Assembly (NCBI GenBank): GCA_002104905.1
Contig: MCFE01000066.1
Span: 62,001-126,000, forward strand
Length of the DNA stretch: 64,000 nucleotides
DNA from: Basidiobolus meristosporus CBS 931.73
Taxonomy: Eukaryota > Fungi > Basidiobolomycota
Direction: 5' to 3'
A program made the position numbers and the translations under genes. This document shows, piece by piece, positions 1 to 64,000 of the stretch (the stretch's first letter is position 1; the number at the start of each line of letters is the position of its first letter). A model generated the notes under the pieces. The model ran no database searches and was not told the DNA's origin. It was given only the letters and a program-made list of their open reading frames with translations.

Positions 1-275
1 TCTAGTTATACCCTGCTTTCCATGCCTGCTTGAGCCCATACAACAATTTTGTAAGTTTGCACACTGTATATGGGCTTTTGGGATTGGTTAATACTTCTGG
101 TTGCTCAATATACATAGTTTCTTGCCAATCCCCATTTAGAGCAGCTGTATTGACATCCATTTGGTGTAGATCTAGACTGTACACAGCAACTAGAGCTTGA
201 GCTATCCTAATGGAGTTAAATTTGGCCACCAAAGTAAATGTTTCCTTAAAGTTTAGTCCCTGTATCTGAAAGATT
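1..275 (-). pseudogene. Ty1/copia reverse transcriptase fragment (runs off window start)
   Basis: Translation GLNFKETFTLVAKFNSIR...LHQMDVNTAALNGDWQETMYIEQPE...VCKLTKLLYGLKQAWKAGY matches the RT of the full copia copies in this window. Confidence 0.9.
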
Positions 276-707
276 CTAATGCAAGCCAAGTTGATGCGGA
301 TATTCAACATAGCTCCATTATATTATGATAATAAGTATCATAGCATCTAAACATATATCATGTAGTATGTCCCTAATTGATTTGGACTCCTGAATGGGAT
401 TATGCAGTTTCTCAAAGTTTCTTCCTTTTGCACATTTCATAATTTGAACCTTGTACAACATGACCTCCTTGGCATATGGCCTTCTTCTTCTCTTAGTGTC
501 TTCTTCAAAGGTAAAGGCCTCTCTCCCCTTAGTAGCATATCCCGTATAGTAGTTCTTTGCAATAGCACTACTCTTCTGTCTTTTGTAACTTCAGGTAGAG
601 AAGGCAGTCTTTATTCAAAATAAAGTGCCAGCTTTAAAGTAAAGTAGATACCCAAGATAGAGCAAGCTCAGCACCAATAACCTGCTAAAATAAAAGATAT
701 TTATATT

Positions 708-1440
708 AGACTTGGTTTGTTACATAGTGCCACATTGAGCTATAAGTGCCAAATAATGCCCTAGTGGGCCACAGAGGCCAACTAGACCTATACTTGGCCA
801 CAGAGTGTGAAGCATAGTTTGGCATATTTGTGCAAAGCAGCTCCTGTGCTTCACCTAGTGTCTTGGAGAAAATATGTTTTTTGCCCTTTTATTTTGGATC
901 AATGTTGTGCATAATGTGTAGGAGTACTGAAGAACAGAAGATAAGCATTTGTTATCCACTACCCATGTCACTCTGAATCTAGCTCCAGAGGTTTGCAACA
1001 TGTCACAAAATTGCATTGCACTTTCTTGGTCTGCTGGTACTACTTGGTGCCATTAGTGTATTGTATAGGTCATAATTTAGGGCCAATATTTAAATGGAAT
1101 GGCAGCTACTACCAGTGGACCAAGACAGTGCCATACATTTTTGTGAAATGTTATAAGCCTCTGGAGCTAGATTCAGAGTACCACTTGTATTGGGGACCAA
1201 ATGCATATCTTCAATCCTTCTGTGCTCTTACACATCATGCACAACATTGATCCCAAAAAAAAAGGTCAATAAACTGGATTCTCTCCAGCACAGTAGGTGA
1301 AACACAGGAGCTGCTTTGCAGAAAAATGCAAAACTATATTTCACACTCCATTGCTAAATATAAATCTGCAGTGCCTCTCTAGCACACAATGGCACTATTT
1401 GGCACTCATGGCTCAATGTGGCACTGTCCAATGAAACAAG
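708..1440. mobile_element. Degenerate foldback MITE of the PHIS/Pangu-like family, right end clipped by ~3 bp
   Basis: Starts ATT|AGACTTGG..ATAGTGCCACATTGAGC, has long inverted arms and the same central spacer as 58913-59646, and ends GTGGCACTGTCCAATGAAACAAG fused to CACTA-like sequence. Confidence 0.85.
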
Positions 1441-1646
1441 AGAAAAAAGACCATGTGGTTATTGTAGCAAGCCTCTCTGCCATTAAGCATGCAGACAGCA
1501 TAGGAAGTATTACAAGGATCATGGTCAATGTTTTGCCACACAAGTCATGCTTGACCATTCATCAGTCACTACTGTACCAACAATATCTTGCCAGCCACTT
1601 GATACTTCTACAGCAGCATCTGGCCATACTTGTCACCTTGTGTAAA

Positions 1647-1965
1647 CCTTAAGAAAAAAACTAAGAAAAGGTCAGCAAAATACTATCATAATATCAGCCA
1701 AATTCCAGGTTTCTCAAAATTGCCAACTCTCCATATCTTTGTTGTTAGCTTATGAGCAGGCAAGCAAACAAGCCCTCCAGGAGGTGACTAGGCTAACTAG
1801 CATCCATGCCAAATTTGGTAATTAGGTGCTCATTACCTCTATCAAAAATTGCATATGAAATTTTGAGCCAAAAACACTAGCTGAATAATGCAAAATACCA
1901 TTTGAATACCAGCAGAATACCAGTTGAAAATAAGATGAACTCCAGGTCTGAGAGCTTACATAGGG
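1647..1965. mobile_element. Putative ~320-bp non-autonomous CCCTA-type element
   Basis: Absent from sister transposase copies at this position; right end CATAGGG, left end degenerate CCTTAAG, flanks AAA/ATA, three subterminal AATACCA repeats (~1893-1923). Confidence 0.45.
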
Positions 1966-3034
1966 ATAATAAGTTTATAGAGTTTGTGATGCCTTTAGAC
2001 TCAACCCAGCACTATTAATATGGCTCACAGAGTGATAGACCTGAAGAAGCAGGCACATTGATGGATTGCAAGCCTATCTTCTCTAACAACAGTACCTTTT
2101 ATGAGCCCAGCAGAATTCCGTTATGCAATGAGACAACACCCATAAAAGAATACCAAGGATACTCTATGGAGTCAAGTGAGCCTGGTAATTGATCCACTGG
2201 TGAATGATGTGATGTTGTGGCTAGAGAAGTTGCGCATTTCCACTAATAGCAATAATGGGATCCTTGAGGATTTTCTACTACTTCTGGCCAAAGTCACCCC
2301 AGGATGCAACTTACCATGTACATGGTATAAATGCAAAACTCTCATATGGCTGACAACCTATGACCTAGAGACTGTGCTGATGCTAGCATGTGTTAACAGT
2401 TGTATGTCATTCACATCCAAAAATGCCACCATTGCAAGGTATCCAACTTGTCAGGTATCCACCACCATTGGGGCAAAATATTGTTCACACTGCGGCTATA
2501 TACCAGTAATACCCTGCATAGAGATACTCCTGCAATCCAACAAATATTGCAAAGCTATAAAGTACCTCATTCAGTATTGATCAAGTGCACATATATCAGG
2601 TATATATGATGGTAAACATTACAAACAGGCTAGAAGAAAGGGCTACTTTGAAAGTATGTATGACCTGTTGAAATATTGGACTATTTGGTATCATTCAGCA
2701 GTTAAAAATTTACTTAACAATCCCAGACTAGTCTTAGTCACTGTAGGACTCATTTACTGCATTAACTTTGCCACTTTCTCCAGATATATGATCTTACGAT
2801 TATTCCCCTATAGTCAGGATCAAATTAGCACTATTACCAAATATTATGTACTAACCCTGAAACTGTTACAGAATGCTCCTGAATATTGAGAAACCCTCCT
2901 TACTTAGTGTTGCAGCTGTATTACTTCTACAAAGGTATAAATACTGAGCTTCTTTATGAATAAACAACAGTTCAACTATTATCACTATTTCTTGATAAGT
3001 TCCTTATATCCAAATCACTTCTTAAGTTGCAACA

Positions 3035-3046
3035 GGTTATGAGCCC
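3035..3046 (+). promoter_or_regulatory. Copia primer-binding site complementary to the tRNAi-Met anticodon arm (half-tRNA priming)
   Basis: GGTTATGAGCCC directly follows the 5' LTR and recurs at 18929, 37752 and (reverse, one mismatch) 22941-22952; this is the Ty5/copia-type PBS. Confidence 0.85.
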
Positions 3047-3070
3047 CAATTGCCTTAATCTATTCTAAAG

Positions 3071-6000
3071 ATGACTTCTACCAGCAAACAAAGCAATACC
3101 AACATCTTCCCTGTAAAGGAGAGGTTTGATGGGAAGAACTACAGACTTTGGAGAATCAAGATGCAGATCCACCTTGAGGAAAGAAAGCTTTGGAACATAG
3201 TAACAGGAAAGGAAGTTGAGCCCAAAGGAACAGCAGAATATGTGGAGAAGTTTCAAAAGAAGGAGAGAAAGGCCTTCAATGCCATATGCATCAATGTGTA
3301 AGACTCCTTCATTGACAAATCCATGCTTCAAATACTGCCAAAGCAGCATGGGAATCCTTAGAGAAGATCTTTAGAGCAAAGTGAGTATCAAGCAAGCTTT
3401 ATTTGAAGCTAAAGTTCTTCAACATGAGGAAGAATCCAGATGATGACATGCTACAACTCATACCAGAATGGAGACACTTGCAGAAGAACTTTACAGTATT
3501 AATGCTGGTGTAGATGATGAAGAAAAGATACTCTGTCTGCTTTGCAGCCTACCAGACAAGTATGAGCCACTCATACTTTCTTTTGAAAGCAGAGAAGACA
3601 ACTTGACTTTAGACTATGTCAAAGGAAGACTTCTCCATGAAGAACTCAGATGTAATGATCAAGCAGAGAAAATTGAAGATAATGCTTTATTCAGTTCAGA
3701 AAGGCATACAGAAAAGAAGGGAAAGCAACAAAACCAAAGAAAACCTGGCTGCTGCAACTACTGTAAGAAGCCAGGACACTAGGCAAGAGAATGCAAGAAG
3801 AAACAAGCAGACAAAAAACAGAAACTAGAGCAGGCAAACCATATAACTACTGATGAACAGGTATTTGTAACTGTACAAGAGAGTGCAAGTAACTAAAGTA
3901 ATGAATGGTATATTGACTCTGGAGCATCACAGCATATTTGTAGTATAATGGATTGGTTCAGCAACTTAAATACTATTCCTGTAAGAAAGGTTTATCTGGG
4001 AGATAACTCTGCATTGGAAGCTACCGCCAGTGGGTCTATACAACTAAATATGAGTGATAACTCAGGGGCAACAACAGCCAAACTGACTGACGTACTGTAT
4101 GTACCTGGAATAGCTAAGAACCTACTCTCAGTCAGTAAAGCAACTACTCAGGGACTGAAATTTGTTTTTACTAAGCTGAGCTGCTCAATATTGAGTGCTA
4201 ATGGACAAAAATTAGCTTTGGCAATCAGAGATCACAATATATACAAGTTACAATGCAAGATCATTGTACCTGAGTATGTCAACATTGCTGAAACTGATGA
4301 AACCAACTGGGAGACATGGCATAGGAGGCTAGGACAAATAGGGGAACAGAAAATGAGCCAATTGGTGAAAAATCAGCTTGTTTTGGGCCTAAAATACTAA
4401 ATTCCAAGCAAATTGAATGTTTGTAAGGGATGTTCATATGGCAAACAAGCTAGGCAACGTTTCAAGAGCTCAGAAGGCATCAATACCACCAAAATGTTGG
4501 CTATTGTACACTCAGACATATGTGGCCCCATGAGAACACTGTCCTTTGGAGCCAAGAGATACTTTATGATGTTTATTAATGACAAGACAAGATATACATG
4601 GGTGTACTTCCTAAAAACAAAGGATGAAGCTTTAGAGACGTTTAAGCACTTCAAGAACATGGCAGAAGCACAAACTGGGTGTAAATTGAAGGTACTACAA
4701 AGTGACATTGGAGGAGAATACTTGCCAAAGGAGTTTGCAAAATACTGCTTGTCTACTGGTATACTTCAACAGACCACAGTTCCTCATACTCCACAGCAAA
4801 ATGGAGTAGCAGAACGTGCAAATAGAACAATAGTAGAGATGGGAAGATCTATGCTACATGATAAGGGAATGGACTACAAGTTTTGGGCTGAATATGTTGC
4901 TACCGCTCTATACATCAAGAACAGAAGCCCAACAACAGCACTACGTGATTCTACACCCTTTGAAGCATATACAGGCAAAAAACCAGATCTCCAGCACCTC
5001 AGGATCTTTGGCAGTGATGTTTTTTATCACATCCCTGACAAAAAACGCTCAAAGTTGGAACCAAAGAGTAGGAAAGGGATCTTTCTTGGGTATTGTGAAG
5101 ATACTAAAGGGTATTGAGTGTATGATGGCAAAATTCAGAAGCTGATCAAGAGCAGGGACATTGTATATAAGGAGAATTCAGATCAGAAAGCCACGGAAAT
5201 CATTGGCCAGCTGCCTGATGAGGCAATCAACACAAATGAAGAAGAAACCTACCAAATCCAGCCAGAGATGGAAGATACTTCTACCAGTTCCAGATCAGAA
5301 CACATTGTCCCAGTTAGGAGATCTACCAGAATAAGAAATGCCCCTGGATCCTGGTGGCAGACATCCAATGATCATGAAGAAGCTTATCTTGCCTTATGTG
5401 CCAAACCTCAGAATCTGAAACAGGCAATGCAAGGTCCAGATGCTACTAAGTGGCAACAAGCCGTGCAGGAGGAGTACCAATCACTGATCAAGGCAAAAAC
5501 GTGGGAACTGGTAGATTTACCAAATGGGAGAAAGCCAATAGGATGTATATGGGCCTACAAGATCAAGATAACCTCAAATGGTGCTGTTGATAAGAACAAG
5601 GCTAGATTGGTGGCTAAGGGTTACTCCCATTTCCATGGACTAGACTTTAAGGAAACATATGCTCTGGTTGCCAGGTTTAACTCCATTGGGACAGTTCTAG
5701 CCCTGGCAGCTGTACACAGTCTAGATCTACACCAAATGGATGTCAAAACAGCCTTTCTAAATGGGAATTTGCAAGAAACTATATATATGGAGCAACCAGA
5801 AGGTTTTACCAATCCAAAAGGCTCCCATAAGGTGTGCAAACTTAGAAAACTGTTGTATGGGCTTAAGCAGACACCCAGAGCATGATATAACAAGATTGAC
5901 ACATATCTAGAGGAAATTGGGTTCTCTTGTAGCACTACAGATCACAGTATATATGTGAAACAGCTCAAAAAAGGTGTGATCATCCCAGTTCTTTATGTGG

Positions 6001-6986
6001 ATGACCTAATTATAGCTACAAGTGATCAAGAGGTACTTAAACAGACAAAATCAGATCTCTTCAGCAAGTTTGAGATGAATGATCTTGGAAAATTGAGCTA
6101 TTTTCTTGGAATTGAAATCAAATTTGACATACCTACGCAGAAAATTGTGCTGAATCAGTCTAAGTACATCAGCAACATTCTTAGATGCTTCAAAATGGAA
6201 AATTGCAAACCTGCAGCAACCCCTAAGGACAATAACCTGAAATTAAGCAAATCTCAGTCAGTTATAGATGAAAACAGCTCAAATATGGACCAAAACTTTC
6301 ACTATCAATCAATGGTTGGTAGCCTCATATACCTGATGGTGTCTACACGTCCAGATATTGCAGTAGCAGTTGGAATAGTCAGTCAATTCATGCAGAATTA
6401 TGGATCAGATCAAATTGCAGCAGTTAAGCGGATTTTCAGATATCTACAAGGTACCATAAATAAGGTACTGGAATACTCTGGAGCAGCTAATAGGCAAAAA
6501 TTTGATGGTTATAGTGATTCAGATTGGGGTAGGGATCTGATTGACAGATGCTCTACCACAGGCTATGTATTTCTTTATGCTGGTGCAGCTATTACTTGGA
6601 ATTGCAAGAAACAACCAACTGTGGCACTATCTACAACTGAAGCCAACTATATGGCTGCATGTCAAGCAACTAAGGAGGCTATATGGCTACAAAAACTATT
6701 CATAGACTTAGGTTTCAATTCAGGTGAACAAACATGTATTTACAAGGGTAATCAAAGTTGTATTTCATTAGCTAGAAATCCTACTAATCATGCCAGAACT
6801 AAGCACATTCATATACAGCATTACTTTGTGAGGGAAGCTGTAGAAAATAACTTAGTAGAGCTGGTTTACTGCCCAACTGACAAAATGGTGGCAGACATAT
6901 TGACAAAACCACTAGCTAGGCCACAGTTTGAGATCCTTAGAGAGAAATTGGGATTAAGAAATTATTTAGTTGAGGGGGAGTGTTGA
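3071..6986 (+). pseudogene. gag-pol: copia gag-pol polyprotein with stops and frameshifts
   Basis: FDGKNYRLWRIKM gag start, CNYCKKPGH zinc knuckle, WYIDSGAS protease, WHRRLG/CKGC plus VHSDICGP..QNGVAER integrase, QMDVKTAFLNG/YVDD RT, GYSDSDWG..RTKHI RNase H. Confidence 0.95.
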
Positions 6987-8206
6987 AATATTGGACTATT
7001 TGGTTTCATTCAGCAGCTAAAAATTTACTTAACAATTCCAGACTAGTCTTAGTCACTGTAGGACTCATTTACTGCCTTAACTTTGCCACTTTCTCCAGAT
7101 ATATGATCTTATGATTATTCCCCTAGAGTCAGGATCAAATTAGCACTATTACCAAACATTATGTACTAACCCTGAAACTGTTACAGAATGCTCCTGAATA
7201 TTGAGAAACCCTCCTTACTTAGTGTTGCAGCTGTATTACCTCTACAAAGGTATAAATACTGAGCTTCTTTATGAGTAAACAACAGCTCAACTATTATCAC
7301 TATTTCTTGATATGTTCCTTATATCCAAATCACTTCTTAAATTGCAACATGACAATGCCTGTGCCTTGGCACTTGATGGATTCTTATTAAACAAGTACTC
7401 TACCACCAAATCCTGCTGGCCACTAATACTCATCAACTTGAATTTGCTGCCTATCCTACAGTATCAGAGCAGAAATGTGATGGAAGTCTCACTGGTATCT
7501 GGTCCTATATAACTGTCCAACCTGGATAGCTACCTGTATCCATTGTTGAATGAATTTTTTATGCTTTCCATCAGGAAGCATTAAATTGCTGTCATATAGA
7601 AGCACATATTATTGTCTGCATTGGAGATACCCCAGCCTTTGGCAAGACAGCCAGCTCTTCTAGCCACAATAGCTGGTATTGCTATAAAATGTGTGAGATC
7701 CAGGGGACTTAATTTATAGTTCACATACATTACTATTACCTGCACACCAACACTAAGAACATCATCTTTTCACAGAGGGAATGTACTGAAGTCAGCATGC
7801 AATTGCAGCAAAGTAGGCAAGCTATAAGCCATTGGCCAGAATATAGAATTAATTTGAAGCTGGAGACACTTAAGATAGAGGGTATCTGTTGGAGCAAAAG
7901 CTTTCCACTGAGATCAATGCAGTTGCTTTTCAAAAATATTCCTATACTGTTGACCTAGTTGTGCATTGAGCATTTTAGGCTAAATGAGCTCATTGAGATA
8001 CTGGAGAAATTTGAAAGAATTGGCAGAATATTACAGAGTATCTGCTATCCTTTGTACTTCTCACCAGCTCCAATCAACATTCATACACATATGTAGCAAT
8101 ACAAGTGAAAGTACTGGATGAGCTGGATATGAACTTGTTCCAGTGGCCTTCTGAAGTCATTTCTACCAAGAGTACATTGGAAGCATTGGGAGTCATATGT
8201 GGACAT

Positions 8207-8903
8207 TGTTGTATCCAAGAGAAAGTGTAATAAAACTCTTGAATGGTTTAACTGAACCAAAGGGGCAATTAAGTGCAGAATCTTAGAATTGTCAGAGAGT
8301 GGCGGAAATATTAGCAGAAAGATTGTGATCTAATATTGGTCTTGGATATAGCTGGGTTGGCTATAAAGACAATGATATTTGTTAGCTAGGCAGGCTAGGC
8401 TTGGTGTTCTTTGGAGTGCTAGATATACTAGGCTTGGATAGAAACTAGAACGGAATTGTTGGATTCTTATTTTTCCTGAGACAGAATCTTAATTTTGTTG
8501 AGATACACACTAAACCAGAAGGTTCAGTAAGCTTTATTTATACTTTTCTGATCAAGTTGAATTAGTAAGCGCCAAGGGACTGGATTGATTGAAGTCAATT
8601 TGGATGTTCATAGGTGCATAAGATAAATGATAATTACATCATCAATCAACCGATGTCTTGGCAACTGCACAGTGGTTGGATAGATCTCAGATGACTAATC
8701 ACCTGGGAAGGCTTGGCAGATAAGTTGATAACGTAATGACCATTTGAAAATAGATCAGGTGTGATAGCTAAGAATAGATTCTGAGGTGGGATAAAATAAA
8801 CTGTAACTGGGATTTGTTATGTTTGGGTTAGGGAAAAGCAGTTAGGGTACTAGATTTTCAAACGGAGTAAAATTGGCTAAGTTTTAAATGTTGATGCACA
8901 ACA
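8207..8903. mobile_element. Solo LTR, family B (697 bp)
   Basis: TGTTGTAT...TGCACAACA with a perfect 5-bp TSD GACAT (8202-8206 / 8904-8908); transposase sequence resumes on both sides. Confidence 0.88.
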
Positions 8904-9084
8904 GACATTGTAGGAATGTTTATTCAGAAGCAAATAACCAACGCCAACTTAGGAAAACTCTACCAAGGTATGCCAGGTTTCTCTGGGTCACAAGCCAACT
9001 TATAAACCATTTAATACAGAATTTGCACAAACAAGAGCCAGAACGCACCTATAATGGGGACTAGAATCCAGCACCTGGATTTAA

Positions 9085-9935
9085 TACATAAGCAACACAA
9101 TGGATAGTAGAAGTTAACCATGCCACTAAATGGCTGGTAGCTAAAGCATTAGCAGTAGCATGTGAACAAGTAGTTGCAAGTTTCATCTACCATGAGATTC
9201 TTATGAAGTTTGGATGCCCTGTAGAGATATTATCCAATAAAGGAGCAAACTTTATGGCAAAGACATTGAAAGCTTACTTGGAAACGCAGCAGATCAAACA
9301 CTTGAAAACCTCAGTGTATCACCTTAGAGCTAATGGAGTCACTGAGTAGCTTAATGGATTAATTAAAAATGCTGACCAAGTATGCAAATGGAGCTGTCAG
9401 TAGATGGGATGAGTATACAGACCAAGCACCTTTTGCATGCAGAGTTAGAGTAAACAACACCACCCAACAATGACAATTTACTAAGTTTATGGATGTGAAC
9501 CAAGATTTACAGGAGATCTCACACAACCAAAGCTTACAGAGGCCTTAGAGATGAGCTCAGTTCACCCATTGGACATCAGCAGCTGCAACAAAGATTTCAA
9601 GAGGCACAGGCCAAAGTATCTCAAAGTGCAGAAAAGATGAAGCAGAAACTTGATAAGACTATATCACCAGAAGCATTGACAGCTCAGAACTTTGTGTTGC
9701 TGAGGAACAACACTTGTACAAAGTTTGAGCCACAACAAACAGGACCTTTTAAGATCATCAGACAGTGTCCATTTGCAACTTACCAACTAGTGGACAAACA
9801 AGGGAATATCCAGCAAAATTTAGCTCATAGACAGACTCAAGCTTGCAAGACTTGCCAACAGTACTGATCATCAAAATATTGGTATTACAAGAAAAGAGAT
9901 TCTGGAGAACCCTATCAACCTTTGTAGCGGAGAAC
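9085..9935 (+). pseudogene. Ty3/gypsy integrase 3' fragment with PPT remnant
   Basis: HATKWLVAKAL..FEPQQTGPFKII is homologous to 26159-27000 of the full gypsy element. Confidence 0.9.
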
Positions 9936-10024
9936 ATTAAGATCTACTGATTGAATGTCCAACTATTCTTCTGCTGTTGTCAGCAGTGGGGTTTGGTTGG
10001 GAACTAGATAGCTTTGCTTTATTT

Positions 10025-10358
10025 TGTTATGATCCGCCACTTGAATGTTTAAGTTAGATCAGCTTTAAGTCAAGTCAATTAGTTATATGTTTAACCTATC
10101 AGAATATCAGTGTTATTTATCAGATTGGTAGCATTAGTCAGCAGATGAATCAGCAGATTCTTACTGCACAGGATTAGATGTATTTAGTAGGATCTTATTG
10201 GGTGATGATGATGCAATCAAATGAGTCATCAGCCACAGCCTATATTAGAAAATATAATTAGGCAGCAATTGATCTGGCAAAAATGTATATAAGCAGCTGC
10301 TTGAACCCCAGTAAAAATCAGTTCAATTTAGTGAGTACAATGCTAGCTGAATTCCCTC
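10025..10358. mobile_element. Gypsy-A LTR (reverse orientation, truncated), adjoining CACTA accessory-gene start (9936-10024)
   Basis: Reverse complement of the 368-bp LTR; the junction ATCATAACA|AAATAAAGC matches the junction at 36037. Confidence 0.85.
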
Positions 10359-10479
10359 TTCCTCCACCACACATATATCAAGACTTGTTACACACACATG
10401 CTCTTGAGACCTTCCTGACCCTGTTCTATATGTCTTTAGCTACATTTACCTCAATGTTAGGAACAAATTGCTAATTCAA

Positions 10480-11880
10480 AGGTCAAGAGCAGAAACTGCC
10501 AAGAATGCCTGAAAGGCATTCAACAGTATGTCCCAGTTGTGTTCAGGTACTGAGAGAATGTATCCTAGATAAATATACTCTCTACTAGCATGCTGACCAA
10601 AAATGAAATGAAAATTTAATATCAGAGTTATTTAGCTGGTTGCTGAAAGTGGAATCTATGGGCATACCTGCTACTGATGAAGGTGTGATAGGTGCCATCC
10701 TGAATAGCTTGACAAAGCAATCTCAGAGCCATGTTTGAGACCCAGTGTCCAGATTTAAAGATTTGGCCTTCATTGTCTATACAGAAGGTTTTAAGAAAGT
10801 CAAGTGCCAATGATTAGAAAAAAGAAAAATCTTTAACACATGATGATGAATAATAAAGGAGTTACTCAGTACCCTATAAAGCAACAGCAACCTGTTTAGC
10901 AGCTACTGCACAAGCAAGGGACACACATCAGACTGATGCCTCAAAAGGGATACAATCAGCAGATAATACCTGAGTATGGAAATGTTGAAGAAGCTGAGAG
11001 CAGACTATTTATGTCTGCACCAAATATGGCTACATAAAAGGACCCTTAAATATGATGTATATACCCTGGACTGTTGCAAAACTTGACAAACCAAAAGAAT
11101 CTTTTCTCTAATTATCAAGAAATTACATTTAAAAAGGTTTTCATGGAAAAGGATAGAGCAATTGATGCAGTTAAAGTAAGAACCATTGTAGTGCACCTGG
11201 GAAACAGAGCAGGAAGCTACACACTTACCTTCAAAGAAGTACTGCAGGTACCAGAAATAGCTAAGAACCTACTATCTGTATATAGAGCCGCATACAAAGT
11301 ACTTAATTAAAGTTCTGATGATTCTGGATGCAGGACTACTGTTAAGGATGTTGCTCATTTTTCTTTGGATTTTAGAGATCAAAATCTGCATAGGTAGACT
11401 TTATATTTCATCATATCTGGAAGCTAATATAACTAACTCAACTAACTCAAATGAGGAAACATTAGTTCTTTGGCACAGGCAATTTATGCACATCAATTTG
11501 GGCTTTTTGTACTAAATTATCAAGGATCAGTTTGTTTACCAATCAAAAGTTAACACCCAGCAAAGAGCCTCCATTTATGAGAAACAAACCAGAAAACAAT
11601 TTACAAGCTTTAGGGTAATCAAAGCTAGGAAGAAGCCTAATCTAACTCACTAAAATCTGTCTGATTCTATGTAGCATTGATCCTTAGGCAAGATGAAGTA
11701 TTGGATCACTTTTGTTGGCAAGTACACAAAATGCATGTTGGTCGACTTCCCAGAAAAAAAGGTAGAAGCTCTCTCTAAGCTTAGGAAGCTCAAAGTTATG
11801 GTGAAAAAAGAAACTGGTAAAAATTAAGAAAATATGTTCCAAAAAAGGTGGAGAATATATTGCAATACCCAGCATCTACA
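10480..11880 (+). pseudogene. Older, second-family Ty1/copia gag-PR-INT remnant
   Basis: EVLQVPEIAKNLLSV, EETLVLWHRQF and KGGEYI copia motifs in broken frames; DNA differs from copia-1. Confidence 0.7.
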
Positions 11881-13230
11881 CGCCAACATGATTAGTGACA
11901 CATCTGCTTGTTTTAGATGCAGATTTATAACCTAATTTAATACTTTCTTAAAGCATCTCTCCCATCACTCATATCTATGCACATTATGAAAATTAACCTT
12001 TAGTCTGACCAACAAACTACCTAACTTGCCAACTGCTGTCTCAAAAAATATTGGGCTATCTACAACTCCATACTTGTTCCTCACACCGGTGGTGATACTC
12101 ACATAACATGCAGTAATTACTTTGCATGACAATATGAACACATAGGTATTTGAGCTTAAATTATCATGTTATGTTTACAAAAGGCTTAGAGACTATAATC
12201 AACAACATGTATTGCTCATGTGGCATCAATAACACCATTCATATTGAAACCAAATGTCCACAATGTAAAGCAAATCTTTTTTGTAGTTATTTTGTCACAA
12301 CAGATTGGTTTATTTACGCAGTCCCACCTTCAATTCTCCTCAAGACTCCAGCATAGAAATATCCTTGGAAAAAATTGTTCTGCCCCGCAAAAGAATTAAA
12401 ACTTGAAAATAATTCCCCATAACCAGTTACATTTTTAAATACATTCTCATCCCACCTACACAAACTTGCTCCTCACAATAGTCAGAGTATATGTCCAATT
12501 TATCTACCAAATGTATGCAGTTAGTAAACTATGCCAAAAAAGGCAAAGTTTATGACAATTATCATGCTTACGCAAATATTGTTGGCACTAAACATACAGA
12601 GAGTATGTCAATACTCCTGTCTGGAAAAGTCATTGCTGGTGGCATTATGTCTGGAATATATACAGAAAGATCTGCCTGTAGTGTTATTATCAGAGATCCA
12701 TGTCTTGATTTTAGCAAAATACAATTCCCAGAAGATATTACTGAAAGCATTGGAATTTCTATTTGATTTCACAAACATAAATTAATATCCTTCTCCAACC
12801 ACAAAAAAAATTAAACTTGACAACAAAGTTTTGGTCAACAACCTAAACTTAATATGTGTCAGCTGCACTTACAAGGAATTAATGTTGGATGATAGCAAAG
12901 CCCTTATAAACTGCAACCTTCTCTTAAAAACACTTCTGTTCTAGGATCTAAAGCTAAATACAACAGGATGACATAAGACTGTATCTATTAATTAACTTGA
13001 AACCCCACCTTTAACGTCAGTTTTGACAGTAATATAATGAGTATACTAGCTGTTCACAGTACAGAACACAAATCCAACCTGTTATTCAAAGTAACAAAGA
13101 TGAAATCACCTCCACACACTCAGGATAAAATTACAGGAGCATATTTCATGACTTTAATCAATGAGCCAGTTGCTCCTGATATTTCTACTGACTTCTTTCT
13201 ACTTTGCAAGCAAGATACATTTGTAAAAAG
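11880..13230 (+). other. Unassigned AT-rich segment with short broken ORFs, one Cys-rich (CSC..KCPQC..C)
   Basis: No match to any other repeat in the window; ORFs at 12150-12356, 12491-12766 and 13037-13318. Confidence 0.3.
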
Positions 13231-13234
13231 TATA

Positions 13235-14473
13235 TACCTTATGCTGGTAGAGTACTTGTTTAATGAGAATCCATCAAGTGCTAAAGCAAAGGCGTGGTCA
13301 TACATACCTTCAAGGTAGCCCTTGCTTCTTAGCTGTTTGTAATGTTTGCCATTATATATATTGGATATGATTGCACTTGATTGATACTGAGTGCGGTACT
13401 GTATAGCTTTGTAATATTTGTTGGACTGCATCAGCTTCCTCAGTTGGGGTATAACCTGAATACATCCAGAGTGTGAATATCACTTTCCCTTAACAGTGGT
13501 GGATTCCTAACAATTTGGACACGTTGTAAGGATAGCATTTTGGATGTGAATGCCATGCAACTGCTAACGCATGCTGGAATCAGGACAGTCTCTGGATCAT
13601 ATGTTGCCAGCTGCATGATGGTTGTCCACTTGTACCATGTACATGGTAAGTTGCATCCTGGTATGATTTTGGCAAGAGGTAATAATTAATCCTCAAAGCC
13701 CCTGTTACTGATATTAGTGGAAATGCACAACTTCTCTAGCCTCAACATTATATCATTCACCAGTAGATGGATTACTGGACCCACTTGGCTCCATAAAGTA
13801 TCCTTGGCATTTGTTTCAATGGGTGTTGTCTCATTGCATATAGGGATTTGACCGGGCTTATACGTGGTACTGTTGTTGGGGGAGATAGGTTTAAAATCAA
13901 TCAGTGAACCTTCTTTGTCAGAGCTATCACTCTGCATGCTATATTCAGAAGGCTGAGGTGAGCCTAAAGGTATCACAAACTCACCTGACTCAGTTTGCGC
14001 AAGGTGACAAAGACAGCCAGGTGCCAATGTAGAAGTATCAACTGGCTGACAAGATAATGTTGGTACAGTAGTGACCAATGAATGGTCAATTATGACTTGG
14101 GTGGTAAAACACTGGCTGTGATCCTTGTAATACTTCCTATGCTGTCTGCATGCTTCATGGCTGAGAGGCTTGCCACAATAGCCACATGGTCTTTTTTCTC
14201 TTCTCTTAAGGTGTTGAGTCAAAGTAGTCTTGTCCATGGGGGAAACAGTTTGACCCTCAACTACATAATGCTATTATATCACCTTTTGGTCAATACTCAT
14301 GTGAACTTAAGACAGTCTTGTATTTAGTACATTGCACCTACATGAGTGTAAGATTCAATAATGACCCACCATAGTACGCATTATAAACAAAGTTGTGGCA
14401 CCACATACCCATGTATATGTAACACTAATCCCCTTTGGTTTGACTCAATGACATATACATGCTTCCAAAAAAT
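13235..14473 (-). pseudogene. CACTA-like transposase N-terminal half and divergent promoter region
   Basis: ORF 13686-14237 MDKTTLTQHLKRREKRPCGYC.. and ORF 13120-13431 ..GYLEGMYDHAFALALDGFSLNKYS. Confidence 0.85.
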
Positions 14474-14841
14474 TGTTACAAGTCTTGGTATAAGAGTTGT
14501 AGTGGAATAGAGAGTTTAGCTAGTTTTGTATTCACTAAAGCTTGAGCTGATTTTTATTGAGGTTCCTGCAGCTCCTTATATACATTTTTGCCAATTCAAT
14601 TGCTGAATAATTGTATTTCCTAATGCAGTTTGTGGCTGATGACTCATTTGATTGCATCATCATCACCCAATAAGAGCCTACTTAATATATCTATTCCTGT
14701 TTGATAAGGATATGCTGATTCATCTGCTGACTAATGATACTGATTTGATAGATAACACTGATATACTGATAGGTTAAATGTATAACTATTGATTTGACTA
14801 AAACTGATCTAACTTAAACATTCAAGCCGTAGATCACAACA
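14474..14841. mobile_element. Gypsy-A solo LTR (368 bp) at the CACTA accessory start codon
   Basis: TGTTACAAG...GATCACAACA preceded by ATGCTTCCAAAAAAT, the same junction as 35669. Confidence 0.9.
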
Positions 14842-15628
14842 TAGGTAAGAAGCTATCTTGCAACTCAGGCTTTTAGTGATTGCCTCAAACCATACAGAGA
14901 TTTTTTAAGCTTGCATACCCAATGAGAGTTATCTTAGTCAGCAAACTCATGAGCCTGGTCCATGTACACATCTTCATCAACTTGCTTTTACTTTCAGATA
15001 TGACAGATTATAAGTCAACTTGTATAAACTCTGATCTCTGATACCCAAAGCAATATGGACACCGCTTTAATCAATGATCTTGCATCTAGAATTGTCAGCT
15101 GAAAACAGCTCCTTCTGATATGGCATTTTTTGTAGATAGTGGATTTATGGCCCATGCTGGTATATAGAGTACCTCCTGAAGGTAAGTGCGTGGCATCCTT
15201 CACTGCTCAAGCGGTTTACTTTAACAGTTCCACCTCCAACTGCATTAAGTGATTTATTGATACACATGAAAGCCTTCTTAGTTAGAATTTTGAGTGGAAT
15301 ATTCTTTTTGGAGTGTAAGTGTTGAGATGCTCTAGAGTCAATATGCCATATCTGAGAATATTTGCTTGTGGTCATGTTCAGTGCAGATATGAATAGTCTA
15401 GCCTCAGTTGTTGCAGTGTTCTATAATAAAGCATATCTTGCCTATTATGTCTCTTTGGAGTATTGGTCTAATGTGTGTTCTTTCCTTTTGTAATAGTTAC
15501 AAAAACAGGTTACTATTGACTTTAAAGGATCTTGGGTACCACCTCTGTTTGCTGTCATTACTTATGAAAGCATTTTCACCTTCTTATTTATTAGTGCCTG
15601 ACTTCTTAATTCTTCATCCTGGAGCATT
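14842..15628 (-). pseudogene. Second-family copia remnant (protease and RT pieces, internally deleted)
   Basis: IWHIDSRASQHL protease motif at ~15340; VCKLKKSLYGLRQSLKA RT motif at ~14870-14920. Confidence 0.7.
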
Positions 15629-18559
15629 CCCTATGGATATTATTTGGTCCCACAGGTGGATCTGATCCAGATCAGCCATTGGGATCCCACAATGGGTCTG
15701 TCATAATGAGGGCAGCTTAGAATTACTGACCCTCCACACATTCTTATGATGGGATTGTTATAGAGTTTTACCAAGTTTACAGACAAATAAAGTAAAAAAT
15801 TTGACCATGTTTAAGTAGTCTTTTGACAAGAGTTGAATGACACTCCTATTGTCTTAATGCACTCTTCACTTATTTGAGCAGACCTGCCAGCCAATACATC
15901 CAATTGCCTTATATGCCAGGAGGGCTTCATGGTGTTCTGATATCCACATTGCAAACTGCTGCTGAAATTATACCAGCAGTATGGTAGCCCTAAAGCCAGT
16001 CCTATATAATGCAGCTGTAGCAACTTACCAATAATATTCTCTTTTTCATCCTCCCCTTGCACCAATCATATCACCACTGAAGAATTAGTTTTTTAGTGTG
16101 AAATTTGCAAAGTTACCATATACACATTTAATACTGAACTGATTACCCATACTGTAGGGCTGCTTAGCTTCTTAATGCCAAAGTTGTAAATGTCTCCATG
16201 TGCACACCTGTCCTCAGTATTTTCCAACTCCGTTTTGCTGTAATCCATGTGCCAACTCATTGCATCCATGACAGACTTGAAGATAACAATCTTGATGAGA
16301 TTGGGATATGGTAATACCTGAGACTTGACTTGTCCTCCTACTCCCCTGCACATCTGCACCATAGGGAACCCTCAAAAGGTGAATCAAGGCCCAATATTTT
16401 CCACATGCCAAGCAAGATGGAGTAGAGAATGGATACACTAGCAGCAGATCTACACATTCAGCTTTATGCGTGTAGTATGGCCACTCAAGTTGTGCCATAC
16501 ACTCCTTGCATAACACCTATAGATGCTTCAAGTTGGCATTGGTGATCCAACTGTGAATAAATAATTCTACAATCTCAGCATTTAACTCCCAATTCCTCCA
16601 ATATACTATTGATTGAAATGGCTTCAGAAGTTCACTTGAATAAATTCATTCTTAGCTCATACAGTCTGTGCATTTGTATTGTTGCATGTGAGTATCAATA
16701 TTGATAGGAGCCTGTGGGAAGTATTTTGGGTAGCAGATGCTCTGTGATCTCTTGCCAATTCTTTCAAATTTCTCTTGTCTCTTGAAGGGCTCATTCAGCT
16801 TGATATGCCCCATGTGCAACTTGGTCCTTAGTATGGGGATATTACTGAAAAGCAAATATATTGCTTGGAGTGGATGCATTTGCTCCAACAGATACCCACT
16901 ATCTTAAGTATCCCCAGTTTCAATTAAGCTCATGTGCTGGCCAATAGCTGATTGCTTTACAACTTTGCTGCAATTGCATGCTAGTTTTGGTATATTCTCT
17001 TTGTTGGAAGATGATGTTCTTTGTGTTGGTATTTGGACAATAATACTGTGTTTGAGTTATGGTGTAAATCTACTGTATCTCAAACATTTAAGAGCAATAC
17101 TGCTCATTGTGCCCAGAAGAGCCAGCTATCTTGCTGATGGCTGGGGTGTCTTCAATGCAAAGAATAAGATATGCTTTGATGTGATGGCACAGAGGTAGGT
17201 AGATAAGAATCAGTGGCCTGCAGGATTTGCTGGCAGAGTCTTTGTTTATTGAAAACCCATCATGTGCAAAGGCAAAGACATGGTCATATATACCTTCATA
17301 GTACCACTTGCTTCTTAGTTGCTTGCAATGTTCACCATCAAATATATTGGCAATACTTGTGCTTGTCTGATACTGAGTGTGGTACTTCATTGCTTCACAA
17401 TATTTGTTGGACTGCATGAGCTTCATTAGACTGGGTATTACTGGAATATATCCAGGGTGTGAATGCTGGTTCCTCCAATGGTGATAAATTCCTGCTAGGC
17501 TGGACACCTTGCAATAGTGGCATTTTTTGATGTGAATACCATATAGCTGCTACCATAGGCAGGTAACAGGACAGACTCTGGGTTGCATGTTGCCAGCTGC
17601 ATGGTGGTTGTTCATTTGTACCATATACATGTAGAGTTGCATTCTGGAATGATCTGGTAAAATGCTGTAGTAAATCATTAAAGTCCCCATTACTGATATT
17701 TTTTGAAACATCCCATTTAACTAGCCACAGTATTACATCTTAAACCTGTAGATAGTCTACTGGGCTCACTTGGCTTCATAAAATATCCTCACCACTATCT
17801 TCTACAGGTATTGTATCAATGCATATTGGATTTTGTGGGACACATACAAGGTACTGTTTTTAGCAAAGATAGGCTCAAAACCCACCAGTGAGCCTTCTTC
17901 TTTAGAGCTATTACACTGCATACCATATTCAGACAGCTGAGGTGAGCCTAAACGTGTCACAAACTCACCTGTCTCATCCTGCACCAAACCAGGTGATAAG
18001 TATAACTTGGTTCCATCAAAGCAGTGTTGAGTGCCAGCAAAATATTGCTCATATAGTAGTGATAGATGAATGGTCAGATATAACTTGTGTGACAAAACAC
18101 TGGCTATGATGCTTGTAATACTTGCGGTGCTGTCTGCATGTTTGATGGCTGAGAGGCTTGTTACAATAGCCATATAGTCTTTTTGCTCTTTTATTATGGC
18201 ATTGAACCAAAGTAGTCTTCTCCATAGGGCAACAGCTTAGTACTCAACAACATAGCAATATTCTATCTCTTTTGTATCAATAGTCATGTGAATTGAAAAG
18301 AGTCCTATATTTGAGACAATATACCCACATGGAAGTAAGATTTTGATGTGATTGGCCGTAGTAAGCATTATAAATAAAGCTGTAGCACTACAGAGACATG
18401 TATATGTAACACTATTTTATGTTTACTCTTCTCACTTTGTTATATATGCCACCAAAAAATAGAGCAATGTCAACTGGTTCCAAATCAAGTCCACTGTTGA
18501 CAGCAGCAGATGAATGGTTACACAACAGCTTACTTTAACATGTAGTGTAACAAGCCAGC

Positions 18560-21500
18560 TGTTGAGTTATTGGACTATATGGTATCACTCAGCAGCTAAA
18601 AATTTACTTAACAATTCTAGACTAATCTTGGTCACTGTAGGACTGATGCACTGCTCTAGCTTTACCACTTTCTTACATCCTATGGTCCTAAAATTAATCC
18701 CTTGTAGTCCAGATTAAACTAACACTTTTTACCAGGTATTATGTACCAGTCCTGAAACTAATACACAATACTCCTGAATGTAGAGAGACCCTCTTTTCTT
18801 AGTGTTACAGATAATTACATCAACAAAGGTATAAATACGTTGCCTCTTTATGAATAAGCAACTGCTAAACTATTTTCACTAAATCTTGAATAGTTCCTTA
18901 TATCCTAATCACTTCTTAAATTGAAACTGGTTATGAGCCCTGATTGCTATAATCTATTATGAGGATGACTTCTACCAGCAAATCAAACAATACAAACATC
19001 TTATCTGTGAAGAAGAACTTAGACGGGCAGAGCTACAGACTTTGGAGGGTCAAGATGCCAATCCACCTTGAGGAAAGAAAGCTCAGGAATATAGTGACAG
19101 GAAAAGTAGTTGAAACCATGATGGTGACACTTGCAGAAGAACATTACAGTATTAATGCTGGTGCTTTTGAATGTGTTGCAATTTAAGGAGTGCTTTGGAT
19201 ACAAGGAACTTATCAAGAAATAGTGATAATAGTTGAACTGTTGTTTATTAATAAAGAAGCTCAGTATTTATACCTTTGTAGAAGTAAAATAGCTGTAGCA
19301 CTAAGTAAGGAGGGTTTCTCAATACTCAAGAGTATTCTGTAACAGTTTCAGGGTTAGCACATAATAGTTAGCATTAGTGCTAATTTGATCCTTACTATAG
19401 GGGAATAATCATATGAACGTAGATCTGAAGAAAGTGGCAAAGTTAAAGCTGTAGATTAGTCCCACAGTGACCAAGATTAGTCCAGAATTGTTAAGTAAAT
19501 TTTTAACTGCAGAATGATACCAAATAGTCCAATATTACAATACTCCCCCCAACTAAATAATTTTTTAATCCTAATTCCTCCCTGAGATTCTCAAATTGTG
19601 GCCTAGCTAGTGGTTTTCAATATATCCACCACCATTTTGTTAGTTGGGCAGTACACTAACTCTACCAAGTTATTTTCTACAATGTCCCTCACAAAGTGAT
19701 GCTGTATAGCAATGTGCTTAGTTCTGGCATGATTAGTAGGATTTCTAGCTAATGAAATACAGCTTTGATTATCCTTGTAGATACATGTTGGTTCATCTGA
19801 ATTAAAACCCAAGTCTTTGAATAATTTTTGTAGCCATAGAGCCTCCTTAGCTGCTTGACATGCAGCCATATATGCTGCTTTGGTTGTAGATAGGGCCACA
19901 GTTGGTTGTTTCTTGCAATTCCAAGTAATAGCTGCACCAGCATAAAGAAATACATAGCTTGTGCTAGAGCCTCTGTCAATCAGATCCCTACCCCAATCTG
20001 AATCACTATAACCATCAAATTTTTGCCTATTAGCTGCTTCAGAGTATTCCAGTACCATATTTATGGCACCTTGCAGATATCTAAAAATCTGCTTAACTGC
20101 TGCAATTTGATCTAATCCATAATTCTGCATGAATTGACTGACTATTCCAACTGCCACTCCAATAACTGGACATATAGACACCATCAAGCACATTAGGCTA
20201 CCAACCATTGATTGCTAGGGAAAGTTTTGGTCCATACTTGAGCCGTTTTCATCTATAACTGGCTGAGACTTGCTTAATTCAGGTTATTGTCCATAGGGTA
20301 ACTGAAGATTTGCAATTTTCCATTTTGAAGCATCTAAGAATATCCCTGATGTACTTAGACTGATTCTGCACAATTTTCTGTGCAGGTCTGTCAAGTTTGA
20401 CCTCAATTTCAAGAAAATAGCTCAATTTTCCAAGATCTTTCATCTCAAACTTGCTGAAGATATCTGATTTTGTCTGTTTAAGTGCCTCTTGGCCACTTGC
20501 AGCTATAATTATGTTGTCCACATAAAGAAGTAGGATGATCACACCCTTTTTGAGCTGTTTCACATATATACTCTGATCTGCAGTGCTACAAGAGAACCTA
20601 ATTTCCTCTAGATATGTATCAATCTTGTTATACCCTGCTCTAAGTGCCTGCTTAAGCCCATACAACAATTTTCTAAGTTTGCACACCTTATGGGGGCCTT
20701 TTGGATTGGTCAAACCTGATGGTTGCTCCATATATTTAGTTTGTTGCAAATCCCCATTTAGAAAGGCTGTTTTGACGTCCATTTGGTGTAGATCTAGACT
20801 CTGTACAGCTGCCAGGGCTAGAACTGTCCTAATGGAGTTAAACCTGGCAACCAGAGCATATGTTTCCTTAAAGTCTAGTCCCTGGAAATGGGAGTAACCC
20901 TTAGCCACCAATCTAGTCTTGTACTTATCAATGGCACCAGTTGAGGCTATCTTGATCTTGTTGACCCATCTACATCCTATTGGCTTTCTCCCATTCGGTA
21001 ATTCTACCAGTTCCCATGTTTTTGCCTTGATCAGTGATTTGTACTCCTCCTGCATGGCTTGTTGCCATATAGTAGCATCTGGACTTTGCAATGCCTGTTC
21101 CAGATTCTGAGATTTGGCACACAAGGCAAGATAAGCTTCTTCATGATCATTGGATGTCTGCCACTAGGATCCAGGGGCATTTCTTATTCTGGTAGATCTC
21201 CTAATTGGGATAATCTGTTCTGATCTGGAACTGGTAGAAGTATCTTCCATCTCTGGCTGGATTTGGTACATATCTTCTTCATTAGTGTTGATTACATCAT
21301 TAGGCAGCTGGCCAATGAGTTCTGTGACTTTCTGATCTAAATTCTGCTTCAGTACAATGTCCCTGCTCTTGATCAGCTTCCGAATTTTGCCATCATACAC
21401 TCTGTGCCCTTTAGTATCTTCACAATACCCAAGAATGATCCCTTTCCTACACTTTGGTTCCAACTTTGAGTGTTTTTTGTCAGGGACGTGATAAAAACCA

Positions 21501-24500
21501 TCACTGCCAAAGATCTTGAGGTGCTGGAGATCTGGTTTTTGCCTGTATATGCTTCAAAGGGTGTAGAATCACGTAGTACTGTTGTTGGGCATCTGTTCTT
21601 GATGTATACAGTGGCAGCAACAGATTCAGCCCAAAATTTGTAGTCCATTCCCTTATCATGTGGCAAAGATCTTCCCACCTCTACTACTGTTCTAGTTGCA
21701 CATTCTGCTACTCCATTTTGCCGTGGAGTAAGAGGAACTGTTGTCTGTTGAAGTATACCAGTAGGCAAGCAGCATTTTGCAAACTCCTTTGAATGGTATT
21801 CTCCTCCATTATCACTTTGTAGTACCTTCAATTAACACCCAGTTTGTGTTTTGGCCATGTCCTTGAAGTGCTTGACCTTCTCTAAAGCTTCATCCTTTGT
21901 TTTGAGAAAGTACACCCGTGTATATCTTGTTTTGTCATCAATAAATGTCATAAAGTATCTCTTGGCTCCAAAGCACAGTGTGCCCATAGGACCACATATA
22001 TCTGAGTGTACAATAGCCAATATTTTGGTGGTATTGATGCCTTCAGTGCTCTTGAAATGTTGCCTAGCTTGTTTGCCATAAGAACATCCCTTACAAACAT
22101 TCAACTTGATTGGAATTGAGTATTTTAGGCCCAAAATAGCCTGATTTTTCACCAATTGGCTCATTTTCTGTTTCCCAATGTGACCTAGCCTCCTAAGCCA
22201 CATCTACCAGTTGGTTTCATCAGTTTCAGCAATGTTGGCATACTCAGTTACAATGATCTTGCATTGTAGCTTGCATATACATTGTGATCTCTGATTCCCA
22301 AAGCTAATTTTTGTCCATTCTCACTCAATATTGAACGTCCGAGTTCTTCATGGAGAAGTCTTCCTTTGACATAGTCTAAAGTCAAGTTGTCTTCTCTGCT
22401 TTCAAAAGAAAGTATAGGTGGCTCATACTTGTCTGGTAGGCTGCAAAGCAGACAGAGTATCTTTTCTTCATCATCTACACCAGCATTAATACTGTGAAGT
22501 TCTTCTGCAAGTGTCTCCATTCTGGCAATGAGTTGTAGCATGTCATCATCTGGCTTCTTCCTCATGCTGAAGAACTTTAGTTTTAAATAAAGCTTGCTTG
22601 ATACTGACTTTGCTCTAAAGATCTTCTCTAAGGATTCCCATGCTGCTTTGGCAGTATTTGAGGCATGGATTTGTCCAATGGAGGAGTCTTGCACATTGAT
22701 GCATATGGCATTGCAGGCCTTTCTCTCCTCTTGAAACTTCTCCACATCTTCTGCTGTTCCTTTGGGCTCAACTTCTTTTCCTGCTACTATATTCCAAAGC
22801 TTCCTTTCCTCAAGGTGGATCTGCATCTTGATTCTCCAAAGTCTGTAGTTCTATACATCAAACCTCTCCTTTACAGGGAAGATGTTTGTGTTTTTCTGTT
22901 TCCTTGTCAAAGTCATCTTTAGAATAGATTAAAGCAATTGGGGCTCATAACTTGTTGCAATTTAAGAAGTGTTTTGGATATAAGGAACTTATTAAGAAAT
23001 AGCAATAATAGTTGAACTGTTGTTTATTAATAAAGAAGCTCAGTATTTATAGCTTGGTAGAAGTAATATAGCTGTAACACTAAGTAAGGAGGGTTTCTCA
23101 ACATTCAGGAGCATTCTGTAAAAGTTTCCGGGTTAGTACATAATAGTTAGTTTCAGTGCTAATTTGATCCTGACTATATGGGAACAATCATAAGATTATA
23201 GATCTGAAGAAAATGGCAAAGTTAGAGCTGTGAATTAGTCCCATACTGACCAAGACAGCAAAATGGAGTAGCTGAACATGCAAATATAGCAATAGTAGCA
23301 AAGGAAGATATATGCTACATGACAAGGGAATAGACTACAAGTTTTGGGCTGAATCTGTTGCTGCCCCAGTATACATCAAGAAAATATGCCCAACATCAGC
23401 ACTGCATGATTCTACACCCTGTGAAGCATATACAGGCAAAAAACCAGACCCCCAGCACCTCAGAATCTTTGGCAGTGGTGTCTTATATCAAATTACAGAC
23501 AAAAGACACTTAAAGGTAGACCCAAAGAGTAGAAAAGGGATCTTTCTTTGGTATTGTGATGGTACTAAAGGGTATAGAATGTTCAGTGGCAAAAAATAGC
23601 AGCTGATCAAGAGCAGGGATGTTGTACTTAAGGAGAATTCAGATCAGAAAGTCACTGAAATCAATGGCAAGCTGCCTGATATTGTTATTAGCACTAATGA
23701 AGAAGATATGTGAAGAAGATATGTAGCTAATTCCACCACATACAGAAGATAAGTCTGCCAGTTACAGATCAGAGCAGATTTTTGTAGTTAGGAGATCTAC
23801 CCAAATAAGAAATGCCCTTGGATCATGGTGGTAGACATCTAATCATCATTAACAAGTGTCTCTTGCTTTATGTACAAAACCTCAGAATCCAGAACAGGCA
23901 ATGCAAAGTCCAAGTACTATTATGTGGTAATAAGCCAAAAACATGGGATCTGGTAGATTTACCAAATTGGAGAAAGCCAACAAGATGTAAATGGGTCCAC
24001 AAGCTTAAGATAACTGCAAATAGTACCATTGACAAGTACCAGGCTAGATTAAAATCTAAAGGCTATTCCCACATCCAGCAACTAGACCTATAGGCAATTT
24101 TGCTCCAGATGTCAAGTTTAACTGTATTACGACAGTTCTAGACCTGGCAGTTGAACACAGACTAGATCCACACCAAATGTACATCAAGACAGCCTTACTA
24201 AATGGGAATTGCAAGTAACAATGTATATGGAGCAACCAGAAGGTTTTATCAATCCAAAAAGCCCACAAAAGGTGTGCAGACTTAGGAAATTGTTGCATGG
24301 GCTCAAGCCAGCACCTAGAGCATGGTATAAAAGATTCACATATATCCAGACAAGATTTGGTTCATTTGTACCATAGCAGATAGGGTATAACAAGATTGCT
24401 ACATATCTAGAGGAAATTAGGTTCACTTGTGGCACTGCAGATCAGAGTATATATGTTAAACAGCTCAGAAAGGGTGTGATCATCCCACTGCATTATGTGG

Positions 24501-25727
24501 ACCATCAAATAATACCTGCAAGTGAGTAACAGGCACTAAAACAGACAAAGTGGGATCTCTTCAGCAAGATTAAGATAACAGATATTGAAACACTGCGCTA
24601 TTTGCTGGAAACTGAAGTCAAATTTGAAATGCCTACGCAGATAATTGTGCTGATGCAGTTTAAGTACATCATGGACATTCCTAGATGCTTTAAAATGAAA
24701 GATTGCAAATCTGCAGCTACCCCTAGGAACAATAATCCAAAAGTGAGCTAATCTCGACCAGTGTTGGGTTGTAATGGTGCACATATGGATCAAAGCTTTT
24801 TCCATCAGCTGATTTCAAGTATATACCAGGGACCATAAATATGGTACTGTACTCCTCTGCAGTAGCAAATAGGCAAGAGTTTGATGGTTATAGTTACTCA
24901 GATTGGGGTAGGATCTGATTGACAGATGCTCTACCACTGGGTAAGTATTTATTTATGCTGGTGCAGCTATTACTTGGAATTGGAAGAATCAACCAACTTT
25001 GGCCCAATCTACAACTTGAGCTGAATATATCACTGTTTGTCAAGCAGCTAAGGAGGTTATATGGCTATGTAACTTACAGAAAGACTTGAGTTTTAACTCA
25101 GATGAACCAACATATATTTACAAAGATAATCAAAGTTGTGCTTTATTAGCTATGAATCTTACTTATCATTTCAGAACTAAGCACATATATATACAACACC
25201 ACTTTGTGAGTGAAGTTGTAGAATATTACTTAGTAGGGTTAGCTGACTGTCCAACTGACACAATAGTGGCAGATATATTGACAAAGCCACTAGCTAAACT
25301 GCAATTTGAGAATCACAGAGAGAAATTAGAATTAGTAATTTTGTAGTTGAGGGGTAGTATTGAAGTATTGAACTATATGGTATCATCCATCAGCTAAAAA
25401 CTTCCTTAATAGTTCTAAACTTGTCTTGGTTACTGTAGGACTAATATATAGCCCTTACTTTGCCACTTTCTTTAGATCTATAATCCCAAGATTAATTCCT
25501 AATAGTCAAGATCAAATTAACACTTCTTACCAAACATTATGTACCAACCCTGAAACTGTTACAGAATGCTCCTGAATGTTGAGAAACCCCCCTTACTTTG
25601 TGTTACTGCTGTATTACTTTGACAAAGGTATAAATACTGAGCCCCTTTATAAATAAGCATCAACTAAGTTATTGCAACTATTTCTTGATAGGTTCCAGTT
25701 ATCCAAATCACTTCTTAAATTGCAACA
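18560..25727 (+). mobile_element. Older copia copy (LTRs 18560-18928 and ~25359-25727), internally deleted and holding a nested copia
   Basis: 5' LTR + PBS + gag start; INT/RT/RH remnants at 23257-25358; 3' LTR after PPT; flanks CCAGC/CAGGC rejoin the CACTA accessory sequence. Confidence 0.8.
19174..23256 (-). mobile_element. gag-pol: Copia copy on minus strand with gag/protease deletion and truncated 5' LTR
   Basis: 3' LTR 19174-19542, PPT, RH 19603-20208, RT 20279-21124, INT 21373-22203, gag 22248-22826 fused LHEEL|GRSILSENG, PBS, partial 5' LTR 22953-23256. Confidence 0.92.
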
Positions 25728-25780
25728 CAGGCTACATCCAAAAAGCCATGCTGACAGTATGCCTGCTGAAGGTAATAATG

Positions 25781-28700
25781 TGTTACAAGTCTTGGTATAA
25801 GAGTTGTAGAGGAATAGGGAGTTTAGCTAGTATTGTATTCACTAAAACTTGAACTGATTTTTATTGAGGTTCCAGCAGCTCCTTATATACATGTTGCCAG
25901 ATCAATTGTTGACTAATTGTATTTCCTAATGTAGGTTGTGGCTGATGACTCATTTGATTGCATCATCATCACCCAATAAGATCCTACTTAATATATCTAT
26001 TTCTGTCTGATAAGGATCTGCTGATTCATTTGCTGACTAATGCTACTGATTTCATAGATAATACTGATATACTGATAACCTAAACATATACTAATTGATT
26101 TGACTAAAAACTGATCTAACTTAACCACTCAAGCGGCAGATCATAACATTCTCCCCTACTAAAGTTGAGAGGGTTCTCCTGAATCTCTTTTCTTGTGATA
26201 CCAATATCTTGATGGTTCATTATTATCAGCAAGTCTTGCATGCTTGAGTCTGTCCCTATGCACTAAGTCTTCCCGGATATTGCCTTGTTTGTCCACCAGT
26301 TGGTAAGTTGCAAATGGACATTCTCTGATGATCTTGAATGGTCCTGTCCATTGTGGCTCAAATTTCTTCCGAGTGTTGTTTCTTAGCAATACAAAGTTCC
26401 CAACTGTCAATACTTCTGGTGCTATAGTCTTATCAAATCTCTGCTTCATCTTTTCTGCGCTTTGAGATACTTTGGTCTGTGCCTCTTGACGTCTTTGTTC
26501 CAGTTGCTGGTGTCTACTTGGCTGACTGAGTTCATCTTCTAAGGTGTCTGTAAGTTTTGGTTGTGTGAGATCTCCTGGAATCCTTGGTTCACATCCATAA
26601 ACTAAGTAAAATGGTGATTGCTGGGTGGTGTTGTGTACTCTGACTCTGCATGCAAAGAGTGCTTGGTCTATATACTCATCCCATCTACTGACAACTCCAT
26701 TTGCATACTTGGTCAGCATTTTCCCAAATAATCCATTGAACCGCTCAGTGACTCCATTAGTTCTGGGGTGATATGCTGAGGTTTTCAAGTGTCTGATCTA
26801 CTGCATTTCCAGGTAAGCCTCTAATGTCTTTGCCATAAAGTTTGCACCTCTATCAGATAAGATCTCCACAGGGCATCCAAACTTCATCAGGATCTCATGG
26901 TAAATGAAACTTGCAACTTCTTGTTCACTGGCTATTGGTACAGCTTTAGCAACTGGTCATTTAGTGGCATGGTCAATTGCTACTAGGATCCAACGGTTGC
27001 ATTTCCTGGTAGTTGGCAGACTTCCAATAAAGTCAATTCCCCATCTCTCAAATGGTCTTACAGGCTCCAAAGGGAAGAGTTTGGCAATTCTTTGTGGCTG
27101 GCCTTGATTGATTTGGCAGTTTGGGCATGTTTTCACTAGCTTCTCAATATCTTGTTTCATTCTGGGCCACCATGCTCTGGCTTTCACAAGGCTATAGGTT
27201 CCTTCAATCCCAAGATGTCCATATCCATTGTGTAGCTTATGTATTAAATCCAGGCGAGCAACATAAGGACAATAGGCAATAGGGCTTCCATCAACAATTC
27301 GGTAGAGTGTTTCATCCTGTACAACAAATTTGCTGGCTTCATCACGGATTATCTTCTTGATATCTTCATCCACCTCATTAGGAATGGCTTGGTCCTCCAA
27401 GTACTTTGGTAATAGGCTAGGCCAATCTGATTCATGTACCAAGTTGAGTTGTGCAACTTGATCTAATCTTGATAAGGCATCAGCAACCGTGTTGTTTTTT
27501 CCTTGGCAGTAGACAATCTCCAGGTCAAATTGCTGAATGTATTCACTCCATCTTGTCATTCTTCTAGAGAGTACCTTCTGAGTTAATATATACTTGAGGG
27601 AGGCATGATCAGTCTTCACAGTGCATTTGACTCCTTCAATATAGCATCTCCATGTCTTCAAACAGTGTATTATAGCAAGCATCTCCTTCTCATGGACTGG
27701 ATAGCTTTGTTCTGCTGAGTTCAGTTTCTTGGATTCAAAGGCAACAGGGTGGTCCTTTCCCTTGTGTTCTTGGCTCAGCACTCCACCAATTGCATAATCT
27801 GAAGCATCTGTGCACAGAGTGAACTCTTTTCTGAAGTCTGGTATTCTTAGGCTTGGCAGCTTAGCAAGTTCATTCTTGAGCGTCTGGAAGGCAGTCTCAC
27901 AAGCTATGTCCCACTTATAGGTATTGTCTTTCTTGAGGATATCAGTTAAAGGGGCTGCAATACTTGCAAAAGACTTGACAAATCTCTGATAATAGGAAAC
28001 CATTCCGAGGAATGATCTGAGTTCTGATATGCTATGGGGTTGCTTCAAATTCTTGATTACTTCCACCTTCTTTGGGTCTAAGGTTACTCCTGTGCTAGTC
28101 ACTATGTGTCCCAGGTATTCAACGTGCTCCTTGAAGAATTCACACTTGGCTAGCTTGCCATATGGCTTGTTCTCTCTTAGTTTCTTCAAGACCTTTTCAA
28201 TGTGCACTATGTGATCCTCTTCTGTCTTGCTGTATATCAATATGTCATCCAGGTAGATTATCACAAACTTGTCTAAGTACTCCTGAAAGACAGTCTGCAT
28301 CAGCGTCATGAATGTTGCAGGGGCATTAGTGAGGCCAAAACTCATGACTAAGTACTTGTAATGTCCATATCTGGTCCTGAATGCTGTCTTAGGGATATCT
28401 TCTGGTTTCACCCTAATCTGGTTGTATCCTGACATGAGGTCAATCTTGCTGAAAATAGTGGCTCCATTAAGTTGGTCCAAAAGCTCATCAATCCAAGGTA
28501 TGGGGTACTTATTCTTGACGGTAACTGAGTTCAGGGCTCTGTAGTCAATGCACATCCTAAGTGTTCCATCCTTCTTTTTCACAAAAAGCACTGGTGCTCC
28601 CCAGGGTGACTTGCTGGGCCTGATGTATCCTTGCTCCAATAGCTGATCAATTTGTCTCTTCATTTCCTCCAATTCCAATGGACTCATTCGGTAAGGTGTC

Positions 28701-30718
28701 TTGCTCACTGGAGGGCTATCTCCTCTGTCTATGGCATGATCCACGTCTCTGACTGGTGGTAGGCTTACAAGCTCATCTGGAAACACGTCTGAATATTTCT
28801 TCAAGAGAGTCTGGACCTGCTGGGGTGCTGGGGTAGAGGAATCCTCCTGTAATACCGCCATGAGGAACATCTGGGTACCTTTTCTAAGTGCTCTACAGAA
28901 CTGGGTCTTGCTAAGTTCACTTGTCTCACACACACTGGAATTGACCAAGTTGAAATCCAGCCTGGCAGGTAATAGCTCATAGGTCTTGTTGTCTTTTTGG
29001 ATCTGAATTGCATGGGTTCTCCAGTTGATTGATGGATTACAACAAAATAGCCAGGTTTTCCCAAGTACAAGGTCAAACTTGCAGTTCCCAAATATATAAG
29101 CCTGTAGGTCTTCTTCATAGTCATTGATCTTCATTCTTACTGGCTGGGTGATACGGTTGATTATGTGGGAGTTCCCATCAGCTGTGGAAACTGAAGTTGA
29201 TTTGGTAGGTTCCGAGTTGATTCCAGCTTTCAAAGCAAATTGCTCTGACATGTACTCATGCGATGCTCCTGAGTCAATCATGATCTTGGCAGGTACTCCA
29301 TTGATTACTGCATTCAAGTACAATAACTTCCCTGAGTTTGAAGTCATTTGGGACAAGTACTCTTCTGTCATATGGAAGGTGAGTTCCAAGTCTTCTTCAA
29401 GCTCATCTTCCACATTACTGTGCTCATGGGACTCAATAAGGTTGAAGGTTCTTGTTGGCTGGTGGCCATTTCTTCTCTGAGGGCAGTACTTTGCAATATG
29501 TCCCTGCTGGTGGCAATTGAAGCAAAGTCCTCTCTTCTTGCATTCTTCTGAGGAGGGATTCTTCTGCATAGCGTCTATTTCCATTGGTACTACTTCTGAT
29601 TGTCTTCTTTCATAATGATTATAGCCTTTCTGATTAGTCACTGTAGGCTTCCCAACTCCAAACATAGCTGAGTCATAGTCAATGGCAATCTTGATGGCTT
29701 CTTCAATAGTCTGAGGTCTTTGGTAATTGACTTCCTTGCGAGTTCTTTCTTTCAACCCATCAATAAAGTATTCAACTTGATCCAAGGGGTCCATTCTTTC
29801 AATTTGTCCAAGTAGACATCTGTACTCATAGATGTATTGTTGCACCATTCCTTTCTGTCTGAGTGTCTTTAACTTCCTTCTTAGTAGTGTCTGCTGGTGT
29901 GGAGGTTCAAAAGCATCCTGAATTTCCGACACAAACTCATCCCAGGTAGAGATTGTAGAGCATCCCATCATAGTGGCTGACCTGATCTTGTTGTGGTACC
30001 ACTGTAAAGCTGCATCTGCCAGGTAAGAAGCTGCATAATGCAACTTGCTTTCTGGAGCAATTCCTTTAGCTTTAAAAGCTTCTTCAATCTGAAAGAGCCA
30101 AGTTCCCAGGTTTTCATTGACTCTGCCATGGTACCGGTTGACCTTCACACTAAAGTTGCTCTTGACAGGGCTTTGCTGGCTCTGAGCCATGGTAGTCATT
30201 CCTTGTTGCTGTTGGCTGAGGATCTGGAGTAACTGTTGCTGTTGGGCCAGGATTTGCTGCATGGCATTCTTCCATTCTTGATTGTCCAACATCTTGAGGG
30301 TGGTTTCTTCTTTCTTCAGGAGGGAGGTTTCTGGTTATCGCTGCTACCAATGTTACAAGTCTTGGTATAAGAGTTGTAGAGGAATAGGGAGTTTATCTAG
30401 TATTGTATTCACTAAAACTTGAACTGATTTTTATTGAGGTTCCAGCAGCTCCTTATATACACGTTGCCAGATCAATTGCTGACTAATTGTATTTCCTAAT
30501 GTAGGTTGTGGCTGATGACTCATTTGATTGCATCATCATCACCCAATAAGATCCTACTTAATATATCTATTTCTGTCTGATAAGGATCTGCTGATTCATT
30601 TGCTGACTAATGCTACTGATTTCATAGATAATACTGATATACTGATAACCTAAACATATACTAATTGATTTGACTAAAAACTGATCTAACTTAACCATTC
30701 AAGCGGCAGATCATAACA
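25781..30718 (-). mobile_element. Near-intact Ty3/gypsy LTR retrotransposon (gypsy-A, 4938 bp)
   Basis: 368-bp LTRs 25781-26148 and 30351-30718 (4 mismatches), 4-bp TSD AATG, PBS TGGTAGCAGCG next to the 5' LTR, PPT AGTAGGGGAGAA. Confidence 0.98.
26159..30292 (-). pseudogene. gag-pol: Single-frame gypsy gag-pol (~1377 codons) with two nonsense changes in integrase
   Basis: gag with [14 protein letters not shown] knuckle, MIDSGAS protease, [13 protein letters not shown] RNase H, HNGYGH..CPNC and GIDFIG integrase, WTGPFKII GPY/F motif; stops at 26957-26959 (TGG->TGA) and ~26790 (CAG->TAG); no chromodomain seen. Confidence 0.95.
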
Positions 30719-31175
30719 AATGCAGACTCCTTGGGCTCTCAGTCAAGCAGGCAAATGAGAATATCTGTAGAGCCACAAGCACACCATAATACTGAGGCAT
30801 ATGAGAATGTTGCAAACATAGTACCACTGATTGAAGACCAACCAGTGGCCATCATAACATCAATCCCACACTTGACAGCAATTGAGTTGTCAACTCATAC
30901 CTAAGGATTAATGAGGCTATTAGGTGCAGTGGCTGGTAGGATAGTTGCAATGGCCTATAGAAAGCAGGAAATATTCCAGATTCAGGATGTGTGGATTATA
31001 TTTGTTGAGTAAATGATGTACCAGGTAGAGAATGCAGTATCTTTGCTGCAACAAGCAAGCTCATGTAGCTCAATGTCACTGCCAAGAATTGAGCCATTTC
31101 CCAATTTTACAGCAGAGGAGCACCATGTGGTACCAAAAGCACAACAATAGTTCCCAATAATAAAGTGTTTAGAAA

Positions 31176-31509
31176 TGTTGTCAGATTCTTAGAGATATTG
31201 AAGGTGACTTAGAGCACAAGTAGATTTTGTGGTTTTGCTTAATGAGTTATTGAGTGTTTTAGTAATATTTATAATTTTTCACAGTCTTGGCCTGACAGAC
31301 ATATAGAATAGGCTTAAGAAGCTTCCAAGGGCATGTGTGCAAAGTTTGGGGCAGCTTGGATAACTCTGTGAATTTCAAGTCCTGGGTACTTGATATTTTG
31401 CTGAAAATATTCTACCTGAGTCCCAACAAGTAGCTTAGCCTGTATTCTCTAGAATTTGTAGGTAATGTTCTAAGTGACCAGGTTAGGTAACTCTTTGGGT
31501 GGAATAACA
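31176..31509. repeat. ~335-bp LTR-like repeat, family F (also 44148-44481, 51934-52269; pieces at ~10360-10440 and 56806-57089)
   Basis: Ends TGTT(A/G)...ACA, internal GTATAAATACT TATA-like box, ~334-336 bp in three copies; no TSD recognised. Confidence 0.6.
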
Positions 31510-32289
31510 GATTTTTAAAACAAGAAAAACCTATCATAGTAAGGGAAGGAGTGACTGTGCAGTTTATACCCAATCCCAAAAATCAACACAAATTGATGAT
31601 CCATGAAGCCATTGAGTGCAATGATGAAGTTGGGACTAATATTTATGTGGCTGTTGGAAGTCTAGCATGACATCACTTTAAGGCTGGCATGCCATGGGAC
31701 CATCAGGAGCTTAAGGCCAAGCAGAATGCACACAGCCTATTCCATGAGGATTGTCCTGTATTCAAGCATGCATACCCTATGAAATATAATTTGGTGCTGC
31801 GGGAGAATCCAATCCAGATCAGCCATCAGGATCCCATTTGGAGACCGTAAAAGCACTAACAGCTTGGAATTAGAGACTCTCTTAACAATCTTTTGGTTGG
31901 ATTATGACAGCATTTAGTTAATTTTACTTCCTAATATAGTTATAAAACCTGACAAGGCTTGATTGGTGCTGTAGCAATAATTGCATGACATTGTTGCGGA
32001 CTTAATGTGCTCTACAACTATTTTAAGCAGATTCAACAGGCTAGTGCATCCAATTGCCTTACATGGCAAAAACCTGACAATGTATTAACTGCCTCATTGT
32101 AAGTCTCTGATGGCATTATTGTCGCAGTATGGCAGCCTATAGTTAGTTCTGTAAAATGCAACTGTACCAATTTACCAAATGATATTTTGTTTTCATACCT
32201 CTCCTTATGCAGTTAATAAACCACTGTAGAATATCCCTCATTATTTGCTGACTCACTATTACCTTAGGTATTCCACATATAGTTCAAAT

Positions 32290-35200
32290 CAAGAAATACC
32301 ATGGCCTCCTCCTTACTAGCAACTACCAACACTCTCCCCACTGTAATTGACATGCTTCTATCATCTCAAGTTTATGGCTGTTTAATATGATACTTGCAAA
32401 GCTGACATATACCTTGTACTGCCGGTAACATAAACATCTTGCAAACATATGCCTGGTTGCCACCATTTGTGCCATGAATGCCTCCTTTATATCTGGAAAG
32501 AACTTTCTGATATTTAGCCAATATATTCCTTCTCCTTATTGGATTCTAGCTGCCTTACATATGTGCTCTTGCTCTTGTCTGAACAAGTTCTGTATGGAAT
32601 GGTGTCAAAGTTAGCTTGAGACCAACAGAAACCTGTTTACTATGGTAAAGTTTTCCTGATAAAGATTAGTTGCTTGTTGCACCTAACCCAACTTTGCATT
32701 ACTTTATGGATTACCCACACATTGGGGCTGCTTAGCTTCTTAATTCCATAGGCATAGATGTGTTACAAGTCTTGGTATAAGAGTTGTAGAGGAATAGGGA
32801 GTTTAGCTAGTATTGTATTCACTAAAACTTGAACTGATTTTTATTGAGGTTCCAGCAGCTCCTTATATACATTTTGCCAGATCAATTGCTGACTAATTAT
32901 ATTTCCTAATGTAGGTTGTGGCTGATGACTCATTTGATTGCATCATCAACACCCAATAAGATCCTACTTAATATATCTGTTTCTGTCTGATAAGGATCTG
33001 CTGATTCATTTGCTAACTGATGCTACTGATTTCATAGATAATACTGATATACTGATAACCTAAACATATACTATTTGATTTGACTAAAAACTGATCTAAC
33101 TTAAACATTCAAGCGGCAGATCATAACGATGTCTCTGTGTGAACATCTGTCTTCAGTACCCTTCAACTCTTCCTGGCAGTAACTCATGTGCCAACTCATT
33201 GCATTGGTCCCAGACTTGAAGGTAATATTCTGGATAAGATTAGGATATGGTAGTACCTGCAGCATGACTTGTCTTCCTATCTCCCCACACATCCACTCCA
33301 CAGGAAACTCCCTAAAGGTGAAGCAAGGCCCAATATTCTCCACACACCTAGCAAGATGGAGTAGAGAATGGATACAGTAGTGGCAGAGATCTACGCATGC
33401 AGCTTTGTGTTTGTAGTAGAGCAGCTTGAATACCATTATAAACTTGTTGCATAACAGTTGTAGATGTGTCAAGTTGTCATTGGTGATCCCCTTCTGGATA
33501 AATGTTCCTACAATGTCCACATATGACTCTCAAGGCTTTAATGTACTCTAGGTAGGAATGGCTTCAGAATGCTACTTGAATCAATATATATCCAGTTTAA
33601 CCAGTCTTGGCATTTGTATTGTGGCATATGCTTATGAATAGTGATTGGAGCCCATAAGAAGCACTTAAGATAGAGGCTGCATTGTAATATCTTGCCATCA
33701 CTTTCAAATTTCTTGGGTGTCTCAAAGGGCTTACTTATGTTGAAATGCTCCATGTACAACTTGGTCATTAGTATAGGATATTTGTTGAAAAGCAAATGCA
33801 ATGCTCTCAGTGGAAAGCTTTTGCTCTAACAAATACCCTTCATCTTCAGTATCTCCGGTTTCCAATTGATTCCATATTCTTGCTGATGGCTAATAGCTTG
33901 CCACCTTTGCTGCAATTGCAAGTTGACATCTGTAAGTTCTCTATATGGGGAGATGATTATCTCAGTGTTGGTGTTGAGGTAATAAAAATATTTGTGAGTT
34001 ATGGAGTAAATCCCTAGATCTCACACATTTAACAGCAATACCATCCATGGTGCTGAGAAAAGCTGGCTATCTTGCTGATGGCTGGGGTATCTCCAAAGCA
34101 GATAATAGTATGCATGTTGACATGATGGCCATTTACTGTTATCCTGCTGGAAAGCACACAACATTCATTCAGCAATGGATACAAGTAGCTATCCAGGTTG
34201 AACAGTGATTTAGGTCCAGATACCAGTGAGACTACCATCAGATAATTGCTCTGAAACCATAAGATGGGCAGCAGACTGGAAAGCATACAAAATTCATCCA
34301 GGTGGACACAGGTAGCTATCCAGTTTGGATGGTAATATAGGCCCAGATACCAGTGAGATTACCTTCAATCTTTACTCTGATACAGTATGATAGGCAACAG
34401 ATTCAGGTTGATGAAAATGAGTGGCCAGCATTAATTGCTGTTGGAGTACTTGTTTTATGAGAATCCATCAAGTGCTAGGGCAAATGTATGGTCTTAAATA
34501 CCTTTAAAGTAGCCCTTGCTTCAATGCTGTTTGCATTGTTTGCCATTAAATATATTGGATATGTTTGTACGTGATTGTTACTGAGTGTGGTATTTTATAG
34601 CTTTGCAATATTTGTTGGACTGTATGAGCTACCTTAGATGGGGTATTACCAGAATATATCTGAAGTGTGAACAATGTTTTCCCTTGTTAGTGTTGGATTC
34701 CTGACTGTTTGAACACATTGCAATGGTGGCCTTTTTGGATTTACATGCCATTCAACTGTCAACACATACTGGAATCAGGACAGTCTCTGGGTCATATGTT
34801 GCCAGTTGCATGATGGTTGTACACTTGTATTATGTATATGGTAAGTTGCATCCCAGAATGATTCTGGCAAGAAGTAGTTGTATATCATCAGAGCCCTCAT
34901 TACTGATATTGGTGGAAACATAGCACTTCTCTAGCCACAACATTATATCATTCACCAGTGGATGGATTACTGGACTCACTTGGCTCCACAAAGTATCCTT
35001 GGCATTTGTTTCAATGTGTGCTGTCTAAGAGCATACTGGGATTTGACCCTGCTCATACGTGGTACTGATGTTAGGGGAGATAGCCTCACAATCCATCAGT
35101 GAGCCTTCTTCATCAGAGATATCACTCTGAATGTTATATTCAAAAGGCTGGGGTGAGCCTAATGGTGCCAAAAACTCATCTGACTCAATTTGTGCAAGGT

Positions 35201-35431
35201 CACAATAATGGCAAGGTAAAAGTTTAGAAGTATTAGCTGGTGACAAGATACTGTTGGTGCAATTGTGACTGATGAATGGTCAAACATCACATATGTGGCA
35301 AAACACTGGCTGTGATCCTTGTTATACTTCCTATGCTGTCTGCATGCTGCATGGCTGAGTGGCGTTCTACAATAGCCACTTGGTCTTTTTTCTCTTTTCC
35401 TATAGTGTTGAATCAAAGTAGTCTTGTTCAT
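32290..35431 (-). pseudogene. CACTA-like transposase (Transposase_21 + DUF4218-like regions)
   Basis: MNKTTLIQHYRKREKRP start; SLVSGPKSLFNLDSYLYPLLNE; HYCIHSLLHLARCVENIGPCFTFREFPVEWMCGEIGR. Confidence 0.85.
32761..33127. mobile_element. Gypsy-A solo LTR
   Basis: Near-identical to the LTRs of 25781-30718; 4-bp TSD GATG; terminal A missing. Confidence 0.93.
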
Positions 35432-35668
35432 AGTTCAAAAAGTTAGTCACCCAAGAATGTAATGCCATTATATTACTTTTTGGTCAATGCTCATATAAAT
35501 TTAAGACAGTCTTGTACATGAGATATTGCACCTACATGAGTGTAAGTTTTAGTGATGACCCACCATAGTAAGCATTATAAACAAAGTTGTGGCACCACAT
35601 ACCCATGTATATGTAACACTAATTCCCCTTTGGTTTCACTCAATGACATATATATGCTTCTAAAAAAT

Positions 35669-36037
35669 TGTTACAAGTCTTGGTATAAGAGTTGTAGAGG
35701 AATAGAGAGTTTAGCTAGTATTGTATTCACTAAAACTTGAACTGATTTGTATTGAGATTCCAGCAGCTCCTTATATACACTTTGCCAGATCAATTGCTGA
35801 CTAATTGTAATTCCTAATGTGGGTTGTGGCTGATGACTCATTTGATTGCATCACCATCACCCAATCAGTTCCTACTTAATATATCTTTTTCTGTCTGATA
35901 AAGATCTGCTGATTCCTTTGCTGACTAATGCTGCTGCTTCAATAGATAATGTTGATATACTGAGAGGTTAAGCATATAACTAATTGATTTGACTAAAAAT
36001 TGATCTAACTTTAACATTCAAGTGGCAGATCATCACA
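35669..36037. mobile_element. Gypsy-A solo LTR inside codon 5-6 of the CACTA accessory ORF
   Basis: 4-bp TSD AAAT (35665-35668 / 36038-36041); removing it restores ATG CTT CTA AAA AAT AAA GCT. Confidence 0.92.
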
Positions 36038-37382
36038 AAATAAAGCTAAGTTGTCTAGTTCCCAACCAAACACAACTGCTGACAGCTGCAGAAGAATGGT
36101 TGGACAACAGATTGCTTTGACATTCAGTGCAACAAGCAGGGCTACATTCAAAAAGGCCATGTTAATAGTGTGCCCACTGAATGGAATAATACAGACTCCT
36201 CAAGCTCTCAGTCAAGTAGGCACATGATAACCTCTGCAGAGCTTCAAGCTGACCTTGATGCTCAAGCAACTGAGAGTGTAGCAAATACTGTACCTTAAGT
36301 TGAAGACCAGCAAGTGGCTGACATAATATCACCACCACCCACATTAGCAAGTAAGTTGTTAGCTCATACCAAAGCGTTAATGAAGCAATAAGGTGCAGTG
36401 GCTAATAGGATAGATGCATGACCTAGGGAAAATGGGAAATAGTCCAGAAACAGGATGAGTGGATAATGCATGTTGAGCAATCAATATCCCAGGTGTAGAA
36501 AGCAGTAACTTGCTGCAAAGAAGGCACTGAAGTAGCCCAATGTCAAAGCCAAGTATTGAGCCATTTCACAATGTAGCAGCAGAGGAGCACTCCACAGTCT
36601 TTGAGGTACAAAAACAGTGGCCAAAGAAAAAGCCCACAGAGAAACCTATCACAGTATGGGAGGAAGGCAATGTGGTGTTTATACTAAAGCCTAAATATTA
36701 AATGACAATGAACAGGCACAAAGCCATTGAGCGCAATAATGAAGAGTGGGCTAATTTTCAGGAGGCTGCTAGAAGTCTAGCATGCCATCACCTTAAGGCT
36801 GGCATACCAGGGGATCATCAGGAACTCAAGACTAAGCAGAATGCACTTGGCTTATTCCATGAACCTTATCCTGGATTCAAATGGGCAAACAGATTTTGGG
36901 CCAGCATTTGTATGCTAAAAAAGTATCTTATGAGTAGAAAAGACTTTCAAAGACACGGCTAAAAATCAGTGGCTTCCTCAAGAGCCCCTCACAGGCTGGG
37001 CCAAAAGCGCCAGACAATTGTCAAAGAGATGTCAGGTAGCTGCAAGAGTGTCAATAAGGGGCAAGCAGGTAGACAAAGATGCACCAGCATCACATTTATC
37101 AAGTAAAATGCCTGGTACCAGTTGAGAAGCACTAAGTCACAGTAGCAGCAAAGGACCTGGCAATGATATCAACCAGCAGCTTTCTCAGAAACCAGTCACA
37201 GCTACAGCTGAGAGCTCCAAATAAGCAGCAAAGAAACATCTGGTTGCCAGAAGAGTGCCAGCAAGGGACTAGCAGGCTAAAACAGATGCATCAGAGTAGA
37301 ATTTATCAAGGAGAAAATGTAGTTCATTACAAGAAACACTCAGACAAAGCAGCAGTGAAAAACTTGGCAGTGATAAAGGAAA

Positions 37383-40300
37383 TGTTGAAATATTGGACTA
37401 TTTGGTATCATTCAGCAGCTAAAAATTTACTTAACAATTCTAGACTAGTCTTAGTCCCTGAAGGACGCATTTACTGCCTTAACTTTGCCACTTTCTCCAG
37501 ATATATGATCTTATGATTATTCCCCTATAGTCAGGATCAAATTAGCACTATTACCAAATATTATGTACTAACCCTGAAACTGTTGCAGAATGCTCTTGAA
37601 TATTGAGAAACCATCCCTACTTAGTGTTACAGCTGTATTACTTCTACAAAGGTATAAATACTGAGCTTCTTTATGAATAAACAACAGTTCAACTATTATG
37701 ACTATTTCTTGATAAGTTCCCTATAACCAAATCACTTCTTAAATTGCAACAGGTTATGAGCCCCAATTGCCTTAATCTATTCTAAAAATGACTTCTACCA
37801 GCAAACAAAGCAATACCAACATCTTTCCTGTAAAGGAGAGGTTTGATGGGAAGAACTAGAGACTTTGGAGAATCAAGATGCAGATCCACCTTGAGGAAAG
37901 AAAGCTTTGCAACATAGTAACAGGAAAGGAAGTTGAGCCCAAAGGAACAGCAGAAGATGTGGAGAAGTTTCAAGAGGAGAGAAAGGCCTGCAATGCCATA
38001 TGCATCAATGTGCAAGACTCCTCCATTGGACAAATCCATGCCGCAAATACTGCCAAAGCAGCATGGGAATCCTTAGAGAAGATCTTTAGAGCAAAGTCAG
38101 TATCAAGCAAGCTTTATTTAAAACTAAAGTTCTTCAACATGAGGAAGAAGCCAGATGATGACATGCTACAACTCATTACCAGAATGGGGACACTTGCAGA
38201 AGACCTTTACAGTATTAATGCTGGTGTAGATGATGAAGAAAAGATACTCTGTCTGCTTTGCAGCCTACTAGATGAGTATGAACCACTCATACTTTCTTTT
38301 GAAAGCAGAGAAGACAACTTCACTTTAGACTATGTCAAAGGAAGACCTCTCCATGAAGTACTCAGATGTAATGATCAAGCAGAGAAAATTGAAGATAATG
38401 CTTTATTCAGTTCAGAAAGGCACACAGAAAAGAAGGGAAAGCAACAAAACCAAAGAAAACCTGGCTGCTGTAACTACTGTAAAAAGCCAGGACACTGGGC
38501 AAGAGAATGCAAGAAGAAACAAGCAGACAAAAAACAGAAACTAGAGCAGGCAAACCATATAACTACTGATGAACATTTATTTGTAACTGTACAAGAGAGT
38601 GCAAGTAACCAAAGTAATGAATGGTATATTGACTCTGGAGCATCACAGCATATTTGTCATATAAAGGATTGGTTCAGCAACTTAAAGACTATTCCCATAA
38701 GAAAGGTTTATCTGGGAGATTACTCTGCATTGGAAGCTACCGCCAGTGGGTCTGTACAACTAAATATGAGTGATAACTCAGGGGCAACAACAGCAAAACT
38801 GACTGACGTACTCTATGCACCTGGAATAGCTAAGAACCTACTCTCAGTCAGTAAAGCAACTACTCAGGGACTGAAATTTGTTTTTACTAAGCTGAGCTAC
38901 TCAATATTGAGTGAAAATGGACAAAAATTAGCTTTGGCAATCAGAGATCACAACATATACAAGTTACAATGCAAGATCATTGTACCTGAGTATGTAAACA
39001 TTGCTGAAACCGATGAAACCAACTGGGAAACGTAGCATAGGAGGCTAGGACACATTGGGGAACAGAAAATGAGCCAGTTGGTGAAAAATCAGCTTGTTTT
39101 GGGCCTAAAATATTCAATTCCAATCAAATTGAATGTTTGTAAGGGATGTTCATATGGCAAACAAGCTAGGCAACGTTTCAAGAGCTCAGAAGGCATCAAT
39201 ACCACCAAAATATTGGCTATTGTACACTCAGACATATGTGCCCCATGAGAACACTGTCCTTTGGAGCCAAGAGATACTTTATGACGTTTATTGATGACAA
39301 GACAAGATATACATGGGTGTATTTCCTCAAAACAAAGGATGAAGCTTTAGAGACGTTTAAGCACTTCAAGAACATGGCAGAAACTCAAACTGGGTGTAAG
39401 TTGAAGGTACTACAAAGTGACCATGGAGGAGAATACTGCTCAAAGGAGTTTGCAAAATACCGCTTGTCTACTGGTATACTTCAGCAGACCACAGTTCCTC
39501 ATACTCCACAGCAAAATGGAGTAGCAGAACGTCAAATAGAACAATGGTAGAGATGGGAAGATCTATGCTACATGATAATGGAATGGACTACAGGTTTTGG
39601 GCTGAATCTGTTGCTACCACTGTATACATCAAGAACAGATGCCCAACAACAGCACTACGTGATTCTACACCCTTTGAAGCTTATACAGGCAATAAACCAG
39701 ACCTCCAGCACCCCAAGATGTTTGGCAGTGATGTTTTTTATCACATCCCTGACAAAAAACGCTCAAAGTTGGAACCAAAGAGTAGGAAAGGGACCTTTCT
39801 TGGGTATTGTGAAGATACTAAAGGGTATAGAGTGTATGATGGCAAAATTCAGAAGCTGATCAGGAGCAGGGACGTTGTATTTGAGGAGAATTCAGATCAG
39901 AAAGCCACAGAAATCATTGGCCAGCTGCCTGATGATGCAATCAACACTAATAAAGAAGATACGTACCAAATCCAGCCAGATATGGAAGATACTTCTACCA
40001 GCTCTAGATCAGAACAGATTATCCCGGTTAGGTGATCTACTAGAATAAGAAATGCCCCTGGATCCTGGTGGCAGACATCCAATGATCATGAAGAAGCTTA
40101 TCTTGCCTTATGTGCCAAACCTCAGAATTAGGAACAGGCAATGCAAAGTCCAGATGCTACTAAGTGGCAACAAGCCATGCAGAAGGAGTACCAATCACTG
40201 ATCAAGGCAAAAACATGGGAACTGGTAGACTTACCAAATGGGAGAAAGCCAATAGGATGTAGATGGATCTACAAGATCAAGATAACCTCAAATGGTGCCG

Positions 40301-42798
40301 TTGATAAGTACAAGGCTAGATTGGTAGCTAAAGGCTATTCCCAGATCCAGGGACTAGACTTTAAGGAAAAATTTGCTCCGGTTGCCAAGTTTAACTCTAT
40401 TAGGACAGTTATAGCCCTGGCAGCTGTACACAGTCTGGATCTACACCAAATGGATGTCAAAAGAGCCTTTCAAAATGGGGATTTGCAAGAAACTATATAT
40501 ATGGAGCAACCAGAAGGTTTTACCAATCCAAAAGGCCCCCATAAGGTGTGCAAACTTAGAAAATTGTTGTATGGGCTTAAGCAGGCACCTAGAGCATGGT
40601 ATAACAAGATTAACACATATCTAGAGGAAATTGGGTTCTCTTGTAGCACTGCAGATCACGGTATATATGTGAAACAGCTCAAAAAAGGTGTGATCATCCT
40701 AGTTCTTTATGTGGACAACCTAATTATAGCTACAAGTGATCAAGAGGCACTTAATCAGACAAAATCAGATCTCTTCAGCAAGTTTGAGATGAAAGATCTT
40801 GAAAATAGAGCTAATTTCTTGGAATTGAGGTCAAATTTGACATACCTACGCAGAAAATTGGGCTGAATCAGTCTAAGTACATCAGGGACATTTGTAGTTG
40901 CTTCAAAATGGAAAATGCAAGCCTGCAGCAACCCCTATGGACAATAACCTGAAATTAAGCAAATCTTAGCCAGTTATAGATGAAAACGGCTCAAATATGG
41001 ACCAAAACTTTCCCTATCAATCAATGGTTGGTAGCCTAATGTACTTGATAGTGTCTACATGTCCAGATATTGCAGTAGCAGTTGGAATAGTCGGTCAATT
41101 CATGCAGAATTATGGATCAGATCAAATTGCAGCAGTTAAGCGGATTTTCAGATATCTACAAGATACCATAAATAAGGTACTGGAATACTCTGGAGCAGCT
41201 AATAGGCAAAAATTTGATGGTTATAGTGATTCAGATTGGGGTAGGGATCTGATTGACAGATGCTCTACCACAGGCTATGTATTTCTTTATGCTGGTGCAG
41301 CTATTACTTGGGATTGCAAGAAACAACCAACTGTGGCACTATCTACAACTGAAGCCAACTATATGGCTGCATGTCAAGCAACTAAGGAGGCTATATGGCT
41401 ACAAAAACTATTCATAGACTTAGGTTTCAATTCAGGTGAACAAACATGTATTTACAAGGGTAATCAAAGTTGTATTTCATTAGCTAGAAATCCTACTAAT
41501 CATGCCAGAACTAAGCACATTGATATACAGCATCACTTTGTGAGGGAAGCAGTAGAAAATAACTTAGTGGAGTTAGTTTACTGCCCAACTGACAAAATGG
41601 TGGCAGACATATTGACAAAACCATTAGCTAGGCCACAGTATGAGATCCTTAGAGAGAAATTGGGATTAAGAAATTATTAGACTTGTTCCGTTGGATAGTG
41701 CCACATTGAGCCATGAGTGCCAAATGATGCCATAGTGTGCCAGAGAGGTAAAGTGAGCCTCTACCTGGCCACAGAGTGTGAAACATAGCTCCGCATCTTC
41801 ATGCAAAGCAGCCCCTGTGTTTCACCCGTTGCGCAGGAGAAAATCCATTTTTTGACCTTTTTTTGTGGATCAATGTAGCTCAGGATGTGTAAGAGCACAG
41901 GAGAACTGAAGATATGCATCTGGTACTCAATGCCCATGGCACTCTGAATCTAGCTCCTGTAGCTTGTATCATGTCACAAAAATGAATGGCACTATCTTGG
42001 TCCACTGGTACTATCTGGCACTATATTTAAATATTAGCCCTAAAGTAAGATCTATACAAAGCACTTTTAGTGCCAGATAGTACCAGTGGACCAAGATAGT
42101 GCCATTCATTTTTGTGACATGATGCAAGCTACAGGAGCTAGATTCAGAGTGTCATGGGTATTGAGTACCAGATGCATATCTTCAATCTGCTTGTGCTCTA
42201 ACACATCCTGCACAAAATTGATCCAAAAAAAAAGGTCAAAAAATGGATTTTCTCCAGCACAATGGGTGAAACACAGGGGCTGCTTTGCATGAAGATGCAG
42301 AGCTATGTTTCACACTCTGTGGCCAGGTAGAGGCTCACATGGCCTCTCTGGCACACTATGGCATCATTTGGCACTCATGGCTCAATGTGGCACTATCCAA
42401 CGGAACAAGTCTATTTAGTTGAGGGGCAGTGTTGAAATATTGAACTATTTGGTATCATTCAGCAGCTAAAAATTTACTTAACAATTCTAGACTAGTCTTG
42501 GTCACTGAAGGACGCATTTACTGCCTTAACTTTGCCACTTTCTCCAGATATATGATCTTATGATTATTCCCCTATAGTCAGGATCAAATTAGCACTATTA
42601 CCAAATATTATGTACTAACCCTGAAACTGTTACAGAATGCTCTTGAATATTGAGAAACCGTCCCTATTTAGTGTTACAGCTGTATTACTTCTACAAAGGT
42701 ATAAATACTGAGCTTCTTTATGAATAAACAACAGTTCAACTATTATCACTATTTCTTGATAAGTTCCCTATAACCAAATCACTTCTTAAATTGCAACA
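37383..42798 (+). mobile_element. gag-pol: Full-length Ty1/copia (copia-2) carrying a MITE
   Basis: 369-bp LTRs 37383-37751 and 42430-42798 (~7 mismatches), perfect 5-bp TSD GGAAA, PBS at 37752, broken gag-pol ~37788-41680. Confidence 0.97.
41679..42412. mobile_element. 734-bp foldback MITE (345-bp inverted arms, 44-bp spacer)
   Basis: AGACTTGTTCCGTTGGATAGTGCCACA...TGTGGCACTATCCAACGGAACAAGTCT with 3-bp TSD ATT; the empty site is seen in copia-1 at ~6960. Confidence 0.95.
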
Positions 42799-45732
42799 GG
42801 AAAAGGTAGAGAGAAAAGTTCTACCCAAGCCTCATACAGGGAAGCATGCAAAAAAACCTGCAGTTCTTACCATTTAATGTTGTAAGCCTGGAACAAACAG
42901 AATCCCATCATAGCCAAGAAGAATTAACAGCAAGAAAACAGACATTTTCACCAGAGTTAGATGCATAGGCAGTTGAGCTACAATGTCAAGAACTCAAAAG
43001 ACTATCACAATGCCTTCAGTGGAATTTTGGAGCACTAATATGCACACCAAGCAGTTGCAGCACCTCTTCAAGAGCAGTGCACAAGAACCTGCACTTGAAT
43101 ATTTCCAGGATCTATTGCAAAGACTGCAGAAAAGGTACTAGACCTTACAGTGCCAGCTGAAGACCAGGATGTGTGGGAACCAGTGAATGAATAGTGGCAT
43201 AAAGCCATTTGATTCCCAGCAGAGTCATGGAAACAGAGCATTACAGCAGAAATCACAAAGCTACTTGTTGCATGTGTGGTTAGGCTTAATGTTAGTGGAG
43301 GGTAGAGGGACTTATATAGGTCAGTACAATTGGCAATTGAGGTACAACTAAAGTCTCAAGGGAAATAAATCAATTTGTATATTTCAAATGTAAGAAAAAT
43401 GGTTATGTCAGGAAGTACTAAGTATGAAAAAGAGGCAAGAGTCAATCAATGTACACAAACATAGGAGGTGAATAAGTGTCTGGGATCAGAGAGTGAGCAA
43501 ATTGGCCGGGAACCAATCAAAAGCCCTTTATGTATTGTTGTAATGAAAATTTTTGACCAAGATTTTGTAAAATCTGGTATGCATACATTTTCAACAGTCA
43601 CTGCATGGCACCCTGACAGGATCAATACCTCTTAGTTACAGAACTTTAATTCTGTGATGGCCATTTTATGGGATCATTACAATAACCTCTCATAGGAATA
43701 AAAATTCTGGGTCAGCATTGGTATGTAATGAAAGTATCTCAAGGGTAGCAGAAGCTATCAAAGGCATAAGTACAAGGGTGCCATGGCTAAAAACCATCAG
43801 CTTCCTTAAGAGCTTGCCACCAGCAGGGCTGAGAGCTACAAATAAGTGGCAAAGAAATGCCAGGTATGCAGAAACATGCCAGTAAGGAACAAGCTGGCAG
43901 ATAAAAGTGCATCTGTGCAGCATTTATCAAGGAGAAAATATAGTCTTATAAAAGAAGCACTTGGCCACAGCAGCAGAGAAGGACTTGAAAGTGATAAAGC
44001 CTATGAGCTTCTCCAGAGCCCATTACAAGCAGAGCTGAAAGCTCCAAACATGCAGCAAACAGATGTCTGCTTACTGAGATAGTGCTGGCTAAAGACAAGC
44101 AGATAAAAGTAGATTCACCATTGCGGCATTCATTTGTTATAAAGAATTGCAATTCCACCTAAGTATTCACCAAGTGTAGTTACTTAGATCCTCACCTTCT
44201 AGTCCTAGAGAATACTGACCAAATTTTTTACTGGGATCTACTCAAAGTATTTTAACCAAAATATCAGGTACCCAAAACATTAAAATTCTAAAACTTGTCC
44301 AAGCAGCCCCAAACTTTGCACAAATGTTCCTGGGACCTTCCTAAACCTATTGTACATGTTTCTCATGCCAAGATCAGGTAAAAGTATATGTACTACTTCT
44401 ACACTCAATGAATCATTAAGTGAAAACAACATAATCTCTTTATCTCCCCATCACTTAAAATACTCCCAGACTCATACAAAATCACTAAAGAGTAAGCAAA
44501 GTACAATACAAGAAGCACTCAGTCAGTGTTGCAGTCAAAGACTTGGCAGATATTAAGGTAAAGGCAAATAGAAAAATGTCTGCTCAAGCCAGAGACATGG
44601 AATTATGTGGAAAGGCCTGAGATCTAACCAACTAATGTCATCATCCCAAAACAGGCTGAATTCCACTATAGCCAAGAAGAGTTACCCTCAAGACAGAAGT
44701 TATTTGGTCAATAGTTGGAAGTGCAGCCAGTTGAGCTACACTCCAGTAAGCAAGAAGAATTTGCAGAGAAAAGCAAATTGTCTACCACTGCCTGCACATC
44801 CTCCAGTGTAGACAGAGTGAAGATCCTACTCCCTGGGAAATCATTATGATTATCCCATCCAATGATCATCACAGAATTAAAGTCCTGGGACCAAGTGGAA
44901 CTGATCCTGTCAGAACACTGTGCAGAGACCATTGAAAAATAATTGTACCACAGATCTTGAAAAAACTTAGTCAGAATCTTACATAACAACAATACATAGT
45001 GGCTTTTGGTTGGTTCCCTGCCAACTTGCTCACTTTCTGATCCCAGACACTCAATCACCTCCTATGTTTGTGTAAACCAATTGGCTATAGCCACTTTTTC
45101 ACACTCCTTACTTTCTGACTCAACCACTTCTCTTACTTTTGATATGTACAAGTTGATTTATTTCCTTTGAAACTTAAGTTGTACCTCAATTGCCAATTGT
45201 ACTGACCTATATAAGTGCCTCTACCCTACACTAACACTAAGCCTAACCACACACTCAACAAGTACTCCATTACTTAATGCTCTGTTTACATGACTTCAGC
45301 AGAAACCCAATGGCTTCATGCCACCATTCATTCACTTGTTCCCACATGACCTGGTCTTCAGCCAGCACTGTAAGAACTAGCACCTCATCTGCCAGTCTTT
45401 GCAATAAATCCCTGCAATATTTAAGTGCATTTTCTTGAGCACTACTCTGGAAGATGTGCTGCAACCTCTTGATGTAACTATCACTGTTCCAAAACTCCAC
45501 CTAAGGCATTGATAGTCTTTTGAGCTCTTGACATTGTAGCCTTGTCTGTCAGTGGGATCTCCACTCTGTCAACAATGGAGGCTGTGGCAGAAAAATTGCC
45601 TTTTTCAGCAAACTCATCTACCTTGCTGGAGTGTAGCTCTACTGGCTGCGCTTCCAACTCTTGTGAAAACAGCTGTTTCCTTATTGGTAATTCTTCTTGG
45701 CTATGATGGGATTCAGTCTGTTCCTGGCTTGC

Positions 45733-46253
45733 TGTCATGATCACATGACAACCATGAACACCCATGCCAAGTATTAGCTTCCTAGCTCAACTTCTAAGAG
45801 ATTCCATCTGGAACCTTCTACCACCTTCCAGAAAGTTCCTGACCATTCCAAACTATTGCTACACAATGGAACATTCCATGGAAGCTTCCCATTGTATTTT
45901 TCATAGTCCAGTACCATATATGGAAATACCAGGTCACATGACTTAGTCACATGATCAGGTGACCCAAACCATTTCCCCATCCTGTCTCAGTGCCTTGCCT
46001 TCTATATTATTGTCCCCAGCACTGCTGCTGTGCCTCACCCCACAACCCCACTAGTATTAGCTAATATCTCTTGGCATTGGTATAGCCAAAAAGTATATAT
46101 AGTCCTATTCCCCCTTAGGTATTCCTCAGTCTGATAAACACAGGTCTTGAATAAACAGCCTTGCCTTGAATCCTGTCTTGCCTTGATGGACCACACCTAA
46201 GTCCTTTCCTGCCATGCCTAGCTTTTCCTCCTGCCTTGTGTCTATTCACAACA
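45733..46253 (+). mobile_element. Solo LTR, family C (521 bp)
   Basis: TGTCATGA...TCACAACA with 5-bp TSD CTTGC; the empty site is seen at ~51063; TATA-like box ~46095 and AATAAA ~46150. Confidence 0.9.
45810..45849. promoter_or_regulatory. Heat-shock-element-like array in LTR-C
   Basis: Triplets in exact 5-bp phase from 45811: GAA, TTC, cca, TTC, GAA, TTC, GAc, TTC. Confidence 0.6.
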
Positions 46254-47606
46254 CTTGCGGTGTTAATGGGCAAGAACTGCAGTTTTTTTTGCATGCCTCC
46301 CTGTCTCAGGCTTGGGTAGACATTATTCCCTTTACCTTTTCCTTTATCACTACCAGGTCTTCACTGCTACTCTGTCTGAGTGCCTCTTTTAATGGGTTAC
46401 ATTTTCTCCTTGATATATTCTGCTCTGACATATCTGTTTTGGCCTGCTTGTCCCTTGCTGACACCTTTCTGGCAACCTGATGTTTCTTTTCTGCTTGTTT
46501 AAGCTCTCAACCACAGTTGTGACATGCTCCTGTAAAAGCTACAGGCTTTTGTCACTGACAGGTCTTTCACTGATACTTTGACTGAGTGCTTCTTGAATGG
46601 TTCTGAGCATTTCCCTTGATATGTGCTGTGCTGGTGCATCAGCATCTACCTGCTTATTGCTTATAGGCACACTTCTGGGTATTTGGCATCTCTTTATGCT
46701 TATTAAGAGCTTCTGGCTATGCTTGTAATGTGCTCTTGAAGAAGCTGCTGGTAATTAGCCATTGCACCCTTGTTCTTCTGCCTTTGATAGTTGTGGCTAT
46801 CCTTAAGATACTTTCTTAGCATACCAATGCTGGCCCAAAATCTGTTTGCCTGCTTGAATCCAGAATAATGCTCATGGAACTTGAGGAGTCTGCATTATTA
46901 CTTTAGTGGGCACACTGTCAACATGGCCTTTTTTGGATGCAGCCCTGCTTGTTGCACTGAATGTTATAGCAAGCTGTTGTCCAACTGTGCTTCTGCTGCC
47001 CTCAGCAGTGGGGCTTGGTTGAGAACCAGACAACTTTGTGTTATTTTTTCATGGCACACAAATGGTAATGAGTCAAACCAAGGGGGAAATGGTGTTACAT
47101 ATACATATGTATATGGTTCCACAATTTTGTTTATAATGCTTATTATGGCAGATTATCATTGAATCTTACATTCATATAGGTAAAATGTCTCAAATACAAG
47201 GCTGTCTTAAATTCACATGAGTATTGACCAAAAAGTAATATAATAGCACTATGTTGTTCAGTGTCAAACTCTTTGCCCCATAGACAAGACTACTTTGTTT
47301 CAACACCATAAGAGAAGAGAAAAAAGGCCAAGTGGCTATTGTATCAAGCCTTTCAGCCATGAAGCATACGGACAGTGTAGGAAGTATTACTAGGATCATG
47401 GCAAGTGTTCTCCCGCACAAGTAATGTTTGACCATTCATCAGTCACTATAGTACCAACAATATCTTGCTGCCAATTGAAACTTCTATATTGTCACTTTGC
47501 CATCTTTGTAACCTTGCTCAAACTGAGTCAGATTAGATTGTAACACCTTTAGGCTCACCTCAGCCCTCTGAATATGACATGCAGAGTGATATCTCTGATG
47601 AAGAAG

Positions 47607-48849
47607 TGTTGTGTTGTATTATGATTAGTTTGGGGCTTGTTCTACAATGTAGAGGCTAGTCAACAATATACAACAACTTCCAGTATGCTAATACTGAAAT
47701 AGTTTATTGGGAGTTTGATATACCGATAGAAGATATAACTTTCACTAATTTCCTCAATCTTGGGCTCAAAATATACTGTAGGCAGTGTTTATCACTTCTA
47801 CAGCAGTGTTCTGACCTTCTGTCGACTAATGGGCTTATTTACTTTTATAGTAACTTTTCCTTATTTGGAAGTCACTTTCCTTTCTGAGAAAATATTTCCT
47901 AATATGGAAATTCTGAACTCCCCTTTAACCTAAAGGGGCGTGCTGTAGAAGTCTCTAAAGGGGTCTTTAGACCTAAAGCCGTGTCTAAAGGGGTGTCTTT
48001 AGAGTAAAGGGGCTTCTTGTAGTGGTCTCTAAAGTGGACTTTACACTAAAGGGGTGCCTAAAGGGGCTTCTTTAGAGTAAAGGGGTTTCTTAAAGGGGTC
48101 TCTAAAGGGGTCTTTAGACTAAAGGGGTGTCTAAAGGGGTGTCTTTAGAGTAAAGGGGTTTCTTAGAGGGGACTTTTCCGACAGAAAAGTGGTAGTTTCT
48201 TGCAGAACTTAGATTGGATTCTTGTGAGCTTTGCAGTCTCTTTACTGATGTAGTACCAATCAAAGTCAGAATACTCAACAGTGCAAGTGATGCAGGGGAA
48301 GTCTTTTAACCTTTAAACTTGTAATTGTAGTGTGGAGATTCTGGAAAGAGAGGCTCTCCCTTTATTTTTCAGCTGGGGAAGTCATATATATGAAAATTTT
48401 GAAGGATCAAAGTTTTTGGGCAATTGCGCAAGCAATACACGTGATACAAAGCTAAAATTTTGCAGTGGCGCAGATCGGACATAGGCGCAGCACCTGTGAA
48501 TATTTCACGTGATTTGATTGGCTGGTTCGAAAGTTACACGCAATCAAAGTCACCATAGTAATCCTAGCAATAAGGCATAGTATATATAATAGTTAGACTC
48601 TTTTGGTCATAGCTCCTTAAGTACTGCTTCAAATGAGCTGTAATTTGAAACATGTGTTGGCTACTACGTGTTCTGTATGACCTAATATTCTTGGGTGGAT
48701 TGCTTGTCAGGGTCTGGAGCATTTGTTCTTCAAAGTTGGAAATTCTTGATCTTTCACTTGTGTGTTACAATAGCAAAAAGCAAAATAAAGAAATGAGTGC
48801 AATATTGGTTTAGAGATATTGTAGTAATGGAATACTTTCCATTACCACA
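47607..48849 (+). mobile_element. Solo LTR-like insertion, family D (1243 bp)
   Basis: TGTTGTG...TACCACA with TSD GAAG inside the transposase; contains a tandem array, a CpG-retaining patch (48420-48545), ATTGG and TATATATA boxes, and AATAAA. Confidence 0.75.
47931..48171 (+). repeat. 73-bp higher-order tandem repeat (x3.3) built on TAAAGGGG cores
   Basis: Units start at 47931, 48005, 48078 and 48151; 13 AGGGG motifs. Confidence 0.92.
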
Positions 48850-51235
48850 GAAGGCACACTGATGTATTGTGAGCCTATCTCCCCTAACAACAGTACTACA
48901 TATGAACCTGGTTAAATCCCAATATCCAATGAAACAACGCCTATCAAGACAAATGCCAAGGATACTTTATGGAGCCAAGCAAGCCCAGTAGTCCATCCAC
49001 TGGTGAATGATGTAATGTTGTAGCTAGAGAAGTGGTGTGTTTCCACTAATATCAATAATGAGGGCCTTGAGGATTTACTATTACTCCTTGCCACAATCAT
49101 TCCAGGATGCAACTTACCTTATACATGGAACAAGTGGACAACCATCATGTTGCTGGCAACATATGATCCAGAGACTGTCCTGATCCCAGCATGTGTCAGC
49201 AGTTGCATGGTTTTTACATCCAAAAATGCCACCATTGCAACATGTCCAAGTTGTCAGTAATCAACCACCATTGAGGGAAAAAATTGCTCACACTCCAGAT
49301 ATATTCCGGTAGTACCCTGTCTAAAGAAGCTCATGCAGTTCAGCAAATATTACAAAGCACTAAATCACCGCACTCTGTATCAAGCAAGCGCAAATATATC
49401 CAGTATATTTGATGGCAAACATTAAAAACAGCTATGGAGCAAGTGCTACTTTGAAGGTATGCATGAACATGCCACTGCTTCAGCACTTCATGGATTCTTA
49501 TTAAACAAGTACTCTACCAGCAAACCCTGATGGCCACTGATTCTCATAAAGCTGAAACTGCTGCCCATTGTACGGTATCAGAGTAATAATCTGATGGTAG
49601 TCTTACTGATATCTGGGCCTAAATCACCATAAAACCTGGAAGGCAACCTGCATTCATTGCTTAATGACTTTGTATACTTTCCAGCAGGGTAACAGTAAAT
49701 GGCTGTCATGTCAAAGTGCATATTATTTTCTGCATTGGAGACACCCAAGCTATCTGCAAGAAAGCTGCCTTCTCTTGGCACAATAGATGGTATTGCTGTT
49801 GAATGTGTGAGATTCAGGGGATTTACTCCATAACTCACAGACACTATTTTTACCCAAACACCAACACTAAGAACATCATCTTCCCTCAGAGAGAACATAC
49901 AGAAGTCAGCTTGCAATTGCAGCAAAGTTGGCAAGCTATAAGCCAATGGCCTGGGTATAGAATCTATTGGAAGCTAGAGATACTTAGGATAGAGGGTTTC
50001 CATTGGAGCAAAAGCTTTCCACTGGGAGCAATGCATCTGCTTTTCAATACTATCCCTATACTGATGACCAAGCTGTACATGGGGCATTTCAAACTAAATG
50101 ACCCCTTTGAGATACCAGAGAAATTTGAAAGTATTGACATGACATTACAGAGTATGTGCTACTCTAAGTACTTCTCATGGGCACCACTCAATATACACAT
50201 GGGTATGCAACAATAAAAATGCAAAGACAGGATGAGCTGGAATTGTATTTATTCAAGAGGTGTTCTGAAGCCATCCCTATCAAGAGTATATTCAACGCAT
50301 TGGGAGTCACATGTTGACATTGTAGAAATATTTATCCAGAAGTGGATCACCAATGCCAATGTCTCACATCTACAGCTGTGTGTAAGGAGTTTTTAATGGG
50401 ATTTGAGCAGCCATACTACAAATACAAAGCTGAACATGTAGGTCTCTGCCATTACTGTATCCCATACTCTGCTTTATCTTGCTTAGTGTGTGAGGTATAT
50501 TGGGCCTTGCTTCACCTTTTGGGAGCTTCCAATGGAGCAGATATGTAAGGAGATAAGAAGACAAGTTAAGTCCAGGTACTACCATATCCCAATCTCATCA
50601 TGTATAATACTTTAAAGTCCATGATGGATGTGATGAGATAGTACATGGAGGACAGTCAGGAAGAGTTGGAAAATACTGAAGATAGATGAGCACATGGGGA
50701 CACCTATGCCTATGCAATTAAAAAGCTAAGCAGTCCCAATGTGTGGGTAATTAGTTGAGTAATACAAAGGTGGGTTGGGTGCAACAAGCAACTAACATTG
50801 ATTAGGGAAGCTCTACCAAAGTATACCAGTTAACTCTTGGTCACATGCCAACTTTGACACCATTCAATTTTGAATTTACACAAACAAGAGCCAGGGTGCG
50901 TCTGTAAGGGGGACTAAAATTCAGCAGGGAGGAGGAATATATTGGCTCATACCAAAAAATTGCTGAAATATAGCTCAACTGGCTGTGCTTCCAATTCTTG
51001 TAAAAACAGCTGTTTTCTTGTTGGTAATTCTTCTTGGCTATGATGGGATTTAGTCTGTTCCAGGCTTGCGGTGTTAATTGGCAAGAACTGCAGTTTTTTT
51101 TGAATTCCTTCCTGTCTCAGGCTTGTGTCAACATTATTCCCTTTATCTTTTGCTTTATCACTGCCAGGTCATTCACTGTTACTTTGCATGAGTGCTACTT
51201 GTAATGAACTACATTTTACCTTGATACATTCTGCT

Positions 51236-51865
51236 CTAATGCATATGTTTTGACCTGCTTGTCCCTTGCCGGCACTCTTCTGGCAACCACATGTTTCTTT
51301 CCTGCTTGTTTTGAGCTCTCAACTGCAGTTGCAATGGTCTCCTGTAAAGCTGCTTGTTTTTATCACTGCCAGATCCTTCACTGCTACTGTTACTGAGTAC
51401 TGCTTGAGTGGTACTAAACTTGTTCCTTAACAAAGGTTGGGCTGGTGCATTTGTGTCTGCCTGCTTGTCCCTAATTGGCACTCTTCCAGCAACCTGACGT
51501 CTCTTTGATGCTTGTCTGGAGCTTTTGGCCCTGCTTGTAAAAGGCACTAGAGGAAGCTGCTGGTTCTTACTCATGGCACCCTTTTTCTTCTGCCTTTGAT
51601 TGTTTCTGCTATTCTTAAGATGCTTTCTGTGCGTACCAATGCTGGCCCAAAATCTGTTTGCCTGTTTGAATCCAGGATAATGATCATGGAACAAGTCAAG
51701 TGCATTCTGCTTGGCCTTGAGTTCCTGATGATCCCATGGTATGCCAGCCTTAAGGTGAAGGCATGCTTGACTTCTGGTGGTCTCTTGAATATTAGCCCAC
51801 TCTTCATTATTGCACTCAACAGCTTCAGGGATCTTCAATGTCTTTTGACATTTAGGCTTTGGCAT
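51236..51865 (-). pseudogene. Best-preserved piece of the CACTA accessory ORF (unknown function)
   Basis: EEWANIQE..LKAGIPWDHQELKAKQNALDLFHDHYPGFKQANRFWAS, with homologous pieces at 31580-31774, 36702-36962, 43701-44100 and 46260-46900. Confidence 0.7.
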
Positions 51866-53894
51866 AAACGCTATATTGTCTCCCTCCTATGCTGTGGTAG
51901 GTTTTTCTATGGGCTTTTAAGATGTAAAAAATTTGTTATTCCACCTAAATATTCACCAAATATAGTCACTTAGATCTTTACCTTCAAATCCTAGAGAATA
52001 CTGACCAAATTCCTTGTTGGGATTTACTTAGAATATTTTCACCAAAATACCAGGTACCCAAAACATGATAATTCTCAAAGTTGTCCAAGCAGCCCCAAAC
52101 TTTGCACACATGCTCTTGGGACCTTCCTTAACCTATTCTACATGTTTGTAATGCCAAGACCATGTAAAAGTATAAATACTACTTTTACATTCAATAGATC
52201 ATTAAGTGAAAACCACATAATCTACTGGTTCTCCCAATCACTTCCAATATCTCAAAGACTCTTACAACAACCTTATCCCACTCTCATCAAGAATTTTACC
52301 TTCAAGTCCCTCATGGATGTGATGAGTTGGCATATGGAGGACAGCCTGGAAGTGTTGGAAAATGCTGAGGGCAGATGTGCATATGGAGACACCTATGCCT
52401 ATGGCATTAAGAAGCTAATCAGCTACAATGCATGGGTAACAAGTTAAGTATTGCAAAATAGGATTGGGTGCAACAAGAAACTAATTTTTATTAGGAGAAC
52501 TCTACCAAGGTATGCCAGATTTCTCTTGGTCACAAGCCAACTTCTACACCACTCAATATGGAATTCACACAAATAAGAGCCAGAGCAAACCTATAAGGGG
52601 GACTAGAATCCAGCAGGGAGATGGAATATATTGGCTAAATACCAAAAGGTTCTTTGCAAATATTCAGGAGGTATTGATGGTAGAAGTGGCAACAACCAAG
52701 TATATGTTTGCACAATGTATATGTTACCAGCAGTACAAGGTATATGGCAACTTTGCAAGTATCACACTAAAAAGCCATAAAGTTGAAGTGATAGAAGTAT
52801 GTCAATTGCGGCAGGTGTGTGTGTTTGTAGAGGTTAGTAAGCAGGAGGCCATAGTTTTTTTTGATTCAAACCATATGTGGAATAATACCCAAGGTAGTAG
52901 TGGGTAAGCAAATAAAGAAGGGTGATTCTACAGTGGAATGTATGAGTTGCACAAGGGGAGGAAGAAAAAGGAAATACCGTTTGGTAAATTGGTAAAGTTG
53001 CATTATACAGAGCTAGCTGTAGGCCACCATACTGCCATAATAATGCCAATAGAGACTTGTAATGAGGCCATTGAAATACTGTCGTGTTTTTTGCCATATA
53101 AGGCAATTGAATGTACTGGCTGGTTAGATCTATTCAAAATATTTGTATAGTAGACTTGTTCCATCGTACCGTGCCAGGGCGCGCGGCGCAATCCGCGGTT
53201 GCAAAGAACGATCGGGCGCGATATTATGGCTACCAGAAGACAGGATTGTTCTTGGACAATTTTGCACTATGCGGGACGATCTTGCACACTATGGCACAAT
53301 CTGACACGATGAGGTTGGCACGGATGATTGCGCCAACTTGTAATGTTTGCATCATGTGCGCAATTGGATACCACTATAATGGCAGGTAAAATCCGGTATT
53401 TGGATATGTTTCTTTAATGTAAATGGAAATAAATGTGTATCACACTATAAACTATACTGATACTTACCATTTTGGTTACCCTCACTCCAATTGGACGGTA
53501 TCTCAGTGGTTAATTGGTCCAAAAGTATCCTGAAGCTGGCATCCCCCAATTGGCTCATTGACTACTAAAAAAGCTACCTGATTCGCCAACAAATATCCCA
53601 TTTTGCCCATTGAGCAAGTAAATCCCTGATCCTAGTGATTGGGCTAGGTGTCATAGCTAGCACGCAAGCGATCATGTAGGTGCGGAACAGATCCAATTGC
53701 TGCACTGGTATTACAGATGATGTATATATATGCAGGGTGTTTATTTATTGGGGTTCTGTCTCAAATGTGAGACGACCTTGATATTACTTATATCAAAAAT
53801 TTGATGATCACTGATTTGCAATGGCTCGATTTGGATTGCAAAAAAAAAGGGTTGTTGGGATCATTACAAATGTGAGCAATTCAAAGTGATCGCA

Positions 53895-55049
53895 TCATCT
53901 TCTCCTGGGTTTTTTTCTCACAGGGATTACTACTGAAGCATTTGGTAGTGACTCACTTTGCACACCTATACTACTTCCAGGCTGACTATCATCTTGGCTA
54001 CTTGTGTATTCGTAGTCAGTATTTTGCCTCCTAGTTGATGACTGCGATGCTGCAGCTTGGCCGTGCTGAATCGCTCCGACTGAACCAACTGAACCGGCCT
54101 GTAGTGCCACGCGCTGGCGCGTTCTTTTGCTTGCCAAGGGCTCTGGTGGTTGAGGCACTTCATGTTGGTCATCATCAGTCAGTTCACCAGAAGTAACTTG
54201 CTGATGGTCGGGCAAAACAGCACGCACAGGCGCGCCTTGACGCGTTGAGATGGCCCTTGGCTGAGTTTGATGGGATGCCGCATGTTGACGCGACTCGGTC
54301 CGCTCCAATGGACTCGTGTCTAAATGAGCAGTTTGGCGAGTTCTTGTGGTTTTGCTCTGAAGCGCGCGCGTTGACCCGACGCGCGTTGACTCGACGCGGG
54401 GCGTTCTGGTAAAGGTTGTTGGCGTGGTCTGGACTGACGTGCGCCGGCGTGCTGTGGTTGCAAGAGATGGTAGGGAATCCAGCAAGGCGTGCTGGCGCGA
54501 TCTGGACGATGTTGCCCGCGGTCTGTATTCTTCCTCCTGAAGCTCACCATCTGATTCCTCAAGGTATTCACTTACCCTCTGTCTGATACTTTGGAGCTGT
54601 TGCCTGGATGAGTCCTGTGTATATTGCTCTCGGAAGCCACTTAGCTCTACTAATATATCACGTAGTACATTAGTCATTTGAGGCAAAAAGTCATTCAAAA
54701 TCTCCTTGGTTCCCAAAGTTGAGGCACAAACGGACGCGTCCGGCCCGTACTGTGCAAATTGCGCGCAAAATTGTTCCCGCGCGGCTTCTTTGTCAAATCC
54801 CCTCACTCTCAGCTCATTCTTGATTTCAATACTTGTCTTGTTATATATCTTTTTACATACATTGGCTGGCATCTTGATGTAGAACTCATGCCACAGCTTT
54901 CTACTCAAATTCTTCCATCTTTGTTGACTCTCTGAGGTATCTAGTTCTGCTAGATTAATCAGTAGTGCTCAAATATCTGTATGAAGGCTCATCATAGACA
55001 CTTGGGCCATACTAAAATCATTTGGCAAGAACTCAAACGGATCCGACAT
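53895..55049 (-). CDS. Accessory protein of the PHIS element (~384 codons) with one in-frame TGA at 54969-54971; helical N-terminus, R/S/T/Q-rich tail, C-terminal RKKPRRR
   Basis: ATG 55049 (MSDPFEFLPNDF..) is in frame with the 337-aa track ORF 53895-54908; the next in-frame ATG after the stop is 54872. Confidence 0.7.
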
Positions 55050-55501
55050 TGACTTTTCCGGTCCGGACCGCGCTTGTGAGCTGGGGGATGGGTTTTGTCT
55101 GGGTTGTACTAAAGATGAGTTGAGGCTTGGTATGGGGACCATAGCAACGGATTTGGATACTTATACAGCAGTATATTGGCATCAACCTGGTCTTATATGA
55201 AATATATATGAAAACTAATGTGATTGTTGAATTTTCCATATATTATGCATGATGCATCTTGGATTGCGTTGACACGGATCAGATCACATCAATCGCAGAT
55301 TTCCTATTTGATTATAGACCTATGATTAAAGCATCAATAAAAGTACCAAGGCATTGTTTGCGGATGATTTTTGCGACATAATGATGGTATACATGGCAAT
55401 TGATGGAGATTTAACCATAATGTGTTAAAAATCAGATAAATAACGTGGATCGCGCCAAATCAATTCAAACCGCCTTTATACAATCATCCATCAATTTTAA
55501 T
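55050..55501. promoter_or_regulatory. Putative bidirectional promoter between the two PHIS genes
   Basis: ~450-bp non-coding gap between head-to-head ATGs, with AT-rich TATA-like runs and retained CpGs. Confidence 0.5.
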
Positions 55502-56386
55502 ATGACTTACTCATCTGAATGGTCTTTTCTCATCAATCCCATCACTACCACTGGATTTCCTTTTGACACACTGGAGGAGATCTATACCAAGTACTGTGGA
55601 CCATCAACCCTAATCTACTCAAGGAGATCCCTTGTTAAGCTTCTCTGCTATTACAAGAACTATTGCCCTACAAGGTTTCATCCCACCATCCATGGCAACA
55701 AAAGTCCTAGAAGCTTTCATTCCCAGCTGACAGCAATGGAGAACCACCTTGCAGAGGGTATGAATGACTTAGAGCAAGCTTGGAATACTAGGTTCAGAAG
55801 CTCCAATAGATTTCCATATCCCAGAGTGTTCAGCAACAGGTTCCATATCAGGAGTATTTTGGATACCTTCCCAGTGAGGATTAACAGACCTTCTAGAGGG
55901 CAGAGGCACTTTTATTCTGGCAAGTACAAGGCACACTGTGTGAAGTTTCAAGCACTGTCTGACATTGAGGGCAACATCATCTGGTTTAGTGGGCCATTTG
56001 CTGGAAGTAGGCATGACAAAGCACTCTGGGTAGAGAATCATCCTGAATTCAGTAGAGGGGAGAAATGTATGGCAGACTTAGCCTATATAGGAGAGGATTG
56101 TCAGAGATTAGGATGTATTACAGCTTATAGGAAGCCAAGGAATGGTGTGCTTAGCAGGAAGCAGAAGCTCTACAATGAGATATTTAATCATTTCAGAGTG
56201 AGGGTAGAGGACACATTTGGATATCTGAAGAGATTCAGCATATTGGCAGGTAAATACAGAGGAAAGTCATATATAGGTGAAAACAGCAGGATAGGTAAAA
56301 TAGTTAAGATACTTATTAATGCACAGTATGTTCATACAAGAAGACATCCACTGAGAGAAATGTGTCTGGAGCATTATGAAGAGTAA
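55502..56386 (+). CDS. DDE transposase, PIF/Harbinger/IS5-like (DDE_Tnp_4 type), 294 aa, open frame
   Basis: SILDTFPVRINRP, YSGKYKAHCVKFQ, GPFAGSRHD, MADLAYIG and RVRVEDTFGYLKRFSIL motifs. Confidence 0.93.
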   Translation: MTYSSEWSFLINPITTTGFPFDTLEEIYTKYCGPSTLIYSRRSLVKLLCYYKNYCPTRFHPTIHGNKSPRSFHSQLTAMENHLAEGMNDLEQAWNTRFRSSNRFPYPRVFSNRFHIRSILDTFPVRINRPSRGQRHFYSGKYKAHCVKFQALSDIEGNIIWFSGPFAGSRHDKALWVENHPEFSRGEKCMADLAYIGEDCQRLGCITAYRKPRNGVLSRKQKLYNEIFNHFRVRVEDTFGYLKRFSILAGKYRGKSYIGENSRIGKIVKILINAQYVHTRRHPLREMCLEHYEE

Positions 56387-57647
56387 ATAAAGCAAGGAAA
56401 GCACTATTCTGAGCAACATAAGTAAGATTGAGTAAAATTACCAGTAACTGTATCATACCACTGGCATCATGGTAGAAATTATAGTGCCGGATAGTGCCGT
56501 AGAGTGCCAGATCAATCCGGCACTATAAACAGGCTGGCACTATGTGGCACTATCCAACGGAACAAGTCTAGTGCATTAAGTCCACATCAATGTCAAGCAA
56601 TTATTGTTATAGCACCATTCCAACCCTGTCAAGTTTTATCGCTTTATTTGGCAGTAAAATTAGCAAATGCTATTGTGATCCCACCATAAAATTGTCAAGA
56701 GGGTCAATAGTTCCAAGCTACTGGTATTATGACAGTATCCAAACAGGATCCTCATGGCTGATCTGCATTAGATCCACCTGCAGGACTAAATTATTTTTCA
56801 TAGGGGTAGTATTTGTACTTTTACATGGTCTTGGCAAAACAGATATATAGGATATATTCAGGAAGGTCCCAAGAGCATCTGACAAAGGTTTGGTGCTGTT
56901 TTGGCAACTTACAAATTGTTAAGAATTTTGACCAAGTTCTTTGTTGGGATTTACTTGCAGTATTCTCACCAAAACATCAGGTGTCTACAACACAAAATTT
57001 TGTGAAGTGATGTTCCAAGTGACCAGTCAGGTGAACCTTTAAGTGCAATTACAAACTTTTACATGCCTTGCCAAGGCCATGTAAAATCACCCTATGAAGA
57101 ATAATTTGGTCCTGCAGGTGGATCCAATCCAGATCATCTGTCAAGATCCTGTTTAGAGACCATCATAACAGCAGCAGCTTAGAATTAGTGACACTCCTGA
57201 CAATCTTATAACAAGATCATGACAGTGTTTTGCAAATTTTACAGCCAAATAAAGGGATAAAACTTGACAATTTTTATTTGATGCTGTGACAATATTGCAT
57301 GGCATTGTTGCAGACTTTCAGCGCTCTATTACTATTTTAAGTGGATCCAGTTGGCCAGGACTTCCAATTGCCTTATATGGCAAGAAACCTGTTGGTATTT
57401 TGATGGCCTCACCGCAAGACTGATGACATTTTCTTGGCAGTATGATGGCCAACCACTGGTTCTATATAATGCTACCAAACCAATTTAACAAATGGTATTT
57501 CCTTTTTCTACCTCCCCTTGTGCAATTCATATATTCCACTGTAGAAGCACCTTTCTTTATTTGCTTGCCTACTACTACCCTGGGTATTCCACATATAGTT
57601 TGAATCAAAAAAACTATGGCCTCCTGCTTACTAACCTCTACAAACGC

Positions 57648-58717
57648 TGTAGTGGGGTGACAGTGACACCCACTGACAGATGTGCTCATTCCCTTATTTT
57701 CTACTTCCCTATATCTCTACTACACTTATTTTAGTTTTATCCCATTTGTCTTACCCAATCAGTACTATCCCATAAGCCGGTTGACTATCACACTTGCTTA
57801 CCTTATTGCATAAGTTACCCCTCACTTTATGTAAGATTACTAGCTATAAGTACTTCAATATTAGGCAAGTACCCGCGCCAGTACCCGTGACACATGATCA
57901 GCCCGTGTCACCATCCCTACCATTTCCATACCATATATGGTATCCCCATGTTACACAGGTCTCAGAATACTGATTCCTGATTGGTTGGATGTGCTGTGCC
58001 ACTTAGAACCTTCCGGCACCTACTTAGAACATTCTTAGGTCATTCTGATGTCATTAAGATTTCTATTGATCTCTGGAACCTTCTGGAACACCATGATTAG
58101 TAATCACTTAGCCAGTGAGAAAAGTATATAAGGGAGGCTATCCCTCAACAATAAATCATCATCCCTTTTATCAATATACCAACTTGTTGATTAGTGTGAT
58201 CACTGCTACCTGCTGCTACCTGAACTTCCAACCCCAGACCACAGGACACTCCCAGGAAACCGTGCTGACAGCCAACTACCTTGGAGGCACTACTTGTGAG
58301 GAATACTCAGAGTAGCTATCTTTTATTATATTTGATTCTTTCCCAAGTTTGTTCTTGTACAGGCAAAGATACTTTTCTGTCTTTGTAACTATTGACCACA
58401 GCTGCATTCTTATCAAGTCCCTGCTGGTGGGGTTTACAGTTGTTTTGACTTTGGAAGCTTTAGTACATTGTCATCTCAAAGGATGCTGAACCCAGCACAT
58501 ACTTTTGTTAAGACGCCAACTAAGTTAGGGACTGTAGCTCAATAGTTTTCCCTTGACATGCTTGTGGCTTTATTCCCCTTCACATTAGATTAGAGACAGA
58601 ACCCAAGTATTCCTAGCAAGCTTTTGCCAGAGGTTATTGCACCCAGTGAACACCCCACACACAAAACACTTGAGAAGTGTTGGACGTATCTCTCCCTTGG
58701 ACCTATACACCACCACA
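57648..58717 (+). mobile_element. Solo LTR, family E (1070 bp)
   Basis: TGTAGTGGGG...CACCACCACA with 4-bp TSD ACGC; GAAccTTCtgGAA at 58076-58088 and TATATAA at 58125. Confidence 0.9.
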
Positions 58718-58912
58718 ACGCGCACACCTGCCGCAATTGACATACTTCTGTCACTTCAACTTTACGGCTTTTTCGTGTGATACTTGCAAAGTTGCCATAT
58801 ACCTTGTACTACTGGTAGCATATACATCTTGCAAGCATATGCTTGGTTGTTGCCACTTCTGCCATGAATACCTCCTGAATATTGGCAAAGAACTTCTTGG
58901 TATTTAGCTAAT

Positions 58913-59646
58913 AGACTTGTTCTGTTGGATAGTGCCACATTGAGCCATGAGTGCCAAATGATGCCATAGTGTGCCAGGGAGGCCAAGTGAGCCTACACTT
59001 GGCCAAAGAGTGTGCAGCACAGCTCTGCATCTTTGTGCAAAGTAGCCCCTGTGTTTCACTCATTGTGATGGAGAAAATCCATTTTTTGACCTTTTTTTTT
59101 AGGTAAATGGTGTACAGGATGTGCAAGTGCACAAAAGGATTGAAGATATGCATCTGGTGGTCAATACCCATGACACTCTGAATCTAGCTCCTGTGGCTTG
59201 TAACATGTCACAAAAATGGATGGCACTATCTTGGTCCACTGGTACTATCTGGCACTATAAGTGCTTTGTATTGATCTTACTTTAGGGCTAATATTTAAAT
59301 ATAGTGCCGGATAGTACCAGTGGACCAAGATAGTGCCATCCATTTTTGTGACATGTTACAAGCCACAGGAGCTAGATTCAGAGTGCCATGGGTATTGAGT
59401 ACCAGATTTATATCTTCAATCCTTTAGTGCTCTTACACATCCTGCACAATATTGATCCACAAAAAAACGTCAAAAAATGGATTTTCTCCTGCATCATAAG
59501 TGAAACATAGGGGCTGCTTTGCATGAAGATGCATATCTATGTTTCACATTCTGTGGCCAAGTATAGGCTCACTTGGCCTCTCTGGCACACTATGGCATCA
59601 TTTGGCACTCATGGCTCAATGTGGCACTATCCAATGGAACAAGTCT
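58913..59646. mobile_element. 734-bp foldback MITE, spacer inverted relative to 41679-42412
   Basis: Same termini, 345-bp arms, 44-bp spacer, 3-bp TSD AAT. Confidence 0.95.
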
Positions 59647-62478
59647 AATATATTCCTTCTCCCTGCTGGATTCTAGTCCCCCTTATAGGTGTGCTCTGGC
59701 TTTTGTTTGTGTGAATTCTGTATTAAATGGTGTAGAAGTTGGCTTGTGTCCATAAGAAATCCAGCATATCTTAGTGGAGCTTTCCTGATATAAATTAGTT
59801 GCATGTTGCACCCAATCCAACTTTGCATTACTTAACTGATTACCCACGCAATGGGGCTGCTTAGCTTCTTAATGTTATAGGTGTAGGTGTCTCCATGTGC
59901 ACATTTGTCATCAGTATTTTCCAACTCTTTCTGGCTGTCCTTGAGGTGCCAACTCATCACATCCATCACAGACTTGAAGGTAATATTCTTGATGAAACTT
60001 GGATACAGTAGTACCTGCAGCCTGACTTGTCTTCCTATCTCCCCACACATCCACTCCATAGGAGACTCCCAGAAGGTGAAGCAAAGGCCAATATTCTCCA
60101 CACACCATGCAAGATGGAGTAGAGAATGGATACAGTAGTGGCAAAGATCTACACATTCAGTTTTATGTTTGTAGTATAGCCACTCAAATCCCATCACAAA
60201 CTCCTCACACAATAGCTGCAGATGCGTCAAGTTGGCATTGGTGATCTGCTTCTGGATAAATTTTCCTACAATGTCCACATATGACTCCCAATGCTTCAAA
60301 TGTACTCTTGGTAGGAATGGGCTCAGAATACCACTTGAATCAATACATATCCAGTTCATCCAGTCTTTGCATTTGTGTTATTGCATATGCGTATGAATAT
60401 TAATTGGAGCCTATGAAAAGTACTTAGGGTAGCGGATACTCTGTAATATCTTGCCAATTTTTTAAATTTCTCCGGTATCTCAAAGTGCTTATTTAGCTTG
60501 AAATGCCCCATGTACAACTTGGTCATCAGTACAGGGATATTGTTGAAAAGCAACTGCCTTGCTCCCAGTGGAAAGCTTTTGCTCCAACAAATACACTCTA
60601 TCTTAAGTTTTCTGGTGTCCAATTGATTCCATATTGCAGGCAATGGCTTATAGCCTGCCAACTTTGCTGTAATTGCATGCTTACTTCTGTACGTTCTCTC
60701 TGTGGAAAGATGATGTTCTTAGTGCTGGTGTTTGGATAATAAAAATGTGTGTGAGTTATGAAGTAAATCCCCTAGATCTCACACATTCAACAGCAATACC
60801 ATTGATTTTGCCCAGAAAAACCTGCTATCTTGCTAATGGCTGGGTATCTCCAATGCAGATAATAATATGCACTTTTACATGATGGCCATTTACTGTTATC
60901 CTGCTGGAAAGCATACAAAATTCATCCAGGAATGGATACAGGTAGCTATCCAGGTTGGACAGTGCTTTAGGCCCAGATACCAGTGAGACTACCATCAGAT
61001 TATTGCTCTGAAACCATAAGATGGGCAGCAGATTCAGATTGATGAGAATCAGTGGCCAGCAGGATATGCTGGTAGAGTACTTGTTTAATGAGAATCCATC
61101 AAGTGCTAAAGCAAAGGCGTGGTCATACATACCTTCAAGGTAGCCCTTGCTTCTTAGATGTTTGTAATGTTTGCCATCAAATATATCAGATATGTTTGCA
61201 CTTGATTGATACTGAGTGTGGTACTGTATAGCTTTGCAATATTTGTTGGACTGCATCAGCTTCCTCAAATGGGGTATGACTGGTATACATCCAAAGTGTG
61301 AACAATGTTTTCCCTCAATGGTGGTGGATTGCTGACAATTTGGACACGTTGCAATGGTAGCATTTTTGGATGTGAATGCCATGCAACTGTTAAAACATGC
61401 TGGAATCAGGACAGTCTCTGGGTCATATGTTGCCAGCCCCATTACAGTTGTCCACTTGTACCAGGTACATGGTAAGTTTCATCCCGGTATGATTTTGGCA
61501 AGAAGTAGTAATAAATCCTCAAAGCCCCCATTACTCATTTTAGTGGAAATGCACCACTTCTCTAGCAAAAACATTACATCATTCACCAGTAGATGGATTA
61601 CTGGGCTCACTTGGCTCCATAAAGTATCCTTGGCATTTGTTTCAATGGGTGTTGTCTCATTGCATATAGGGATTTGACTAGGCTTATATGTGGTACTGTT
61701 GTTAGGGGAGATAGGCTCAAAATCCATCAGTGAGCCTTCTTTGCCAGAGCTATCACTCTGCGTGCCATATTCAGAAGGCTGAGGTGAGCCTAAGGGTGTC
61801 ACAAACTCACCTGACTCAGTTTGCACAAGGTGACAAAGACGGCCAGGTGCCAATATAGAAGTATCAACTGGCTGGCAAGATAATGTTGGTACAGTAGGGA
61901 CCAATAAATGGTCCAATATGACTTGGGTGGCAAAACACTGGCCGTGATCCTTGTAATACATCCTTTGCTGCCTGCATGCTTCATGGCTGAGAGGCTTGCC
62001 ACAATAGCCACATGGTCTTTTTTCTCTTCTCTTACAGCATTAAGTCAAAGTAGTCTTGTCCATGGGGCAAACAGTTTGACCTTTAACAACGTAAAGCTAC
62101 TATATCACTTATTAGTCAATACTCATGTGAACTTAACACAGTCTTGTATTTGAGACATCACACCTACATGAATGTAAGATTCAATGATGACCCGCCATAG
62201 TAGGCATTATAAATAAAGTTGTGGCACCACATACACATGTATCTGTAACACTACTTCCCCTATGGTTTGACTCACTTCCATATATATGCCGCCAAAAATA
62301 AAGCAAAGTCAACTGGTTCTCAACCAGATGCCACCACTGACAGCAATAGAACAGCAGATGGACAACAGCTTGCTTTGACATTCAGTGCAACAAGCAGTGC
62401 TATATCTAAAAAAGGCCATGTTAACAGTGTCCCCACTGAATGGAATAATACAGACTCCTCAAGCTCTCAGTCAAGTAG

Positions 62479-63321
62479 GCACCAGTACCTGAGACACATG
62501 GTCATACCATGTCTCCATCCCTACCATTTCTATACCGTATATGGTATCCCTATGTTACACAGGTTTCAGAATACTGCTTCCTGATTGGTTGGATGAGCTG
62601 TGCCACTTAGAATCTTCTGGCACCCACTTAGAGCATTCTTAGGTCATTCTGATGTCATTAAGATTTCTACTGATATTTGGAACCTTCTGGAACACCATGG
62701 TTAGTAATCACTTAGCCAGTAAGAGCAGTATATAAGGGAGGCTATTCCTCAACAATAAATCATCATCCCTTTTATCAATATACCAACTTGTTGATTAGTG
62801 TGATCACTGCTACCTGCTGCTACCTGAACTTCCAACCCCAGACCACAGGACACTCCCAGGAAACCATGCTGACAGCCAACTGACCTTGGAGGCACTACTT
62901 TTAAGGAATACTCAGAGTAGGTATCTTTATTATATTTGATTCTTTCCTAAGTCTGTTCTTGTACAGGCAAAGATACTTTTCTGTCTTTGTAACTATTGAC
63001 CACAGCTGCATTCTTATCAGGTCCCTGCTGGTGGAGTTTACAGTTGTTTTGACTTTGGAAGCTTTAGTACATTGTCATCTCAAAGGATGCTGAACCCAGC
63101 ACATACTTTTGTTAAGACGCCAACTAAGTTAGGGACTGTAGCTCAATAGTTTTCCCTTGACATGCTTGTGGCTTTATTCCCCATCACATTAGATTAGAGA
63201 CAGAACCCAAGTATTCCTAGCAAGCTATTGCCAGAGGTTATTGCACCCAGTTAACACCCCACACACAAAACACTTGAGAAGTGTTGGACATATCTCTCCC
63301 TTGGACTTATACACCACCACA
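62479..63321 (+). mobile_element. Second, 5'-truncated copy of LTR family E
   Basis: Aligns with ~57880-58717 and ends CACCACCACA. Confidence 0.88.
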
Positions 63322-64000
63322 GCACAATCTGCAGTCATTAAGAACAATTAGGTGCCATATTGTAGCTACCAGTAGGCAGGATTGCTCTTGGACAATTTTG
63401 CACCATGTGGGACAATCTTTCACACTATGGCACAATCTAACACAATGAGGTTGGCACAAATGATTGGGCCCACTTGTAATGTTTGCATCACGTGCACAAT
63501 TGGATACCGCTATTATGGTAGGTAAAATCTGGTATTTGGATATGTTTTGTTAATGTAAATGGAAATACATGCATATCACACTAAAAACTACACTGATACT
63601 TACCATTTTGCTTACCATCACTCCAATTGGATGGTATCTCAGTGGTTAATTGGTCCAAAAGTATCCTGAAGCTGTCAGCCCCCAGTTAGCTCTTTGACCA
63701 ATAGACAAGCTACCTGATTTGCCATCAAATATCCCATTTTGCCCATTAAGCAAGTAAATCCCTGATCCTAGTGATTGGATAAGGTGTTATAGCTAGCACG
63801 CAATCAATTGTATGGGTGCAAATCAGATCAAATGGCTGCACTGGTGCCACAGATGATGTATACATATGCAGGGTGTTTATCTTTAGGGATCCTGTCACAA
63901 ATGTGAGACAACCTTAATATTGCTTATACCAAAAATTTAGTGATCACTGATTTGCAATGGTTTGATGCAGATTGCAAAAAAAAATGTGTTGTTTAGATCA
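63322..64000. mobile_element. Old, CpG-decayed copy of the PHIS element's left subterminal region (runs off window end)
   Basis: Colinear with ~53186-53860, with most CG changed to TG/CA/TA. Confidence 0.88.

Follow-up and report, generated by a model that had tools for sequence, protein, structure and literature searches.

A nearly intact DNA transposon of probable Pangu (Harbinger2) affiliation and its fold-back MITEs in Basidiobolus meristosporus

The window analysed here, 64 kb of contig MCFE01000066.1 of Basidiobolus meristosporus CBS 931.73 within which all positions are counted, contains a DNA transposon of 3418 bp at 53152-56569. It carries a transposase gene and, head-to-head with it, a second gene (hereafter the partner gene), and is flanked on either side by the 3-bp target duplication (TSD) AGT. 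Two fold-back MITEs and part of an older copy of the same family lie in the same window, and the features are as follows.

53149-53151: TSD AGT, left copy; paralogous empty site at 32009-32011 (-)
53152-53162 (+): left terminal inverted repeat (TIR) AGACTTGTTCC, exact match; inverted repeat extending to 26 nt at 81%
53163-53897: left subterminal and 3'-untranslated region
53898-54968 (-): partner gene after the in-frame stop, 357 codons
54969-54971 (-): in-frame TGA interrupting the partner frame
54972-55142 (-): partner gene, first 57 codons from the ATG at 55142
55143-55501: intergenic spacer between the divergent start codons, AT-rich (34% GC), a presumed bidirectional promoter
55502-56386 (+): transposase gene, an open DDE reading frame of 294 aa plus stop
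56475-56558: right subterminal array of ATAGTGCC / GGCACTAT in both orientations, in 10-bp steps
56559-56569 (-): right TIR, exact match
56570-56572: TSD AGT, right copy, from flanking sequence and empty-site comparison
41679-42412: fold-back MITE, 734 bp, TSD ATT; single ATT (empty sites) in paralogous repeat copies at 6964-6966 and 19556-19558 (-)
58913-59646: fold-back MITE, 734 bp, opposite orientation, TSD AAT; single AAT (empty sites) in paralogous repeat copies at 52630-52632 (-) and 32520-32522
63322-64000 (+): older copy of the family, left part only, 86% identical to 53186-53863

The 11-bp sequence that is repeated exactly at the two ends was matched 10 times in the window at one mismatch or fewer, against 1.25 matches expected. 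Internal to the TIRs, where short GTGCC-type motifs are arrayed, the ends are asymmetric: six ATAGTGCC/GGCACTAT motifs (one imperfect) are packed within 90 bp of the right end, whereas at the left end a single GTGCCA lies near the TIR, at +20, and looser GGCAC motifs follow 110-170 bp inwards (+142 and +166). GGCACTAT was counted 20 times where 2.2 were expected, 17 of them inside the element and its MITEs.

All three insertions of the family that could be read in the window bear 3-bp ANT duplications (AGT, ATT and AAT), as empty sites in paralogous copies within the window confirm. Two of these TSDs are fixed exactly by empty sites with a single triplet, and the empty site for the autonomous copy carries a single AGC in a 78%-identical paralogue. 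The two MITEs are 90.7% identical to each other, share the right-end terminus of the autonomous element, and have arms of 345-347 nt with complementarity of 94% (41679-42412) and 89% (58913-59646). The former ends on both sides in sequence that matches the autonomous right end over its first 28 nt, carries TGCCA-type motifs at +21, +31, +40, +50 and +60, and gave -402.6 kcal/mol (z -63.5) in DNA folding. A pair of TIR-like 11-mers at 51416 and 51698, considered as a third MITE, was rejected, as paralogues run through both of its supposed ends. The older copy, in which the left region of the autonomous element is conserved at 86%, is without the first ~34 bp including the TIR, has decayed CpGs and runs off the window; an apparent left TIR at 63300 proved to be host repeat sequence.

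The mechanically called reading frame of the transposase began with GTG and was corrected to the ATG at 55502. Its product matches DDE_Tnp_4 of Pfam at 3.9e-23 over profile positions 1-153 of 158, DDE_Tnp_1 at 4e-9, and the IS5 family model NF033581 of NCBIfam at 4.8e-13, and the catalytic residues D121, D192 and E236 do not vary among 24 relatives. An AF2 model built from 24 sequences (pLDDT 90.2, pTM 0.90) has a core matching piggyBac (Z 10.4), Tn5 (Z 10.0) and ISCth4 (Z 8.1), and its residues ~20-87 match the HTH domains of sigma-factor region 4 (Z 4.4-4.8); as modelled, the transposase joins an HTH-like domain at its N terminus to a DDE core of RNase H-like fold. A profile search of PDB sequences returned no solved relative. 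Nothing found was more than 62% identical to the protein, and its catalytic domain is 28-34% identical to IS5-family genes on plasmids. In a tree of the 24 relatives, which contained no labelled references, the transposase had no well-supported grouping other than with its 61%-identical relatives, and the bacterial relatives stood on a long separate branch.

The partner frame is broken after 57 codons by the in-frame TGA, which may have arisen as a nonsense mutation or may lie in a small intron; because 19 frame-keeping GT..AG pairs span this stop, the sequence alone cannot decide between them. Downstream of the stop, about 140 residues predicted to be helical are followed by an acidic linker, a basic tail rich in Ser, Thr, Arg and Gln (pI 11.4) and a KKPRRR end. 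The initial annotation, which had reported the 11-bp TIR, the AGT, ATT and AAT duplications, the empty-site controls, the asymmetric ends, the open DDE transposase and the head-to-head second gene, is borne out on all these points.

These features make it very probable that the element is a young, nearly intact autonomous cut-and-paste copy of the Pangu (Harbinger2) group, within the PIF/Harbinger-ISL2EU-Spy (PHIS) superfamily, with fold-back MITEs nearby. Pangu is defined by the composition of its TSD, 5'-ANT-3', and its elements are described with TIRs of 11-40 bp usually starting AG or GG, a mean length of 3487 bp and two ORFs, the second of which lacks a known motif in most families (Han et al. 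2015, Mob DNA 6:12; PMC4482050). The Harbinger2 elements of Repbase correspond to Pangu (PMC12730594). In the published phylogeny Pangu adjoins IS5, whose target preference is ANT as well (PMC4482050). Among 26 of the Pangu families entered in Table S3, 20 have a second ORF without a domain, one has Myb_DNA-bind_4 and five have no second ORF, and the Pangu second-ORF lengths given in that source are 170-592 aa, mostly with no domain (PMC4482050).

The present element resembles this group in its 3-bp ANT duplications, its 11-bp TIR starting AG, its two ORFs and its length (3418 bp against the published mean), as well as in a transposase that aligns with the PHIS DDE catalytic domain and has only a DDE_Tnp_4 or IS5-like domain, and in a ~400-aa second ORF lacking any known motif. 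It departs from the group in the sequence of its transposase, which marks a new family, in its host, which belongs to neither the ascomycetes nor the basidiomycetes listed by Han et al. 2015, in MITEs that are fold-backs made of two right-type ends, and in the pairing of a CpG-free transposase gene with a CpG-rich partner. Membership in Pangu is suggested by the TSD, the architecture and the match to the IS5 model; every testable feature agrees with the earlier reading of a Pangu-like PHIS transposon with MITEs, and the element adds a new family to a known kind, being neither a new system nor a new kind of mobile element.

To the profile match and sequence identity that link the transposase of the present element to bacterial IS5 can be added the shared ANT preference (PMC4482050), whereas a eukaryotic two-gene element of 3.4 kb and the long branch of the bacterial relatives set the two apart. 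ISL2EU elements have a 2-bp AT duplication and a YqaJ exonuclease partner, unlike the 3-bp TSD here, and a Pfam search of the element gave no YqaJ match. Spy elements have a single ORF and no TSD, in contrast to the two ORFs and 3-bp TSD of the present copy, and NuwaI and NuwaII insert at CWG and at TNA within C|TNA|G, respectively, while AGT, ATT and AAT were found here.

Canonical PIF/Harbinger elements (PIF, Pong/mPing, Harbinger3_DR) share with the Basidiobolus element two genes with a presumed division of labour between transposase and accessory protein, a DDE_Tnp_4 transposase, subterminal repeat arrays and MITE riders. The element could be read as one of them, with a degenerate Myb/SANT partner and ANT duplications that are a sampling accident; DDE_Tnp_4 is indeed the Harbinger-type Pfam family, and the partner stretch QQRWKNLSRKLW, read by eye, resembles the third helix of Myb/SANT-like domains. 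We consider this extremely unlikely, since three of three TSDs are of the form A..T and none is TWA (TAA/TTA), the duplication of canonical elements, or CWG, that of Harbinger3_DR/NuwaI. The AG start of the TIR is that published for Pangu, the transposase is shorter than theirs at 294 aa, and its match to the bacterial IS5 model agrees with the placement of Pangu beside IS5 in the literature. No Myb family was matched by Pfam at E<=10 in the partner pieces on either side of the TGA, which were searched separately and between which any such domain would be split.

The initial annotation had also ranked the locus as its best candidate for an undescribed system. Such a two-component system would have as its partner a new non-Myb, for instance SAP-like, DNA-binding adaptor that reads the ATAGTGCC arrays, and would stand apart from all PHIS groups. 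What speaks for this is that the partner has no relative in any sequence, profile or ESM Atlas search: four pieces gave no Pfam match at E<=10, NCBIfam gave none, a full HMMER scan with residues 1-165 after the stop returned 0 matches among 1.84 billion representatives, and no relative appeared in a word search, in the ESM Atlas, among PDB sequences or in 19 related metagenome loci (tblastn, phmmer). Moreover, the stretch IKNELRVRGF...EQFCAQF has SAP-like hydrophobic spacing as read from the sequence. Transposon ORFs are, however, poorly represented in protein databases, so that this absence of relatives is weak evidence. The Pfam SAP model was blank even on partner pieces of 33 and 80 aa, as was Myb on the short pieces, and in the AF2 model the SAP-like stretch forms two helices at pLDDT below 50; neither a Myb/SANT nor a SAP domain is supported by any profile or structure test, which leaves both hints of the earlier reading unconfirmed. 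The structure prediction it had proposed was made from the single partner sequence, and at pLDDT 42.5 the model was too poor for a fold search. Because a domain-less second ORF is the published norm for Pangu, already described as ~3.5-kb two-ORF elements with a motif-less second ORF (PMC4482050), an orphan partner is no sign that the system is undescribed. Neither the claim of a divergent novel accessory gene nor that of a best candidate for an undescribed system is supported, and an undescribed system is very unlikely.

For the Pangu element, a mechanism can be proposed by analogy with Harbinger3_DR and PIF/Pong. With help from the partner product, the transposase would recognise the TIR and the arrays of subterminal motifs, cut the element out and reinsert it through 3-bp staggered cuts. 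In this scheme, where the part given to the partner is wholly modelled on those systems, its helical N-terminal portion would bind DNA and/or the transposase, and nuclear import would be the task of its long basic tail with the KKPRRR end. The 734-bp hairpin MITEs, whose two termini are both of the right-end type and whose motifs are phased as in the autonomous element, might be moved in trans. As to the TGA, this copy might rely on partner protein from other copies, unless the stop sits in a small intron.

For the little-studied Pangu/Harbinger2 group the element is a clean and nearly intact example, with autonomous copy, MITEs and empty sites all in one window, and could be the starting point for a first biochemical study of the role that the domain-less second ORF plays in Pangu. 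The transposase gene has no CpG at all, whereas the partner gene is CpG-rich, as is the left end near its terminus (o/e 1.25 over 53152-53420). A bolder reading, to which we assign a small chance, would take the partner as a PHIS accessory protein of a new class, with no relation to Myb/SANT, whose task is to read the 10-bp-phased ATAGTGCC arrays, and the contrast in CpG content as adaptation to CpG methylation and erosion by the host, for example by means of a transposase gene that is beyond damage by CpG decay.

The Pangu reading is also backed by related elements. One of them, L003, a metagenome element of ~3.4 kb, has the same arrangement, with a TIR of 16 bp flanked by ATT, subterminal arrays of motifs and, placed head-to-head, a domain-less ORF, which showed no relationship to the partner by BLASTP or in a shuffle-controlled local alignment (score 25, equal to the shuffle mean). 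In another, L004, the TIR starts AGACTTG.

The element at 53152-56569 very probably represents a new family within the already described Pangu group, placed there by its target site duplication (TSD), terminal inverted repeats (TIRs), length and ORF layout. AGT flanks it on either side, and its two ORFs, for the transposase and for a second gene (the partner), lie head to head. The family is represented in the window by the following features:

53152-56569, transposon, 3418 bp, its ends the exact 11-mer AGACTTGTTCC and the reverse complement
55502 (ATG) to 56386 (stop), plus strand, transposase gene, 294 aa
from ATG 55142, minus strand, 5' part of the partner frame, 57 codons up to the stop
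54969-54971, minus strand, in-frame TGA in the partner
after the TGA to 53898, minus strand, partner frame, 357 codons
41679-42412, MITE1, 734 bp, duplication ATT
58913-59646, second MITE, 734 bp, duplication AAT
63322-64000, older partial copy of the same family (left part), 86% identical to 53186-53863, extending past the window end

With at most one mismatch allowed, the window contains 10 matches to AGACTTGTTCC, where 1.25 would be expected, and the TIR of the element reaches 26 nt at 81%. The two ends are asymmetric. Counted from the right terminus towards the interior, ATAGTGCC stands at +17, +27 and +44 and its complement GGCAC at +62, +72 and +82, the last two in the form GGCACTAT, indicating a 10-bp spacing. 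The left end carries a single GTGCCA, at +20, with looser GGCAC motifs further in at +142 and +166. The element and the two MITEs hold 17 of the 20 copies of GGCACTAT in the window, against an expectation of 2.2. Both termini of each MITE share the first 28 nt of the autonomous right end, with TGCCA-type motifs at +21, +31, +40, +50 and +60, and past ~35 bp the MITEs show no relationship to the autonomous element. Each MITE folds back on itself through arms of 345-347 nt (94% and 89% complementary), and the two are 90.7% identical in opposite orientation.

Since the insertions sit in other repeats with paralogues in the window, the empty sites can be read directly:

6964-6966 and 19556-19558 (minus strand), single ATT, empty sites for the ATT insertion
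52630-52632 (minus strand) and 32520-32522, single AAT, empty sites for the AAT insertion
32009-32011 (minus strand), single triplet AGC, empty site for the autonomous copy, in a paralogue 78% identical

The single triplets at these paralogous sites indicate that the 3-bp ANT duplication is real, on the basis of three insertions. The initial annotation had read AGT at the element and ATT/AAT at the MITEs, and both these duplications and its description of an element with an 11-bp TIR, a DDE transposase and a head-to-head second gene at 53152-56569 are confirmed. The window consists of nested transposable elements throughout, including a Ty3/gypsy polyprotein (26957-30292, minus strand), copia pieces (4413-6986, 20279-21124, 37878-41680) and a CACTA-type Transposase_21 fragment (60825-61442, minus strand); MITE1 is inserted within a copia copy. 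The autonomous element lies in a different repeat, paralogues of which are found at 32010-32299 and 57333-57613. A further candidate small MITE at 51416-51698, bounded by inverted TIR-like 11-mers 283 bp apart with one mismatch each, was rejected, as paralogues (37311-36650, 46408-46880) continue across both of its boundaries.

The open transposase frame, which was assigned its start at ATG 55502 because relatives begin at an equivalent methionine, matched DDE_Tnp_4 (3.9e-23) and DDE_Tnp_1 (4e-9) in Pfam and the IS5-family model NF033581 (4.8e-13) in NCBIfam. Word searches returned only metagenome/Logan proteins of ~280-300 aa, the closest 62% identical, and plasmid-borne bacterial IS5-family genes were 28-34% identical over the catalytic half. 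D121, D192 and E236 are invariant across the alignment of relatives, and the tree comprised only unnamed relatives and, set apart by a long branch, three IS5-type proteins from bacteria. No sequence-related solved structure was found for the transposase. The AlphaFold2 model, built with 24 relatives as input, was confident (pLDDT 90.2, pTM 0.90); its core aligned with piggyBac (Z 10.4), Tn5 (Z 10.0) and ISCth4 (Z 8.1), and residues ~20-87 resembled sigma-factor region 4 helix-turn-helix (HTH) domains (Z 4.4-4.8). Foldseek gave weak matches only, every one a transposase or integrase.

Pangu, which corresponds to Repbase Harbinger2 (Kojima 2025, PMC12730594), is defined by an ANT duplication and TIRs of 11-40 bp, usually with AG or GG first, and has a mean length of 3487 bp and two ORFs, the second with 'no known motifs' (Han et al. 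2015, PMC4482050). Among 26 families listed in Table S3 of that study, the second ORF is 170-592 aa without a domain in 20 and carries Myb_DNA-bind_4 in one, and the fungal hosts named by the study include Melampsora, Puccinia, Tremella, Tuber and Talaromyces (PMC4482050). The element matches Pangu in its ANT duplication, AG-type TIR, length, two ORFs and motif-less second ORF. Its AGT/ATT/AAT duplications differ from the TWA of canonical PIF/Harbinger, the AT of ISL2EU (Spy has none) and the CWG and TNA of Nuwa, and these groups are therefore excluded. The suggestion of an undescribed system did not hold, as every Pangu feature examined is present, and the role of a domain-less second gene is a question common to the whole Pangu group.

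The partner was searched as separate pieces on either side of the TGA. It had no relatives in Pfam or NCBIfam, none by word search or among ESM Atlas and PDB sequences, and no similarity to second ORFs at related loci. When the 165 residues directly following the stop were run with HMMER against all 1.84 billion representatives, nothing matched at E<=0.001. By composition, the partner has an N-terminal part that is helical and mildly acidic, then an acidic linker and a Ser/Thr/Arg/Gln/Pro-rich tail of 190 aa (pI 11.4) ending in KKPRRR, and a single-sequence model was all-helical over ~140 residues, but with a pLDDT of 42.5. The stretches QQRWKNL and IKNELRVRGF noticed initially are present, but no test supported a Myb/SANT or SAP identity.

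CpG decay of an arginine codon yields the stop TGA. The partner TGA could accordingly be a nonsense mutation, since the gene is CpG-rich and the genome erodes CpG. The observed/expected ratio is 0.13 over the window, with a TpG/CpA excess, and in the studied copy CpG is kept at the left end (1.25) and in the partner ORF (0.89), where 18 of 37 arginine codons are CGN. Alternatively, the TGA could lie inside a small intron, the strongest candidate being a minus-strand segment of 63 nt, 55012-54950 (GTATGG, then CTGAT, then TAG). As 19 GT..AG pairs span the TGA and keep the frame, the sequence fits both the nonsense and the intron readings. The 3.4-kb element holds 105 of the 330 CpGs in the window; the transposase ORF, 885 bp long, has none and uses AGR for each of its 28 arginine codons. 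The older copy at 63322-64000 lacks its first ~34 bp with the TIR and has 19 of 22 CpGs decayed to TG/CA, and its CpG loss against retention at 53152-56569 indicates that the studied copy is the young one.

Taken together, the system comprises a DDE transposase that itself contains an HTH-like domain, TIRs with phased motifs in the subterminal regions, 3-bp ANT duplications, and MITEs sharing the same termini. Harbinger3_DR and PIF/Pong serve as models for the roles of the partner and the MITEs. By analogy with them, the partner may bind the subterminal arrays and/or the transposase and could carry the complex into the nucleus, and MITEs with two right-type ends would be moved in trans.

Two JGI metagenome contigs, L003 and L004, carry relatives of the element:

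L003, 174-3607, ~3.4 kb, 16-bp TIR, ATT on both flanks
L004, 73-3712, TIR beginning AGACTTG like the studied element, ATTCGCAT arrays

The L004 flanks are ATT and AAT and do not match, and the L003 element has ATCGAT subterminal arrays and a head-to-head ORF without a domain. Their transposases are distant relatives (27-29% identical), and both elements have a ~3.4-kb head-to-head layout like that of the studied element, with subterminal arrays of short motifs.
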